Notes under the pieces: model-generated
Seen by the model: the letters and a program-made list of their open reading frames with translations, nothing else
Database searches by the model: none
What the model was told of the DNA's origin: nothing
Assembly: GCA_009392275.1 (NCBI GenBank)
Contig: VFGV01000011.1
Span: 78,895-142,894, forward strand
From: SAR202 cluster bacterium
GTDB lineage: Bacteria > Chloroflexota > Dehalococcoidia > Lucifugimonadales > UBA2962
Length of the DNA stretch: 64,000 nt
Direction: 5' to 3'
Position numbers and translations under genes: made by a program
Part shown: positions 1-64,000 of the stretch, in pieces
Position numbering within the stretch: position 1 is the first letter of the stretch
Layout of the letters: every line of letters starts with the position of its first letter

Positions 1-80
1 GTATAAGTAATGCCCCTAAAACTTTCATTGGTATGTTACGGGGGGAGAATTTAGGTAAAACGCTGATTAAGGTGTCTTAA
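1..80 (+). CDS. 3' end of an MDR-family NADP-dependent oxidoreductase (partial; begins upstream of the window)
   Basis: The frame is open from the window edge to TAA at 78-80. It reads ISNAPKTFIGMLRGENLGKTLIKVS*, which resembles the C-terminal tail of PTGR1/YncB-type reductases. Only about 25 codons are visible. Confidence 0.4.
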   Translation, partial: ISNAPKTFIGMLRGENLGKTLIKVS

Positions 81-150
81 AGCCCTAATTACCATTTATT
101 GACTATTTATGCGCTCCTACTGTCATTATTTTTAGAACGATCTTTGGATC

Positions 151-360
151 TTAAGCACTGGAATTAGGGTTTTGAATAGGAGGATGGAAAAGGGGTGCCT
201 CACTATCGTCAATTTTAGCTTCATTAACTTTCAATATATGATTTGCCGCTTCTCTAATGTTATTGGCAGCAGCCTCGGTTCGTTTGGCCCCCCAAAGACT
301 AACTGCGTTTTCGGTAAGTTCAGCAATCAAAGCTAGTTTTTTGTCTTTTGACTCATTCAT
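151..360 (-). CDS. small hypothetical protein (69 aa)
   Basis: The track ORF 151-468 has an internal ATG at 360 (MNESKDKKLALIAELTEN...). A GAGGAG Shine-Dalgarno-like sequence lies about 13 nt upstream of it. The longer N-terminal extension looks non-coding. No family recognised. Confidence 0.35.
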   Translation of the reverse strand: MNESKDKKLALIAELTENAVSLWGAKRTEAAANNIREAANHILKVNEAKIDDSEAPLFHPPIQNPNSSA

Positions 361-478
361 ATTCGTATGTGGCTCCTCATAAACAAAAGTATAATGCTTT
401 ATTAATAATAGAGTCAAAGGTAAAATAAACGATACTGATTTAAGCTTATTTAAATCATTGGAGAGCATTGGAAAGAAA

Positions 479-508
479 TTGACCCCAATATGTGGGCGCT
501 AATATAAT
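479..508 (+). promoter_or_regulatory. sigma70-like promoter upstream of rpmH
   Basis: TTGACC (479-484), an 18-nt spacer, then TATAAT (503-508), about 27 nt upstream of the rpmH ATG at 535. Confidence 0.45.
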
Positions 509-534
509 CGGATTGGAAATTAACACAAAAAGTT

Positions 535-678
535 ATGTCTAAAAGAACTTACCAACCAAAAAATCGTCGTCGTATGAGAGTTCACGGATTTAGGTCCAGA
601 ATGAAAACTCGTGCAGGCCGAAACGTCCTCAAAAGACGCACCTTTAAAGGTCGTAAGCAGCTTACAGTTCAGGTATAG
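535..678 (+). CDS. rpmH: 50S ribosomal protein L34
   Basis: A 47-codon ORF absent from the track because it is under 60 aa. It reads [47 protein letters not shown], the canonical L34 sequence. It sits directly upstream of rnpA, as in most bacteria. Confidence 0.95.
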
Positions 679-710
679 ATTAATAGTAATTATCAATCTA
701 GCGTAATACA

Positions 711-1070
711 TTGCCTACAATTCAAAGTCTTCGAAAAAAATTGGATTTCCAAAGGGTAATGAAATCGGGTGAAAGTTGGTCGGATAGAAAGTTTGTATTG
801 GTGGCTTCGAGCCAAACACCTTCTCTTATCGCGACCAGATTTGGTTTTTCAGTTAGTAAACGTATAGGGAACGCTGTTATACGTAATCAAATGAAGCGCA
901 GATTGCGGGTTATTGTGTCTGGATTTGATTATATTGGAGGATGGGATGCGATTTTGATAGCACGGAAAGGCTCTATAGGCTGTAATTATAAAGAAATAGA
1001 AATATCGGTATCGAAGTTATTAATAAAATCTGGCATGACGGCTAATCGGCTAGAATCTAAAGAGAGATAA
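711..1070 (+). CDS. rnpA: ribonuclease P protein component
   Basis: TTG start. Contains FGFSVSKRIGNAVIRNQMKRRLR, the RNase P protein RNR-type motif. Conserved position between rpmH and yidD. Confidence 0.9.
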   Translation: MPTIQSLRKKLDFQRVMKSGESWSDRKFVLVASSQTPSLIATRFGFSVSKRIGNAVIRNQMKRRLRVIVSGFDYIGGWDAILIARKGSIGCNYKEIEISVSKLLIKSGMTANRLESKER

Positions 1071-1075
1071 ATACG

Positions 1076-1285
1076 ATGAAAAAGTTTACCCTGCTGATAA
1101 TAACGTTTTATCAGCAGCACATTTCTCCATATTTAGGGATTATGTGTAGGCATGAGCCAACATGCTCCAATTATGCATATCAAGCAATATTGAAACATGG
1201 TGTGATCACGGGTTCGCTTATGGCGGTTACTCGGCTATTTAACTGTCGTCCTTTTGGCAAAACCGGATATGATCCAGTGCCGTAA
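1076..1285 (+). CDS. yidD: membrane protein insertion efficiency factor YidD
   Basis: 69 aa. FYQQHISPYLGIMCRHEPTCSNYAYQAI matches the YidD signature (C-R-x-x-P-[TS]-CS-x-Y). Confidence 0.9.
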   Translation: MKKFTLLIITFYQQHISPYLGIMCRHEPTCSNYAYQAILKHGVITGSLMAVTRLFNCRPFGKTGYDPVP

Positions 1286-1307
1286 TTGAAAAAATGGATT
1301 TATACTT

Positions 1308-2483
1308 TTGAATCAGAAAAATATAGTTAGTTTGAATTATCAATTAGGCTCATTTAAGTCAATACACCTGCTTATTCTTATTTTGGCGGGTATAGTTATG
1401 TTTGCATGTGTTCCTGGAGGTGCATGCGGAGGGATTGCACGACCTGAAGGTTGGTCTAGTGGAGTCATAGAGGACAACATTCTTTACACTGGCACCATGC
1501 AGGGTGAAATCATAGCAATAGATGCAGTCTCTGGTGATTATATATGGCATTTTGAACCGTCAATTGGTGAAGAAAGTAACAGGGCGTTTTATGGTGACCC
1601 CGTTATTGTTGGTGATCTAATTTATGTTGCGGGTTATGATGGTTATTTATACGCATTATCTAAATTCGATGGTAGTTTATGGGAACAGCCAATCCCAATC
1701 GGTGAAAACAGAGACAACATTGTTGGTGGCGTAGAGTATGGTGAAGGGATACTGCTAGTGGGTTCATCAGATGGCAGCATCTATGGATTTGATATTGAAG
1801 ATAACTCAAACTTGTGGACCTTTGAGACTGGTTCCAAAATTTGGACTAAGCCGTTAATCTCAGAAGGCCAGGTATTTTTTGGATCGCTGGATAAAAACTT
1901 TTATGCTCTGGATTTAAATGATGGTTCCTTAAATTGGAGTTTTGAAACTGGAGGCGCGATAATTACGCCTCCAAGTAAAGCAGCCAACATAATTTTATTC
2001 GGCAGTTTTGATGGAGTATTTTATGCATTGGACGCAGACTCTGGGGACGAGTTATGGCGTTTTACAGGGGCTGAGGGATGGTATTGGGGTAAGCCAGCAA
2101 CTTCTGAAACACATGTATATGCACCATCGCTCGATGGAAACATATACGCAATAGAGATCGGTAGCGGAAAATTAACATGGAAAGCGGAAACAGATGGACC
2201 AATAATTGGATCGCCAATAATTTATGAAGAATGGATTATATTTGGGTCTGATGATGGAAAGCTAAGGGTGGTTTCATTAAAAACAGGAGCTAGCCAAAAG
2301 CGTTGTAATATAGGGCATAAATTGCGTACTAGTATTGCAAAAGGAGAGGGGGCTATATATATGGGCCTCTCTAATCGCACCATAATTGGCATAAATATAA
2401 AAGCAAATGGTGATCCGGATGAAAAATGGAATTATGTTACTGAGGATCACAATATTGATCTTGATCGAGCTAAAGCATGTTGA
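1308..2483 (+). CDS. PQQ-like beta-propeller repeat protein (BamB-like) with an N-terminal hydrophobic/lipobox-like segment
   Basis: Repeated motifs of the type G-x-[LIV]-Y-A-[LI]-D-x-x-[DS]-G-x-x-x-W (YALSKFDGSLW, YGFDIEDNSNLW, YALDLNDGSLNW, YALDADSGDELW, YAIEIGSGKLTW). The N-terminus has a hydrophobic stretch ending in FAC. TTG start. Confidence 0.8.
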   Translation: MNQKNIVSLNYQLGSFKSIHLLILILAGIVMFACVPGGACGGIARPEGWSSGVIEDNILYTGTMQGEIIAIDAVSGDYIWHFEPSIGEESNRAFYGDPVIVGDLIYVAGYDGYLYALSKFDGSLWEQPIPIGENRDNIVGGVEYGEGILLVGSSDGSIYGFDIEDNSNLWTFETGSKIWTKPLISEGQVFFGSLDKNFYALDLNDGSLNWSFETGGAIITPPSKAANIILFGSFDGVFYALDADSGDELWRFTGAEGWYWGKPATSETHVYAPSLDGNIYAIEIGSGKLTWKAETDGPIIGSPIIYEEWIIFGSDDGKLRVVSLKTGASQKRCNIGHKLRTSIAKGEGAIYMGLSNRTIIGINIKANGDPDEKWNYVTEDHNIDLDRAKAC

Positions 2484-2504
2484 TGCTAAGCGAGGATATG
2501 TAGA

Positions 2505-3419
2505 ATGGAATTTTTAGGTAGTATCTGGAATGGAGGAATTATCAGGCCAATGATAAACAGCCTGGTGATTCTTTATGAAGTGGCCTTTTCTAATTTCGGC
2601 ATATCGATAATATTATTTACATTAATAATACGCGCAATCCTGTTTCCATTAACTGTTAAACAAAGCAAACAAATGAAAGCGATGCAAGCGATACAGCCTA
2701 AGCTTAAATCGATGCAGGAAAGGTATAAAAACGATCGTCAAAAAGTATCTCAGGAAACGATGCGCATATACAGAGAGAATGGTATTAACCCACTTGGGTG
2801 CCTGGGCCCAATGTTTATACAATTCCCGATTTGGATTGGTTTATATCAAGCTATAATACAAACACTTCCGTCCACTCCGGAACGACTAGCAACTCTGTCT
2901 AACAAACTATATTGGTGGCTTCCTTCTGTACATAAGGCAGTGCCAATAAACGGAGACTTTTTGGGGCTTGATTTGGCAGTTCCAGATCCTACCCGCATAA
3001 TATTGCCTGTACTGGTTGGCGTATCAATGTTTGTAATGCAAAAAATGACTACTATGCCGTCGACATCTCCTCAACAAGACTCAACAAATCGTATGATGTT
3101 ATGGATGATGCCGGTTATGTTTGGATTTTTTACGATACAATTTCCAAGTGGGCTGGCGATTTATTGGATAGTTTCAAATATTGTGGGAATTGTCATTCAA
3201 GGATTTGTAACGGGATGGGACCCCATACTTAAAATACTTAATTTTCAGGTTGTATCACAACCTTCTCCTGCAGCAGCATTAGCTTCTTCAGGAGACGAAG
3301 AGGTAGCAAATGAAAAAGAACAATATAGTGACGACAGCGAGGACCGTCGAAGACGCAATCGAGTTAGCGCTAAAGCAGTTAGACGTAAATCGAGAAGAAG
3401 TAGAAATAGACGTCGTTAG
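2505..3419 (+). CDS. yidC: membrane protein insertase YidC (short, Gram-positive/Oxa1-like type) with a highly basic C-terminal tail
   Basis: Conserved YidC core (LTVKQSKQMKAMQAIQPKLKSMQERYK, NPLGCLGPMFIQFPIWIGLY, FPSGLAIYWIVSNI). The tail reads RRRRNRVSAKAVRRKSRRSRNRRR*. The 3' end overlaps jag by 110 nt. Confidence 0.9.
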   Translation: MEFLGSIWNGGIIRPMINSLVILYEVAFSNFGISIILFTLIIRAILFPLTVKQSKQMKAMQAIQPKLKSMQERYKNDRQKVSQETMRIYRENGINPLGCLGPMFIQFPIWIGLYQAIIQTLPSTPERLATLSNKLYWWLPSVHKAVPINGDFLGLDLAVPDPTRIILPVLVGVSMFVMQKMTTMPSTSPQQDSTNRMMLWMMPVMFGFFTIQFPSGLAIYWIVSNIVGIVIQGFVTGWDPILKILNFQVVSQPSPAAALASSGDEEVANEKEQYSDDSEDRRRRNRVSAKAVRRKSRRSRNRRR

Positions 3420-3975
3420 TAGAGGAAAACCTGGGCTGCTCGGCATAGGGTCTGAAGAGGCGCAAGTCAGGGTTAGTATCGTTGATTTCGGGCCTGACGA
3501 AATTGCGGGTGATGTGGTCAAAACAGTGTCCAATGTACTGGATAATTTATTAAACTTGATGGGTGTGGATGCTGTATCAACCTTAAGGCATGCTATTGGA
3601 GAAGATGGAGGTGGGCCTGTATTTAATGTGGAAGGCGAGGATTCGGGACTTTTAATTGGCCGTAGAGGCGAAACTTTAAGAGGATTGCAATTCTTGGTTA
3701 ATTTTATATCAAACATTGAACTTGGATTTAGGCCTGAAGCAATAATTGATGTGGGTGGATATCAGGAACGAAGGAAGAAATCTCTTCAAAATATGGCAAG
3801 AAATGTATCGCTAAAAGTAGCTCAAAGTGGCAGATCGATAACACTGGAACCAATGAGTGCTTATGACCGTAGACTAGTTCATCTGGCGTTATCGGATAAC
3901 CCTGAAGTTATTACTCAGAGTGCTGGCTCGGGAGTTGATAGGCAGGTTGTAGTAAGTCCTGCTGACATAGACTAG
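3310..3975 (+). CDS. khpB: RNA-binding protein Jag/KhpB (Jag_N + KH + R3H)
   Basis: N-terminus TARTVEDAIELALKQLDVNREEVEIDVVSRGKPGLLGIG is the Jag_N signature. GRRGETLRGLQFLV is KH-like. The C-terminal segment EPMSAYDRRLVHLAL is R3H-like. Confidence 0.9.
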   Translation: MKKNNIVTTARTVEDAIELALKQLDVNREEVEIDVVSRGKPGLLGIGSEEAQVRVSIVDFGPDEIAGDVVKTVSNVLDNLLNLMGVDAVSTLRHAIGEDGGGPVFNVEGEDSGLLIGRRGETLRGLQFLVNFISNIELGFRPEAIIDVGGYQERRKKSLQNMARNVSLKVAQSGRSITLEPMSAYDRRLVHLALSDNPEVITQSAGSGVDRQVVVSPADID

Positions 3976-3997
3976 TAATACTTGGAAAGGATTTCAC

Positions 3998-4783
3998 ATG
4001 ACAAGTGACTCAGATTTTGAATTACGAAACCTTTCTACTGTTCAATGTTCTATTAACAATCATGTGGGTTTGATTAGAATTCAAGGCAAAGATGAGTCGA
4101 ATCGAATTAATCAACTAATGGTTGCCGAATTAAAAGAAGCAATTAGCAGCTTCGATGATAACCCTACCGTTCGGGCCATAGTTTTGTCTGCTAATGGTAG
4201 TAACTTTTCATATGGATCAGCTTTGAAAGGTTCATATAAAGGTATCGATTTGCACTCTTATCGAATATCTTCCCATCTCGCTAATACCAGAACAATCACT
4301 ATAGCATCTCTTCATGGTAAAGTTTTGGACCAAGGATTAGAATTGGCTTTAGCCTGTGACATCCGGTTTGCAGCTAGAGAAACAAAATTTGGTTTAACTA
4401 ACATTAAATCTGGTTGTATGCCATGGGATGGTGGCACACAAAGACTTACCCGCTTGATTGGTCCTTCACGTGCTTTATATATGATGCTCACTGGGGTAAC
4501 AATTGATGCAATGCAGGCTTTAGAGTATGGACTAGTATCCGATATTACATCTGAGCTAAATGATGAAGAATTGTCGCTTGAATTTGGCAAAACAGTTTCT
4601 AATCATGGACCGATAGCAGTGGAATATTTAAAAGAGGCAGTTAATTCAGGTTCCGATCTCAATCTTGAAGAAGGAATGCGTCTGGAACTTGATCTGGCCA
4701 CATTACTGCACTCAACTAATGATAGAGCTGAAGGCTTGCTCGCATTTGCTGAGAAAAGGAAGCCGGAGTTTCAGGGTGACTGA
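3998..4783 (+). CDS. enoyl-CoA hydratase/isomerase (crotonase) family protein
   Basis: Crotonase core: GLELALACDIRFAARETKFGLTNIKSGCMPWDGGTQRLTRLIG. Confidence 0.85.
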   Translation: MTSDSDFELRNLSTVQCSINNHVGLIRIQGKDESNRINQLMVAELKEAISSFDDNPTVRAIVLSANGSNFSYGSALKGSYKGIDLHSYRISSHLANTRTITIASLHGKVLDQGLELALACDIRFAARETKFGLTNIKSGCMPWDGGTQRLTRLIGPSRALYMMLTGVTIDAMQALEYGLVSDITSELNDEELSLEFGKTVSNHGPIAVEYLKEAVNSGSDLNLEEGMRLELDLATLLHSTNDRAEGLLAFAEKRKPEFQGD

Positions 4784-5504
4784 TAAATCTATTGTATATA
4801 GCAAAAAAAACTCTATTGTTAGCATAAAATTGAATCGGCCAGAATCAATAAATGCAATTACTCAATCTATGAGAGATTTAATCTATGATGCATTAATGGC
4901 TTACTCATATGACGAAGAGGCTAAAGCTTGTGTTATTTATGGAGCAGGAGAAAAAGGCTTCTGTTCTGGTGCTGATTTAATTGAATTTGGCAAGAGTAAA
5001 TCTCAAGCAGAATCTAGAAAGATCAGAAAGCAAAGAGATCTGTGGGGACTATTAAGTCAGATTAAAAAACCCCTGATAGCAGCAGTTCATGGATACGTCA
5101 TAGGGGCTGGGCTCGAGATAACTTCTTTGTGTGACATTAGGATTTCTGCTGAAGATGCGGTGTTTGCTATGCCAGAAGTGGCACATGGTTTTATACCAGG
5201 TGCAGGTGGAACACAAAGCTTTCCAAGAGCAATCGGCAAGACACATGCTATGAGACAGTTTTTGGGCGATAGACATGATCGTATGACTGCAAAAAGAGCC
5301 TATGAGCTTGGCTTGTTACATAAAATTGTTTCTTACGATGATTTATTAAAAACCGCATTCTCTTTTGCTGAAGACATTTCTCTTAATGACCTAACGTTAT
5401 TAACTGCTATTAAAACCGCAGCAATCGATGGGTGGTATAAGCCAATTTCTATTGGGTTAGACCTAGAAAACAGATTGATGGAAAAGGTGAAATTGAATAA
5501 CTAA
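4776..5504 (+). CDS. enoyl-CoA hydratase/isomerase (crotonase) family protein
   Basis: Crotonase core: GAGLEITSLCDIRISAEDAVFAMPEVAHGFIPGAGGTQSFPRAIG. I place the start at GTG 4776, with GGAG 7 nt upstream and an 8-nt overlap (GTGACTGA) with the upstream stop. The track start at 4665 would lie inside the preceding gene. Confidence 0.8.
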   Translation: MTDKSIVYSKKNSIVSIKLNRPESINAITQSMRDLIYDALMAYSYDEEAKACVIYGAGEKGFCSGADLIEFGKSKSQAESRKIRKQRDLWGLLSQIKKPLIAAVHGYVIGAGLEITSLCDIRISAEDAVFAMPEVAHGFIPGAGGTQSFPRAIGKTHAMRQFLGDRHDRMTAKRAYELGLLHKIVSYDDLLKTAFSFAEDISLNDLTLLTAIKTAAIDGWYKPISIGLDLENRLMEKVKLNN

Positions 5505-5506
5505 AA

Positions 5507-7045
5507 ATGAACTTCTCAGAAACTCTTTCTATAGTGTCTGAAATTATGCCCGACAGGGTTGCGACAGTATTCGACAATGAATTTACTTCATACTCCATGT
5601 TAGATCATGAGGTAAATCTTATTGCATCAGGACTAATGTCAATGGGGGTTAATCCTGGAGACAGAGTTGCATTTCTAGATGTTAACACAGATAGACAGAT
5701 CAAATTGATTTACAGCATTGCTAGAGCGGGAGGCATATCTGTACCAATAAATTATCGAGCCAAATCATCTGAAATAGAATTCTGTATAAATGACTCTGGA
5801 GCTTCGGTCATTGTGGTCGGGCCTGATTATCATGAAATGGTTCTATCTATTGTAGGCAGTATAAAAAATGAGCTCACTTTGATTTCATTTCAAAGCAACC
5901 CATGTTCGGAGAATTGGATCCCTTATGAAGATATTATTAAAAACAAAAATGATGTTTACCCTATAACTGATGCTAAAGACCCAGCGATAATACTTTATAC
6001 TTCAGGCACTACTGGCCGTCCCAAAGGCGTTACATTAACTCATCAATCAATAACAGACAGACTACTTAATAGTATTTTTCCTGATATGGAAAATAATGAA
6101 GTCGTTTTACTCAGCATGCCACTTTATCATGTTGCAGGGATGCACATTTTATTTGCTTCGATTTATGAAGGTCGAAGGTTAGTAATTCAGCGTCAATTTC
6201 ATTCCAAAGAATGGTTTGAATTAATTGAAGAACATAAAATTTCCAGGACAACCCTGGTCCCTACAATGCTCAAGATGATTCTAGAAGATCAATCTTTCAG
6301 TGCAACAAACCTTTCTAGTCTCAGGATGATTACCTATGGCGCGGCCCCCATGCCCTTAAACGTTATAACTGAAGCCATTCGAAGATTGCCACACGTTGGT
6401 TTTATTAATGCATTTGGTCAAACTGAGTCTGGCTCTACAATTGCCGCATTAACACCTGAAGATCATGTTTTGGATGGCACCGAATCTGAGATTGAGCAAA
6501 AACTTAATAGATTGAGTTCTATAGGCAAACCTTTGGAAGGAGTAGATGTACGTATTTATTCTAATCAAACAAATATGCTTCCTGGTCATGTTGGAGAAAT
6601 ACTAGTGCGCTCTGATCAGATTATGGATGGATACTGGAATGACAAGAATTTGTCTTGCTCAGTCATCAATGAAGGATGGTTAAATACTGGAGACATGGGA
6701 TATATCGATGAAGATGGATACATCTTTCTCAAAGGAAGAACAAAAGACTTTATCAAACGAGGAGGAGAACGCATCTCACCTCATGAAGTCGAAATGGTTT
6801 TATTGCAACATGCTGGCGTTAAAGAAACTGCGGTAATAGGAAAACCCGATATGCATTGGGGTGAGATTATTGTGGCTTTCGTTATCAAATCAGAAGGCTC
6901 AAATGTTACCGAAAATGACCTTATATTACATTGTAAACAAGTTTTATCGAGTTTCAAAAAACCGGAGGAGATAATTTTTATTGAAACAATGCCTAAAAAC
7001 GCATTAGGTAAAATTTTAAAAAAAGATCTCCGAAATTTATTTTGA
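5507..7045 (+). CDS. AMP-dependent acyl-CoA synthetase/ligase (ANL superfamily)
   Basis: AMP-binding motif ILYTSGTTGRPKGVTLTH. Also has GQTESG, TGDMGYIDEDGYIFLKGRTKDFIKRGGERISPHEVE and a C-terminal KILKKDLR. Confidence 0.9.
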   Translation: MNFSETLSIVSEIMPDRVATVFDNEFTSYSMLDHEVNLIASGLMSMGVNPGDRVAFLDVNTDRQIKLIYSIARAGGISVPINYRAKSSEIEFCINDSGASVIVVGPDYHEMVLSIVGSIKNELTLISFQSNPCSENWIPYEDIIKNKNDVYPITDAKDPAIILYTSGTTGRPKGVTLTHQSITDRLLNSIFPDMENNEVVLLSMPLYHVAGMHILFASIYEGRRLVIQRQFHSKEWFELIEEHKISRTTLVPTMLKMILEDQSFSATNLSSLRMITYGAAPMPLNVITEAIRRLPHVGFINAFGQTESGSTIAALTPEDHVLDGTESEIEQKLNRLSSIGKPLEGVDVRIYSNQTNMLPGHVGEILVRSDQIMDGYWNDKNLSCSVINEGWLNTGDMGYIDEDGYIFLKGRTKDFIKRGGERISPHEVEMVLLQHAGVKETAVIGKPDMHWGEIIVAFVIKSEGSNVTENDLILHCKQVLSSFKKPEEIIFIETMPKNALGKILKKDLRNLF

Positions 7046-7067
7046 ATTAACTATTTTAATGAGATTA

Positions 7068-8327
7068 TCAGTCAATCTTGTCGAAACCTGTATATTTTCT
7101 TAAGACCTCCGGGATAATCACAGACCCATCGTCTTGCTGATAATTTTCGATTATTGCAATTAATATTCGTGGTATAGCCAACCCTGAGCCGTTTAAGGTG
7201 TGGGGATATATAGGTTTCGCTCCTAATTCTGGCCTATATCTTATGTTTGCTCGTCTTGATTGAAAATCATCGCAATTTGAACAACTACTAACTTCTAGCC
7301 ATTCTTGACTACCAGGAGCCCAAACTTCTAGGTCATAAGTTTTTACAGCGGAAAAACCCAAATCTCCTGCACAAAGCTCCACCAATCTATAGGTTAATTC
7401 TAACTCTCGTATAATTGTTGCTGCATCATCTACCAGTTTAAAAAGTTCTTGATCGGAGTCTAGAGGCCTAACGAATTTATACATTTCGACTTTATCAAAT
7501 TGATGCACCCTCTTAATGCCTCTAGTTTGACTTCCGGCAGCTGCTTTTTCTCTTCTAAAACAAGGTGTATGAGCAACAAATTGAGAGGGTATTTGGTCTG
7601 GGTTTAGTATTTCATCTCTAAACATACTAGTTATTGGAACTTCAGCCGTCGGTATTAACCACAAATCATCTTCTTGGTCGTGATACATAGTTTCACTAAA
7701 TTTTGGTAGATGTCCGCTTCCTGTGACGGTGTCGGTGTTCACTAAGTAAGGCAGATACAGTTCTTTGTAGCCATGCTTCTCGGTATGAGTATCTAGCATC
7801 CAGGATATTAGTGAACGTTGTAATTTTGCCAATTTATTATTAAGTACATAAAACCTTGATCCTGATATTTTTGCTGAGGCCGACAGGTCAATTAGCCCTA
7901 ATTTGTTTGAGATTTCCCAGTAAGAAGCAGGGTTTTTGATAGATTCAATAGAACTTTTTAGAGTGCGGACAATTTGATTTGATGACTCATCGGTACCGTC
8001 AGGGACGTTATTCCTAGGGATATTTGGTAATGTCAAAATTATGGTACGAATATCTTGTTGAGTAGTTTTGTATTCAGCCTCGAGTTGTTTCACTTTTTGG
8101 CCTAAGGCTTTCATTTGACTAATCAGTGTTTTACTAGGGTTTTTTTCAAGACCAATCTGGTGGCTAGATTTTTTCCTTTCAGATCTTAGATTATCTAATT
8201 CTTGTTGAATTGATTTACGTTTATTGTCTAATGAAACCAACTTATTAATAGGAGGCTCCTCCCCTCGTCGACGAATGGCATTTAGAACGTTTTCTGTGTC
8301 CGACTGGATAAGCTCTATGTTTAACAT
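7068..8327 (-). CDS. serS: seryl-tRNA synthetase
   Basis: N-terminal coiled-coil arm, then class II motifs (FRREKAAAGSQTRGIKRVHQFDKVE; TLNGSGLAIPRILIAIIENYQ). Confidence 0.95.
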   Translation of the reverse strand: MLNIELIQSDTENVLNAIRRRGEEPPINKLVSLDNKRKSIQQELDNLRSERKKSSHQIGLEKNPSKTLISQMKALGQKVKQLEAEYKTTQQDIRTIILTLPNIPRNNVPDGTDESSNQIVRTLKSSIESIKNPASYWEISNKLGLIDLSASAKISGSRFYVLNNKLAKLQRSLISWMLDTHTEKHGYKELYLPYLVNTDTVTGSGHLPKFSETMYHDQEDDLWLIPTAEVPITSMFRDEILNPDQIPSQFVAHTPCFRREKAAAGSQTRGIKRVHQFDKVEMYKFVRPLDSDQELFKLVDDAATIIRELELTYRLVELCAGDLGFSAVKTYDLEVWAPGSQEWLEVSSCSNCDDFQSRRANIRYRPELGAKPIYPHTLNGSGLAIPRILIAIIENYQQDDGSVIIPEVLRKYTGFDKID

Positions 8328-8343
8328 TTTGATTTAATCGAGT

Positions 8344-9501
8344 TCAACTTAACTCTTCTTGTAACCTTTTGAGTATTAAATGTTCGTCACCATCATCTAC
8401 AGTTTGTATTCGTATTATGAGTGAATTAGGAACGTTATCAGTTCTTAGATGGATGATTGGGTCGCCATTTTTAAGAACATTTTCTAATTCATCTGCTGAT
8501 AACTTACATGAATTTTTATCGATTATAAGCCTTAAGCCTTCGATCATGCCCTTGGACGGAAAGTCAGTTACCGTTATGCCTGGAAGACGTGCAATTTCAT
8601 CTCGAATCTTATTTAGTCTTATTTCATAGTTTGCCAAACGTGATTCATGGTCCATTTTAAGCCATTCTTCCAGTGCCACCAAAGTTCCTACTACCGTCTG
8701 GCGGTCCATTTTTATAGAGCGGCCGAAAACCCTAGTATTTTCATATTCGAAACCGACAAAGCTTAATCTATATGCAAGTCGCATTAGATGCTCATTGGCC
8801 CCTACTAGTAAGCCGCTAGTATTTAAACCTTCAAAATATTTTCCGCCGTATCCGACCAAATCAGCTCCATTTTGAGCATAGTGACTTAATCGATCCGTTG
8901 GATATACTTGACCAGCTGCATCTATTAATAAAGGCAAATTATTTCGATGTGCCAACTTCACTAGTTTGTTAAATGGGACAATATCATTTCTTTGTTCTCT
9001 TTCATGTGGATCATCATATAATCCTCCTGCCAGATAATGAATGCCAGCTGTGTTTTCGGTGATTGCTGCCTCAATATCTTTTTCTGTAGTGTTTTGTTCA
9101 TTGCCAACTTCGATTAATACTCCCCCAGGTACAGTTACAGCCTTGTCATAACTTACCCGCAACTGTTTTTGTATTATGAATTCATTCGGCAGCCCAGTTA
9201 CATCGGGTAATTTTTCAATATCATCTTCATTATTTCTTGTAATGCATGCAGCAGCCCCAAGTGAAAGAGCAGCTGAACAGCCTGGTGTGACCATGGCGAA
9301 AGGCACATTTAACATTTCTGCGATTCGGTCGCCCGAAACCTTAACTAATTCGCTCATTTTTACGTAGTCAAGAGAGGCATCTTCCATTGCCTGCTTTACT
9401 ATTACTGAAGGGTTATTGCCACCAATCGCAGTCGGGTGGCCATGGGCATTTATGACGGGCTTAATTCCTAAAGTTTTATATATTTTGCTCTGTCCAGCCA
9501 T
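8344..9501 (-). CDS. SelA-like / DgaE-like fold-type I PLP-dependent enzyme (lacks the SelA N-terminal tRNA-binding domain)
   Basis: PVINAHGHPTAIGGNNPS resembles the SelA core start (v-I-N-A-T-G-x-x-x-H-T-N-L-G). GADLVGYGGKYFEGLNTSGLLVG resembles the SelA PLP-lysine region (S-G-D-K-L-L-G-G-P-Q-A-G). At 385 aa it is about 80 aa shorter than authentic SelA. Confidence 0.65.
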   Translation of the reverse strand: MAGQSKIYKTLGIKPVINAHGHPTAIGGNNPSVIVKQAMEDASLDYVKMSELVKVSGDRIAEMLNVPFAMVTPGCSAALSLGAAACITRNNEDDIEKLPDVTGLPNEFIIQKQLRVSYDKAVTVPGGVLIEVGNEQNTTEKDIEAAITENTAGIHYLAGGLYDDPHEREQRNDIVPFNKLVKLAHRNNLPLLIDAAGQVYPTDRLSHYAQNGADLVGYGGKYFEGLNTSGLLVGANEHLMRLAYRLSFVGFEYENTRVFGRSIKMDRQTVVGTLVALEEWLKMDHESRLANYEIRLNKIRDEIARLPGITVTDFPSKGMIEGLRLIIDKNSCKLSADELENVLKNGDPIIHLRTDNVPNSLIIRIQTVDDGDEHLILKRLQEELS

Positions 9502-9525
9502 TTTTAATTTAACAACCTTTCTTTA

Positions 9526-10536
9526 TTATTGTGCAAATGCTTTTATAGCGTTTAAATAATCGACTTTTATGTTTTGGCTAACTCCGAAAGGGGCTAACAC
9601 AGGTAGGTCAAGGCCTAATGATCTGCGCTTGGCAATTTGATCATAACAATCAGCGGGACTGCCAACAAGAGCCACCTCCTTTTCCATATTTGATGATATC
9701 GATGCTATTGCGTTATCTATATCATTAGAATCTAAAGCAGATTCAGCCGAGGCCATTTCTTTTTCAAATCCACAGGAGATGAAGAAGCTTCGATAATTCG
9801 GGTGCCTAGAATATTGTGCGATTTCTTTTTTGAGTTTTGTTCGTGCGGCGTCAATATTTTTAGATCCTACATATGTTCTAATATAACCAGCTATATCTGG
9901 GTTCACTATATTACCTGCCGTCTTGTATGCCGATTTAAAAATTTTGACAAAATCTTGCAACTTGCTTACAGCAGTCCAGTTTAATAAAACACCATCAGAA
10001 ATTTGTCCGGAGATCTGAATCATTTTTGGTCTTAGAGCAGCAAGATATATCGGCACGCGCACATCTTTAGCTGCCAGCCCAAGTCTAGCATTATTAATCT
10101 GAAAATGTTCACCGTTAAAACTGAAGGATTGCCCTTTGAATAATTGTCTTATGATATTAACGGTTTCTTTGGTTCTGCCAACAGGATCATCAAATCTACC
10201 ACCATGAATTTTTTCTACCACTAGTCTATGTCCGATTCCCAATCCGAGTGAAAAACGATGGTTGGTCATTCTATCCAGGTTTGCTGCTGTCATGGCCATC
10301 GCAGTTGGGGTTCTTGAAAAAATCGGAAGTATTCCTGTGCCTAGTCGGATACTTTGTGTAATTGATGATAGGTATCCAATTAGAGAAATCGAGTCATACC
10401 CTCCGCCTTCTGGTATCCAGATTGACTCGAATCCAGCATTCTCCGCATTAATGACTATTTCTGTAATATCATCCATCGATAATCGTGGATCATTTTCGAT
10501 TCTCAGTCCAATACGATCTGTATTTAACGTGTTCAA
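9526..10536 (-). CDS. LLM-class (luciferase-like) flavin/F420-dependent oxidoreductase
   Basis: Luciferase-like TIM-barrel signatures: GFESIWIPEGGGYDS, RFSLGLGIGH, YLAALRPKM. Confidence 0.85.
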   Translation of the reverse strand: MNTLNTDRIGLRIENDPRLSMDDITEIVINAENAGFESIWIPEGGGYDSISLIGYLSSITQSIRLGTGILPIFSRTPTAMAMTAANLDRMTNHRFSLGLGIGHRLVVEKIHGGRFDDPVGRTKETVNIIRQLFKGQSFSFNGEHFQINNARLGLAAKDVRVPIYLAALRPKMIQISGQISDGVLLNWTAVSKLQDFVKIFKSAYKTAGNIVNPDIAGYIRTYVGSKNIDAARTKLKKEIAQYSRHPNYRSFFISCGFEKEMASAESALDSNDIDNAIASISSNMEKEVALVGSPADCYDQIAKRRSLGLDLPVLAPFGVSQNIKVDYLNAIKAFAQ

Positions 10537-10554
10537 TGTTTGAGTCCGATTTTA

Positions 10555-11082
10555 TTAATCAATTTTTTTAGCTATTGTCATCGTATTTATTCGACACATG
10601 AATTTAATTTCTGATTGTACATTGAATCCGGCTTTATTGATCATTTGCTTTAAATCACGCTGGTTAATCCCCCATAGCTCGTGTTCATGATGATCTCTTT
10701 CGATTTGATCTGGGTCAGAACCAGACCTAAGTCTGTGCCATAGAAAAGAAACCCGTGGAGGAATCATTGTGATTATTAATCTTCCATTAGGTGAGAGCAG
10801 TCTATATGATTCTATTAGCAGATCATCTCGGTTCGGAATATGATTTAATGCAGCAATGACTGTAATAGTATCAAAGCTAGAGTCTTCGAAAGGTATATTC
10901 GATGACTCATCGATGATTAAATCTACATCTCCCCAATCATAAATATCTACTCCAGTGCCATTACCATTATAAGATCTTACTAATTGATTATTACCGCAGC
11001 CAATATCTAATAGTCTTCCCGTGACATAAGGAAGAACAACTTTGACACGCCAATTTCTTAATAATGTCGTTAACGAATACAA
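10555..11082 (-). CDS. class I SAM-dependent methyltransferase
   Basis: SAM-binding motif I LLDIGCGNN. Methyltransf_11-like length and layout. Confidence 0.8.
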   Translation of the reverse strand: MYSLTTLLRNWRVKVVLPYVTGRLLDIGCGNNQLVRSYNGNGTGVDIYDWGDVDLIIDESSNIPFEDSSFDTITVIAALNHIPNRDDLLIESYRLLSPNGRLIITMIPPRVSFLWHRLRSGSDPDQIERDHHEHELWGINQRDLKQMINKAGFNVQSEIKFMCRINTMTIAKKID

Positions 11083-11363
11083 ACCAACCCACCTATTAAC
11101 AGCTTTTGAACTAATCTATCTTTAATTAATGTCAAATCATCGTATTTAGCAAATAGGCAGTTACAATGGGTTATCGTTACAGGCTAATAACATGTAGTTG
11201 CCTACTATAATTTTGCTTACTATTGATCGTATACTAAAAATTATCCAATTGTTTATAAAATAAAGCCCTATTATTTTCGAGGTTTGTGAAAACAATGTTT
11301 AGAAACACTCTAGTGTGATTTGTATTTTAATAATGTTAATAAATATCACTACATTTGACTTCA

Positions 11364-12818
11364 ATGATTAGACCTATTGTCTTGGCTGGAGGTTCTGGCA
11401 CAAGGCTGTGGCCTTTATCTCGTGAAGAGTTTCCAAAGCAATTTCTTAAATTAGCAACTGAACACACTATGTTTCAGGAAACAATACTGCGTTTAGACGG
11501 AATAACTAAAAACTGCAATAGCTTGTCTCCAATTATAATTTGCAATGAAAAGCATAGGTTTTTAATAAATCAGCAAGTCAAGGAAATAAATAAGTTACCA
11601 GGTGCGACGATACTTGAACCAACAGGGAAAAACACCGCACCAGCTTTAACTTTGGCTGCTCTTTGGTCATTGGAAAATGATCAAGATTCGACATTGCTCG
11701 CATTACCTGCCGATCAGCACATTGATAGATCACAAGTCTTTCACAAAGTAGTAGAAGAAGCAGAAAGCTTTGCTGATCAAGGATATTTCATAACGTTTGG
11801 CGTTCCTCCAACCTCTCCAGAGATTGGGTTTGGATATATAAAAACTGCTCCAATGTCCCCTGAACTTACTGAATGTCATAATGATGTTTTTCAAGTTGCT
11901 AAATTTGTAGAAAAACCTAGTTTAGAAATGGCTAAGAAGTACTTAGAATCCGGACAATATTTATGGAATAGTGGAATGTTCATGATGAAGGCCAGTGTTT
12001 GGATGGGATTAGTTAATGAATTTCGCCCGGATATTAGCAAGTTGTGTTCTGAAGCTTACGATAAAGGTTTAGTCGATGGTGAATTTTTCAGGCCAGATAG
12101 ATTAATTTTTGACGGCTGTCCATCAGAGTCAATTGACTATGCTATTGCTGAAAATATAGATGTAAATCGCGGAGATCCTTGTCCTATAGTTTTTGGATAC
12201 AACTCTGGCTGGTCTGATCTCGGGACCTGGACAGCAATCGGTAACAAGCTTACTTCTGATAATAAAAATAACGTTATAAAGGGTGACGTTTTGTCCGAGG
12301 ATGTTTCTAATTCAATAGTTATCTCGGATGGACGTTTATTAGTAGCGGTGGGCCTTGATAATGTTGTCATAGTGGAAACCGATGATGCAATATTAGTAAC
12401 TTCTAAAGAGCAAATTAATAATGTAGGTAAATTAGTTTCAAAAATCCGCTTAGCTGGACGTACTGAACACTCCAGACATCTAAAATCTCATAGACCTTGG
12501 GGAAGCTATCAGATTTTAGATAAAGGCAATGGATTCCAAGTGAAGCATTTAAGAATTAATCCCGGGCAGTCGATATCTTTACAGCGCCACAAGCATCGTG
12601 CAGAACACTGGGTTGTTGTTAAAGGAGTTGCAAATGTGGTAGTTGGGGATGAATCTTATGAATTATTGGAAAATCAATCGACCTATGTTCCTAAGGGTGT
12701 AAGTCATCGATTGTTTAATTCCAGTGAAGAGATATTAGAAATTGTTGAAGTGCAGTCGGGCGAAGTCATTGATGAAGAAGATATTGAACGTTTTGAAGAC
12801 AGTTACGGTCGAATTTGA
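11364..12818 (+). CDS. manC: mannose-1-phosphate guanylyltransferase / mannose-6-phosphate isomerase (bifunctional ManC/CpsB type)
   Basis: N-terminus IVLAGGSGTRLWPLSREEFPKQF (nucleotidyltransferase). C-terminal cupin: RPWGSY...LQRHKHRAEHWVVVKG. I prefer ATG 11364 over the in-frame TTG at 11355. Confidence 0.9.
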   Translation: MIRPIVLAGGSGTRLWPLSREEFPKQFLKLATEHTMFQETILRLDGITKNCNSLSPIIICNEKHRFLINQQVKEINKLPGATILEPTGKNTAPALTLAALWSLENDQDSTLLALPADQHIDRSQVFHKVVEEAESFADQGYFITFGVPPTSPEIGFGYIKTAPMSPELTECHNDVFQVAKFVEKPSLEMAKKYLESGQYLWNSGMFMMKASVWMGLVNEFRPDISKLCSEAYDKGLVDGEFFRPDRLIFDGCPSESIDYAIAENIDVNRGDPCPIVFGYNSGWSDLGTWTAIGNKLTSDNKNNVIKGDVLSEDVSNSIVISDGRLLVAVGLDNVVIVETDDAILVTSKEQINNVGKLVSKIRLAGRTEHSRHLKSHRPWGSYQILDKGNGFQVKHLRINPGQSISLQRHKHRAEHWVVVKGVANVVVGDESYELLENQSTYVPKGVSHRLFNSSEEILEIVEVQSGEVIDEEDIERFEDSYGRI

Positions 12819-13654
12819 TAGTAGATTCTCACGTCCATATTTTCCCTCCTGATTTTATTCGTGACAGGGAATCACTTTTATCTTTGGACCAAACATTCAG
12901 TGAACTATATTGTGATCCCCGCTCTAAGATGGCGACCGCAGATGAGCTGATTGGTGTAATGGATAAAAATGGGATAGATGTATCTGTGGTTATGGGTATT
13001 GGGTGGACTAATTCCATCCTTGCTGAAAAATCTAATCAATATATAGCTGAATCCTGTGATCGGTTTCATGGTCGTTTAATTGGGTTTGGATCAATAGATA
13101 TTTCTTCTGAGAATGTATTAGGTCAGGTCAGATATTTGGCCAAGAGAGGGCTGAAAGGAATTGGCGAATTACATCTAGACCATCAGCTGTTCAATCAAGG
13201 TGGGTATGAACTGATTGCCCCGATTATCCAGGAAATAAGATCAAACGATCTTGCTTTGGCAATACATTGTTCTGAACCAGTTGGACATTTATACGCTGGT
13301 AAAGGTACAAATACTCCAGATAAGCTAGAAACTTTATTAAATTTATCTCAAGGAGTGAACGTTATACTTTCTCATTGGGGTGGAGGGATGCCGTTTTATG
13401 GTTTGATGCCAGAGGTGCGAAAATTATTAGAATCTGTGTTTTTTGATACGGCAGCCTCGCCATTTTTGTATGACCACACAATATTTCAAATTGTAACCAG
13501 CATAGTCGGGGCGAATCATATTCTTGCAGCAAGCGACTATCCATTACTTAATTTCTCACGCATAATAGGCGAAATTGAACAAAGTAGTATATCTAAGCAG
13601 AATAAGAAGCTTATTTTAGGTGGTAATGCAAAAAAACTTTTTAATTTGACTTAA
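12815..13654 (+). CDS. amidohydrolase-family (Amidohydro_2-like TIM-barrel metal-dependent) hydrolase
   Basis: N-terminal IVDSHVHIFPP metal-binding H-x-H. Later HCSEP and a downstream ASDYP aspartate motif. TTG start overlaps the manC stop (TTGA). Confidence 0.7.
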   Translation: MIVDSHVHIFPPDFIRDRESLLSLDQTFSELYCDPRSKMATADELIGVMDKNGIDVSVVMGIGWTNSILAEKSNQYIAESCDRFHGRLIGFGSIDISSENVLGQVRYLAKRGLKGIGELHLDHQLFNQGGYELIAPIIQEIRSNDLALAIHCSEPVGHLYAGKGTNTPDKLETLLNLSQGVNVILSHWGGGMPFYGLMPEVRKLLESVFFDTAASPFLYDHTIFQIVTSIVGANHILAASDYPLLNFSRIIGEIEQSSISKQNKKLILGGNAKKLFNLT

Positions 13655-13778
13655 AGCTATCTTGCTCAATGTCAGACTAGTTTTGTAAAAAAGTGACAGT
13701 TCACTAATTTAAATTGAGTGCTATACTTTCAGCATGTAGTGTTTAATTTGTTAGTTACAAGATAAGGGGTAAACGAAG

Positions 13779-13994
13779 ATGGGTTCTGAATTTCCAATAT
13801 GTAAAGCGTGTGATAATGATGGCAATTTGCTTCCATTGTCTGATTTTGGTAGCCAAGGGGCTCCAATACACTATAAAGCCTGGGTATGCAGTGTACCGAG
13901 TTGCGGGTACAACATAAAAATTCGTAATGGTGACGTTTATATAAATGAACCGATAAGTAGCGGAGACAGCCACGTTCCAAGAACTCGTGGGTAA
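13779..13994 (+). CDS. small Cys-containing protein, possible zinc ribbon (71 aa)
   Basis: CKAC near the N-terminus and CSVPSC about 35 residues later. AAGGGG Shine-Dalgarno-like sequence about 10 nt upstream of the ATG. Two overlapping antisense ORFs look like shadows. No family recognised. Confidence 0.4.
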   Translation: MGSEFPICKACDNDGNLLPLSDFGSQGAPIHYKAWVCSVPSCGYNIKIRNGDVYINEPISSGDSHVPRTRG

Positions 13995-14133
13995 CATCAA
14001 TTTTAATTCTTGAAGTAACTCGGCAATATTTAATTACTAAGTAGCTTTTCAGTATGAATTTAAGTTCTTGGTGATGGAGATAAATTGTGCCAATTAATTA
14101 TCCGATTAATTTAATCTTCAATATGGGTATGGC

Positions 14134-14964
14134 TTGAATAAACGTTTAAGTTTAGGCGTGGCCCTGATAGCGGTTGGGGTAGTTGTTCTATTGCTTATTG
14201 GCGGATATTTGATTTTTACCGTTAATGAAAAAGCTAAATTTGAACAATTAAATGTTAGGCTTAATACTGACGTAATTCCTGACAGCATTGCGGTTACTAT
14301 AGATGAACAAGATAATCAAAAATTATCAGTAATTGACCTTCCAGTACATTTTTCCAACATGCACTTTGGGGTTTTATTTCATCCAAAATATTGGCATGAT
14401 CCAATTAAAACCGGATCTGATTTAAGGCAACAGGCGGATATGTCAGTAGGATTCGATCCAGTATTATCTTTCGAAGACTCTATAATATTGGTACCTAAAG
14501 GCACGGCCGATAGAATTTTAATTCCTTTGCTGAATATTGATTCAACTGTTAATGAATTAGGAATTATTGATCTTGGAGACAGTAGAGAATATGAGACTCC
14601 TAATAATACAGTTGGCCATATTCCAGAGACTGCAGATCCGGGCGAAATAGGTAATGGGTGGTTTTTTGGTCATTTAGAAAGTCCGTTCAGCGGTGAAGGA
14701 AATGTTTTTCGTCGACTACCGGAAATACCTGAACTGTTGCGTGAAATCAACGAGATCGGTGAGGGAGGTATAGACATAATATTTCATAGCAGCACAGGAG
14801 AATATCTATATCAAGTAACTTCATCTGAGGTGTTGCATGCCGACGAATTGAAAATATCAGGATCAGACGACTCACGTATTAGCCTTGTCACGTGTATTCC
14901 AAGACTAGAATATTCTCATCGCCTAATAATAAAAGCTGTATTAGTAGGTGTGAAAACATATTAG
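14134..14964 (+). CDS. sortase-family transpeptidase (membrane-anchored)
   Basis: N-terminal TM helix (LGVALIAVGVVVLLLIGGYLIF). Candidate catalytic His in WFFGHLESPFSGEGNVFRRL. Catalytic-Cys motif SLVTCIP (sortase TLxTC-like). Conserved Arg in SHRLIIKAV. TTG start. Confidence 0.6.
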   Translation: MNKRLSLGVALIAVGVVVLLLIGGYLIFTVNEKAKFEQLNVRLNTDVIPDSIAVTIDEQDNQKLSVIDLPVHFSNMHFGVLFHPKYWHDPIKTGSDLRQQADMSVGFDPVLSFEDSIILVPKGTADRILIPLLNIDSTVNELGIIDLGDSREYETPNNTVGHIPETADPGEIGNGWFFGHLESPFSGEGNVFRRLPEIPELLREINEIGEGGIDIIFHSSTGEYLYQVTSSEVLHADELKISGSDDSRISLVTCIPRLEYSHRLIIKAVLVGVKTY

Positions 14965-14965
14965 A

Positions 14966-15847
14966 TTAAGAAACCGACAACGTGTCTCTTAATAGCTGAA
15001 CGAACGCTTTGGTTGGTGTAGACATTGTTTTCCCCCTTAGATTTACAATGCCTGCCTGCTCTACTGGAAGCATATGTGCGAGCCCAACAACTCCAAAAGA
15101 TTCGTGGTCGGAAGGGTCAACTGCTAAACGTGGACCAACTGATATGCCCATTCCTAATGCTACGTAACGCTTAATCATATCCATGCTATCTAACTCAACA
15201 ATTATTTCGTATTCCAGACCTTTGCGCCTGAATTCAGTCTCAAGCATTAATCTTGTATAGGTACCTCTTCCCATCATAATTAATGGCCATGATGCAATTT
15301 CATCTAAAGAGGTAATCGTTGAATTTAATAAAGGATGTCCCAGTGGTGTTATTAGAACTCTTTCATAAGCAAATAATGGTTGGAATTCAAAATCAACACC
15401 TCTTTCGGGGCCAGGAACAAGACCTATATCCACCGCGCCTTCAGAGACCATGTTTAAAACCTCATCCCGTCTTCCTGATAATATTCTTAAATGTCCATGA
15501 GGGTGCTGCTTTAAAAAAATTTTCACTACTTGCAACAATCTGTGAGGGATTATGTCGTGTGTTGCAGCTACTCTAACAGGGCTTATCTGTTCCGCGATAC
15601 CGGTTTCATCCAGCAAAGAGTCTATACCATCTAATAATGGTTTCGCTAAATCAGCTAGAGTGGTGCCGGCAGCCGTTAACTGAATTGGCCTTTTTATTCT
15701 ATCGAATAGTAAAGTGCCTAGTTCGTTTTCTAGTTTTTTAATGTGCGTAGTGGCAGTTGGTTGGCCTATACTTAATTCCTCCGCGGCTTTTGTAATACTT
15801 CTTAACCGCGCCGCCGAAACGAAACTTCTTAGCTCTCTTAACTCCAT
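14966..15847 (-). CDS. LysR-family transcriptional regulator
   Basis: N-terminal wHTH (LRELRSFVSAARLRSITKAAEELSIGQPTATTHIKKLENELGTLLFDR) followed by a LysR substrate-binding domain. Confidence 0.9.
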   Translation of the reverse strand: MELRELRSFVSAARLRSITKAAEELSIGQPTATTHIKKLENELGTLLFDRIKRPIQLTAAGTTLADLAKPLLDGIDSLLDETGIAEQISPVRVAATHDIIPHRLLQVVKIFLKQHPHGHLRILSGRRDEVLNMVSEGAVDIGLVPGPERGVDFEFQPLFAYERVLITPLGHPLLNSTITSLDEIASWPLIMMGRGTYTRLMLETEFRRKGLEYEIIVELDSMDMIKRYVALGMGISVGPRLAVDPSDHESFGVVGLAHMLPVEQAGIVNLRGKTMSTPTKAFVQLLRDTLSVS

Positions 15848-15983
15848 ATTAAACCCACTCCTATTATCATAAATTACAATATTAATTATATTATATTATA
15901 TATTTAATTGATGTTGCTTTTGCTGGATACTTATATTAAAGGTCGTCAAAAAACTGTAAAGCGTAAAAGTAAAGGAAAGATTA

Positions 15984-16136
15984 ATGACAAAAATATTCAG
16001 AAATGTGAGAAAGCGTTCAAACTTAAAATCAGGGTTTGATTTTTACATGAGATCATTGAATGGGAGGAGAACAAATTGCGGCCCAACCGCAGATGAGGCA
16101 AGGAAAGATTTTAGGAGATTTCAGCACTTAATCTAG
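15984..16136 (+). CDS. candidate small basic protein (50 aa), unverified
   Basis: ATG preceded by AAAGGAAAG. Reads MTKIFRNVRKRSNLKSGFDFYMRSLNGRRTNCGPTADEARKDFRRFQHLI*. It is followed about 25 nt later by a strong terminator-like hairpin. No family recognised. Confidence 0.25.
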   Translation: MTKIFRNVRKRSNLKSGFDFYMRSLNGRRTNCGPTADEARKDFRRFQHLI

Positions 16137-16160
16137 AATAACATACATCTCACTTCGACT

Positions 16161-16214
16161 AGCTCATATCTGGGCCCAATGATAATCTTCATTAAGGGCG
16201 ATATGAGCTTTTTG
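16161..16214 (+). terminator. extended hairpin plus T-run (rho-independent terminator or attenuator) immediately upstream of the ftsY RBS
   Basis: Perfect 10-bp inverted repeat: AGCTCATATC (16161-16170) and GATATGAGCT (16200-16209). Inner pairings are GCCC/GGGC and AATGA/TCATT. TTTTGT follows at 16210-16215. The ftsY AGGAG lies at 16219-16223. Confidence 0.55.
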
Positions 16215-16233
16215 TATTAGGAGCAATTTTGGT

Positions 16234-17190
16234 GTGAATAAAGAAAATGATTTTAGCGGGGAACAAAACTGCGAGGCGTCTCTGATTCAAAACCCAGGCC
16301 ATACATGGTTTTCGAAGATAAACTCACTTTTTAAAACGAAATCACTGCGTGAAACTATCTGGGATGAACTCGAAGAAGCATTAATTCTGTCTGACGTGGG
16401 AGTATCTATTGCCTCAGATATGATTGATAAAGTCAAAACTGATGTTAAGTCAAGAGCAATCCATGATCCGAGTGAGGTTTTTGACATTGTAAAGATTCAA
16501 ATAAAGTCCATGTTAGCTAATGGAGTAGATTATTCATCACTAATTAAATCTTTACAGCCCTCAGGCGCTAATAATCCCATTGTGATTTTATTTGTTGGAG
16601 TTAATGGTGTAGGAAAGACAACAACTCTGGCAAAAATGGCCTATTTGTATATTGAGTCTGGACATAATGTGATCATTGGTGCTGCAGATACTTTTAGGGC
16701 AGCTGCAATTGATCAGATCAAAATTTGGGGAGAAAGATTAAATGTAGATGTTGTCGCTCACTCTCAAGGGTCAGATCCAAGTGCTGTCGTGTTCGATACA
16801 ATCGAAGCAGCAAAAGCGCGCAAAAAGGACGTTGTTTTAATTGATACTGCAGGCCGTATGCATAATAGTGTAAATCTTATGGAGGAGTTAAATAAAATGT
16901 CTCGAGTGGCTTTGAAAACTGGAATAGTACAACCAAAAACAATTCTAGTTTTGGACACATCTACTGGCCAAAATGGCTTGCAGCAGGCTAGGGCATTTCT
17001 CGGTTCAATTGGATGTGATGGCATTGTATTAACAAAGTTTGATGGCAGTTCAAGGGGAGGTGTTATCTTGTCTGTTTACACTGAATTTGAAATGCCGGTT
17101 TTGTATATAGGTACGGGAGAACAATTACAGGATTTGCAAGTATTTGACCCCAATCAATTTGCAGATGATTTATTTTCCGAACCCTCATGA
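16234..17190 (+). CDS. ftsY: signal recognition particle receptor FtsY
   Basis: NG domain motifs GVNGVGKTTTLAKMA, DTAGR, TKFDGSSRGG. GTG start 10 nt after AGGAG. Confidence 0.95.
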   Translation: MNKENDFSGEQNCEASLIQNPGHTWFSKINSLFKTKSLRETIWDELEEALILSDVGVSIASDMIDKVKTDVKSRAIHDPSEVFDIVKIQIKSMLANGVDYSSLIKSLQPSGANNPIVILFVGVNGVGKTTTLAKMAYLYIESGHNVIIGAADTFRAAAIDQIKIWGERLNVDVVAHSQGSDPSAVVFDTIEAAKARKKDVVLIDTAGRMHNSVNLMEELNKMSRVALKTGIVQPKTILVLDTSTGQNGLQQARAFLGSIGCDGIVLTKFDGSSRGGVILSVYTEFEMPVLYIGTGEQLQDLQVFDPNQFADDLFSEPS

Positions 17191-17299
17191 AATAACTTGT
17201 CTGTTTCATAGATTTCAGTACAGCATATAAATTAAATCACTTATTCAATGTAAACTAAGGGTACATTTTCACTTAATGTACTAATGCTGGAGGAAATAG

Positions 17300-19687
17300 T
17301 TGAGCGAACCGTTAATTTGGATCCTCATGATTGAACTTATAGGAATAGTTGCTTTTCCTATAAGTTTTCTGCTTTTAAGGTGGTTGCCTGACAGAGGGAT
17401 TGCCTTATCTATCCCCCTAGGCATGGTCATTGCAGCATATCTGTCATGGGTTCTGAGTTACACTCATATTGTTCCGGCAGACGGCTTTGGACCAGCTTTA
17501 TCATTAATCATTATTGCCATTCCGTCTATCTACATATTTTGTAGGCATAGAAAGCAAATCGTTCAACATTTGCAAAGTCATATTTGGTTAATCGTAGTAA
17601 CTCAATTGATATTTTTAGCACTATTTTCACTGTGGACACTTTATAGATTTTATGACCCATCTATATCACACACAGAGCAACCTATGGATATGGCCTTATT
17701 GAGTGCATCTGTGAGGACCGAATTTGCGCCGCCAGAGGATCCATGGCTTCGGGGTGAGTCGATTAGTTATTACTATTTTGGGTATTGGATCATAGCTTTT
17801 TGTTCTAACCTCGTGAATATAAAACCCAGTATTGCGTATAATTTAGCCCTCTCCTTAATTCCTGCCATAACATCTATAGGTGTAATTGGATTGGTATATA
17901 ACATCATAAAAATTGATGGAGGAAAAATTAAATTCGCCATATTTGCCGGTCTAATTTCATCAATGGTGCTGCTGGCATCATCTAATTTTGAAGGAGTATT
18001 AGAATTCCTGCGATTTAATGGTATTGGTAGCGAGTCATTTTGGGATTGGCTGTCAATTGATGGGATTACCGGACCTATAGTCAATCTAACAGATAGCTGG
18101 AGACCCACAGAGTTTTGGTGGTGGTGGCGCGCAACTCGAGTTATAAATACTTTTGAGAATGGAGTCGGCCTGGACTATACAATTCATGAATTTCCGTTAT
18201 TTTCCACCCTGCTAGGGGATTTGCATCCACACTTTTTATCTTTGCCTTTTGTGATGTTATTTTTAGGTTTGGTTACAAATTTTGCGCTAAGTCAGAGGAT
18301 TATGCTGCCCGGCCTTACTCTTATATCTAATTTGCCCATTAAAAAAGTCATAGTTAATTATGCCACGGCTTTTCGAAATAATGGTAGCCAACTCATATTT
18401 ATAGGGTTCATTTTGGGAGCTCTTGGCTTCATTAATACCTGGGACTTGCCTATATTCGGGTTAGTTTTTGTAGGCGTTGTGTTTTTTAAAATATACAAAG
18501 ACCATGGACTTTCTATTTTAGATATTTTGATTAGAGCTTTACCAATCCTAGTAATTGTATTTGCTGCTACATTCTTGCTATATTCACCATATTATTTCTA
18601 TTTCCAAAGTCAATTTTCAGGCCTGTCTCCAGTAACAGATATTACTTCAAGACCCATACATTTCTTTGTTGTTTGGGGATTATTTTTGCTGTTAGTTATA
18701 CCTTTTGTTTTATATGTTTTTTCCAAATCACAATTGAGGCATGGATGGTTTGGTATCGCTTGTATATCAGCTCTAATTTCTATTCTGCCGTTTCTGTTTT
18801 GGTTGGTTTTGATTGCGTGGACTGGTAGTTCGAAAGTTATGGTTCTGAGCCGGTTTGTTAAATTGTTGCCCATTATGATTGTTATATTCATGGCTGCTTA
18901 TTCTGCAATGTATGCCCTTAGGGATGGCAGGATAGGTGGGGTTAAAACAGCGGGTCTATCGCTAATTTTGGTTTTAGTATGTTCGGGCTTTACTTTGATA
19001 ATGCTTCCAGAGCTCATAATAGTTAGTGATCAATTCGGAAGCAGGATGAACACTATATTTAAGTTGTATTATCAGGCTTGGATTCTGCTCTCGATTTCCC
19101 TTGGAGTTGTAGCGTACTACGTGGGTTATTTATTAATAAAATCTGATGGTTTACAAAAATTAATCGTGGCGAGTTCTGTTTTGATTTCAGTTGTTTTACT
19201 TTCAATCTCTTTGTACTATGCTCCGGCAGCAGCATTTACAAAGATGGATACAGCCGAAGTCAAAAGCTTAGATGGATTAGAGTACATAAAAAACAAAAAC
19301 CCCGATGAATTAGCGGCAATCAATTTTCTAATTAATACATCTGAGAAGCATGAAGCATTAGTTGAAGCGGTGGGGACTTCTTATAGTGAATACGGCAGAA
19401 TTTCTGCTAGCACAGGAATACCAACAATTTTAGGTTGGCCAGCACATGAAATACAGTGGAGAGGTTCTGATTTAGGTTTATCCCAGCGTGCGGATGATGT
19501 TGAGAGGATTTATCAGGGTTTAGATCCTCAAGAGGCATACTCTCTGCTGGTTAAATATGACGTAAGTTATGTTTACGTTGGTCCAAGAGAGAGGAGAAAA
19601 TATGGAACTAGTGGGCTGGAAAAATTTGAAGGGCTGATGACTAAAGTATTCGATACCGACACTGTAGTTATTTATAAGATTAGGTAA
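17300..19687 (+). CDS. DUF2298 / 'Chlor_Arch_YYY' polytopic membrane protein
   Basis: 795 aa with many TM helices. Signature GESISYYYFGYW, the YYY motif of the Chloroflexi/Archaea family (TIGR03662, from memory). TTG start 6 nt after GGAGG. Confidence 0.8.
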   Translation: MSEPLIWILMIELIGIVAFPISFLLLRWLPDRGIALSIPLGMVIAAYLSWVLSYTHIVPADGFGPALSLIIIAIPSIYIFCRHRKQIVQHLQSHIWLIVVTQLIFLALFSLWTLYRFYDPSISHTEQPMDMALLSASVRTEFAPPEDPWLRGESISYYYFGYWIIAFCSNLVNIKPSIAYNLALSLIPAITSIGVIGLVYNIIKIDGGKIKFAIFAGLISSMVLLASSNFEGVLEFLRFNGIGSESFWDWLSIDGITGPIVNLTDSWRPTEFWWWWRATRVINTFENGVGLDYTIHEFPLFSTLLGDLHPHFLSLPFVMLFLGLVTNFALSQRIMLPGLTLISNLPIKKVIVNYATAFRNNGSQLIFIGFILGALGFINTWDLPIFGLVFVGVVFFKIYKDHGLSILDILIRALPILVIVFAATFLLYSPYYFYFQSQFSGLSPVTDITSRPIHFFVVWGLFLLLVIPFVLYVFSKSQLRHGWFGIACISALISILPFLFWLVLIAWTGSSKVMVLSRFVKLLPIMIVIFMAAYSAMYALRDGRIGGVKTAGLSLILVLVCSGFTLIMLPELIIVSDQFGSRMNTIFKLYYQAWILLSISLGVVAYYVGYLLIKSDGLQKLIVASSVLISVVLLSISLYYAPAAAFTKMDTAEVKSLDGLEYIKNKNPDELAAINFLINTSEKHEALVEAVGTSYSEYGRISASTGIPTILGWPAHEIQWRGSDLGLSQRADDVERIYQGLDPQEAYSLLVKYDVSYVYVGPRERRKYGTSGLEKFEGLMTKVFDTDTVVIYKIR

Positions 19688-19693
19688 TCCTAT

Positions 19694-21904
19694 TTGAATA
19701 AAATGTTAAGAATAGAAGATATCAGTTTTAAAACTAAGCTATTTGGTGGAATATACACCAGGGTATTGTTCAACCTAATAATTAAAAGTATGGAGTTTTT
19801 AAAACTCAATCGAATTGAGGTGTTAGCCTATTTAACATTGCTGGTTAGCGCAGGCATAATGCGTTTTTGGGATTTAGGTTCCAGGGCATTGCACCATGAT
19901 GAAAGCTTACATGCTTATTTTTCATGGCAATTATTTGCAGGAAATGGATATGTTCATAATCCAATGATGCATGGACCGCTGCAGTTTGAGCTTAATGCTG
20001 TGCTTTTCTATATTTTTGGAGTTACAGACATTACAGCAAGGAGTCTGTATGCTTTATTTGGAATTGTCTTAATTCTTTGCCCTTTATTGCTTAGAGATAA
20101 ATTAGGCAAATTGGGTTGTTTTATAACAGCCTTGCTATTAACTTTTTCCCCCGCACTACTATACTTTAGTCGTTTTGCCAGAAACGACATTCTCATGGCG
20201 GTCTGGACTTTTACCTTAATAGCGTTTCTGTGGAGATATCTAGATTCTGGCAAAAATCGGTATTTGTTTGGAACCGCCTTTGCTTTGGCCTTATCATTTT
20301 CGTCAAAAGAGAGCACATACTTTACGATAACTATTCTTTCAATATATTTGTTATTTGTATTGATCCGTAGAAACTTACACCTGGTATATAAACAGCATAA
20401 TCTTTATGGGATATCAATTATTCAGGTTATTGTGATATTAATTAATTCAGCTTTCATTAAGTTGAAGGACTCAATATCATTACAACATAGTTCCCGGGAA
20501 ACAGTGTTTTTAATTGTATTATGGACACTTTCTCTTCCGCTGTGGTCAGGATTCATTTCTATTTTTCAGATTGCCGGGTCTAATTTAGTTCTTGCTTCTG
20601 AAATCGGACCAAATATTGGGTCTCCATCTGGTGGGGGATTAATCTTTGCAGGCGCATTGATAGCAATTTGTTTTCTTATAGGTTGTGTTATTGGCCTTCG
20701 CTGGAATTGGAAGACATGGATAATATGTGCCTTGACCTTTTATATTCCATGGATATTATTTCACACTACATTTTTGCATAATATGAACGGCGTTGGATCA
20801 GGTTTATGGCAATCTCTTGGCTATTGGGTAGTTCAACAGGGAGAGAGTCGTGGTAATCAGCCTGCATACTACTATTTGTTAATTACCCTTTTATATGAAT
20901 TTCTTCCATTATTCGTTTCTCTTACATCAGTTATTTATTATTTTAAGAGGAACGCAATTTTTGCAAAATTCCTAATATTTTGGTCAATAGCGACTTTCTT
21001 AATGTATACGATAGCTAGTGAGAAAATGCCCTGGCTTTTGGTTCATATAACGTTACCTATGATAGTTCTTTCAGGGAAAGTTCTAGGCGACTATTTTAAA
21101 AACGAAACAGTTTTAAAACTTGTTAGTTTGAAAAACTGCTTTCTTGTATTGCTAATGTTTGCTTTATTGTTTTTTGCCTGGAGATTAGCATTCTTTGGTA
21201 TAGATGGGAACGCTGATAATTTTTGGATGCTACTTTTGTTGGCTTTTGGCTTAGTTTTAGTTGTGTTAGGAGTAGGGTTTTTGGTAATAAACGACCAAAA
21301 TAAAACCTCTATTAAGGTCATTGGACTCAGTATCATTTTTATTTTATTGTGCCTAAGTGTTCGTAGTGGCGTTATAGCTACTTATAAAAACGGAGATATT
21401 CCTGTGGAAATGCTGGTTTATACACAGACCTCTCCCGATGTGCCATCATTAGCGAGGCAAATAGCTAAGATAGAGGCAGAAAGTGGAAACAAGCCGACTG
21501 TTGATGTTGACTCGACTAGCGGATTTCAATGGCCTTGGGCATGGTATTTGAGGGATATTGCCATGACAGGATACCCTCAATATGGACAACATTTACCTTC
21601 GAGCATGATGGAACAGGAAGTGTTAATCATTCATTCGCAAAACAAATTAGCCGTTCAGGAACCGTTAAAGGAAAAATATGGAGAAGGAATTAGGTTTAGG
21701 CATAGATGGTGGTTTCCTGAACATACTTACAGAGACCTCAGTTTAAAAAAGATAATTCTATCTATAAGTGATCGATCTGCATGGACAAGGTCTATCGATT
21801 ATTTTCTATATCGTGACCTCAATCATAATTTGTCAAGCGAAGATGCATATGTATACTTTGATGATCCTGAGATGCGAAACTTTAGATCTCTTGAATTAAA
21901 ATAA
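19694..21904 (+). CDS. TIGR03663-like GT-C/PMT_2-like polytopic membrane protein (putative glycosyltransferase or flippase-associated protein)
   Basis: N-terminal MRFWDLGSRALHHDESLHAYFSW motif followed by many TM helices and a C-terminal soluble domain. The start is ambiguous: TTG 19694, ATG 19703 or ATG 19790. The last sits just before the first TM helix. Confidence 0.75.
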   Translation: MNKMLRIEDISFKTKLFGGIYTRVLFNLIIKSMEFLKLNRIEVLAYLTLLVSAGIMRFWDLGSRALHHDESLHAYFSWQLFAGNGYVHNPMMHGPLQFELNAVLFYIFGVTDITARSLYALFGIVLILCPLLLRDKLGKLGCFITALLLTFSPALLYFSRFARNDILMAVWTFTLIAFLWRYLDSGKNRYLFGTAFALALSFSSKESTYFTITILSIYLLFVLIRRNLHLVYKQHNLYGISIIQVIVILINSAFIKLKDSISLQHSSRETVFLIVLWTLSLPLWSGFISIFQIAGSNLVLASEIGPNIGSPSGGGLIFAGALIAICFLIGCVIGLRWNWKTWIICALTFYIPWILFHTTFLHNMNGVGSGLWQSLGYWVVQQGESRGNQPAYYYLLITLLYEFLPLFVSLTSVIYYFKRNAIFAKFLIFWSIATFLMYTIASEKMPWLLVHITLPMIVLSGKVLGDYFKNETVLKLVSLKNCFLVLLMFALLFFAWRLAFFGIDGNADNFWMLLLLAFGLVLVVLGVGFLVINDQNKTSIKVIGLSIIFILLCLSVRSGVIATYKNGDIPVEMLVYTQTSPDVPSLARQIAKIEAESGNKPTVDVDSTSGFQWPWAWYLRDIAMTGYPQYGQHLPSSMMEQEVLIIHSQNKLAVQEPLKEKYGEGIRFRHRWWFPEHTYRDLSLKKIILSISDRSAWTRSIDYFLYRDLNHNLSSEDAYVYFDDPEMRNFRSLELK

Positions 21905-22005
21905 AAATATGGCGTGCCAAATACAGGTCCAAATCGTATAAGAAAACTTGCTAAGCAATTTGAAAAGTCCCGATAGCCCCATAGTCAAAAATATATTCAT
22001 AAATT

Positions 22006-23073
22006 ATGTTGAATCGTTATAAAACTTGGATTGGAATTTCACTAACTGCAATCTTGCTCATTGCTTTTCTACTCACCGTAGATGTCGTTAAGATGTTCGA
22101 TTCTCTTGTTGAGGCTAATTACTTGTTCATTTTGCCAGCCATTGCAATGTATTTGGTATCGTTGCTCTTTAGAACATTGCGATGGAAAATGTTGTTAACA
22201 CATATGCAGTATATAAGTATGTCCAGGCTATATCCTGTAGTGGTAGTCGGGTATATGGCCAATAATATTTTGCCAATGAGGTTGGGTGAATTTGTCAGAA
22301 GTTATTATCTTCGAGAACGGGAGGGTGTAAGTGTAAGTGCTGCATTGGCGACCGTGTTTGTTGAACGTGTGATTGATGCGCTTACGTTGTTGATATTTAT
22401 TGTTGTTATTGCATTTATTGTTCCACTGGGTGTAGGAGGAGTAGTTGAGGGACTAGGCGAGAGGTCGGGGATTGCATGGCCGGTGATAGTGTTATGCGCG
22501 ACAATTCCATTTGTACTGTGTTTTACGGTATTTATGTTAGTAGCTCGATACCCGGAATTTACATTAAAAATCACGGCAAAAATATTTTCTATACTTCCTG
22601 GCAGAATAAAAACAGTCTTATATGAACTGTGCAAAACGTTCGTAGCCGGCCTATCGGCATTAAAAAGCCCACAGTTAATAATGGGAATGTTTATAGTTTC
22701 TGTACCCATTTGGCTATTTGAGGCAGCGCTTTTCTACCTCATAGGTATATCGTTTGATTTCCAAAACCATTTAGGTGGTCACTTTAATTTAGCGCTTATA
22801 TCCGTTCTAGTGACAGCAATTACTAACATTGGAGCTTCAATTCCTGCCGCACCAGGCGGTATTGGGCTATTTGAAATAATTGCCCGTGAGACATTGGTTT
22901 TAATTCCTTTAGGGATAATTGATAGGTCTGCAGCTGCTGGATATGCAGCAGTGGTTCATGCTACTTTACTTATACCTATAATATTGCTAGGGCAGATAAT
23001 ATTGTGGTGGGACAACATATCCCTTAATCGATTATGGATTTTGGGGGAAAATAGTACAGAGGATAAAGATTGA
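22006..23073 (+). CDS. flippase-like domain protein (UPF0104 / LPG-synthase TM-domain family)
   Basis: About 8 TM helices. FRTLRWKMLL motif after TM2 and a C-terminal PAAPGGIGLFE motif, typical of the UPF0104/TIGR00374 family. Confidence 0.75.
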   Translation: MLNRYKTWIGISLTAILLIAFLLTVDVVKMFDSLVEANYLFILPAIAMYLVSLLFRTLRWKMLLTHMQYISMSRLYPVVVVGYMANNILPMRLGEFVRSYYLREREGVSVSAALATVFVERVIDALTLLIFIVVIAFIVPLGVGGVVEGLGERSGIAWPVIVLCATIPFVLCFTVFMLVARYPEFTLKITAKIFSILPGRIKTVLYELCKTFVAGLSALKSPQLIMGMFIVSVPIWLFEAALFYLIGISFDFQNHLGGHFNLALISVLVTAITNIGASIPAAPGGIGLFEIIARETLVLIPLGIIDRSAAAGYAAVVHATLLIPIILLGQIILWWDNISLNRLWILGENSTEDKD

Positions 23074-24407
23074 GAGTAGGAATTATTGGGGCAGGAGCAG
23101 CTGGCTTAGCTGCGGCTTATGATTTAGCACTTGCTGGTATAGAAGTAGTCGTATATGAAAAAGCTTCATTTGTTGGTGGCCAAGCATCGACATTTGATAT
23201 TGAATCTACTCCGTTGGAGAGGGGATATCATCACCTATTTACTTCAGATACTGACATATTATCTTTAATGTCCGAGATAGGACTTTCTGATCGTATGGAA
23301 TGGCATGAGTCAAAAGTAGGGATATTTCACGGCGGCAAAATTTTCAATCTGGTTACGCCTATGGATCTTTTAAAGTTTTCTCCTTTAAGTATCATTGATC
23401 GGATTCGTATGGGTATAGTAACAATGATTTTGAAAACAAAAAAAGATTGGAAATCTCTTGAGCATGTGACTACGGATAAATGGATAAAAAACTGGGCTGG
23501 TAAAAGGGTATACGAAGTAGTTTGGGGTCCACTTTTACGTGGGAAATTTGGAGATCGACATTATAAAGAAATAGGTATGCCGTGGTTTTGGGGGAAAATA
23601 CACACTAGGTTTGCCTCACGTGGCAAAAGTATGACTAAAGAACTATTAGGCTATCCTAAAGGTAGTTTCTCTGAAATTTTTGACACTTTGGTTGAGAAAA
23701 TTGAATTAATGGGTGGTAAAGTTAGATTATCTACAGGTGTTAAAGAGATAATCATTAAGGATGGAAAAGCTGTAGGACTATCAGTTGAATCCGATTCTGT
23801 ATCTAACAAGGACCGTACTGAAAAGTTTGACATAATCCTGTCCACTACACCTTCATTTGTGTTTCCAAAACTTGTCCCGCAAATGCCAAAGGAATATGAG
23901 AATAGACTTTTAAACGTGCAGTATATGTCTGCAGTTCTCATTATATTGATACTAGATCGACCCATAACTAACGTTTATTGGCTTAATGTGGCTGATCGAT
24001 CAATACCTTTCGTTGGACTTATTGAACATACGAACATGATAGATTCATCTGTATATGGTGGTAAACATGTGGTTTACTTATCAAATTACCTTAATGTAGA
24101 TCATCCGCTTTACCAAATGGATCACCAAGAATTGTTGGCCGAATATTTGCCACATATAAACAAGATAAATCCTGACTTTGATAAATCATGGATTGTTAAA
24201 AGTTATTATCACAAAGTCGGAGCGGCGCAGCCGATTATCGGTGTTAACTATTCACAACGTATTCCAGCCCATAGGACCCCTTTTGAAAGTCTATATCTAG
24301 CCAACACTACTCAAATATACCCAGAGGACAGGGGTACTAACTACTCAGTACGTATGGGGCGTGAAGTAGCAAAACTATTATTGAAAGACTACATTTCATC
24401 AAATTAG
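23070..24407 (+). CDS. NAD(P)/FAD-dependent oxidoreductase (amine-oxidase / phytoene-desaturase-like fold)
   Basis: N-terminal dinucleotide motif VGIIGAGAAGLAAAYDLALAGIEVVVYEKASFVGG. TTG start 6 nt after AGAGGA, overlapping the upstream stop (TTGA). Confidence 0.8.
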   Translation: MRVGIIGAGAAGLAAAYDLALAGIEVVVYEKASFVGGQASTFDIESTPLERGYHHLFTSDTDILSLMSEIGLSDRMEWHESKVGIFHGGKIFNLVTPMDLLKFSPLSIIDRIRMGIVTMILKTKKDWKSLEHVTTDKWIKNWAGKRVYEVVWGPLLRGKFGDRHYKEIGMPWFWGKIHTRFASRGKSMTKELLGYPKGSFSEIFDTLVEKIELMGGKVRLSTGVKEIIIKDGKAVGLSVESDSVSNKDRTEKFDIILSTTPSFVFPKLVPQMPKEYENRLLNVQYMSAVLIILILDRPITNVYWLNVADRSIPFVGLIEHTNMIDSSVYGGKHVVYLSNYLNVDHPLYQMDHQELLAEYLPHINKINPDFDKSWIVKSYYHKVGAAQPIIGVNYSQRIPAHRTPFESLYLANTTQIYPEDRGTNYSVRMGREVAKLLLKDYISSN

Positions 24408-24489
24408 AAATGCGTTGTTGCAGCAATATCTTTCTGGTAGGATTTGCTGGTAGCATTTGTGAATCATTTATCAAATTAGGAGATCAGGC

Positions 24490-25020
24490 TTGTCATCGGA
24501 TATAACGCCTAAAATAGACCCTACGCCAGATTCAGAAAAACAGGATCTCAAGGATCGTATAAATAAAGCTGTAACAACTCAAAAGAGACCGACCGTGACT
24601 GTGTTATCATCCCTACTATCGATTGAAGATGAATTGGGTTATATTCCTGACGAAGCGATATCTATCGTAGCTGAATATAACAATTCAACGATTAATGAAG
24701 TGTGGGGAGTAGCCTCATTTTATCCAAATTTTCGATTTGACCCTCCTTCCAAGAATACCGTTGAGGTATGCTGGGGACCGTCTTGTCATTTAGTTGGTGC
24801 AACAGATGTAATTAAGGCTGTTTTAGATGAATTAGAGCTTGATGGAGAAGGAGATACGATCGATAAAATTGCTACATTTAAGTTCAATACATGTTTGGGT
24901 GCTTGTCCTCAAGCACCCGTAATGAGTATAAATCATCGGATGTATGGAAAAATATCAGCTAAACAGGCTAAATCTCATATTTTAGAATTGAGAAAAAATA
25001 TAAATGGGTCTGACAAATGA
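24490..25020 (+). CDS. NuoE/HoxE-like thioredoxin-fold [2Fe-2S] subunit
   Basis: Cys pattern CWGPSCHLVG ... CLGACPQAPVM, characteristic of NuoE/24-kDa subunits. TTG start after AGGAG. Confidence 0.85.
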   Translation: MSSDITPKIDPTPDSEKQDLKDRINKAVTTQKRPTVTVLSSLLSIEDELGYIPDEAISIVAEYNNSTINEVWGVASFYPNFRFDPPSKNTVEVCWGPSCHLVGATDVIKAVLDELELDGEGDTIDKIATFKFNTCLGACPQAPVMSINHRMYGKISAKQAKSHILELRKNINGSDK

Positions 25021-26801
25021 GTTCATATGAGACACTAAAAGAATTAGCCGAATCTAGGTGGTCAGAACTTACAAAAGGCAGTGCTCCTTGGATAAAAATA
25101 GGTATGTCTATGTGTTGTGGACAAGCTTCGGGAGCATATGAAACGCTAGGCGAGATTAAAGAGGTGTTAAATTCATTAAGTATTGAGGCAAATGTCAGTG
25201 AAGTAGGATGTCTAGGTATTTGCTACGCATCTCCCGTCGTAGATATTTTGTTGCCTAATAAACATCGTGCTGTATACGGCAATGTAACTCCAGATTTAGT
25301 ACATGATTTGGTTGATAGATGTTTGGTTAAAGGGAAAATTCCAAAGAAAAATTTACTAGGAGTGGAAAATCTAGGAACCAATAATCTACAAGGTCTACCT
25401 GATTTCAATGAACTGCCTCAGATTAAACTTCAAAATCGCATCGCACTTCGAAATGCCGGTCATATTGATCCGAAAGATATATATCAGTACATAGCTCGTG
25501 GTGGATATTTGGGATTGAATAGAGCTTTAACTGATCTTAAACCCGAAGATGTAATTGAAGAGATTAAATCCTCTGGTTTAAGGGGACGTGGAGGAGCAGC
25601 GTTTCCAACTGGTGTGAAATGGAGCTTTATGACTAGAGGAGAGAAACCGAAGTATATTTTGTGCAATTGTGAAGAGGGTGACCCTGGAGCATTTAATGAC
25701 AAATCCATTTTAGAAAGTGACCCATACACGACTATTGAAGGTATGGCCATAGCTGCTTATGCTACTGGGTCCACAAATGGAATAATTTTTATAAGGCATG
25801 GCCATGATGGCCCAATTGATGCTACTGAAGATGCAATCAAGCAGGCATATGAAGTTGGTTTGTTAGGTAAAAACATACTTGGATCTGATTTTAGTTTTGA
25901 TTTAGAAGTGTCTTTGACAGGCGAGTCGTACGTAGCTGGTGAGGAAACGGCGCTTATGGAGGCTGTTGAAGGTAAAAGGTCAATGCCTAGAGCGAGGCCG
26001 CCTTTTCCGGCAGCTTATGGTGTATGGGGTCGTCCTAGTACTATTAATAACGTAAAGTCTCTTTCATATGCACCATCTATTCTTGAACATGGATCAGACT
26101 GGTTTTCATCCATCGGAGTAAACAAGAGTACCGGTACTGCCATTATTTGTCTCAGCGGTAACATAAAATATCCGGGCTTATATGAAGTTCCGATGGGACT
26201 AACAATTGGTGATGTAATCGATAATATTGGTGGTGGTGTTCCTAATGGCCGTAAACTAAAAATGTTACAAACGGGAGGACCTCTTGGAGGAGTTCTAAGC
26301 TCTGATTCTCTAGAAATACGTTTAGATTTTGATGAAATGAGAGAGGCTGGGGCTATACTAGGATCAGGCGGGATAATAGTTGCTGACGATCGAACATGTG
26401 CAGTCGATCTTACCAGAGTTCTTGTTGCTTTTTGTCAATTTGAATCATGTGGAAAATGTTTTCCTTGTCGCTTAGGAACTACTAATTTGTTAGAAATTGT
26501 TGAACGTATGTCATCTAATAAAGCTAGACTAGGTGATGTTGAATTAATGAAGCAAATTGGTCAAACAATGCAAGCAGGATCTCTTTGTGGGCATGGACAA
26601 TTAGGATTCAACCCAATCGAATCAGCAATGAAGCATTTTAAAGAAGACTGGAGCGCTTGTGTTGATGAAGGAAAGTGCCTCACTGGGTCATGCAATAAAC
26701 CGCATTTCACTCCAATAAATACAAGACCATTTGCAGAGGCTCCTATCAAAAACACAGTTCCCATTCAAATTGCAAATCAAGTTGGAGAAAAAAATGAGTG
26801 A
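25017..26801 (+). CDS. NuoF/HoxF-like NAD(H)-binding FMN flavoprotein subunit with an extra N-terminal [2Fe-2S]-like domain
   Basis: GLRGRGGAAFPTGVKW (FMN/NADH site), CNCEEGDPGAFNDK, ESCGKCFPCRLGT (N3 [4Fe-4S]). The N-terminal 100 aa carry CCGQ...CLGIC. ATGA overlap with the upstream gene. Confidence 0.9.
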   Translation: MSSYETLKELAESRWSELTKGSAPWIKIGMSMCCGQASGAYETLGEIKEVLNSLSIEANVSEVGCLGICYASPVVDILLPNKHRAVYGNVTPDLVHDLVDRCLVKGKIPKKNLLGVENLGTNNLQGLPDFNELPQIKLQNRIALRNAGHIDPKDIYQYIARGGYLGLNRALTDLKPEDVIEEIKSSGLRGRGGAAFPTGVKWSFMTRGEKPKYILCNCEEGDPGAFNDKSILESDPYTTIEGMAIAAYATGSTNGIIFIRHGHDGPIDATEDAIKQAYEVGLLGKNILGSDFSFDLEVSLTGESYVAGEETALMEAVEGKRSMPRARPPFPAAYGVWGRPSTINNVKSLSYAPSILEHGSDWFSSIGVNKSTGTAIICLSGNIKYPGLYEVPMGLTIGDVIDNIGGGVPNGRKLKMLQTGGPLGGVLSSDSLEIRLDFDEMREAGAILGSGGIIVADDRTCAVDLTRVLVAFCQFESCGKCFPCRLGTTNLLEIVERMSSNKARLGDVELMKQIGQTMQAGSLCGHGQLGFNPIESAMKHFKEDWSACVDEGKCLTGSCNKPHFTPINTRPFAEAPIKNTVPIQIANQVGEKNE

Positions 26802-29547
26802 AGATCTAGTTATCAATATTGATGGTAAAGAGATTAGAGCTAAACCTGGACAAATGATTCTTCAGGCAGCAATGGAAGCGGGAGTTTATATTCCATATCT
26901 ATGTTATTACCCGGGTACAAAGCCTTTCGGAGCGTGTCGTATGTGTGTGGTTTCAGTTGATGGTGTCAGGGGTACTCCAGCATCGTGCACAACGCCAGTT
27001 AGCCCAGATATGATTGTAAAAACTGACACACCTGAAATTGTCGAACTTCGAAGAGGTATAATGGATTTGCTATTGTCTGAACATCCACATGGATGTTTAA
27101 CATGTCATAGGATTGAGTTATGTGGACCAGCAGATGTATGTTTGCGCCATGTATCGGTAAATGATCGTTGCGTGACATGCCCGAAGAACGAGAGATGTGA
27201 ATTAAAAGATACTGTTCGCTGGTTAGAGATGGATATGGAGACTCCTCTTACATACCAGAATAGGCAAATACCTTTAAAGGCAGCTGACCCATTTTGGGAT
27301 ATGGACATGAATTTATGTATTGTTTGTGGACGATGTGTCAGAGTATGCGATGAGATTAGAGGTGATAGTGCATTAACATTTTTAAATCGAGCAGGTAAGA
27401 CTGTAATTGGAACTTCTCAAGGAACCTCATTGCTCGAGTCGGGATGCGAGTTTTGTGGAGCATGTATTGATGCCTGTCCTACTGGAGCATTAGTTGAACG
27501 GGATTATAAATGGGATAAGGCGATAAAAACTGTTGAATCAGTCTGCCCTCACTGTCCCGTTGGTTGCACCATGAAGCTCGAAATCAATAAGCGAGACAAG
27601 CTTATTCGTGCAATTCCAGATAGCCAGTCTTCAGTTAATAGAGGCCAGTCTTGTTACAAAGGAAAGTTTGGAAACAATTTTGTTAATAGTAAAAAACGAA
27701 TAACAGCTCCAATGATTAGAAGTGAGGGAGAATTAAAAGAAGTGGGTTGGAATGAAGCAATTTCGACTGTTGCTGAAAAAATAAATGATTACAGAAATAA
27801 TGATAAATATTATTTATTGTTATCTTCAAGGTCAACAAATGAAGAAGCTTTTGTTGCGCAAAAGTTTGGACGTAGTGTTATGGGTACCAATAACGTAAAT
27901 GTGTCCTCTAATATTAGACCGGAATTGGTTGAATATTTAGGCCAGATGCTCGGTACATATGCGGGAACAAATTCTATCTGGGACCTCGAAAAGTCCCAAT
28001 CGATTTTGGTGGTTTCAGCGAATATGACTGAACAGCATAATGTGGCGGCATTGCCAATAAAACATGCAGTTAAAAATGGATCTGATCTTATTGTTATAGA
28101 TCAACGGGAAACTGAATTGACAAAAATCGCATCTATTTGGTTAAGACCTAAGCCAAACACCGAATCTGTTCTTATTGGAGCAATGCTAAAGGTTATTATT
28201 GATGAAACTTTAGATGACCATCATTTTATAAACGAAAAGACAGTCAACTCTGAGGATATGCGAAAATCTGTAGTCGCATTCGATATTATTAAAGCTGAGA
28301 GCATAACTGGAATATCTGCAGATGAGATAAGGAAGACAGCTCGTATTATTGCAAAGTCCAAACCGCTATCCATACTTTATGGATTGGAAACAATTAATGA
28401 GCAAACTAGGGCTGATTGCGTCAAGGCTCTTATAAATCTATCAATGGCTACAGGAAATATAGGAATTCACGGTGGTGGATTATACCCATTATTGAACGGA
28501 GCTAACGAGCAGGGCGCTAAGGATGCAGGTTGCATTCCTGACAAGCTGCCTGGATATCTAAGTTTAGATGATGAGAAACAAATATCAGAATATGAAAAAA
28601 TGGCTGCTTATTCAATTCCAAAAACTCCAGGCTTATCTATAAATGAAATGACCGAAGCAGTTAAATCTGGAGGATTAAAAGCTTTACATGTAATCGGTGA
28701 TAGCCCTTCATTAGTTAATGGTGAATTAGCAAAACTAGTAAATTCTATAGATAAACTTGAATTATTGATTGTACATGCTTCTTTAGAAAACGAACTCACA
28801 GCAAAAGCGGATATCGTTTTTCCAGCGGAAACGTTTGCTGAAACAGAGGGGACGTACACTAATTTAGAGCGAAGGGTGCAAATATTAAATTCGGCTATAG
28901 GTGCGAAAGGCTATCAAACACCGAGTTGGACAGTTTTGAGTCAAATAGCGAACGAGTTAAGTGTAAAAGGTTTTGAGTATCAGACTTCGATGCAAGTATT
29001 TGATGAACTTAGGCGTCAAGTTGTACCTTACAAAGGTATTTCATATGAAAAATTACGAAATACATCAGGTATACAATGGCCATGTTCGCACAACGAATCT
29101 GAAGGCATCTCAACTTTACATGCCGAGGAAAACACTAATTCTACAATGATCAAATTTAAAAGCATAAAGTTAAATATACCTGCTAATTTAAACAATACTG
29201 AGGGACGATTGTTTTTAGCCGAGGGTCGTGTGTTATTACAGTCCGAACGCAAATTTCAACTTGTGACAAATAATAAAAGAAATGAAATATCACGTGAAGA
29301 AATCCTTGAAATCAACCCATTGGATGCAAAAGGGCTAGATCTTAAAGATGGAGATCTTGTTGAGCTTGAAGGTGATGAAATAAAATTAAAGTTGAAGGTT
29401 CACATTAATGGCATTCAGCAGGGACTAGTGGCAACCACTGAACTATTTGGTTCCTATGCGGGACGCCTCGATTTAACCTCTGATCCAGACCCTGTGTTAA
29501 GCGCGAAGAACCTATCTTTAATTCCTGTTAAATTAAAAACCATATAA
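26794..29547 (+). CDS. NuoG / formate-dehydrogenase-alpha-like Fe-S plus molybdopterin-fold subunit with a degenerate FDH active-site motif
   Basis: N-terminal [2Fe-2S] (CYYPG...CRMC). His-ligated cluster HPHGCLTCHRIELC. CIVCGRCVRVC and CEFCGACIDACP. MopB-domain cluster CPHCPVGCTMKL. Start taken at ATG 26794 (GGAG 6 nt upstream, 8-nt overlap with nuoF-like) rather than the track's 26731. Confidence 0.85.
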   Translation: MSEDLVINIDGKEIRAKPGQMILQAAMEAGVYIPYLCYYPGTKPFGACRMCVVSVDGVRGTPASCTTPVSPDMIVKTDTPEIVELRRGIMDLLLSEHPHGCLTCHRIELCGPADVCLRHVSVNDRCVTCPKNERCELKDTVRWLEMDMETPLTYQNRQIPLKAADPFWDMDMNLCIVCGRCVRVCDEIRGDSALTFLNRAGKTVIGTSQGTSLLESGCEFCGACIDACPTGALVERDYKWDKAIKTVESVCPHCPVGCTMKLEINKRDKLIRAIPDSQSSVNRGQSCYKGKFGNNFVNSKKRITAPMIRSEGELKEVGWNEAISTVAEKINDYRNNDKYYLLLSSRSTNEEAFVAQKFGRSVMGTNNVNVSSNIRPELVEYLGQMLGTYAGTNSIWDLEKSQSILVVSANMTEQHNVAALPIKHAVKNGSDLIVIDQRETELTKIASIWLRPKPNTESVLIGAMLKVIIDETLDDHHFINEKTVNSEDMRKSVVAFDIIKAESITGISADEIRKTARIIAKSKPLSILYGLETINEQTRADCVKALINLSMATGNIGIHGGGLYPLLNGANEQGAKDAGCIPDKLPGYLSLDDEKQISEYEKMAAYSIPKTPGLSINEMTEAVKSGGLKALHVIGDSPSLVNGELAKLVNSIDKLELLIVHASLENELTAKADIVFPAETFAETEGTYTNLERRVQILNSAIGAKGYQTPSWTVLSQIANELSVKGFEYQTSMQVFDELRRQVVPYKGISYEKLRNTSGIQWPCSHNESEGISTLHAEENTNSTMIKFKSIKLNIPANLNNTEGRLFLAEGRVLLQSERKFQLVTNNKRNEISREEILEINPLDAKGLDLKDGDLVELEGDEIKLKLKVHINGIQQGLVATTELFGSYAGRLDLTSDPDPVLSAKNLSLIPVKLKTI

Positions 29548-29654
29548 TAAAAAGAAAGCGAATATATATCCACAAAATTATGTGAATTACTTAATAGCAT
29601 TCTAGTCTATGCATGGATCAATCCTTCTTTTTAAATTTTATTTGAGAGTTACTA

Positions 29655-30437
29655 TTGACAAATATAAAAGAGCCAGCGAAAAATTTTAAAAGCCAAAAAA
29701 AGCTGCTAGATGTAAAGGTTAATAAAAGAGAAGACATTACTGATGACTTGCTGAAAATTTGGATTGAAAAACCTGATGGTTATGTATTTAAGCCGGGTCA
29801 ATACTGCACTATTGGAATAAATGATATTGAAAGAGCATATTCTATAGTTTCAGCTCCTCATGAGAGTGACCTTGAATTATTTGTTGAGCTAGTGCCTGAA
29901 AATGAAGGCGGCGTGTTAACTCCATTAATATGGGATTTAGGCCCTGGAGACATAGTTACAATAAGGCCACGGGCAAAGGGTATCTTTGTTTTCAACAATG
30001 AATGGAATAAACATCTGTTAGTTGCGACTGTCACAGGTGTAGTCCCATACGTTAGTTTCATTAGAGATTACATAAATAAAATTGAAAATAATGAAATAGA
30101 ATCTATTGTTCATGAAATGCATGTGTTAATGGGAGCTAGTTATTTCGATGAATTCACGTATGACGAGGAACTAAAGTCTGCAGCTTCTAAATATCCCGAT
30201 CTAGTGAGATTTGTTCCTACCGTAAGTAGACCAGATGAGGACAAAAATGCATCATGGACGGGGGCGACAGGCAGAGTTAACGAGATTGTAGAAGACTATG
30301 TGACTGCTAACGGCCTTTCATTTGAAGATACCTTAATATATGCATGTGGTCATCCAGGAATGATCGAAGATGTTAAGGGTAAGATGGCTCCTCTTGGCTT
30401 CACGGTGGACGAAGAGAGATTTTGGAAAGAAGATTAA
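29655..30437 (+). CDS. ferredoxin-NADP+ reductase-family flavoprotein (FNR/Fpr type)
   Basis: FAD motif RAYSIVS (R-x-Y-S). GGVLTP. NAD(P) motif LVATVTGVVPY. C-terminal YACGHPGM. Confidence 0.8.
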   Translation: MTNIKEPAKNFKSQKKLLDVKVNKREDITDDLLKIWIEKPDGYVFKPGQYCTIGINDIERAYSIVSAPHESDLELFVELVPENEGGVLTPLIWDLGPGDIVTIRPRAKGIFVFNNEWNKHLLVATVTGVVPYVSFIRDYINKIENNEIESIVHEMHVLMGASYFDEFTYDEELKSAASKYPDLVRFVPTVSRPDEDKNASWTGATGRVNEIVEDYVTANGLSFEDTLIYACGHPGMIEDVKGKMAPLGFTVDEERFWKED

Positions 30438-30532
30438 TCTCCCCCCTGCAAACAGCGTATTAGGTTGCAACAACATTTATCATTTCGTGTGAGTTTTTTG
30501 TCTCCTGATATCTTCACCGTTACAATGGCTAA

Positions 30533-33109
30533 ATGACAACTCCAGCGCGTCTGCAATATCTCAAAATCAAGGAACAATATTCTGAAGAAATTTTATTTTT
30601 CAGAATGGGTGATTTTTATGAAACATTCGACGACGATGCCGAGATCGTATCTCGGGTATTAGAAATAGCTTTAACTTCCAGAGAATTTGGTAAATCCAAT
30701 CGTATTCCAATGGCAGGAATCCCGTATCATTCGCTTAATAACTATCTTGGACGCTTGATCAATAAGGGGTACAAAGTAGCGTTATGCGAGCAGGTTTCTG
30801 ATGTTGGTGAATCTAAAGGGCCTGTTGATAGAAAAGTTGTTCGTGTTGTAACTGCGGGTACAGTGGTTGAAGACAATATGCTTGATCCAAAAACAAATAA
30901 CTATTTAGCTGCAATTGTTATAGAAGAACAGCAAGCCGGCTTGTCGTACACTGATATTACTACAGGGCAATTTTACACTTCGCAAATCCCGATGGATAAA
31001 CTAGAGGCGCAGCTATCTATATTGACTCCTGGAGAAATACTGGTTAATGATGCTGAGTTGGTGGACTTCAGTAGTACAAATATAAGTAATATTCCAAAAG
31101 TATCTGAAAGTGTCGAATCTTCAACTACCACTTTAAAAAGTCATTTTAAAGTACATTCATTAGACTCCTTTGGTATTAAAAATTCTCCCCTTGCTATTCG
31201 AGCTGCAGCGGGCATCATAGGGTATTTACAGAATAATCAACCTGAGGCAGTTTCAACATTGCATAGTATAAAAAGTTTTTCAATCGAAACTTATATGGTT
31301 TTAGATCGGCAAACCAGCCATAATTTAGAATTGTTTCAAAGTGGAAGATGGGGTGATCAAGATACTAGTCTATTTACTGTGCTGAATAAAACTTTTACAC
31401 CAATGGGCTCAAGGTTACTAAGGGAATGGATTAGTCGTCCCTTAATTGAAATTAAACCACTAGAGAGAAGACAGAAAACAGTAGATTGGTTTTATTCAAA
31501 TTCAACGGCACGACAGAAAGTAGCCCTTGTGTTACGAAGAATTTCGGATATCGAACGCTTAATAAATAAAACAAAGTCTGGTTCTGCAACACCTAATGAT
31601 TTAATAGCGATTAAAGAAAGTCTGGCTGAAATACCGAAAATCAAAGAAGTTTTAATTGATAATACCATCAGGGAAATTAACAACATAGGGAATAAGTTAT
31701 TAGATCATCAAGAAATAATTGAGTTGATAGAAAACTCTTTAGTTAATGAACCTAGCCAGAATGTCGGAGATGGGAAAGTAATAAAGTTAGGATATTCAGT
31801 TGAATTAGATGAATTGAGATCTGATGCAGGTTCTGCGATTGACTACATTTCAAGTTTAGAAAAAGATGAAAGACAACGTACTGGCATTAAATCGCTTAAA
31901 GTCAGCTATAACAAGGTGTTTGGCTATTATATTGAGGTAAGTAAAACACATATAAGTAAGGTGCCCTCTGATTACATTAGGCGGCAAACCCTTGCGAATT
32001 CAGAACGATTTATAACTCCGCAAATGAAAGAATATGAATCTAGAGTTCTATCTGCTAAAGACAAGATAAATGAACTTGAAAAAACTATATATAGGCAAGT
32101 TTGTGTTGAACTTTCTGGATCATATGAAAATATTCTTAATACTGCAGCGTTTATTGCCAATATAGATGTAGTTAGGTCTTTAGCAGAGGTGGCTATTTTG
32201 AATAAATATGTAAAGCCAGCATTAAAAAATGAAACATCTATTGTTATTAAAGGCGGCAGACATCCAACTGTAGAAAAATTAGTGCAATATGGAGAGTTTG
32301 TTCCTAATGATGCTGAGTTGTCTAACGATGATGCTCAACTAATTGTGTTAACTGGACCAAATATGTCAGGTAAGTCTACTTACATAAGGCAAGTAGCATT
32401 AATAGTCCTAATGGCGCAGATTGGTAGTTTCGTTCCAGCTAGCGACGCAAAAATCGGTCTGGTGGATAGAATATTTACACGTGTTGGATTGAATGACGAT
32501 ATAGCTGTGGGCCAATCGACATTTATGGTTGAGATGGTGGAAACTGCATCAATACTAAATCAAGCAACAAATAAATCCTTAATTGTGCTTGATGAAGTGG
32601 GTCGTGGTACATCTACTTATGACGGATTGGCAATAGCTCAGTCAATAATCGAATATATTAGTTCTAATTCCAGGTTAAAATGCAGGACTTTATTTGCAAC
32701 GCATTACCATGAGTTGATTAGCATGGCAGACAAGTTCTCGCTAGTAAAAAATTATAATGTACTGGTGTCTGAGAATAAGGACGGAGTCGTCTTTCTGCAT
32801 AATATTGTTCCAGGAGCAGCGACTCGTAGTTATGGAATTCATGTTGCTAAATTGGCAGGCTTGCCGCAAGAAGTTGTAAAAAGAGCCAATCACATCTTAA
32901 ATGAATTAGAGTCAGTCGACGGCACCACAACTCAAACCAGAGATATTATCCATGCCGGCCAACTATCTTTTAGATTGTCCGAGTCTAAATTACTCGAGAT
33001 TGTAAAAAGTTTGAAGCTTGAGAACATGACTCCTTTAGAAGCAATTACCAAGTTGTATGAATTAAAAGAATTAGTCAATGAAAATGAGCAAGATAGATCA
33101 AGAAAATAA
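30533..33109 (+). CDS. mutS: DNA mismatch repair protein MutS
   Basis: N-terminal TPARLQYLKIKEQYSEEILFFRMGDFYETF. Walker A GPNMSGKSTYIRQ. STFMVEM and DEVGRGTSTYDG. Confidence 0.95.
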   Translation: MTTPARLQYLKIKEQYSEEILFFRMGDFYETFDDDAEIVSRVLEIALTSREFGKSNRIPMAGIPYHSLNNYLGRLINKGYKVALCEQVSDVGESKGPVDRKVVRVVTAGTVVEDNMLDPKTNNYLAAIVIEEQQAGLSYTDITTGQFYTSQIPMDKLEAQLSILTPGEILVNDAELVDFSSTNISNIPKVSESVESSTTTLKSHFKVHSLDSFGIKNSPLAIRAAAGIIGYLQNNQPEAVSTLHSIKSFSIETYMVLDRQTSHNLELFQSGRWGDQDTSLFTVLNKTFTPMGSRLLREWISRPLIEIKPLERRQKTVDWFYSNSTARQKVALVLRRISDIERLINKTKSGSATPNDLIAIKESLAEIPKIKEVLIDNTIREINNIGNKLLDHQEIIELIENSLVNEPSQNVGDGKVIKLGYSVELDELRSDAGSAIDYISSLEKDERQRTGIKSLKVSYNKVFGYYIEVSKTHISKVPSDYIRRQTLANSERFITPQMKEYESRVLSAKDKINELEKTIYRQVCVELSGSYENILNTAAFIANIDVVRSLAEVAILNKYVKPALKNETSIVIKGGRHPTVEKLVQYGEFVPNDAELSNDDAQLIVLTGPNMSGKSTYIRQVALIVLMAQIGSFVPASDAKIGLVDRIFTRVGLNDDIAVGQSTFMVEMVETASILNQATNKSLIVLDEVGRGTSTYDGLAIAQSIIEYISSNSRLKCRTLFATHYHELISMADKFSLVKNYNVLVSENKDGVVFLHNIVPGAATRSYGIHVAKLAGLPQEVVKRANHILNELESVDGTTTQTRDIIHAGQLSFRLSESKLLEIVKSLKLENMTPLEAITKLYELKELVNENEQDRSRK

Positions 33110-33170
33110 TAAAATTCTGTATTTAATTGAATCAGTGAAATAAAATAACGGATATAGGGAGTCTAATCGA

Positions 33171-33965
33171 ATGAATATTCCAACATTTCCAACCAACCCC
33201 AAAGCAATTAGAAATTTAATCAGGAATGGTGAAGTGGATAAGTCCACAGCGGGTATGGCACCTGGCTATGTTCAAGCTAATCTGGTAATTGTTCCTAAAG
33301 ATCTTGCTTTCGAATTTTTGCTTTTTTGTAATCGCAATCCTAAACCATGTCCCGTTTTGGAAGTCACTGAAGCAGGATCATATGAACCAGTAATATTGGC
33401 ACCAGGGTCCGATCTTCGGTATGATATTCCAAAGTACCGCGTGTACCGCAATGGCGAGTTAGAAGCTGAAGTCACAGATATTGCACAATACTGGACTGAC
33501 AACTTGGTCGCCTTTCTTACTGGGTGTAGCTTTGGGTTCGAAACAGCTCTTATAAGAGCAGGCATACCTCTTCGTCATATTGAAACGGATACTACTGTTC
33601 CAATGTTTATTACGAATATCCCTACAAATCCTGCTGGCTCCTTTGCGGGTCCAATGGTTGTATCAATGAGACCTATAAAAAAACACCAGGTTGTTAGATC
33701 TGTTCAGGTTACTTCTCGTTTTCCATCGGTTCATGGGGCTCCAGTCCATATTGGCAGACCAGAAGAGATTGGAATTAAGGATATTAATAATCCTGATTTA
33801 GGAGAACCGATTGAAGTAAAAAATGATGAGGTACCAGTATTTTGGGCTTGTGGCGTTACTCCTCAAGCAGTAGCTATGAATTCTAAACCTGATTTAATGA
33901 TTACTCATGCTCCAGGTTACATGTTTATAACTGATGCGATTGATGAAGAATATTCAGTTCTGTAA
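33171..33965 (+). CDS. DUF1445 / UPF0317 putative hydro-lyase (D-glutamate cyclase-like domain)
   Basis: GYVQANLVIVPKDLAFEFLLFCNRNPKPCPVLEV, VVSMRPI, HGAPVHIGRPEEIGI, PVFWACGVTPQ, ITHAPGYMFITD. All are hallmark blocks of the family. Confidence 0.85.
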   Translation: MNIPTFPTNPKAIRNLIRNGEVDKSTAGMAPGYVQANLVIVPKDLAFEFLLFCNRNPKPCPVLEVTEAGSYEPVILAPGSDLRYDIPKYRVYRNGELEAEVTDIAQYWTDNLVAFLTGCSFGFETALIRAGIPLRHIETDTTVPMFITNIPTNPAGSFAGPMVVSMRPIKKHQVVRSVQVTSRFPSVHGAPVHIGRPEEIGIKDINNPDLGEPIEVKNDEVPVFWACGVTPQAVAMNSKPDLMITHAPGYMFITDAIDEEYSVL

Positions 33966-33993
33966 GCGAATTAAAAAACTATGAGGCTTAAAT

Positions 33994-34848
33994 ATGGAAA
34001 CAATTGAAGAAATTATTTTAGATCACGACAAGAGGGGCATCTCCTTGTTAAGAGAACATTTACCAACAAATTTTTGTGGCCAGGCAGCAGAAATTTTGTC
34101 ACAAAATTCAGGTACAGTATTTATTGTGACAGGCTTTTATATTCTGGCAGCTGAGGCTACTGAAACTGATGGTCCTCCTGGTGCGGTAGTAATTGGAGAA
34201 GCTTTGTCGAAGTTAGATTACAAGGTAGTTTATATTTCTGATTTATATACCACGCCACTCATTAGGTCGGTTGTTGGTGATTCAGCAGAAGTAATCGATT
34301 TTCCTATATTCTCAAATCAAGAGAGTGATGAGTTTGCAAATGAATTGTTAAAGAAATATCAACCTTCAGTAATTGTTGGTATAGAGAGATGTGGATTTAC
34401 TGAAGAATATAAATTCAGGAATATGCATGGCAAAGATATATCTGAGTACAACGCGAAAACAGATTATCTTTTTACGAATCATTCTAAAACTGTAGCGGTT
34501 GGAGATGGAGGCAATGAGGTCGGTATGGGTAATTGTGATCAGATAATTGCTAATAATCCAAAAATACTGATTGAGAAACCATGTATTACTAAAGTAAACG
34601 AACTTATTATCGCCTCTACCTCTAATTGGGGCGGATACGGTTTAATTGCCGCTCTATCTGAGAAAACAAATATTAACTTGCTTCCTTCAATTCAAAGAGA
34701 ACTGGAGATTTTAGATGGATTTGTAGAGGCTGGGGCCGTCGACGGGGTTTCTCAAAAACGGGTTAGTAATGTTGACGGGTTCTCTAAAGAAGAGAACAGT
34801 GCAATTTTACAGCGACTCCATGATTATCTAGGGTCAGTTGGTTTATAA
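33994..34848 (+). CDS. DUF4392-like protein (second domain of eukaryotic D-glutamate cyclase)
   Basis: TETDGPPGA motif after a Rossmann-like beta-strand (VFIVTGF), and later GDGGNEVGMG. Assigned from memory of the DUF4392 motifs, so less certain than the DUF1445 call. Confidence 0.6.
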   Translation: METIEEIILDHDKRGISLLREHLPTNFCGQAAEILSQNSGTVFIVTGFYILAAEATETDGPPGAVVIGEALSKLDYKVVYISDLYTTPLIRSVVGDSAEVIDFPIFSNQESDEFANELLKKYQPSVIVGIERCGFTEEYKFRNMHGKDISEYNAKTDYLFTNHSKTVAVGDGGNEVGMGNCDQIIANNPKILIEKPCITKVNELIIASTSNWGGYGLIAALSEKTNINLLPSIQRELEILDGFVEAGAVDGVSQKRVSNVDGFSKEENSAILQRLHDYLGSVGL

Positions 34849-34882
34849 ACATACACCAACTCTAAAGTAAAATTAGGATGTA

Positions 34883-35143
34883 TTACTGTCCTTTTTTGGC
34901 TTCAGCCAGCTGTGTCATTATTCGTGATTTGCGCCTGGAAGCGTTTGATTTATGGACAGCGCCTTTTTTTGCAGCTTTGTCTAGAGCGGAAACCGCGTTT
35001 TGAACCAACTCTTGAGCGTTATCAAGATCGTTTGATTCGATTGCAGTTCTTGCTGATGTGATTAAATTTTTAGCTTTAGTTCGCAAAGGCGCGTTGCGTA
35101 AATTCCTGCGAACTGACACACGATGTGATTTTTTACTTGGCAT
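34883..35143 (-). CDS. rpsT: 30S ribosomal protein S20
   Basis: MPSKKSHRVSVRRNLRNAPLRTKAKNLI...KGAVHKNSASRRKSR-type sequence. Start at ATG 35143 with GGAG about 11 nt upstream. The track's longer N-terminus is unlikely. Confidence 0.9.
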   Translation of the reverse strand: MPSKKSHRVSVRRNLRNAPLRTKAKNLITSARTAIESNDLDNAQELVQNAVSALDKAAKKGAVHKSNASRRKSRIMTQLAEAKKGQ

Positions 35144-35159
35144 TAATAAACACTCCGAT

Positions 35160-37400
35160 TTATTTGTGAGAAACAATTGATTGATCAGGTGATCTAATTA
35201 TATTGGTAACACCCTTTACACCCTCTAGCTTTGAGAACACTTTGTTTAATTCATCTATGCCTCGAGTGTATAAGGTCATAGTAATGATACTACGATCTGC
35301 GACTTCGCGCGTTTCGCAATTTGCTATATTAACACGATATTCAGAAACAAGAGCAGTAATATCTTTAAGAAGGCCCACTCTGTCGTAAGCATCGATCTGG
35401 ATATCGACAGGATATAGCTTTTTGGCTTGACCCCAATCAACCTTTATTAATGTTTCTTGTACATTTTCATTCTTAATATTCGAGCAATCCGCTCGATGAA
35501 CTGTAACTCCTCTGCTGCGAGTGATGTAACCAGATATATTATCTCCCCAAACTGGGCTGCAGCATTGTGCAATTCGAGTTATTAAATCACCTACTCCCAA
35601 CACGTCTATTCCACTAGCTGGGCCAATTGGCTTAACTGGCTTGGAGGATTCTGTAGTTTTGGTAGTTAACTTCGCAGCTATCTGAGATACAGTAACTGAG
35701 CCTGTACCGATTAGATGATACAACTCGTCTGAAGAATCCGTTCCCATAATTTTGGATATCTCGTTCAAATTCATGTCAGTAGTTAATCTTCTAACTTGTT
35801 TGCTGTACAGTTCTTTGCCACGTTGTATATTAATTCGTTGTTCTTGCCGATTAAACCACTGTCTGATTTTTTGTCGGGCTGAATTTGTTTTTATATATTC
35901 TAAGTTAGGGTTTAACCAATCTATACTAGGCCCACGTTCAGTTTTACTTGTAATAATTTCAATACTATCTCCGTTTTTCAACTTATATTGTAAAGAAACT
36001 AATTTGCCATTTATATGTGCGCCAACACACTGGTGGCCGATATCAGTGTGAATTTGGTAAGCAAAATCTAATGGAGTTGAACCTATAGGCAGTTCTTTTA
36101 AATCTCCTTTTGGAGTATATACATACACTTGATTGTCGAATATATCAGTTTTGAAGGATTCTATTAGATCCTCAGCCCCACTTACGTCTCTTTGCCAGTC
36201 AAGCAGTTGGCGTATCCATATCATTTTTTTATCAAATTGTGGGTCTGAATCGCTTCCCTCTTTATATAACCAATGGGCTGCAACCCCATATTCAGCTAAT
36301 TCATGCATCTCTGTAGTCCGTATTTGAACTTCTACAGGGAAAGCCCCTTTGCACAATACCGCTGTATGAATAGATTGATATAAGTTATCTTTAGGGTTCC
36401 CAATATAATCATCAAATTGATCGCGCAGTGGGCGCCAAAGTGAGTGCACGACTCCTAAAGCTGAGTAACAGTCATTTACTCGATTAACGATAATCCTAAG
36501 TGCAAAAAGATCGTATATATCTCTGATCGTCATGTTTTGATATTGATATCGTTGTATTTTCTTATAAATAGAGTAAATGTGTTTTGGCCTGCCAGTTACG
36601 ACACCATCAATACCCGCCTCTTTTAAAGATTGTGTAAGTCTGGAGCGAATCTCATCTATATAATCTTCCCTTGCAGTTCGTTTAGATCTCAGCATTTTAG
36701 AAATTTTTTTATAATCATTTGGATTTAGATGTTGGAAAGCCAGGTCTTCAAGACGCCATTTTATTTCCCAGATACCGAGCCTATGTGCTAGGGGTGCATA
36801 TATATCTAATGTTTCCTGCGCTATAGAAATCCTGCGATGTTTTGGTAAAGCCTTAAGAGTACGCATATTATGTAATCTATCCGCTAGTTTTATTAACACT
36901 ACTCTTATGTCCTCTGCCATAGACATCAGTAGTTTTTTAAGATTTTCTATTCGAGCTCTTTCTTTTTCAGAATATGTCTCTGATTCGTATGATGAATCTC
37001 GATCAATAGATTTTGGACTCTGATCAGAATGATCCACACTCATTTCTTCAAAATCTGTTAAAAATACTGCATTCTCATCGATTAGAGCTTCCTTCTGCGT
37101 TAGTTTAGTTACGCCAGAGACCAGGTTAGCTACCTCTAATCCAAATTTGTTTTCTAATTGATCATAAGACACATCGCAATCTTCCATTACATCATGGAGC
37201 AGCGCTGCTGCGATCGCTTTTGAGTCCAGCTTAAGTTCGGCTAAATATATTGCCGTTTGTAGCGGATGCTCTATGAATGGTTCTCCGGAGCGTCTAGTCT
37301 GTCCCTTATGAGCTGCTTTAGCAAACTCATAAGCATTAGCAATTAGATCCAATTGCTCCTCAGGTATGTACTGTCCAGCTTTTTTTAATAGGGTTTCCAT
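35160..37400 (-). CDS. relA: bifunctional (p)ppGpp synthetase/hydrolase (RelA/SpoT homolog)
   Basis: HD hydrolase domain (HPLQTAIYLA...LLHDVMED). Synthetase block (YQSIHTAV...EVQIRT). TGS and C-terminal ACT-like regions. Confidence 0.95.
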   Translation of the reverse strand: METLLKKAGQYIPEEQLDLIANAYEFAKAAHKGQTRRSGEPFIEHPLQTAIYLAELKLDSKAIAAALLHDVMEDCDVSYDQLENKFGLEVANLVSGVTKLTQKEALIDENAVFLTDFEEMSVDHSDQSPKSIDRDSSYESETYSEKERARIENLKKLLMSMAEDIRVVLIKLADRLHNMRTLKALPKHRRISIAQETLDIYAPLAHRLGIWEIKWRLEDLAFQHLNPNDYKKISKMLRSKRTAREDYIDEIRSRLTQSLKEAGIDGVVTGRPKHIYSIYKKIQRYQYQNMTIRDIYDLFALRIIVNRVNDCYSALGVVHSLWRPLRDQFDDYIGNPKDNLYQSIHTAVLCKGAFPVEVQIRTTEMHELAEYGVAAHWLYKEGSDSDPQFDKKMIWIRQLLDWQRDVSGAEDLIESFKTDIFDNQVYVYTPKGDLKELPIGSTPLDFAYQIHTDIGHQCVGAHINGKLVSLQYKLKNGDSIEIITSKTERGPSIDWLNPNLEYIKTNSARQKIRQWFNRQEQRINIQRGKELYSKQVRRLTTDMNLNEISKIMGTDSSDELYHLIGTGSVTVSQIAAKLTTKTTESSKPVKPIGPASGIDVLGVGDLITRIAQCCSPVWGDNISGYITRSRGVTVHRADCSNIKNENVQETLIKVDWGQAKKLYPVDIQIDAYDRVGLLKDITALVSEYRVNIANCETREVADRSIITMTLYTRGIDELNKVFSKLEGVKGVTNIIRSPDQSIVSHK

Positions 37401-37598
37401 ATTAATGTCAGATGTTTTAAGTTAATTACCTTTAATATTCAACAATTAGTTCAATTTCTTATATTAAGAATAGTCTATTTAGCTAAATTTTAATATCTTT
37501 TAACTCTTTGAAGTGACATCGTATTGGGCGATAATCGGATTAATTACTATTAGAATTTACATAAATTTTAAGTTAAATATTTAAGGAAATTGATCAAC

Positions 37599-38855
37599 AT
37601 GATCTTTCAAGCCCCTCGAGGCACATATGATCGTATGCCCTCCCAACAGTTACTTTGGCGCAGAATCAATAAAGTTCTAGAAGAAATATCAGAGTCATTT
37701 GGGTATGAGCGAATTGATACTCCAGTTATTGAAGATGCCAAACTATTTTCTAGAGGAGTTGGAGATGTGACAGATGTTATGGAAAAGGAGACATACACAT
37801 TTCCTGATAGAGGTGGAGATTTACTTACCCTTAGGCCAGAAGGGACTGCTCCTGTATGTAGAGCTTATATTGAACACGGTATGCATAATCTGCCTCAGCC
37901 GGTAAGGCTTTATTATTTTTGCCCGGTTTTCAGATATGAAAGGCCACAGTCTGGAAGATATAGGCAGCATCATCAATTTGGTATCGAAGTTTTGGGTTCT
38001 TCTGAGCCTGAAGTAGATGTTGAGGTTATTCAACTGGCATGGAATATATTACAGCGATTAGATATTTCTGACATAAAAATTAAAATAAACACAATGGGTG
38101 ATAGTGATAGTCGTGGATTATATGTTGAGAAACTTCAAGAATACCTAAAATCGCAAATAGGTGACATACCTGGACCGATCAAGGAAAGAATTCATTCAAA
38201 TCCACTACGTGTTCTTGATTCCAAAGACCCAAAGATGTTTGAAATCAATAATAACGCTCCAAGGTCTATTGACTACATTAATTTAGAGTCAAGTGAACAC
38301 TGGAAAACTGTATTGAATAATTTAGATTCCCTTTCTATTCCATACGAGGTTGACCATAAATTAGTTAGAGGCTTTGATTATTATTCTAGAACTGTATTTG
38401 AAATAGTGCCTTCTGTAGAGAAAAGCCAAAACACCCTAATTGGCGGCGGCAGATACGATGGCTTAATCGAAATGCTTGGAGGCAAGCCAACCCCTGGCAT
38501 TGGCTTTGGCATGGGACTGGAGCGAGTTGCTTCTACAGTAGCAGACTCATCATATTGTTTAGAATCGAATAAACCCTCAAAAGTTTTAGTGGCACATATT
38601 GGCGATGCGGCCAAAGAAAAAGCAATGCTATTGAGTTCAACAATAAGGAATACTGGAATATCAGCTGTTTTGGCTCCAACTAGGGGTATAAAAAGCCAGT
38701 TAAGGTATGGGGCTTCTATATCAGCTACTCACGCCATTATTATTGGTGATGAAGAATTACAGAATAATGAAGTGGTTTTGAAAAACTTCGCAGAACATTC
38801 ACAAGAGATCATACCAGAGTCAAATCTTATTGAGATTCTTTCGAGTTTTGATTGA
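37599..38855 (+). CDS. hisS: histidyl-tRNA synthetase
   Basis: APRGTYD, LRPEGTAPVCRAY, FRYERPQSGRYRQHHQFG, GGGRYDGL. ATG 37599 (AAGGA 11 nt upstream) is preferred over the in-frame TTG at 37590. Confidence 0.95.
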   Translation: MIFQAPRGTYDRMPSQQLLWRRINKVLEEISESFGYERIDTPVIEDAKLFSRGVGDVTDVMEKETYTFPDRGGDLLTLRPEGTAPVCRAYIEHGMHNLPQPVRLYYFCPVFRYERPQSGRYRQHHQFGIEVLGSSEPEVDVEVIQLAWNILQRLDISDIKIKINTMGDSDSRGLYVEKLQEYLKSQIGDIPGPIKERIHSNPLRVLDSKDPKMFEINNNAPRSIDYINLESSEHWKTVLNNLDSLSIPYEVDHKLVRGFDYYSRTVFEIVPSVEKSQNTLIGGGRYDGLIEMLGGKPTPGIGFGMGLERVASTVADSSYCLESNKPSKVLVAHIGDAAKEKAMLLSSTIRNTGISAVLAPTRGIKSQLRYGASISATHAIIIGDEELQNNEVVLKNFAEHSQEIIPESNLIEILSSFD

Positions 38856-38897
38856 TTCATCGAGTTCTATAATAAATAAAAACGTATTGTCGACAAA

Positions 38898-39968
38898 ATG
38901 TTAGAAAAGATACAAACAATTAAGACTCGTATTAATGAGCTTGAAACAATGCTTGCAGATCCTGATTTAGTTAGCGATTTTAGTAAGTCTCAAGGTTTAT
39001 TAAGGGAACACGCCATGATCAAACCTCTATCAGAATTGTCAGAAGAATTCACAAGCGTTGTTGAGCAGATAGATCAGCTGAAATCAATTATAAGAAACGA
39101 CAGCGATAAAGAGGTCGTTGAACTAGCCAATTTAGAATTACCTGAGCTCCAAGAAAAGCAAATAAATCTTGAACAAGAATTGAGAATAGCTTTACTTCCT
39201 AAGGATCCTAATGACTTCAAGAACGTTATTATGGAAATCCGAGCTGGTACAGGAGGAGAAGAAGCCTCTCTTTTTGCTGCAGATTTATATCGAATGTATT
39301 CACGTTATTCGCAAAGAAGGGGTTGGCCTTTAGAGATTTTATCAACTAGTGAATCAGAAGCAGGTGGCGTGAAGGAGGTCGTAATTCAAATAAAAGGCGA
39401 TGGAGCTTTCAGTATTTTGAAACATGAAAGTGGTGGACATAGGGTCCAGAGAGTGCCAGTGACAGAGTCTAGCGGACGAATCCATACTTCCGCAGCTACT
39501 GTTGCTGTTTTGCCCGAAGCAGAAGAAGTAGACGTAGAAATAAGAAATGAAGATCTAGAAATCGATATATTTCATGCCAGTGGACATGGTGGGCAAAGTG
39601 TTCAGAAAGTGGCCACTGCTGTACGAATTAAGCATGTACCCACTGGTATTTTAGCTATTTGCCAAGATGAACGATCTCAGCATAAAAATAAAGAAAAAGC
39701 AATGGCAGTCTTAAGATCAAGAGTCTACAAACAAGAATTGGAACGTCAGCAAAAGGAAATTAGTGAAGACAGAAAATCTCAAGTAGGTTCAGGCGACCGT
39801 TCCGAAAGGGTGCGTACCTATAACTTCCCGCAGCAAAGAGTGACTGATCATAGAACTAATATGTCCCAATATAACCTTGATGAAGTATTAGATGGTGAAC
39901 TTGATCCATTTATAAATGGCCTCATTGATCGGGAACAACAAATTAAGCTTGAAGAATCAGGAATTTAA
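38898..39968 (+). CDS. prfA: peptide chain release factor 1
   Basis: RF1-type tripeptide PVT (RVPVTESSGRIHTS) and the GGQ motif (SGHGGQSVQK). Confidence 0.95.
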   Translation: MLEKIQTIKTRINELETMLADPDLVSDFSKSQGLLREHAMIKPLSELSEEFTSVVEQIDQLKSIIRNDSDKEVVELANLELPELQEKQINLEQELRIALLPKDPNDFKNVIMEIRAGTGGEEASLFAADLYRMYSRYSQRRGWPLEILSTSESEAGGVKEVVIQIKGDGAFSILKHESGGHRVQRVPVTESSGRIHTSAATVAVLPEAEEVDVEIRNEDLEIDIFHASGHGGQSVQKVATAVRIKHVPTGILAICQDERSQHKNKEKAMAVLRSRVYKQELERQQKEISEDRKSQVGSGDRSERVRTYNFPQQRVTDHRTNMSQYNLDEVLDGELDPFINGLIDREQQIKLEESGI

Positions 39969-40818
39969 ATACCAAACAATACGAAGCTTATGGCTAAAAG
40001 GTGTTGATCAGTTAAAGGAGTATTCAATAGCTGATAGCGCTCTTGAATGTGAATTATTAGTAAGGTCGGCCCTTGGGTATACCAAGAGTGACTTTTACTC
40101 CCATTTGCCAGATACAGTAACTGAACATGAGATGCTTTTAATCAATCAATTGATCGAACGAAGGCTGATTGGTGAGCCAACGCCTTATATTTTAGGTACT
40201 AAAGAGTTTTATGGTATTGAATTTAATGTTTCCAAGGATGTGTTGATTCCAAGGCCAGAAACCGAACTATTAGTTGATTTATCACTTAACCAGATTAAAG
40301 AGGGATGTTTAATTGCTGATATAGGCACAGGAAGTGGTTGTATAGCCGTTTCGATAGCATCACACTTGCCTAATGTTAGGATAATCGCTGTAGATAAAAG
40401 TATTGAAGCATTAAAGATGGCAGGGAAAAATATCATGATGCATGACATGATTGATAGAATCGACCTGCTTAATTCAGACTTATTAACATCTTTTAAGCCA
40501 GGTTTAAAGTTTGATTTGATTGTTTCGAATCCACCTTATGTTCCTAAAGATATTTATGAAACATTAGATAAAGAAATCCAATTTGAACCAACGATAGCAT
40601 TAAATGGCGGGACTGATGGATTGGATATTATTCGTCGTCTGCTTCAACAAGCAAATACAATGCTTTCGGATGGAGGCAGTTTGCTGTTTGAGGTTTTTTC
40701 TGACAATTCAAATGAGGCATTTACGTTAACCTCAGAATTAATACCTAAGTCCAAGGTAACCATGCATACTGACTTATTGGGTTTGCCTAGGGTGATTGAA
40801 GCTCAAAAATTGTTGTGA
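39916..40818 (+). CDS. prmC: release-factor glutamine N5-methyltransferase PrmC/HemK
   Basis: SAM motif DIGTGSGCIAV and catalytic NPPY (IVSNPPYVP). The start is uncertain: ATG 39916 overlaps prfA by 53 nt, and in-frame TTG codons at 39925 and 39949 are alternatives. Confidence 0.85.
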   Translation: MASLIGNNKLSLKNQEFKYQTIRSLWLKGVDQLKEYSIADSALECELLVRSALGYTKSDFYSHLPDTVTEHEMLLINQLIERRLIGEPTPYILGTKEFYGIEFNVSKDVLIPRPETELLVDLSLNQIKEGCLIADIGTGSGCIAVSIASHLPNVRIIAVDKSIEALKMAGKNIMMHDMIDRIDLLNSDLLTSFKPGLKFDLIVSNPPYVPKDIYETLDKEIQFEPTIALNGGTDGLDIIRRLLQQANTMLSDGGSLLFEVFSDNSNEAFTLTSELIPKSKVTMHTDLLGLPRVIEAQKLL

Positions 40819-40842
40819 TATTGGAAATATATTACCTTGCAA

Positions 40843-41982
40843 CTAACTTCCACCCATTTGGAAGTGCTTACCCTCAGTTTTTATTGATGGGGCTATTATC
40901 ATGTTTGCTTTTTGCATTTCTCTAATGTTAAATGCTCCTACCATACCCATACATTCTTCCAATGCCCCAATGAGGTTTTGTGTACCATTAGTTTTTGAAG
41001 TGGGGCCGAAAAGGATTTGCTCTAATGGTCCTTGAGTTCCAACATTTACTCTAGTCCCCCTGGGTAGTCGGGGATGTGGCCCAGCCATTCCCCAGTTGAA
41101 ACCGCCACCAGGGGCTTCCTCTGATTGTGCTAAAGGAGAACCTATCATTATCGCATCTGCTCCTGACACGAATGATTTACATACATCTCCACCTGTGCGT
41201 ATGCCGCCGTCTGTGATTACTGGTACATATCTGCCAGTTTTCTTTAAATATTCGTCTCTTGCTGCTGAAACCTGTAATGTTGCTGTAACTTGAGGAACTC
41301 CGACACCAGTTACTTCTCTGGTTGTACAAGCAGCTCCTGGTCCTACTCCAATTAGTACTCCATGAACTCCTGTTTCCATTAACTCCAATGCGACGTTATA
41401 TGAAACACAGTTGCCTACTATTACAGGTATATCAATTAATTCAAGCAATTCAGAGAATATTAAGCCTCGCTTAGATTTCGATACATGCCTTGCAGTAGTA
41501 ACCGTGGATTGAACGAAAACCATGTCCGCGCCAGCCTCGGCGGCAATTGGAGCCAGTTTCTTAGTGCTAGCAGGAGTTATTGACACAGCACATCGTGCTC
41601 CTGTTGCTTTAATTTCTTCTACACGCTCACCAACTAAATTAGTATCGACTTTACCTGAATAAACTTCTTGGAGCACAGAAGTTACATCTTTATCTGAGGC
41701 ATCAATAATTCTTGATAGGGCTTCGGACGGGTTTGCATATCTTGTCTGTATACCCTCTAAATTCATTACTGACAATCCTCCGGCTTTTTCCATATGTCCG
41801 GCAAAGTTCGGTGAACCGATCGCATCCATTGCAGATGATATAACAGGTATTTTGAAAGTATGGCTATTTATGGAGAATTCTGTATTTGTTTGATCAGGGT
41901 TAATCGTGATTTCGCCAGGCGCTATAGCCACTTCATCGAATCCATATGCTCGGCTGAGTTCCTTAATTTGCGGAACAGACAT
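40843..41982 (-). CDS. guaB3: GuaB3-type IMP dehydrogenase-family protein (no CBS domains)
   Basis: N-terminus RAYGFDEVAIAPGE...IPVISSAMD. TIM-barrel IMPDH-like core without a CBS pair. GGIRTGGDVCKS and IGSPLA blocks. Confidence 0.85.
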   Translation of the reverse strand: MSVPQIKELSRAYGFDEVAIAPGEITINPDQTNTEFSINSHTFKIPVISSAMDAIGSPNFAGHMEKAGGLSVMNLEGIQTRYANPSEALSRIIDASDKDVTSVLQEVYSGKVDTNLVGERVEEIKATGARCAVSITPASTKKLAPIAAEAGADMVFVQSTVTTARHVSKSKRGLIFSELLELIDIPVIVGNCVSYNVALELMETGVHGVLIGVGPGAACTTREVTGVGVPQVTATLQVSAARDEYLKKTGRYVPVITDGGIRTGGDVCKSFVSGADAIMIGSPLAQSEEAPGGGFNWGMAGPHPRLPRGTRVNVGTQGPLEQILFGPTSKTNGTQNLIGALEECMGMVGAFNIREMQKANMIIAPSIKTEGKHFQMGGS

Positions 41983-42166
41983 TGATTACCCCTCCAATCA
42001 TTGTTATTTCTTTCAATAATAAAATAGATATAATCAAGGATATTCCCACGTGAGAAGGATGGTCAACAGCAAATTTGTAAAAAATAGATCATTGCTAGTT
42101 GAATGTCAGATAAAAGGGCCAACCAACGATACATCTTATAGAGATAGTAATGCATACTAAGTAATC

Positions 42167-43297
42167 ATGTTAAAACTTGAAACACAGGTAAAAAAATTAG
42201 GACTAAAGTCAGGCTTCGATTTAGTCGGAATCACGTCTGCGGAGAAGTTTGTGCGCGATGAAAAAGTTAGTATTGCTCGAGTTAGGTCTGGATTGATGGA
42301 TGGATTGCCTTGGTATACAGAGGATCGAGTTAAAAAAGCTAATGATCCAGCCATGCTACTTGAGGATGCCCGATCTGTAATTTCGTTGGCGGTTTCGTAC
42401 AACACTAAAGATAATAAGAATAAAAATAAAATAACGGGAAAAATTGCAAGATATGCCTGGGGAGAAGATTATCATGCTGTAATCAAGGAGAGATTACGCT
42501 TTTTTGTGGCTGAATTAAAATTATTGGTTGGAGAAGATGTCAAAACGCGAATTTTTGTGGACGATGGTCCGATGAATGATCGTGCTGCAGCAGAAAGAGC
42601 AGGAGTGGGCTGGTTTGGTAAGAACACAAATATATTGACTCAAAACTACGGTTCATGGGTATTTTTATCTCAAGTTATTACGGATATTGAGTTGGTTCCT
42701 GATTTACCATTAGATAAAACGTGTGGGACCTGTGTGATTTGTATAGAAGACTGCCCAACTGGCGCAATTGTAGCTCCATATGTAATTGATAATACAAAAT
42801 GCATATCATTTCTGACAATTGAACTTAGAGGGCCAATCCCGAGAAAACTTAGACATTTAATGGGAGACTGGATATTCGGATGCGATATATGTCAAGACGT
42901 ATGTCCGGTTAACCGCAAAGCAGTGATTTCTTTAGATCCTAAATTTACTAGGCTGCATGATTTTTCTGCTTTAGATTTATTACCGTTGTTAGATTTGACC
43001 GAAATGGAATTCAATAAGATATTTAAAGGTAGCGCTATTAAAAGGGCCAAGATATCTGGTTTTCAGAGAAATGTATGCGTTGCTTTGGGTAACATTGGTG
43101 ATCCCATTGCTGTTCCTGTATTAAGTAAAGTCATTCAATCAGATTATCCTGATTTAGTTCGCTCCCATGCTGCATGGGCTCTTGGTCGTATCGGGGGCAA
43201 CAGCGCTTTGGAAATGTTAAACAGCCAGGCAAATTTGGAGCAAAACAAAGATGTATTAGAGGAAATCCGAGAAGCAATAGGTTCAGCAGTATCCTAA
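42167..43297 (+). CDS. queG: tRNA epoxyqueuosine(34) reductase QueG
   Basis: GVGWFGKNTNIL. Ferredoxin-like clusters CGTCVICIEDCPTGAI and CDICQDVCPVN. C-terminal HEAT-like repeats. Confidence 0.9.
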   Translation: MLKLETQVKKLGLKSGFDLVGITSAEKFVRDEKVSIARVRSGLMDGLPWYTEDRVKKANDPAMLLEDARSVISLAVSYNTKDNKNKNKITGKIARYAWGEDYHAVIKERLRFFVAELKLLVGEDVKTRIFVDDGPMNDRAAAERAGVGWFGKNTNILTQNYGSWVFLSQVITDIELVPDLPLDKTCGTCVICIEDCPTGAIVAPYVIDNTKCISFLTIELRGPIPRKLRHLMGDWIFGCDICQDVCPVNRKAVISLDPKFTRLHDFSALDLLPLLDLTEMEFNKIFKGSAIKRAKISGFQRNVCVALGNIGDPIAVPVLSKVIQSDYPDLVRSHAAWALGRIGGNSALEMLNSQANLEQNKDVLEEIREAIGSAVS

Positions 43298-43315
43298 AAA
43301 ATAGTAAGTGAGTAT

Positions 43316-46165
43316 ATGTTAAATATTGATAACAGGATATCCCCATTAAAAGAGACATGGGTCGCAATTGATACAGAAACCACCGGACTTTCTGAAGATA
43401 AAGATTCAATTATAGAAGTAGGGTGCGTAAAATTTGTTGGCGACAGACATGTGGAAACATATAAGTCACTCGTGAATCCTTTGTCTATATTGAGTGATTT
43501 CACAATAAATTTTACTGGAATAACTCAAAATGATGTTAATAGCGCACCTGTGTTTGAGGACATAATAGAAGACCTGAGGGAATTTATTGGAGATGCACCC
43601 GTAGTAGGACATAATATTCAGTTTGATCTGAGTTTTTTAAATAAAAGTGGCCTCAAAATCGACAATCCTGTTGCTGACACCTGGGATATGGCTTACGTTC
43701 TATTACCTAGTATCACTTCTTACTCACTTTCAAATATTGCGATGGATTTGGGTATAGCACATGATAAAGCGCATCGAGCCCTCGAGGATGCAGCTGTAAC
43801 AGCCCATGTTTTTAATTATTTATTGAAGTTTGCTGACAAATTGGAAGACGATATTTTATTTGAATTAAGTAGAACTGCTACTCAAGGTGGTTCCAGATTG
43901 AATTATGTTTTATCGGGTCTTATTGCAAACAGAAACAGGTCTGAAATTAAATCTCAACAAGTAATTGGATTTGATGTGGAGAAAATTCGTTCAAGACTAA
44001 CTAAAGAGTCTTCAATAAAAAAGGTCGAACAAATCACTCCGGTAGATCTGAAGTTAATTGAGTCTGCTTTGTCAGCGAAAGGCAGTTTGTCGCACTCAAT
44101 GTTGAGATTTGAAGAAAGACCTGAGCAAATGACGATGGCAAAAACAATAGCTGAGACCATAAACTCAGGGATTGGAGATAACCAAACCCGATTAATTGTT
44201 GAAGCTGGAACGGGAGTAGGCAAGTCCTTGGCTTACCTTCTACCATCTGTTATTTATGCATTAAAAAACAATAAAAGAGTTGTTGTATCGACCAACACTA
44301 TTAACTTACAAGAACAATTATTAACAAAAGATATGCCATTAGTAATTGAAGCTTTAAAAAATGTAGATTCGATAGACGTTGAAAAGCTGAGGTTTACTCA
44401 GTTAAAAGGGAGGGACAATTATCTTTGTCTAAATAAACTTTTACGTATGAGATTAACTGATAAACCAACTTGGATAGAAGGACGTTTAATATCTAAGGTT
44501 CTGGTTTGGGTGCGAGATACACTAACTGGAGACAAATCTGAATTAAATTTGGGATCTCGTGGAGCTTCAGCCGTGTGGGGAAGACTATCTGCGCAAGGAA
44601 GTGCACTTTGTAAAGGAATAAGCGGGGCATGTTTTCTAAGAAGCGCTAGGGATAAAGCCTCCTCGTCACACATCGTGATTACAAATCATTCTTTACTAAT
44701 GGCCGATATAGCGTCTGATGGTTCCATATTGCCGGATTATGACATTTTAATAATTGATGAAGCTCATCATCTTGAGGATTCTGCTACTAGACAACTTGGT
44801 TTTGAATTAAATGTAAACAGCATAAACGACCACTTGACACAGATAATGGCTGAAACTGGAGCATTAAATACAGGATTAAAACTCTTCAAGGAAAATAAAC
44901 TTAGTTTGAGTCGAATACAATCCCTAGGGAAAATATTGACAGATATTTCAGAGTTTATTCCCAAAACTCGTGAATATACCGCCAGCTTACTTGCTAGTAT
45001 CGAAAAGGTTGGCAGTGAAGCTCAGAATAGCACCTCATATAACACCAATATTATTCCTGACATTAGAATTACTTCAGGTATTAGATCTCAGCCAGCATGG
45101 TCAGAGATTGAAATAGATTGGCAGAAGATTGACCTAGCATTAATTAAAGTAGATGAATTACTTAATCATGCCCTTATTGCTTTAGAGGGAACCAATCATG
45201 AAGCATGTGACAGGGTTATGGATGAGGTAATCGACCTGATCCAATCGAATCAACAATTAAGAGGCCATCTTGAAGAATTCGTTATTCATCCTTCTAAAGA
45301 TGGAGTTTATTGGGTATCAAATGTCTCTTTAAATCGTAGTTTTAAAGATAGAAACATATCAATACAATCAGCTCCCTTATATGTTGGTGATGTTTTGTCT
45401 GAGTCAGTTTATTCAAAAACGTCTACAGTAATTATGACCAGTGCAACATTGGCAACTGGAAACAACTTTGAATATGTAACAGAAAGGACTGGGTTTCAAG
45501 ATTCAACGGAATTACTGCTTGGTTCCCCATTTGATTATGCTACCAATTCAGTATTATGTGTTCCAGAGGATATGCCTGAACCAAATCTACCTAATTATCA
45601 AGACGCCATAAATAATGTTATAACTAACTCTGTAGTTGCTTCTCAAGGAAAAGCGATGGCTTTATTTACCTCGTACAGTTCATTAAATAAAACCTACAAG
45701 GATATTAAAGACACACTGAAATCGCATGACATACAGGTTTTGGCACAAGGTATAGATGGGAATCCAAATAAAATTGTGAGTCTTTTTCAGAATAACCCAA
45801 GATCATTGTTACTCGGCACGTCTAGTTTCTGGGAAGGTGTAGATCTTCCAGGGGAATCGTTACAGCTCCTTCTATTGACGCGCTTACCATTTAATGTTCC
45901 AACTGATCCAATTTTTGCAGCGAGGTCAGATTGGTTTCAGGAACCATTCAAAGAATACGCGGTTCCTCAAGCAGTAATCAGGTTAAGGCAGGGATTTGGC
46001 AGATTGATAAGGACAGAAACAGATCGGGGTGTGGCTGCAGTATTAGACAAAAGGATTCTCTCAAAAGGTTATGGCAAAGTATTCTTGGAATCTATGCCAC
46101 CAGCCCATGTTGTTAAGACTACAACTTTAGAGATGCCTAAGCTGATCGAACAATTTTTGAGTTAA
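43316..46165 (+). CDS. dinG: DinG-family ATP-dependent helicase fused to an N-terminal DnaQ-like 3'-5' exonuclease
   Basis: Exo motifs AIDTETTGL, GHNIQFDLSFL, HRALEDA. Helicase Walker A EAGTGVGKS. DEAH box (IIDEAHHLED). C-terminal RLRQGFGRLIR. Confidence 0.9.
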   Translation: MLNIDNRISPLKETWVAIDTETTGLSEDKDSIIEVGCVKFVGDRHVETYKSLVNPLSILSDFTINFTGITQNDVNSAPVFEDIIEDLREFIGDAPVVGHNIQFDLSFLNKSGLKIDNPVADTWDMAYVLLPSITSYSLSNIAMDLGIAHDKAHRALEDAAVTAHVFNYLLKFADKLEDDILFELSRTATQGGSRLNYVLSGLIANRNRSEIKSQQVIGFDVEKIRSRLTKESSIKKVEQITPVDLKLIESALSAKGSLSHSMLRFEERPEQMTMAKTIAETINSGIGDNQTRLIVEAGTGVGKSLAYLLPSVIYALKNNKRVVVSTNTINLQEQLLTKDMPLVIEALKNVDSIDVEKLRFTQLKGRDNYLCLNKLLRMRLTDKPTWIEGRLISKVLVWVRDTLTGDKSELNLGSRGASAVWGRLSAQGSALCKGISGACFLRSARDKASSSHIVITNHSLLMADIASDGSILPDYDILIIDEAHHLEDSATRQLGFELNVNSINDHLTQIMAETGALNTGLKLFKENKLSLSRIQSLGKILTDISEFIPKTREYTASLLASIEKVGSEAQNSTSYNTNIIPDIRITSGIRSQPAWSEIEIDWQKIDLALIKVDELLNHALIALEGTNHEACDRVMDEVIDLIQSNQQLRGHLEEFVIHPSKDGVYWVSNVSLNRSFKDRNISIQSAPLYVGDVLSESVYSKTSTVIMTSATLATGNNFEYVTERTGFQDSTELLLGSPFDYATNSVLCVPEDMPEPNLPNYQDAINNVITNSVVASQGKAMALFTSYSSLNKTYKDIKDTLKSHDIQVLAQGIDGNPNKIVSLFQNNPRSLLLGTSSFWEGVDLPGESLQLLLLTRLPFNVPTDPIFAARSDWFQEPFKEYAVPQAVIRLRQGFGRLIRTETDRGVAAVLDKRILSKGYGKVFLESMPPAHVVKTTTLEMPKLIEQFLS

Positions 46166-46172
46166 CAAGATT

Positions 46173-47096
46173 TTGTTAATTAGAATTGAGTCTGCCTTTA
46201 ATCTGGAATCAACATTGGATAGTGGTCAGGCATTTCGATGGAAAAATCGAGGTGACTATTTTGAAGGCGTGGTAGACCAATCTATTATTCTCCTAAAACA
46301 AGTTGCCGACGGACTGGAATTTGAATCTTTTCCTAAAGCTGAAAAAGAGATTGAGTCTAAGCTGAAGTATTATCTGTCTTTGCATGATGATTTGGAAATT
46401 ATATTGAAATCAATTGCTGTAGATCAAAACATCCAATCGTATATTGATCAATACAAAGGTATGAGAATCTTGAAACAAGATCCTTGGGAATGTCTAATTT
46501 CATTCATATGCTCCTCTAATTCTAATGTGTCGAGGGTCAAGCAAAATGTTGAAGATATGTCTGCAGCTTACGGAGAAAAGATTGAAGCTTTTGGAAGCAT
46601 AAGACACACTTTTCCCTCCCCGCAACAATTGGAAAATGCCAGTATCCCTATTCTTAGACAGCTTAAGCTCGGTTATAGAGCAGAGTATATCTATGAAGCT
46701 GTAAAATTGGTCTCACAACATGTAATCAACCCATGGTCATTATTAGAAGAACCTTATGAAGAAGCCCTAATGACCCTAACTAAGATACCTGGTATTGGGG
46801 ATAAAGTCGCGAATTGCATAATGTTGTTTTCTATGGGTAAGGATGACGCTTTTCCTGTCGATGTTTGGATTGATCGAATTATTAAAGAACTTTATCCTGA
46901 AGAACTAGATGATTATATTCAAAGAAAATATTCAAATCAGTTGGCAAATAAAAAGAGAACTAAAAATAGGCTCAAAACACCTTCGGTGAATAGAATGATT
47001 ATAAAAGATTGGGCTAGGGAATATTTTGGGGATTATGCTGGATGGGCTAATCATTACATGTTTCACGAGAGACGTAAAAGATTACTGCGCAGTTAA
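46173..47096 (+). CDS. ogg: 8-oxoguanine DNA glycosylase, OGG1 type (OGG_N + HhH-GPD)
   Basis: LDSGQAFRW (OGG_N). HhH-GPD block IPGIGDKVANCIMLFSMGKDDAFPVDVW. TTG start. Confidence 0.8.
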   Translation: MLIRIESAFNLESTLDSGQAFRWKNRGDYFEGVVDQSIILLKQVADGLEFESFPKAEKEIESKLKYYLSLHDDLEIILKSIAVDQNIQSYIDQYKGMRILKQDPWECLISFICSSNSNVSRVKQNVEDMSAAYGEKIEAFGSIRHTFPSPQQLENASIPILRQLKLGYRAEYIYEAVKLVSQHVINPWSLLEEPYEEALMTLTKIPGIGDKVANCIMLFSMGKDDAFPVDVWIDRIIKELYPEELDDYIQRKYSNQLANKKRTKNRLKTPSVNRMIIKDWAREYFGDYAGWANHYMFHERRKRLLRS

Positions 47097-47843
47097 AGCT
47101 CCATCTATAGATAGACACGAACCGGTGACATATGATGATGCATCAGACCATAAAAATGTAACTAATCCAGCAATACTTTCTGGAGTTCCTAATTGTTTGA
47201 TTGGGTGAAAATCTCGTGCTTTTTTCCACGCTTCAGAATTTTTACCATATGTTTGATTGAACATAGGAGTTTCCACACCGCCAGGACAAACGGCATTTAT
47301 GCGGATTCCTTTATCGGCGTAGTCTAAAGCAGCGCTTTTTGTCAGTCCGTTCAAACCATGTTTATTAGCAGTGTAAGTAGTAAAACCTTTTGTGCCAATT
47401 AACCCATTTGCAGAGGACATATTGACAATGCTTCCGCCACCTTTAGATAACATATGTTGAATTTCATGCTTCATGCATAAAAATGGCGCAGTTAAATTTA
47501 CTGACATCATATGATTCCAAATATCAGAATCGATTTCGTGTATAGGTAATTGTGGTCCGCCTGTGGCTGAGTTATTACAAGCCAAATCAACTTCGCCGTA
47601 TTTTTCTATCGTTTTTTCAAACAAACTGTCAATTTGTTTCGGATCTGACATGTCTGCCTTTATGAAAAACGCCTCTCCGCCCTTACTTAAAATGTAATCA
47701 ACTGTTTCTTTGCCAGTTTTTTCGTCTCGCGCTCCTATTACAATTTTTGCTCCTTCACTGGCCGCTCTAATTGAAATTGCTTTTCCAATTCCAGAGTTGC
47801 CACCAGTTATCAACGCTACTTTATTTTTTAATAATTCTGTCAC
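47082..47843 (-). CDS. short-chain dehydrogenase/reductase (SDR)
   Basis: ALITGGNSGIGKA, NNSA, and the catalytic Y-x-x-x-K (YTANKHG). Confidence 0.9.
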   Translation of the reverse strand: MTELLKNKVALITGGNSGIGKAISIRAASEGAKIVIGARDEKTGKETVDYILSKGGEAFFIKADMSDPKQIDSLFEKTIEKYGEVDLACNNSATGGPQLPIHEIDSDIWNHMMSVNLTAPFLCMKHEIQHMLSKGGGSIVNMSSANGLIGTKGFTTYTANKHGLNGLTKSAALDYADKGIRINAVCPGGVETPMFNQTYGKNSEAWKKARDFHPIKQLGTPESIAGLVTFLWSDASSYVTGSCLSIDGALTAQ

Positions 47844-47897
47844 TGTTTTCTCTTGTGTTTTAATTTTAGATAAATTGTTACATTAATTAGCTTTTCA

Positions 47898-48662
47898 TCA
47901 TCGAGCGAGCATTCCTGCATCTACTGGCATAGTAGCCCCGTGTACGAAAGAAGCATCCTTTGTACATAGCCATACAACCATCTCCGCAACTTCTTCCGCT
48001 GTGCCATATCTTTTCATCGGCACGGTTGACTTCCATTCTTCATATAATTCTGGATGATCATCCCAAAATGGTTGGTTGATTTGTGTATCAATGATGCCTG
48101 GAGCTACAGAATTAATTCGAATTCCTTTGGCACCATATTCAAGTGCAGCGCTCTGTGTAAAGCCAACAACTGCGTGTTTACTTGCCACATATATAGATAA
48201 ACCAGCACCTCCAACCAGACCTGCTTGTGAAGCGGTATTTACGATACAGCCGCCTTGTTGCTCCAACATTATTGGAATTTCATATTTCATACATAACCAG
48301 ACACCTTTAGAGTTTATGTTCATAACTTTGTCATAATCCTCTTCTGTGCATTGATCTATTGGTTTATCAAACAATCCAATGCCGGCGTTATTAAATGCAA
48401 AATCTAATTGATTATGGGACTTGATGATCTGCTCCATTAGTGCTTTTACCTCTGATCCGTCTGACACGTCAGCACGAATAAAATGAGCCGAACCGCCATT
48501 TCCTATAATCTTGGATACTGTTTTATTTCCGGAGATTTCATTGACATCAGAACAGATTACTTTTGCTCCTTTTGCCGCAAACTTTATTGCACTTGCACTG
48601 CCAATACCGTTTGCTGCGCCGGTTACTAATGCGACTTTTCCAGAAAATTCTTTATCTTCCAA
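47898..48662 (-). CDS. short-chain dehydrogenase/reductase (SDR)
   Basis: ALVTGAANGIGSA, NNAG, and the catalytic YVASKHA. Confidence 0.9.
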   Translation of the reverse strand: MEDKEFSGKVALVTGAANGIGSASAIKFAAKGAKVICSDVNEISGNKTVSKIIGNGGSAHFIRADVSDGSEVKALMEQIIKSHNQLDFAFNNAGIGLFDKPIDQCTEEDYDKVMNINSKGVWLCMKYEIPIMLEQQGGCIVNTASQAGLVGGAGLSIYVASKHAVVGFTQSAALEYGAKGIRINSVAPGIIDTQINQPFWDDHPELYEEWKSTVPMKRYGTAEEVAEMVVWLCTKDASFVHGATMPVDAGMLAR

Positions 48663-48703
48663 ATTTTTACCTTTCCATCCATCTTTATCTGCTAATGAGC
48701 TAT

Positions 48704-48976
48704 TTATCCCTTTCCAGTAAATAACTCTGATCTGATCTGGTCAACTAATATTGACTCTTCGGGAAATTCCCCTGTTTCTAGCTTTGAATACATCAATTTA
48801 TCGCCAACAGAAACTTCGAAAGCTCCACCGTCAGCTGGAATTAACGAAATTCCACTTATATCCCATGAACATAAGTTCATTAGTTGCTTGGACAGGCTAA
48901 CTGCCTGTGGAACATAATCTCAGGGTACACAGTATTTAATACTAATTAGTGGTCTTGATTTTATATCGCCTAACAT
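48704..48976 (-). CDS. SelW/SelT/SelH (Rdx) family selenoprotein with an in-frame UGA (Sec) at codon 19; not in the ORF track
   Basis: ATG at 48976 with GGAG 7 nt upstream. Reading through TGA (48920-48922) gives MLGDIKSRPLISIKYCVPUDYVPQAVSLSKQLMNLCSWDISGISLIPADGGAFEVSVGDKLMYSKLETGEFPEESILVDQIRSELFTGKG*. This matches the Rdx pattern YC-x-x-[C/U] ... P-x-x-GG-x-FEV ... G-x-FPE. The frame stays open for 71 codons after the TGA. Confidence 0.85.
48892..48908 (-). promoter_or_regulatory. candidate bacterial SECIS hairpin
   Basis: On the mRNA: UGA, 11 nt, then ACAGGC-AGUUA-GCCUGU (6-bp perfect stem, 5-nt loop containing GU). The loop G is about 22 nt from the UGA. A possible lower stem (UU/AA) follows a 2x2 internal loop. 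Confidence 0.6.
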
Positions 48977-49053
48977 AAATTTCTCCTGAAGCTTGTATCT
49001 CGAATACTTATTTAATATCAAATTTCTGTAAGTTTAAAATCACACCAGTATAC

Positions 49054-50040
49054 TTACAAGAGAGCTTTAACAAGTTTCGTGAATCTTTCCATCTTATATA
49101 GAGTTTCATCTATATCTGTTCCTTTGTAGTCCAGTGTTAAATAACTGACTCCAATTTCTGCAAGGTTATATATGTCTTCTGCAACTTGCGAGGGTTCGCC
49201 AGTCAACAATTTCCTATTTCCATTTTCATCAAATATTGGATCCGTATCCGAATACCACATTTCAGCGCTTAGAGCGATACCTATTTTATTAATATCTCGA
49301 TCAGCCTCATCTAACTTACAGTTCAATTTTTCAATGCCATTTTTTAGACGGTCTATCGTGTCTAGTGGATATTGTGGATTGTTTCCAAAAGGGTACCAAA
49401 CATCTCCATAATTTGCGGCTCTCCTAATCGCAGCCGGACTCTCTCCGCCAATCCAAATGGGAGGATAAGGCTTTTGGATAGGTTTGGGTGCAAAGTATAT
49501 GTCTGAAAAAGAGACATATTCGCCTTTGAATGTAGGGTTTGGACTGGTCCATAGTTCTCTGAAAGCATCGATATATTCGTTAGTTACAGAGCCACGTTTT
49601 TTAAAAGTATCTAGCCCGAGCGCCTCGAATTCTTCTTCCATCCATCCAGCACCACAACCCACAATTAACCGGCCGTTAGAAAGGACGTCGATTGTGGCCA
49701 ATATCTTCGCTGTCAGAACTGGCTGGCGATATGGCAATATACATACCGAGCTTAAGAGGTTAATTTTATTTGTATTAGCGGCTAAATAAGACAGCGTCGT
49801 AAGTTGTTCGAAATGTAATCCAAGATCATCTTCACCTTGGTTTTCTTTACTCGACCATTCTCCCAGGAAAGCTCCCGAGTCACTGTATGGGTAGCTTGAT
49901 TGAATTGATCTTGGGATAACTAGATGGTCACCTATATGTAAATAATCAAAACCTATTTGTTCCCCGTGTCTCGCTACTCGGGCTAAACTGTCGGGACCCG
50001 CAAAAACACCAGATGTAGGGACTTCGAAACCGAATTTCAA
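49054..50040 (-). CDS. LLM-class F420/flavin-dependent oxidoreductase (Rv2161c-like subgroup)
   Basis: FDYLHIGDHLVIP, GRLIVGCGAGWMEEEFEALG, PPIWIGGESPAAIRRAANYGDVWYP. TTG start overlaps the stop of the upstream paralog (TTGA). Confidence 0.85.
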   Translation of the reverse strand: MKFGFEVPTSGVFAGPDSLARVARHGEQIGFDYLHIGDHLVIPRSIQSSYPYSDSGAFLGEWSSKENQGEDDLGLHFEQLTTLSYLAANTNKINLLSSVCILPYRQPVLTAKILATIDVLSNGRLIVGCGAGWMEEEFEALGLDTFKKRGSVTNEYIDAFRELWTSPNPTFKGEYVSFSDIYFAPKPIQKPYPPIWIGGESPAAIRRAANYGDVWYPFGNNPQYPLDTIDRLKNGIEKLNCKLDEADRDINKIGIALSAEMWYSDTDPIFDENGNRKLLTGEPSQVAEDIYNLAEIGVSYLTLDYKGTDIDETLYKMERFTKLVKALL

Positions 50041-51014
50041 TTCATCACCTGCGAAATTATTTCTGTGTAAAATGCATCCATTCGTTCTTTAGATTCTCCT
50101 GTTGATGAAGAAAGCAGATCAAACCCAAGTACATCAATTAAAAGATAATCAACGCCTACCTCTTTAAGCTGGTCAATGTCAGATGCTATTTGATTAAAGC
50201 TGCCGGTCAAAATAGTTCTGTCACCATCCTGAGTTATATGAGCTTTTGTTTCATCGTACCAGCTAGCGGCATATGCTAGTGATATGCTTTCAGGATCTCT
50301 GCCAGATTCATCAGCATTTTGTTTAACTTTCTCAAAGTAACTGTAAAGCTTTTCTGGTTTTTGTAATCTGTATTTTGGATTATTACCTATTGGATACCAA
50401 ACATCAGCATACCTGCCAGCTCTCCGTAAGGCAGCAGGACTTTCTCCACCGGTCCATATTGGCGGGTGTGGTTTTTGCGTTGGTTTTGGTTCGAAAGATA
50501 TATTGTCAAAAGAGACATGATGACCTTGAAAGTCTGGATTATTCGATGTCCACATTTCCTTAAATGCTGAAATGTACTCATCGGTAACACGACCTCTTAA
50601 TTCGTATGTATTTAACCCCAGTGCTTTGAACTCCTCTTCCATCCATCCTGCGCCAAGACCTACTAGTAATCTGCCTTTTGAAAGCACGTCAATGGTCGCT
50701 AATACTTTGCCTGCATGTATAGCTGATCTATACGGTGTCACCATAACACTTGTTAAAAGTTGTGCTTTAGATGTTGCTCCAGCAATGAAGGCAAGGGTTG
50801 TTAATTGTTCTAAGCAGTCTCCAACAAATTCGCCTCCGGGAAATTCACCGGAGTCTGTATATGGGTAAGTTGATGATATATTCCGGGGCACAACTACATG
50901 ATCTGACACAGCCATAAAATCAAACCCTAAAGATTCACCTTGACTGGCAAGGTTGATAAGCCCTTCTCTGGTTGAGAGAGGACCTCTGTTAGGGAGTACA
51001 AAACCAAATTTCAT
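50037..51014 (-). CDS. LLM-class F420/flavin-dependent oxidoreductase (tandem paralog of 49054-50040)
   Basis: Collinear with its neighbour throughout: FDFMAVSDHVVVP, GRLLVGLGAGWMEEEFKALG, PPIWTGGESPAALRRAGRYADVWYP. Confidence 0.85.
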   Translation of the reverse strand: MKFGFVLPNRGPLSTREGLINLASQGESLGFDFMAVSDHVVVPRNISSTYPYTDSGEFPGGEFVGDCLEQLTTLAFIAGATSKAQLLTSVMVTPYRSAIHAGKVLATIDVLSKGRLLVGLGAGWMEEEFKALGLNTYELRGRVTDEYISAFKEMWTSNNPDFQGHHVSFDNISFEPKPTQKPHPPIWTGGESPAALRRAGRYADVWYPIGNNPKYRLQKPEKLYSYFEKVKQNADESGRDPESISLAYAASWYDETKAHITQDGDRTILTGSFNQIASDIDQLKEVGVDYLLIDVLGFDLLSSSTGESKERMDAFYTEIISQVMN

Positions 51015-51064
51015 GCTATTAAATCAATCCAACAATAATGCCAGATTAAGATACTGTCAACGCC

Positions 51065-51093
51065 TTGACACTTAAGAACACTAGTGCTAAATT
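51065..51093 (+). promoter_or_regulatory. sigma70-like promoter of lexA
   Basis: TTGACA (51065-51070), a 17-nt spacer, then TAAATT (51088-51093), about 100 nt upstream of the lexA ATG. Confidence 0.45.
51076..51087 (+). promoter_or_regulatory. LexA-box-like site 1 (GAACACTAGTGC)
   Basis: GAAC-N4-GTGC lies inside the -35/-10 spacer. It is one mismatch from the Gram-positive Cheo box core GAAC-N4-GTTC. Confidence 0.45.
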
Positions 51094-51099
51094 TATACA

Positions 51100-51111
51100 G
51101 AACATACGTGC
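51100..51111 (+). promoter_or_regulatory. LexA-box-like site 2 (GAACATACGTGC)
   Basis: Second GAAC-N4-GTGC, 24 bp downstream of site 1 and just after the -10. Both sites share AGAACA-N3-GTGC. Confidence 0.45.
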
Positions 51112-51192
51112 GCAAACCGCATGTCAGTTTTAATCAGCTTCGCAAAATAACTTTAATTTGATACTAAATTCAAATCAAATAAGGAATAAAAA

Positions 51193-51837
51193 ATGGTTAA
51201 GAAGTTATCGGAAAGACAAGAGCATATTCTGACTTATATAAAGGATTTTTTGGATGAACATTCATATCCTCCTACCGTAAGGGATATACAGACCGGATGT
51301 AATATCAGTTCTACATCCGTTGTCGACTACAATCTTCGCATTTTACAAAGAGACGGATATTTAAAGCGTGAAACCGAAGTTTCGCGTGGAATAGAGCTTT
51401 TGGGTTCAAATAAACCTAAAATACAAGATTTTGTTTCAGTACCTATCCTGAGCAATATAGCGGCTGGTGACCCCCTTCCTGTTACTACACAAGACAATTG
51501 GAATCATGAAAATACAGAAACGTTAGACTTACCAACTTTTTTGGTTGATGGAAAGGATGATGTTTTTGGGGTGCGAGTTAAAGGACAGTCTATGATCGAC
51601 GCCTTTATAACGGATGGTGATTTGGTTTTATTAGAGCCAACAACAAATGCCGTGAATGGTGAGATGGTAGCAGCATGGATTCAAGATAATCAAGAAGTAA
51701 CTCTTAAACATTTCTACTTAGAAAATGGCACGGTTAGATTACAGCCTGCTAACCCTATGATGGACCCTATTTATGTTCCTGCTGATAAAGTTTCAGTTCA
51801 GGGCCGTGTTGTCGGAGTGATACGTTCAGTCAATTAA
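51193..51837 (+). CDS. lexA: LexA repressor
   Basis: N-terminal wHTH (LSERQEHILTYIKDFLDEHSYPPTVRDI). Ala-Gly cleavage site (NIAAGDP). Ser/Lys dyad context (VKGQSM ... TLKHF). Confidence 0.95.
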   Translation: MVKKLSERQEHILTYIKDFLDEHSYPPTVRDIQTGCNISSTSVVDYNLRILQRDGYLKRETEVSRGIELLGSNKPKIQDFVSVPILSNIAAGDPLPVTTQDNWNHENTETLDLPTFLVDGKDDVFGVRVKGQSMIDAFITDGDLVLLEPTTNAVNGEMVAAWIQDNQEVTLKHFYLENGTVRLQPANPMMDPIYVPADKVSVQGRVVGVIRSVN

Positions 51838-51864
51838 TACGGATTGTTATTTGTCATAAAGGCT

Positions 51865-52605
51865 TTATAACATATTAGCGCTTTTGGTGGCACGATTCCG
51901 TAAAGATCTTCCTAATTTAGCTAACCAGATTCCTGCTTCGAACAATATAATTATGGGTATTGCAACCAAGGTTTGGTTGATGGGATCAAAGGTAGGAGTT
52001 ATAAGTGCTCCCAACACAAATGCAATAATGATTGCATATTTTCTTTTACGGGATAGCCATTCTGGACTCACTACTCCTAATCTTGACAAAAAAAACAATA
52101 CTACGGGAGTTTCGAACACAACTCCCATCCAAAACAATAGAGATAACATTAAGTTCACATATGTACCTATGCGGGGCATTGGGGTTACTATTTCACTGCC
52201 GAAATTCAGCAAAAAGCTAACTGCCGGAGGAAATATAATTCTGTACCCAAATCCCGCACCGATAATGAAAACGATTAAACTTACAGGTATAAGTATGTAA
52301 AGATAGCGGCGTTCATTGGGCTTTAACCCTGGTGCTAAGAATAGAGCGACTTGGAACAGAACAAACGGTAAAGAGGCAGCAACACCTACAGTTAAGGATG
52401 CTTTCATGGCTATTCCAATAAATTCTGTTAAATCAAGGTATACCGGTTTTCCTTGTGGAACATTTGCGAATCCTTGTGCAGGCTCCATTAACAAGGTGAG
52501 TATTTGAGCATGAAAGACAAATGCTAAAGCTGTTGTTAAAAATATAAATCCAGCTGACCACATAAGTCTTTTACGTAGTTCTAGTAAGTGTTGGCCCATG
52601 TTCAT
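51865..52605 (-). CDS. tatC: twin-arginine translocase subunit TatC
   Basis: HLLELRKRL near the N-terminus and six TM helices. Start set at ATG 52605 (MNMGQHLLELR), 10 nt after the tatA stop. The track's longer start would overlap tatA. Confidence 0.9.
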   Translation of the reverse strand: MNMGQHLLELRKRLMWSAGFIFLTTALAFVFHAQILTLLMEPAQGFANVPQGKPVYLDLTEFIGIAMKASLTVGVAASLPFVLFQVALFLAPGLKPNERRYLYILIPVSLIVFIIGAGFGYRIIFPPAVSFLLNFGSEIVTPMPRIGTYVNLMLSLLFWMGVVFETPVVLFFLSRLGVVSPEWLSRKRKYAIIIAFVLGALITPTFDPINQTLVAIPIIILFEAGIWLAKLGRSLRNRATKSANML

Positions 52606-52615
52606 TTCGTTATGA

Positions 52616-52921
52616 TTAGCCAAGTGACTTATCCTTATTATTTTCATCACTAGATTTTGACGCACCTAATAATGAACTAGGATTCTCAGAATTATCATCA
52701 GTTGCCGATTCATCTGAATCCACTAATGATCTTAGAGACTTTATTGGTTTTTCATCATCTTCAGTAATAGAATTTTGAAGGTCAGAACCCATTCTACGGG
52801 CGTCACGAACAAACCTTCCAATCTCCTTTCCCATTCCAATCATTTTGGTGGGGCCTAAAATTAGAAATGCGATTATAAAAACAGTTAGTATTTCAAGGGA
52901 GCCCATCCCGAGAAAATTCAT
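52616..52921 (-). CDS. tatA: twin-arginine translocase TatA/E-family protein
   Basis: N-terminal TM helix plus hinge (LEILTVFIIAFLILGPTKM), an amphipathic helix and an acidic tail. GGAGG about 5 nt upstream of the ATG. Confidence 0.85.
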   Translation of the reverse strand: MNFLGMGSLEILTVFIIAFLILGPTKMIGMGKEIGRFVRDARRMGSDLQNSITEDDEKPIKSLRSLVDSDESATDDNSENPSSLLGASKSSDENNKDKSLG

Positions 52922-52961
52922 TTGTCCTCCAGACCGTCTGTATCAGCTCAAACTAGTTGGT

Positions 52962-53603
52962 TTAGCAATCAATGCAAGAAAGCAGTTTAATGCTTTTACC
53001 ATAACCTGGGCATATTTTATCAATTAGTTGTCTCAAAGCACATATTGGTAGCCCAACCACATTTAAATAACATCCGTCTATGTTGTTAGCAGGTTGGAAG
53101 TTTTGATCTTGTATAGCATAACCCCCAGCCTTGTCAAAACTACTACCAGTTTTAATATATCGATTCATTTCATAATTACTGTAATTTCTAAATTTAACCC
53201 GGGTAAGTTTGTTAATAGATAATGGGTTATCCATCAATACTGAGTATATTGTTAAGGATGTAGATACTATATGCTCTTGGCCTTTCAGTTTATTTAACAT
53301 ATCTAATGCATCAATCTTTGAGGATGGTTTAAGTAATATAGTTCCATCTATCGAAACAGCAGTATCTGCAGTTACGAAAAATCTATTAGGATAATCGTTA
53401 ATAGACATCGCCTTAACTTTTTCTAAAGCTATCCTTGATGTGTAATTTTGTACGAATTCATTTTTATTTGGCTTATCTTCTTCATAACTAGAGGGTTTTA
53501 CGGTAAAAGAATGTTCCCAAGAACGTCCAATTATTTCGAGTCTCCTTGGAGATTTAGAAGCTAAAACTAAAATGGGTGCGGGTGGTTTTGCGTAATCATT
53601 CAT
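52962..53603 (-). CDS. maf: Maf-like nucleoside triphosphate pyrophosphatase
   Basis: LVLASKSPRRLEIIG, DTAV, AGGYAIQ. Start taken at ATG 53603 so it does not overlap rlmD. Has a short Cys-containing C-terminal tail. Confidence 0.85.
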   Translation of the reverse strand: MNDYAKPPAPILVLASKSPRRLEIIGRSWEHSFTVKPSSYEEDKPNKNEFVQNYTSRIALEKVKAMSINDYPNRFFVTADTAVSIDGTILLKPSSKIDALDMLNKLKGQEHIVSTSLTIYSVLMDNPLSINKLTRVKFRNYSNYEMNRYIKTGSSFDKAGGYAIQDQNFQPANNIDGCYLNVVGLPICALRQLIDKICPGYGKSIKLLSCIDC

Positions 53604-53628
53604 AGCACATACTTTGTAAATTAGACAT

Positions 53629-54828
53629 TTAAATATGCGGCTCAAGTGTGACAACACACTCTATGTGGTGAGTCTGAGGAAACATGTCTATTGGCTGTAC
53701 ATCTATCACTAAATAGCCACCCTTAACTAGATATGATAAATCACGAGCTAGAGTAGTTGTGTCGCATGATACGTAAATGACGCGTTTTGGTCGTTTTATG
53801 ATAATTGATTTTAAAACTTCTATATGACATCCATTTCTTGGAGGATCTAAAATCACTGCATCTGGCTTAAATGAGAGGTTTAATATAGCCTCCTCTGTTT
53901 TCGATTCAATATACTCAATATTACTTAATCCAGCTAAATTAATTTTTGCATCTTTAATAGCTGCTCCCGATTCTTCGATGGCGATCACTTTAGATGATTC
54001 ATCTGATAATACGGCAGAGAAAGTACCTACTCCAGCATAAGCATCTACAACTTTACTTGTGCCATTCAGCTTGCATTTTTCTTTGACAATTTTTCCTAAA
54101 GTTTCAGCCTGTAGTGTATTCACTTGGAAAAATGATGGTGAAGCTACTCTGAAATGACGTCCAAGTAATGATTCGCGATAATGTGTCTGTCCTGTCATTA
54201 TTTGTACCTGTGAACTTTTTATTGCAGGCTGGATTAGCCATTCATTTGTATTGATACCATGCCTGATGCTTAATTGGCTTGTCTCAGCGACTTTACCTTG
54301 CAGTAGGCTGAGAAATCTATTTATTCCTGGGGTCATTAGCATACAGTCTTGAATACTTACAAATCGACGTGTAATACGGTTAACAAATCCTAATACCCCC
54401 TCTTTTCTAACTGTAAATCTTGCATGATTTCTATAGTTAAATATGTTAGGGCTTGCCAAAGTTGGGTGAATATTTAACTCTGAAAGTTCTTTATATTTTT
54501 GAAATTGATTTTTTACTTGGTTGGCTTTAATAATCAATTGGTATGAATAATCAATATGCTGCCACTGACAGCCGCTGCATGGTCCAAAATAAGGGCAAGG
54601 CGCCTGGATTCTATGTTCTGAACTTACTATTACATCTAGAACCACTCCAAATATGACTTCTTTGCGTCTTTTTTTATATCGATGGATTCCTATTATTACT
54701 TCCTCATTTGGGATGCCTCCGAAAACATTTATTTCGCTATTTTCATATATCGCATTTGTGTCCCCAAGTTCATTAAACTCACCCAACTTGAGACGCACTG
54801 TTTCTATGTTTTCAAATGTATCGAGCAA
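53629..54828 (-). CDS. rlmD: 23S rRNA (uracil-C5)-methyltransferase, RlmD/RumA family
   Basis: [4Fe-4S] motif CPYFGPCSGCQWQH. SAM motif DAYAGVGTFS. ILDPPRNG. Catalytic Cys context YVSCD. Confidence 0.85.
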   Translation of the reverse strand: MLDTFENIETVRLKLGEFNELGDTNAIYENSEINVFGGIPNEEVIIGIHRYKKRRKEVIFGVVLDVIVSSEHRIQAPCPYFGPCSGCQWQHIDYSYQLIIKANQVKNQFQKYKELSELNIHPTLASPNIFNYRNHARFTVRKEGVLGFVNRITRRFVSIQDCMLMTPGINRFLSLLQGKVAETSQLSIRHGINTNEWLIQPAIKSSQVQIMTGQTHYRESLLGRHFRVASPSFFQVNTLQAETLGKIVKEKCKLNGTSKVVDAYAGVGTFSAVLSDESSKVIAIEESGAAIKDAKINLAGLSNIEYIESKTEEAILNLSFKPDAVILDPPRNGCHIEVLKSIIIKRPKRVIYVSCDTTTLARDLSYLVKGGYLVIDVQPIDMFPQTHHIECVVTLEPHI

Positions 54829-54904
54829 AATTTATATCCACACTATTAAAGAAAGGTCAATCACATTACTTTACATATAAATACAGCATCGGACTACAAA
54901 GATA

Positions 54905-55813
54905 GTGATATGTTTTGATAATATGAGTCATATGGTAGAAATAAAACAAAAGAGGGCACCTAGGCGTTTACCTTCATGGCTGAAGGTTAAAGCTCCTGGG
55001 AGCGCAAAATATCTTGAGCTTAAACAGTTATTGAAGGAAGGAGCTCTTAATACAGTATGTGAAGAGGCACATTGTCCAAATATAGGTGAGTGCTGGACTC
55101 TCGGAACAGCTACTTTTATGATATTAGGTGACACCTGCACTCGAGCATGTTCGTATTGCGCCGTAAATACTGGTAAACCTAAAGCACCAGACCTGTTTGA
55201 ACCAGCGCGTCTTGCTCAAACGGTCGAGCGAATGAAATTAGAATATGCTGTTATAACCTCTGTAGATAGAGACGATTTGAAAGATGGAGGAGCCTCCTTT
55301 TTTGCTTCATGCATAGGTCTAATAAATAAACGGGTTCCAGATTGCAAGGTAGAGGTTTTAATACCAGATTTCAATGGCGATGAAAGTGCGCTAAGAACTG
55401 TTATGAATTCTAAGCCTAGCACATTAAACCACAATATAGAGACTGTTCGAAGAATTTTTCCTAAAGTAAGGCCAAAGGGGGATTATGATATGTCTCTCAA
55501 GTTGCTTGAGAATGCAAAAACTATGCAACCTCATATTCCCACGAAATCTGGAATGATGGTAGGTTTAGGTGAAACCTACAGTGAAATTAGTCAAACGATG
55601 AGTGATTTAAGAGAGGCGGACTGTGATTTATTAACTGTCGGACAGTACTTAAGGCCTTCACAAAAGCATTGGCCGGTAGTCAAATGGTATACAAATACTG
55701 ATTTTAAGAAAATAAAAGAAGAAGGATTATCCCTCGGATTTAAACACGTTGCAGCAGGACCTTTAGTTCGCAGTTCATATCATGCAAATGAGCAGCATGA
55801 GGCAGCAATATAA
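54905..55813 (+). CDS. lipA: lipoyl synthase
   Basis: TVCEEAHCPNIGEC and radical-SAM CTRACSYCAV. The start is ambiguous among GTG 54905, ATG 54923 and ATG 54932. Confidence 0.95.
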   Translation: MICFDNMSHMVEIKQKRAPRRLPSWLKVKAPGSAKYLELKQLLKEGALNTVCEEAHCPNIGECWTLGTATFMILGDTCTRACSYCAVNTGKPKAPDLFEPARLAQTVERMKLEYAVITSVDRDDLKDGGASFFASCIGLINKRVPDCKVEVLIPDFNGDESALRTVMNSKPSTLNHNIETVRRIFPKVRPKGDYDMSLKLLENAKTMQPHIPTKSGMMVGLGETYSEISQTMSDLREADCDLLTVGQYLRPSQKHWPVVKWYTNTDFKKIKEEGLSLGFKHVAAGPLVRSSYHANEQHEAAI

Positions 55814-55819
55814 TTTGTT

Positions 55820-56236
55820 TTAGTTTAGTGTGTGTGGCAACATCCAGCCGAAAACACCTGCGAATATCAATATAATTGGTAACGCTTTTACGAGCAGAGT
55901 GTTATTCATATATGCAATGATTAATATCGTTGAGGCAGGCACGATAAGAGTCACTAAAGTAAAAACTAAGTTAGGGCTGCCAAGTCCATTTGCAGGATTT
56001 ATTTTATCTAATAACATAAATGCTGCTCCATGAATTACCCCCACAATAGACCAAATAATATAAATAAGGCCAATCATTATAAGAACAAAAAGTGTCGGGC
56101 TTTGCCGGGTATTGACATATTTTATTAATCGAGACTCAGCAGTTATATATTTAGTGAATATTAATGCGCCTCCGGAAACAAACACTGAAGCCATTAATAA
56201 ACCTAAAAGTGCACCCGCAATTATCGCTTCAATCAT
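55820..56236 (-). CDS. hypothetical small membrane protein (about 4 TM helices)
   Basis: 138 aa, hydrophobic throughout, 6 nt upstream of ispE on the same strand. No family recognised. Confidence 0.5.
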   Translation of the reverse strand: MIEAIIAGALLGLLMASVFVSGGALIFTKYITAESRLIKYVNTRQSPTLFVLIMIGLIYIIWSIVGVIHGAAFMLLDKINPANGLGSPNLVFTLVTLIVPASTILIIAYMNNTLLVKALPIILIFAGVFGWMLPHTLN

Positions 56237-56242
56237 TAATGC

Positions 56243-57112
56243 TTATTTCCATTCAATTGCCTTAGTTGGCTTTACTACGTACGATTTAAATCCTGTTTTT
56301 TTACTGAGTAACAAAGAAAGGGCAGTAGCTATTTCTCGGGATTTAACAAGAGTGAATAATGATGGGCCAGCCCCACATATATGAATTTCTTCAGTCCAAA
56401 TCTCTGAAAATACTTCGCGAGTTGATTTTAATTCGGGAAATAGGTTGCTTGAAATCGGATCAAAAACATTGAACAGTAATTCAGAAGGAATATCACCTCT
56501 ATTTCTTATTCTCGATTCAAGTTTTCGAGTCAAAGCCCCTTTTGTGTAATGACTAGGGGTCACTTTACTAAACATAACCCTAGTCTTGTTATTAATTGGC
56601 ATATCAGGTGATAGGATCACAGCATATTTTATGTTTGCCTGTGGTAGTGTTCGTATAATCTCTCCTTTACCTTGAACCATTGCAGTGCCATTATGCAAGA
56701 AAAATGTTATGTCAGACCCGAAAGAGCTTGCGATAGGCCTTAATTGATCAATGTTCAATTCTAATCCCCATAATTTATTTAATCCAATCAAAGTAGTCGC
56801 TGCGTCACTACTACCACCTCCGAGCCCAGCTGCAATTGGTATATTCTTTTTTAGAGTAATTTTTGCCCCTGTCGATATTTTGTACTGATTCCTCAAAGCA
56901 TTAGCGACCAAATATGCTAGATTGGACTCCTTTTTGATTAACATGTTCGAGCAAAATATCTCTAATTCAGAGGATTCTTCTATTTTGATTTCATCGCATA
57001 GATTTACCGAGACAATAATTGATGTTAAGTCATGAAAATAATCAGGCCTTTTACCCAAAATCTCTAATGTCAGATTTATCTTGGCAGGAGCTAGTAAGTT
57101 TAATTGACTCAA
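56243..57112 (-). CDS. ispE: 4-diphosphocytidyl-2-C-methyl-D-erythritol kinase
   Basis: APAKINLTLEILGKRPDYFHDL. GHMP kinase motif PIAAGLGGGSSDAA. TTG start overlaps the rsmA stop (TTGA). Confidence 0.9.
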   Translation of the reverse strand: MSQLNLLAPAKINLTLEILGKRPDYFHDLTSIIVSVNLCDEIKIEESSELEIFCSNMLIKKESNLAYLVANALRNQYKISTGAKITLKKNIPIAAGLGGGSSDAATTLIGLNKLWGLELNIDQLRPIASSFGSDITFFLHNGTAMVQGKGEIIRTLPQANIKYAVILSPDMPINNKTRVMFSKVTPSHYTKGALTRKLESRIRNRGDIPSELLFNVFDPISSNLFPELKSTREVFSEIWTEEIHICGAGPSLFTLVKSREIATALSLLLSKKTGFKSYVVKPTKAIEWK

Positions 57113-57909
57113 AACTTAACTCCCATCTCATAAAAAATCATATATAGCTTTTTCCAGTCTGCTATTGATAAAACTTGAGGTCTAGATTTGGAATCGATTC
57201 CGGCTGTCCCCAAAGCGCTCTCAATTTTAACTTTAGATAAGTCCGTTGCATTTCCAAAGCAATTATGTATTTGTTTCCTGGGCGCGGAAAAGCCGGCCCT
57301 AACCATCGCTAAAAAGTCGGATTCTGGATATTGGTCTGTTGAAAGTTCATTATGCGGCTTCAAAGATATCACTGTTGAATTTACTTTTGGTTTCGGACTA
57401 AATACTGTGGGGCCTACCGTGAAAAGTTTTTGTATTAAACACTTTGTTTGGAATTCAACTGAAAGATAACCCATTTTACCGGGCTGGGCAGTAATCAGAT
57501 CAGCCACCTCTTTTTGTAACATTGCAACAATTACATTGGGCTTGTGATTCCAAGTTATGTAACGCCGGATAATGGGCGAAGCGACGTTATAGGGTAGGTT
57601 GCCTATCAACTTATAATTAGTGTCTGGTTTGATTAATTGATTGATATTGAAGTTTAATGCATCATCATTCACTACCGTTACATGAGGCTTGGAGTTAAAT
57701 TTTGAATGCAATCTTTCTGAGAGAATATCATCCATTTCTATGCAAATAAGGGATTTAACTTTATCGGCAATAATTTTGGTTAAAACTCCCTTGCCTGGCC
57801 CTATTTCTACTACGGTATCATTATGGGAAGGATACATGGCATCAACAATGCGATGAGCTACGCCTATATCTACTAAAAAATTTTGCCCAAGGGATTTCTT
57901 CGCTTTCAT
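57109..57909 (-). CDS. rsmA: 16S rRNA (adenine1518/1519-N6)-dimethyltransferase RsmA/KsgA
   Basis: KKSLGQNFLVD, VVEIGPGKGVLT, IGNLPYNV. Confidence 0.95.
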   Translation of the reverse strand: MKAKKSLGQNFLVDIGVAHRIVDAMYPSHNDTVVEIGPGKGVLTKIIADKVKSLICIEMDDILSERLHSKFNSKPHVTVVNDDALNFNINQLIKPDTNYKLIGNLPYNVASPIIRRYITWNHKPNVIVAMLQKEVADLITAQPGKMGYLSVEFQTKCLIQKLFTVGPTVFSPKPKVNSTVISLKPHNELSTDQYPESDFLAMVRAGFSAPRKQIHNCFGNATDLSKVKIESALGTAGIDSKSRPQVLSIADWKKLYMIFYEMGVKF

Positions 57910-57960
57910 TATTCACTTTATTCAGGCTACAAGCTGTATCCGGATCAGTTACGAATTTCG

Positions 57961-58231
57961 GTGGCTGCGCACCCACAGTCGACCTCTTCGATTGCACTTA
58001 AATTAATAGATCGACTCAAGTCAGGCGATCCCACGGCACCCGAAATGACTTACTTACCGCTGCTTCCTTCCGGACCTGACGGGGTTAGGTAAGCTTTCGT
58101 CGCGTAGGACCCAACTTTCAACATCGAACCAAAAAAACATTGGTGAATCAAATTGACCTTCATAGGGAATTCAGTCTCGCTGTAGCGGATTGCGAGTATA
58201 GGGCACCGCTAGCTCCCCACCTAGCACAGCC
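57961..58231 (-). ncRNA. ffs: signal recognition particle RNA, long Bacillus-type (Alu domain plus S domain), about 271 nt
   Basis: The minus strand reads GGCUGUGCUAGGUGGGGAGCUAGCGGUGCCCUAUACUCGCAAUCCGCUACAGCGAGA..., closely parallel to the 5' Alu domain of B. subtilis scRNA. It also carries the universal domain IV core GUCAGGUCCGGAAGGAAGCAGCGGUAAG. The 5' GGCUGUGC pairs with the 3' GCGCAGCC. A possible promoter on the minus strand is TTGCAT, 18 nt, TAAGAT (58267-58238). Confidence 0.9.
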
Positions 58232-58336
58232 AATTTAATCTTAAGGGTCAGCGATCTGTTTATGCAACCTTTTGACAAACCAATTAATTTAATTAAGGGG
58301 ATTAAAATTTAGGTATTATATATCTTGATATAATTT

Positions 58337-60181
58337 TCATCGGTCGATTTTTAATATAGAAAGGAAGGCCTCTTGTGGTATTTCTACACGCCCGACTCTC
58401 TTCATTCTTTTCTTGCCTTCAGCTTGTTTCTCCAACAACTTTCTTTTTCTTGTAACGTCGCCTCCATAGCACTTAGCTAAAACATTTTTACGTAAGGCTC
58501 GTACTGTTTCTCTTGCCAAGATCTTGTTGCCTATAGCTGCTTGAATTGGAACTTCAAATAGCTGTCTAGGTATGAGGTCTTTTAATTTTGCTGTTAAATC
58601 CCGGCCCTGTTGGTATGCATTTGTTTTATGAGAAACAAATGATAAAGCATCTACGGTCTCGCCATTAACAAGTATTTCTAATTTAACTAGCTTTCCAGGC
58701 CTATACTCTGACATAGAATAATCCATTGAAGCATATCCTTGTGTGCGAGATTTTAGCTGGTCTGCGAAGTCGATCAAAACTTCGGAAAGGGGAACCTTAT
58801 ATTCGAACATTACTCGATGTCCTTGTGCCACACCCGGATCAAAATCGTCTCCAGAAGATTGAATGTATTCCATTCTTTCAAGTTCGCCCCTACGCCCGTT
58901 CACAAGTTCCATAATAGTGCCTATATAACTATCTGGCGCCAATATATTTAAATTTAACCAAGGTTCTTTTATTTCAGTTATTGTTTGAGGCGCAGGCATC
59001 TCGGAAGGATTATCAATTTCTATGGACGATCCGTCTGTAAGTGTGATTTGATATGCTACCCCTGGCGCAGTTGCTAGCAGGGTTAAGTTATATTCTCTTT
59101 CTAATCTTTCCTGTATGATTTCCATGTGGAGTAACCCTAGAAACCCACATCTAAAACCTGGACCTAGGGCTGTAGACTGTTCAGGTTGATATGTTAAAGC
59201 AGCATCGTTTATTGCCAATTTCTCTAATGCATCCCGCAGATCAGAGTAATTTTCACCATCAGCAGGATATAATCCCGCAAAAACCATTGGTTTTGTTGCG
59301 TGGTACGTTTCCCACGGTGATACAGATCCGTTAACAAGTGTTGTAATAGTGTCGCCTACAGGTGCATCTCCGACTTGTTTGAAACCCGTGGCTATATAGC
59401 CAACCTCACCTGTATATAAATATTCTGTTGGAGATTCTTTAGGACTAAATGCTCCAACTTCTAGTGATTCTCCATTAGTTCCTTTTGCCATTAATTTTAA
59501 TTTGGAACGAGAAGGTATGGATCCATCAAATACTCTGACATATGCAATAACACCTTTATATGGATCATATTTCGAATCAAAAATAAGTGCTCTGAGAGGC
59601 CCTGCTGCGTCTCCTGTAGGCGGTGGTATTCTCTGAACTATCGCGTTCAATAATTCAGTAACTCCATCTCCAGTTTTACCCGAAACGTAGATCACTTCTG
59701 ATTTATCGAAACCAAAACTTTGACATACTTCTGATGCAACACGCTCTGGTTCTGCTGCGTCAAGATCAATTTTATTTATCACAGGTATGATTTTTAAATC
59801 GCGCTCTAAGGCTAAATACACATTGGCTAGAGTTTGTGCTTGAATGCCCTGTGTGGCATCAATAACCAGAAGCGCTCCTTCGCAGGCAGCGAGAGACCGA
59901 GAAACTTCATACGTGAAATCAACGTGCCCAGGAGTGTCTATCAGGTTTAGTTGGAATATTGATTTGTCAGTTGATTGATGTGACAGTCGTACCGCCTGTG
60001 CCTTTATGGTAATTCCTCTTTCTCGCTCTAGGTCCATGGTATCTAGATGTTGTTCTAATAGGTCTCGTGACTTGATGGCACCTGTTTCTGAGATTAATCT
60101 ATCTGCAAGCGTTGACTTGCCGTGATCAATGTGAGCTATGATACAGAAATTGCGAATATTGGAAATGTTTGTCGATGTCAT
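58337..60181 (-). CDS. lepA: elongation factor 4 (LepA)
   Basis: [33 protein letters not shown]. Typical LepA C-terminal domain and basic C-terminus. Confidence 0.95.
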
Positions 60182-60265
60182 TATTCTAATAACTAAATTC
60201 TTTTTTAATTAAGTTGTTGAACTGAAGTTAATAGAGAGCTTATTATTGGTACAATTAATTTAAAC

Positions 60266-60347
60266 TGGGGAAGGAGGGACTCGAACCCACACGCCTTACG
60301 GCACATGATCCTAAATCATGCTCGTCTACCAATTCCGACACTTCCCC
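60266..60347 (-). tRNA. tRNA-Leu (anticodon UAG), type II with a long variable arm; CCA not encoded
   Basis: 82 nt: GGGGAAGUGUCGGAAUUGGUAGACGAGCAUGAUUUAGGAUCAUGUGCCGUAAGGCGUGUGGGUUCGAGUCCCUCCUUCCCCA. 7-bp acceptor stem (GGGGAAG/CUUCCCC). Anticodon stem CAUGA/UCAUG with loop UUUAGGA. GGUUCGAGUCC T-arm, with one U-U mismatch in the T stem. Confidence 0.95.
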
Positions 60348-60450
60348 AAATTAATACTAATGTGATTATATCTTTGAGAGTCGAGCTAAGCATAATAAAA
60401 AAAGACTGTTTTAAAATATCTAAATCCATTTTTCAGGAAAATATTGTTAA

Positions 60451-61233
60451 ATGATTCCTATGTTACTTATGGGCTTATGCCAAGGTTTGTTCGAATGGCT
60501 GCCAGTGTCCTCAGAGGGAATGATAGCAACTATATATGCATTTGTGTCCCAAAAAAGTTACCAGGAGTCAATACAGTTTGCATTATGGTTGCACTTGGGA
60601 ACAGCGCCTTCTGCCGCTATTATTTTCAGGAAGCCCTTGTGGCGTCTAGCTTCAGAATTAACTAAGTCACACCGTCAATATTCGCCTAAATTAAGATTTC
60701 TTATTATATCCACATTAATAAGCGCACCTATTGGTTTTGGTATATACATCGGAGTCGATGAGTTAACACAATTGGCGGGAAGTTTATTTATGGTTTTTGT
60801 CGGAGTGGCTATGCTGGTCACAGGTTTAGTTCAATTGAGATATAGAGTGCTCTATAATCGATCTACATCTGACTTAAATTTTATTGATGGTATCTTCGCA
60901 GGAATTGCTCAGGGGATTTCTGTGATTCCAGGATTTAGTCGATCTGGCATGACTATATCTGTGTTGACATTACGTGGCTTAGATCGAGGAGAGGTATTAG
61001 CTCTTAGTTATATTATGGGTATGCCTGTGAGTTTAGGCGCTGCTTTATGGATAGGAATCACCCAGGGATTTAATTGGTCTCTTGGAGCCTTATTATCTGC
61101 TTTAATCGCTTTTGTAATAGGGTTATTAACTATTAAGTTGTTAATTTCTGTATCTACTAAGATAAATTTAGGATTATTCATAATTGTTATGGGGTTATTT
61201 ATAATTGCTGGTGGCATATTTACCAATTTCTAG
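60451..61233 (+). CDS. uppP: undecaprenyl-diphosphate phosphatase (UppP/BacA)
   Basis: GLFEWLPVSSEGM (E-x-L-P-[VI]-SS motif) and PGFSRSGMTIS (PG-x-SRSG motif). Polytopic membrane protein. Confidence 0.9.
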   Translation: MIPMLLMGLCQGLFEWLPVSSEGMIATIYAFVSQKSYQESIQFALWLHLGTAPSAAIIFRKPLWRLASELTKSHRQYSPKLRFLIISTLISAPIGFGIYIGVDELTQLAGSLFMVFVGVAMLVTGLVQLRYRVLYNRSTSDLNFIDGIFAGIAQGISVIPGFSRSGMTISVLTLRGLDRGEVLALSYIMGMPVSLGAALWIGITQGFNWSLGALLSALIAFVIGLLTIKLLISVSTKINLGLFIIVMGLFIIAGGIFTNF

Positions 61234-61279
61234 TTGTAAGTATGATATTTTTTATGACAGTATTAAATAATCAACCGAT

Positions 61280-61411
61280 ATGAGCGATACAATAAACAAA
61301 ACAGGGACGAGGTTAATTTGCATTTCATGTGGCGCAGAGTTCGTTGTTACTCGAGCAGGAAATGGTGAATTGACTTGTTGTGAGACTCCACTAGATGTGA
61401 AGGAAAAATAA
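61280..61411 (+). CDS. desulforedoxin-like small protein (43 aa, Cys4 metal site)
   Basis: MSDTINKTGTRLICISCGAEFVVTRAGNGELTCCETPLDVKEK*. C-x2-C-G-x14-C-C has the same spacing as D. gigas desulforedoxin and the Dfx N-domain (C-x2-C-x15-C-C). No clear Shine-Dalgarno sequence. Absent from the track (under 60 aa). Confidence 0.6.
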   Translation: MSDTINKTGTRLICISCGAEFVVTRAGNGELTCCETPLDVKEK

Positions 61412-61554
61412 TGGCTACTCAGCTTGGAAAGAGATACAGGTCAATTGAAACAGGGGCTACATTATTATGTGTAAAGCCTGGAAAAGGTGATCTGAAATGC
61501 AATGGTAACAAGATGGTAGTCCAAGAGCCTAAACGGTTACCATCATCTGATTAA
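61411..61554 (+). CDS. degenerate desulforedoxin-fold paralog (47 aa), translationally coupled to 61280-61411
   Basis: MATQLGKRYRSIETGATLLCVKPGKGDLKCNGNKMVVQEPKRLPSSD*. It aligns position-for-position with the upstream ORF, but CxxC is replaced by SxxT and CC by CN. TAATG stop/start overlap. GAAGGAAA Shine-Dalgarno-like sequence inside the upstream ORF. Confidence 0.45.
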   Translation: MATQLGKRYRSIETGATLLCVKPGKGDLKCNGNKMVVQEPKRLPSSD

Positions 61555-62735
61555 TTGACCTCGATAATTACTGGTGATCTTTGCATTTCAGTAGTAGGAA
61601 TAGGTCCATCTTTGGACAGAAAAACATCTATTTCAGATCTAACTCCAAATTCAGGAAGGTATATTCCTGGTTCAATAGAGAAACAAATTCCTGGTATGAT
61701 GTTTCTCGTGTCATATGTTTCGTAAGAATCGAGGTTAACTGCATTGGAGTGTATTTCTTTGCCAATACTGTGTCCTAGGCGGTGTTTAAAATATTCTCCA
61801 TAACCGGCATTGTATATATATTCTCGTGCAACTTTATCCGCCTCATAACCTTTAACAAGCCTTTCTTCTCTGTGAGCGGTTGTAAGATAATCTAGAGTAC
61901 AATCTCTAGCTCCAATAACAAGATCAAATATCAGCTGATTCTTTGGTGGAACTTCACTACCTATATACCCAGTCCAAGTAATGTCAGCTGCCATGCTGCC
62001 TTCTTCAGATAAATTGGACCATAAATCTATCAATACCCAGTCATTTATTTTTATTACAGCACAATCGTTCTTGTCAGGCTCATAATGAGGGTCAGATGAA
62101 TGTGAATTGGTTGCTACTACAGGCCCGTCTGTGATGATCATGTTTTCTTCAATGAATCTAGACCTGATGAATTCTGCCACCTGAAACTCAGTTACTTTAT
62201 TACTTAAATTATCCCCGATATAACTAAACGCTTCATGAACAATTTTGGTAAGTAAACGAGCGGCTTTTTTATGAGATTCCAGTTCTGTACTTTCCCATAC
62301 TTGAGTAGAATATTGAAATAAATCTGCTGATGAAACAACTTCGACGCCCGCTTGCCTGACCAATTCTACTGTGCCTGCGTCCACCCTAGACACTCTAGGA
62401 AGTTCGCAATTCGGTGAATATTCCATCGCAACAGTTTTCGCAGTCTGTAATGTTTCATTTAAAATATCTATCATCTCAACACGACTCGACCACGATAATT
62501 TTGTAATATTATTTTGAGTAAATCTTTCAACGTCGACAGTGCTTGAAAGTATTAGTGGTTCACCATTGACTGGTATCCAAAACCAGTATGGACGTGTCAT
62601 GTTTTGCACATGGCCAATAGTGTCTTCCATTACGGGGTTGGAATAACGATAATCGTATATTAACCATCCATCAATGTGGTTTGCGGACATAAATTCCTTG
62701 GATTTTAAAACGGTGTTTTCTATAGATTGAGTCAA
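61551..62735 (-). CDS. M24-family metallopeptidase (Xaa-Pro aminopeptidase / creatinase-like)
   Basis: Creatinase/prolidase-like N-domain followed by a pita-bread domain with HRLGHSIGKEIH and FSIEPGIY...GVRSEI. Confidence 0.85.
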   Translation of the reverse strand: MTQSIENTVLKSKEFMSANHIDGWLIYDYRYSNPVMEDTIGHVQNMTRPYWFWIPVNGEPLILSSTVDVERFTQNNITKLSWSSRVEMIDILNETLQTAKTVAMEYSPNCELPRVSRVDAGTVELVRQAGVEVVSSADLFQYSTQVWESTELESHKKAARLLTKIVHEAFSYIGDNLSNKVTEFQVAEFIRSRFIEENMIITDGPVVATNSHSSDPHYEPDKNDCAVIKINDWVLIDLWSNLSEEGSMAADITWTGYIGSEVPPKNQLIFDLVIGARDCTLDYLTTAHREERLVKGYEADKVAREYIYNAGYGEYFKHRLGHSIGKEIHSNAVNLDSYETYDTRNIIPGICFSIEPGIYLPEFGVRSEIDVFLSKDGPIPTTEMQRSPVIIEVN

Positions 62736-62749
62736 ATGGTGAACTCCTT

Positions 62750-63367
62750 TTAATATAAGTTTTTCCAGCGTTGTCTATAAGCTATATTGTATTCATTTGG
62801 AGTATTTAAATCTAAGCTAATTTCATCAGAATCGATTGGAATTCTTTTTACGTTTTTTTCATTTCTCATTATTACATCTCTTATTCCTTTTTTTTCTTCT
62901 GTAATTGATAACAGCTCTGACTTTAGATCTGATGAGAATATAATTGGATGTCCACCCTTGCCACGATAAGTTGGTGAAGTGATCTGTGGTTGATTCCAGC
63001 TATGAGAGTCGATTACTTTGTTAATTAACGATGTTGATCTGGGTTGATCTATCGCTAGCAGCAAAATAGCTTCTGAATCATGATTAACGAGCTTCATGCC
63101 GGTCTTAATCGACCCTGATTTACCTTTTTTATAATCATTGTTTACTACGCAATCGACCTTGTCGTCTGATATGTAGCTAATAATCTTATCGGCCTCATGA
63201 CCCAAGACAACAATTATTTGATTAACACTGGAAGCAGATAACTGAGATACTTGATATTCAATTAAAGTGACATCTCTCTTCAAAACACTATCAGGCCATT
63301 TTAATAATGGCTTAGGTGTCCCCATTCTTGATGATTCGCCTGCACTTGTTAATATTGCTGAAATCAT
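62750..63367 (-). CDS. MobA/MocA-like nucleotidyltransferase (molybdenum cofactor cytidylyl/guanylyl-transferase family)
   Basis: ISAILTSAGESSRMGTPKPLL (L-A-A-G-x-S-x-R-M-G-x-x-K motif). ATG 63367 is preferred over the upstream TTG at 63385. Confidence 0.8.
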   Translation of the reverse strand: MISAILTSAGESSRMGTPKPLLKWPDSVLKRDVTLIEYQVSQLSASSVNQIIVVLGHEADKIISYISDDKVDCVVNNDYKKGKSGSIKTGMKLVNHDSEAILLLAIDQPRSTSLINKVIDSHSWNQPQITSPTYRGKGGHPIIFSSDLKSELLSITEEKKGIRDVIMRNEKNVKRIPIDSDEISLDLNTPNEYNIAYRQRWKNLY

Positions 63368-63421
63368 TGGTAAATATAAATTCAATAATCTAGAGGTAAA
63401 ATATAGTGAGACTGATCAAGG

Positions 63422-64000
63422 TTAACTGATAGTTTTGACTTGTTTGGTAAATATTTTTTCAACTAGTTTTTTATCGAGCTTCATATTTTCTCCACTACCG
63501 CCTAGTTTAAACATCAATATTTCAGCCACTATGCTGATGGCTATTTCGTCTGGAGTTCTAGCATTTATTTCAAGACCGATCGGAGCTCTTAATTCCATTA
63601 TTCTTTCTTTTGGAAGCCCCATTTTGAACAAGTCTTCATATATAAGAATAATTTTTCGTTTGGACCCAAGTAGGCCTACATAACTAGCTGATGTTTTGGC
63701 TGCTGCACCAAGAGCATCACTGTCATATCTATGACCTCTGGTTGCTACAACAATAAAAGAGTTTTTAGTTATATTGATTTGTCGTAGCGCTTCCTCAGGA
63801 TGCATTGCGATAGTTTGTTTTGCTTCAGGAAATCTTTCGCTGTTAGCAAATTCCGATCTATCGTCCGTTACATAAACGTGAAATCCTAGTTTTTCAGCTA
63901 GTGAAGAGATTGCCTTTGACACATGACCCCCTCCAACTAGAATCAATTTTGGAGGGCTAGTGTACCCTTCAATGAAATATTCAGTGCCATTTTCCGTAAC
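63422..64000 (-). CDS. XdhC/CoxI-family molybdoenzyme maturation protein (partial; the 5' end lies beyond the window)
   Basis: XdhC Rossmann-like C-domain: LILVGGGHVSKAISSLAEKLGFHVYVTDDR ... YVGLLGSKRK. The frame stays open to the window edge (…TENGTEYFIEGYTSPPK). Confidence 0.8.
   Translation of the reverse strand, partial: VTENGTEYFIEGYTSPPKLILVGGGHVSKAISSLAEKLGFHVYVTDDRSEFANSERFPEAKQTIAMHPEEALRQINITKNSFIVVATRGHRYDSDALGAAAKTSASYVGLLGSKRKIILIYEDLFKMGLPKERIMELRAPIGLEINARTPDEIAISIVAEILMFKLGGSGENMKLDKKLVEKIFTKQVKTIS

Follow-up and report, generated by a model that had tools for sequence, protein, structure and literature searches.

A gap between two oxidoreductase genes in this SAR202 DNA very probably holds a functional 90-residue SelW-like gene of the Rdx family, which decodes an in-frame TGA as selenocysteine (Sec). 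The window (the whole 64-kb stretch of DNA that was analysed) has a GC content of about 38%, and its DNA is 90-95% identical to contigs of SAR202-cluster and Dehalococcoidia metagenome-assembled genomes (MAGs) and to marine metagenome contigs.

Layout of the gene

The gap is 391 nt long and runs from the end of a short-chain dehydrogenase (SDR) ORF at 48662 to the start of a luciferase-like monooxygenase (LLM) ORF at 49054. The following elements were located in it, the Shine-Dalgarno-like sequence, the start codon and the true stop codon being read directly from the letters:

48983..48987, minus strand: Shine-Dalgarno-like AGGAG, with a 6-nt spacer to the ATG
48974..48976, minus strand: start codon ATG, supported by loci L012/L013 and L015
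48704..48976, minus strand: predicted SelW-like (Rdx family) selenoprotein CDS, read through, 90 codons including Sec19
48920..48931, minus strand: predicted CxxU redox motif, TGT (Cys16) GTA CCC TGA (Sec19), aligning with YCTQC of 2FA8, 2OBK and 2OJL
48920..48922, minus strand: in-frame TGA, read as selenocysteine, TGA in 23/23 related loci
48704..48706, minus strand: true stop codon TAA

Eighteen sense codons (MLGDIKSRPLISIKYCVP) run from the ATG at 48976 to the in-frame TGA at 48922-48920, after which the frame stays open for 71 more codons to the TAA. Read through, the minus-strand translation is MLGDIKSRPLISIKYCVPUDYVPQAVSL...ETGEFPEE...TGKG. The position of the start is supported by related loci: ATG and GTG alternate there in L012/L013, and in L015 a stop codon abuts the start on its 5' side. 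In the six-frame ORF list the gap holds fragments only, namely a 33-aa ORF that ends at the TGA and a 58-aa ORF (48704-48880) that opens at an internal ATG at 48880.

The first-pass annotation had proposed a hidden gene here, and its coordinates and counts for the ATG, the 18 codons, the TGA, the 71 codons, the TAA and the gap all proved exact on re-reading. It had also predicted that standard gene callers would leave the region empty or call a truncated fragment. Both outcomes occur: four public contigs with an identical LLM protein show an uncalled gap, and homologues in the protein database are mostly truncated at the N-terminus. The word hidden is literally true, since the deposited calls on these four contigs leave the gap empty.

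The read-through product matches the Rdx family across the TGA

With U replaced by C, the read-through product matched the Rdx profile PF10262 at 66.1 bits (cutoff 22.6, E = 3.3e-18). The match covers residues 11-82 and profile positions 2-73 of 74, and thus spans the TGA. The broader profile TIGR02174 (CXXU_selWTH; SelT/SelW/SelH family) was matched at 57.3 bits against a cutoff of 34.2. The equivalog profile NF041051 (SelTWH_Campy) scored 65.1 bits, below its cutoff of 88. By these profile scores the gene is a member of the broad Rdx family and lies outside the Campylobacter-type equivalog.

A phmmer search against the sequences of the PDB returned the bacterial Cys-form Rdx proteins 2FA8, 2OBK, 2OJL, 3DEX, 2P0G and 2OKA with E values from 6e-11 to 1e-7, the best match being 2FA8 (E = 6e-11). 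In the alignments the segment I-K-Y-C-V-P-U of the product pairs with I-R-Y-C-T-Q-C of 2FA8, and the second Cys of YCTQC in 2FA8, 2OBK and 2OJL aligns exactly with the TGA codon. The earlier reading, an Rdx protein with the TGA falling on the second redox residue, is borne out on both counts: the translation scores above the cutoffs of both family profiles, and the TGA coincides with the Cys that closes the CxxC motif of solved Cys-forms.

The solved Cys-form proteins (Atu0228, 2FA8; 2OBK; 2OJL; 2P0G; 2OKA; 3DEX) can be aligned with the product over residues 6-89 and share with it the Rdx domain, the position of the YCxxC/U motif and the conserved GG-x-FE and G-x-FPE segments. They differ in that Cys takes the place of the Sec predicted for the window gene (TGA) and in having no SECIS. 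Judging from homology to the solved structures over residues 6-83, the product would adopt the thioredoxin-like Rdx fold.

The TGA is kept in related loci

We compared the Sec codon among related loci whose protein identity to the window product ranged from 99% down to 40%. All 23 loci that cover the position keep TGA, and none carries a Cys codon. These loci come from SAR202/Dehalococcoidia, Rhodopirellula and another Planctomycetota MAG, Verrucomicrobiales, an unclassified MAG and Alteribacillus persepolensis DSM 21632, so that TGA-bearing loci are found in at least four phyla. The assemblies that carry the gene include PAAV01 (Chloroflexota NAT137), JAKUTS01 (SAR202 ALOHA_A2.5_113), DBZU01 (UBA1152) and GCA_036687695.1 (JAYYZT01). 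An alignment of orthologs had been suggested as a check on whether Cys codons replace the TGA and whether the downstream part is conserved. No locus stops at the TGA without downstream conservation, none has Cys, and the frame is kept on both sides.

A separate observation concerns the Verrucomicrobiales-type loci (L008 10001-10210, L009 319-528 and L020-L024), where each SelW-like gene has two in-frame TGAs. These loci read M-E-I-S-I-L-Y-TGA-G-M-TGA-N-Y, giving UxxU instead of CxxU. At least three distinct sequences share this UxxU form, and the one hairpin lies after the second TGA. The reviews consulted (PMC13188914, PMC2398784) describe SelW-like proteins only as CxxU proteins with one Sec, and the two-Sec form may be undescribed.

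A candidate SECIS hairpin follows the TGA

48892..48908, minus strand: candidate bacterial SECIS minihelix ACAGGC-AGUUA-GCCUGU, 11 nt after the UGA

The first-pass annotation had described this hairpin, with its loop G about 22 nt from the UGA, as having the geometry of a bacterial SECIS, and it is present in exactly that form. A 6-bp stem (ACAGGC/GCCUGU) carries a 5-nt loop (AGUUA) at -8.4 kcal/mol, and the loop G is nucleotide 22 when the U of the UGA is taken as 1. The region folds in the predicted way, at -15.4 kcal/mol over 61 nt, with z = -2.7 relative to dinucleotide shuffles. As a chance rate, 2.2% of the 2,514 TGA trinucleotides in the window have a comparable hairpin 16-37 nt downstream (a stem of at least 6 bp and a loop of 3-7 nt that contains a G).

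The minimal SECIS of E. coli fdhF is a 17-nt upper stem-loop located 11 nt after the UGA, in which loop nucleotides G23 and U24 contact SelB. The window element resembles it in being a 17-nt minihelix with an 11-nt spacer and G22/U23 in the apical loop. It differs in its stem, which has no bulged U and a different sequence.

According to the published consensus (PMC13188914, Fig. 2 legend), a bacterial SECIS has a loop of 3-9 nt on an upper stem of 4-16 bp and folds with a minimum free energy no higher than -7.5 kcal/mol. A G stands at loop position 1 or 2, mostly with G or U after it, and the loop lies 16-37 nt from the UGA (PMC13188914). The window hairpin lies within every one of these limits, with a loop of 5 nt, a stem of 6 bp, G-U at loop positions 2-3 and a UGA-to-loop distance of 17 nt, and the geometry claimed for it holds in full.

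Among close SAR202 relatives the hairpin is identical, and the only change seen within SAR202 is an A-to-G substitution in L003, which preserves the pair as G-U. Loci of other lineages have a hairpin at the equivalent place in which the loop G-U is invariant, for example CUGCC-AGUUU-GGCAG, CCGUG-AGUCU-CACGG and GGCCGUC-GGUCU-GACGGCC. The inner 4 bp are paired in 8/8 of these other-lineage hairpins, and three pairs show compensatory double changes. For the eight other-lineage sequences in one common register, a set to which the window lineage does not belong, the covariation score was 0.29 versus 0.17 in shuffles; 4/500 shuffles reached 0.29, and slid controls were all far lower.

In a homology-based alignment the hairpin of the window lineage (the window itself and L003) sits 4 nt further upstream in the codon register. 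This shift holds relative to every other lineage, the 82%-identical L015 among them, and the stem sequence of the window hairpin differs from the other-lineage stems. Both registers are coded in the conserved peptide segment P-Q-A-V/A-S-L and are mutually exclusive. The window lineage may have re-created its SECIS hairpin 4 nt upstream, which may be a clean natural case of a SECIS that turned over while its sequence also had to encode a conserved peptide.

A covariance model of the eight other-lineage hairpins, run on the window with filters off, did not recover the window hairpin at E <= 10. This result says little, because the model is 21 nt long and is dominated by the GCCGUC stem sequence. 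Rfam gave no SECIS-type match, either for the whole window at the gathering threshold or for 48650-49050 at E <= 10; the lone match in this search was to a miRNA model and is spurious. Bacterial SECIS sequences have been reported to be too diverse for one model (PMC13188914). The assignment of the window hairpin as a candidate SECIS is based on its geometry and its conservation in SAR202, including the change in L003, and not on homology to the other hairpins.

Selenocysteine machinery and decoding of the UGA

The 64-kb window, about 12 kb of sequence past its ends and the SAR202 loci examined yielded no selA, selB, selD or tRNA-Sec. A tblastn search with the Alteribacillus SelA, SelB and SelD against all loci collected returned only LepA, weakly, and a protein search with SelA gave only Bacillales among the 120 matches listed. 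A scan of the window and its right flank for TGA-interrupted ORFs yielded no second convincing selenoprotein candidate.

Two genes of the window were considered as part of a selenium trait and rejected. The ORF at 8344-9501 (minus strand), a 385-aa PLP enzyme that directly adjoins serS (seryl-tRNA synthetase, 7068-8327, minus strand), is the only SelA-like ORF of the window; it scores 176 bits with TIGR01437, below the cutoff, and 25 bits with SelA, far below the SelA cutoff, and is a lyase of the DgaE/selA_rel type. The XdhC-family gene at the end of the window was considered as YqeB (selenium-dependent molybdenum hydroxylase trait) and is of the generic XdhC/AOR maturation type.

In the cultured bacterium Alteribacillus persepolensis DSM 21632 (locus L005; NZ_FNDK01000001.1, locus positions 1-12000), the ortholog lies among the following genes:

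2111-2207: tRNA-Sec (selC), ARAGORN, anticodon TCA
2345-4255: selB, TIGR00475, 335 bits
8829-9803: selD, TIGR00476, 373 bits, with its own in-frame TGA in SKAG-U-GCKIG
10001-10213: TGA-containing SelW-like ortholog
10314-11738: selA, TIGR00474, 554 bits

The SelW-like ortholog is placed between selD and selA, and selB and tRNA-Sec are about 6-8 kb away. Its position inside the sel cluster is strong genomic evidence that the TGA of the SelW-like family is decoded as Sec. We infer insertion of Sec in the SAR202 host, as well as sel genes in that host.

The UGA could instead be read by a near-cognate Trp or Cys tRNA in an organism without sel genes, producing a CxxW or CxxC protein, and the sel genes were indeed not located in the window, its flanks of about 12 kb or the SAR202 loci examined. 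However, SelB-dependent decoding has a signature, namely a TGA strictly kept from phylum to phylum and a conserved G-U-loop hairpin spaced like a SECIS, and the Alteribacillus ortholog is embedded in a sel cluster. Had Cys been intended, a few of the 23 loci should show TGY, and Trp at the redox position would be non-functional. We therefore give near-cognate reading a very small probability and retain decoding as Sec.

Purifying selection on both sides of the TGA

We estimated pN/pS from seven distinct SAR202-type alleles. On the 5' side of the TGA (17 codons, not counting the start codon) the value was 0.24, and on the 3' side it was 0.11, which indicates that purifying selection acts in one frame on both sides. 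The codons for Y-C-V-P vary synonymously between alleles (TAC TGT GTA CCC versus TAT TGC GTG CCT) next to an invariant TGA. Because pN/pS is low on both sides and the changes in Y-C-V-P are synonymous, the two halves are translated as one protein.

This bears on the reading that the downstream part alone is the gene. According to it, the frame stops at the TGA, the 18 upstream codons are a leader or non-coding, and translation from the ATG at 48880 gives a 58-residue Rdx fragment that lacks the redox motif. Most homologues are called in this way, as truncated proteins of 54-73 residues, and the 58-aa ORF 48704-48880 is in the ORF list. Yet purifying selection acts on the 18 upstream codons in the frame of the downstream part, with many synonymous changes; strand beta-1 and the first Cys of the Rdx motif are encoded there, and the alignment with the solved structures begins at residue 6. 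The internal ATG has no Shine-Dalgarno-like sequence, and a fragment without CxxU would have no redox centre. With the halves translated as one protein, a gene confined to the downstream ORF is very unlikely indeed.

A pseudogene, that is, a Cys-form Rdx gene killed by a nonsense mutation from TGY to TGA, would need one base change from TGT or TGC, but it is excluded by the joint translation of the halves and effectively refuted by TGA in 23/23 loci at 40%-99% protein identity with intact frames and low pN/pS on both sides.

Homologues in the protein database and the genetic code

The protein database contains 25 close homologues. Four of them (P0001, P0002, P0003 and P0007) read YCVPWDY, with Trp at the Sec position, and the other entries are truncated at the N-terminus. 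For P0002, the only one of the four entries checked in DNA, contig L015 shows TGA at the W codon. The gene caller therefore evidently read TGA as Trp under table 4. Short contigs were apparently called with genetic code 4, and the Trp-for-Sec entries look like a systematic mis-annotation of selenoproteins in metagenome protein catalogues. The truncated calls have 54-73 residues and start at the equivalent of ATG 48880 or further up- or downstream. One truncated ortholog, P0019, is already named "putative selenoprotein, Rdx family [Chloroflexi bacterium]" in GenBank.

As a side observation, the first 43 residues of P0007 (85 aa) are identical to the window protein and are followed by a sharp divergence (…GIQLIPGTQGAFEITFDGDLIYSKKQTGEFPSNE…). 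Recombination between alleles could explain this entry, and so could a chimeric assembly.

The four ENA-derived entries with W at the codon might be taken to mean that TGA is a sense codon in this genome (Trp in table 4, or Gly in table 25), but TGA ends 15/47 long ORFs of the window, the neighbouring SDR and LLM genes included, and the window genes are long uninterrupted ORFs under table 11; TGA is therefore not a general sense codon, and an alternative code is effectively refuted.

Neighbourhood and possible function

The SelW-like gene lies between two pairs of co-oriented oxidoreductase genes:

49054..51014, minus strand: two luciferase-like monooxygenase (LLM) genes, upstream, PF00296
49054-50040, minus strand: the LLM gene nearest the SelW-like gene
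47082..48662, minus strand: two short-chain dehydrogenase (SDR) genes, downstream, PF13561 and PF00106
47898-48662, minus strand: the SDR gene nearest the SelW-like gene

No terminator-like site was found between the LLM, SelW-like and SDR genes, and the best promoter-like site on the minus strand is upstream of the first LLM gene. The gene order is kept in L001-L003, L010-L014 and L025-L028, down to about 78% DNA identity. From this arrangement, the LLM, SelW-like and SDR genes are probably operon partners and co-transcribed. In distant lineages no recurring neighbour was found (the genes there are DUF1552, an esterase and DUF1802/aminotransferase). Since these neighbours are unrelated, the association is SAR202-specific and says little about the function of the family.

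In the UBA1152 relative (L003), an extra 379-aa ORF (10303-11442) separates the SelW-like gene from the first SDR gene. On our reading of its sequence, it is Zn-dependent alcohol dehydrogenase-like and enlarges the oxidoreductase cluster.

We propose the following mechanism. Translation would begin at the ATG at 48976, and the ribosome would pass the UGA at 48922-48920 with the hairpin 11 nt downstream serving as a bacterial SECIS. The hairpin would recruit SelB-GTP and Sec-tRNA(Sec), selenocysteine would be inserted as residue 19, and translation would then run on to the TAA at 48704. By homology, the product should be a small thioredoxin-fold oxidoreductase cycling a Cys16-Sec19 selenenylsulfide, whose Cys16-x-x-Sec19 centre would alternate between the selenol/thiol and selenenylsulfide states. 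The gene is probably co-transcribed with the two LLM and two SDR oxidoreductase genes.

A more specific idea is that the SelW-like protein of pelagic SAR202 is a dedicated redox partner of the co-oriented LLM and SDR paralogs, in the order LLM-LLM-SelW-(ADH)-SDR-SDR. We regard this as improbable. If it were true, selenium would be tied to the proposed oxidation of recalcitrant dissolved organic matter by SAR202.

Other features of the window

Several features lie outside the SelW-like region. A NADH-dehydrogenase-like/formate-dehydrogenase-like cluster (24490-29547, plus strand) ends in a gene for a 938-aa molybdopterin oxidoreductase, which has no in-frame TGA. A full-length SRP RNA of the large (Bacillus) type was identified at 57965-58229 on the minus strand (174 bits). 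At 61280-61411 (plus strand), a 43-aa ORF with the pattern CxxC...CC weakly matches the desulforedoxin FeS4 domain. It is followed in tandem by a 47-aa ORF (61411-61554, plus strand) that has no family match and looks like a degenerate paralog lacking most of the Cys residues. Both of these ORFs are called as genes on Logan contigs.

Place among known selenoproteins

Mammalian SELENOW and its Rdx relatives SelT, SelH and SelV belong to the Rdx fold family and have the CxxU redox motif. Eukaryotic selenoprotein genes carry their SECIS in the 3'-UTR and use it with SBP2 and eEFSec. The window gene has the Rdx family and the predicted CxxU in common with these proteins; it differs in that its candidate element sits inside the coding region right after the UGA, in the bacterial style.

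Its closest known counterparts are the bacterial SelW-like CxxU selenoproteins (PF10262, former PF05169; TIGR02174), with which it shares the family, the position of the motif, a single predicted Sec and a candidate SECIS after the UGA. Bacterial SelW-like CxxU selenoproteins are known from genomes and from the Sargasso Sea, with 48 unique sequences (PMC1088965). They are the most abundant prokaryotic selenoprotein family in marine samples, with 427 Sec versus 56 Cys forms in GOS (PMC2398784), and very few Cys homologues of them have been found (PMC1794560). In a 2026 review the grade given to the prokaryotic SelW-like family is only 'predicted with high confidence' (PMC13188914). The window gene likewise comes from the sea and has few relatives of the Cys form, and the difference is that the hairpin of the window lineage is 4 nt further upstream than in the sampled lineages. 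In the searchable literature, SAR202 and selenocysteine appear together in indirect mentions only, and SAR202 Chloroflexota are not discussed as Sec users.

The window gene is a typical member of a known family. Its absence from the deposited calls is an everyday gap in annotation rather than a discovery, because the family is the commonest selenoprotein family in the ocean, and knowledge of selenoproteins, SECIS elements and the Rdx family is unchanged by it. The value of the finding lies in annotation. Gene callers omit the gene, truncate it or give Trp under the wrong code, and all three outcomes are present in public databases. The corrected call gives an abundant deep-ocean clade one more selenoprotein, with the implication that SAR202 has a need for selenium and the machinery for Sec.
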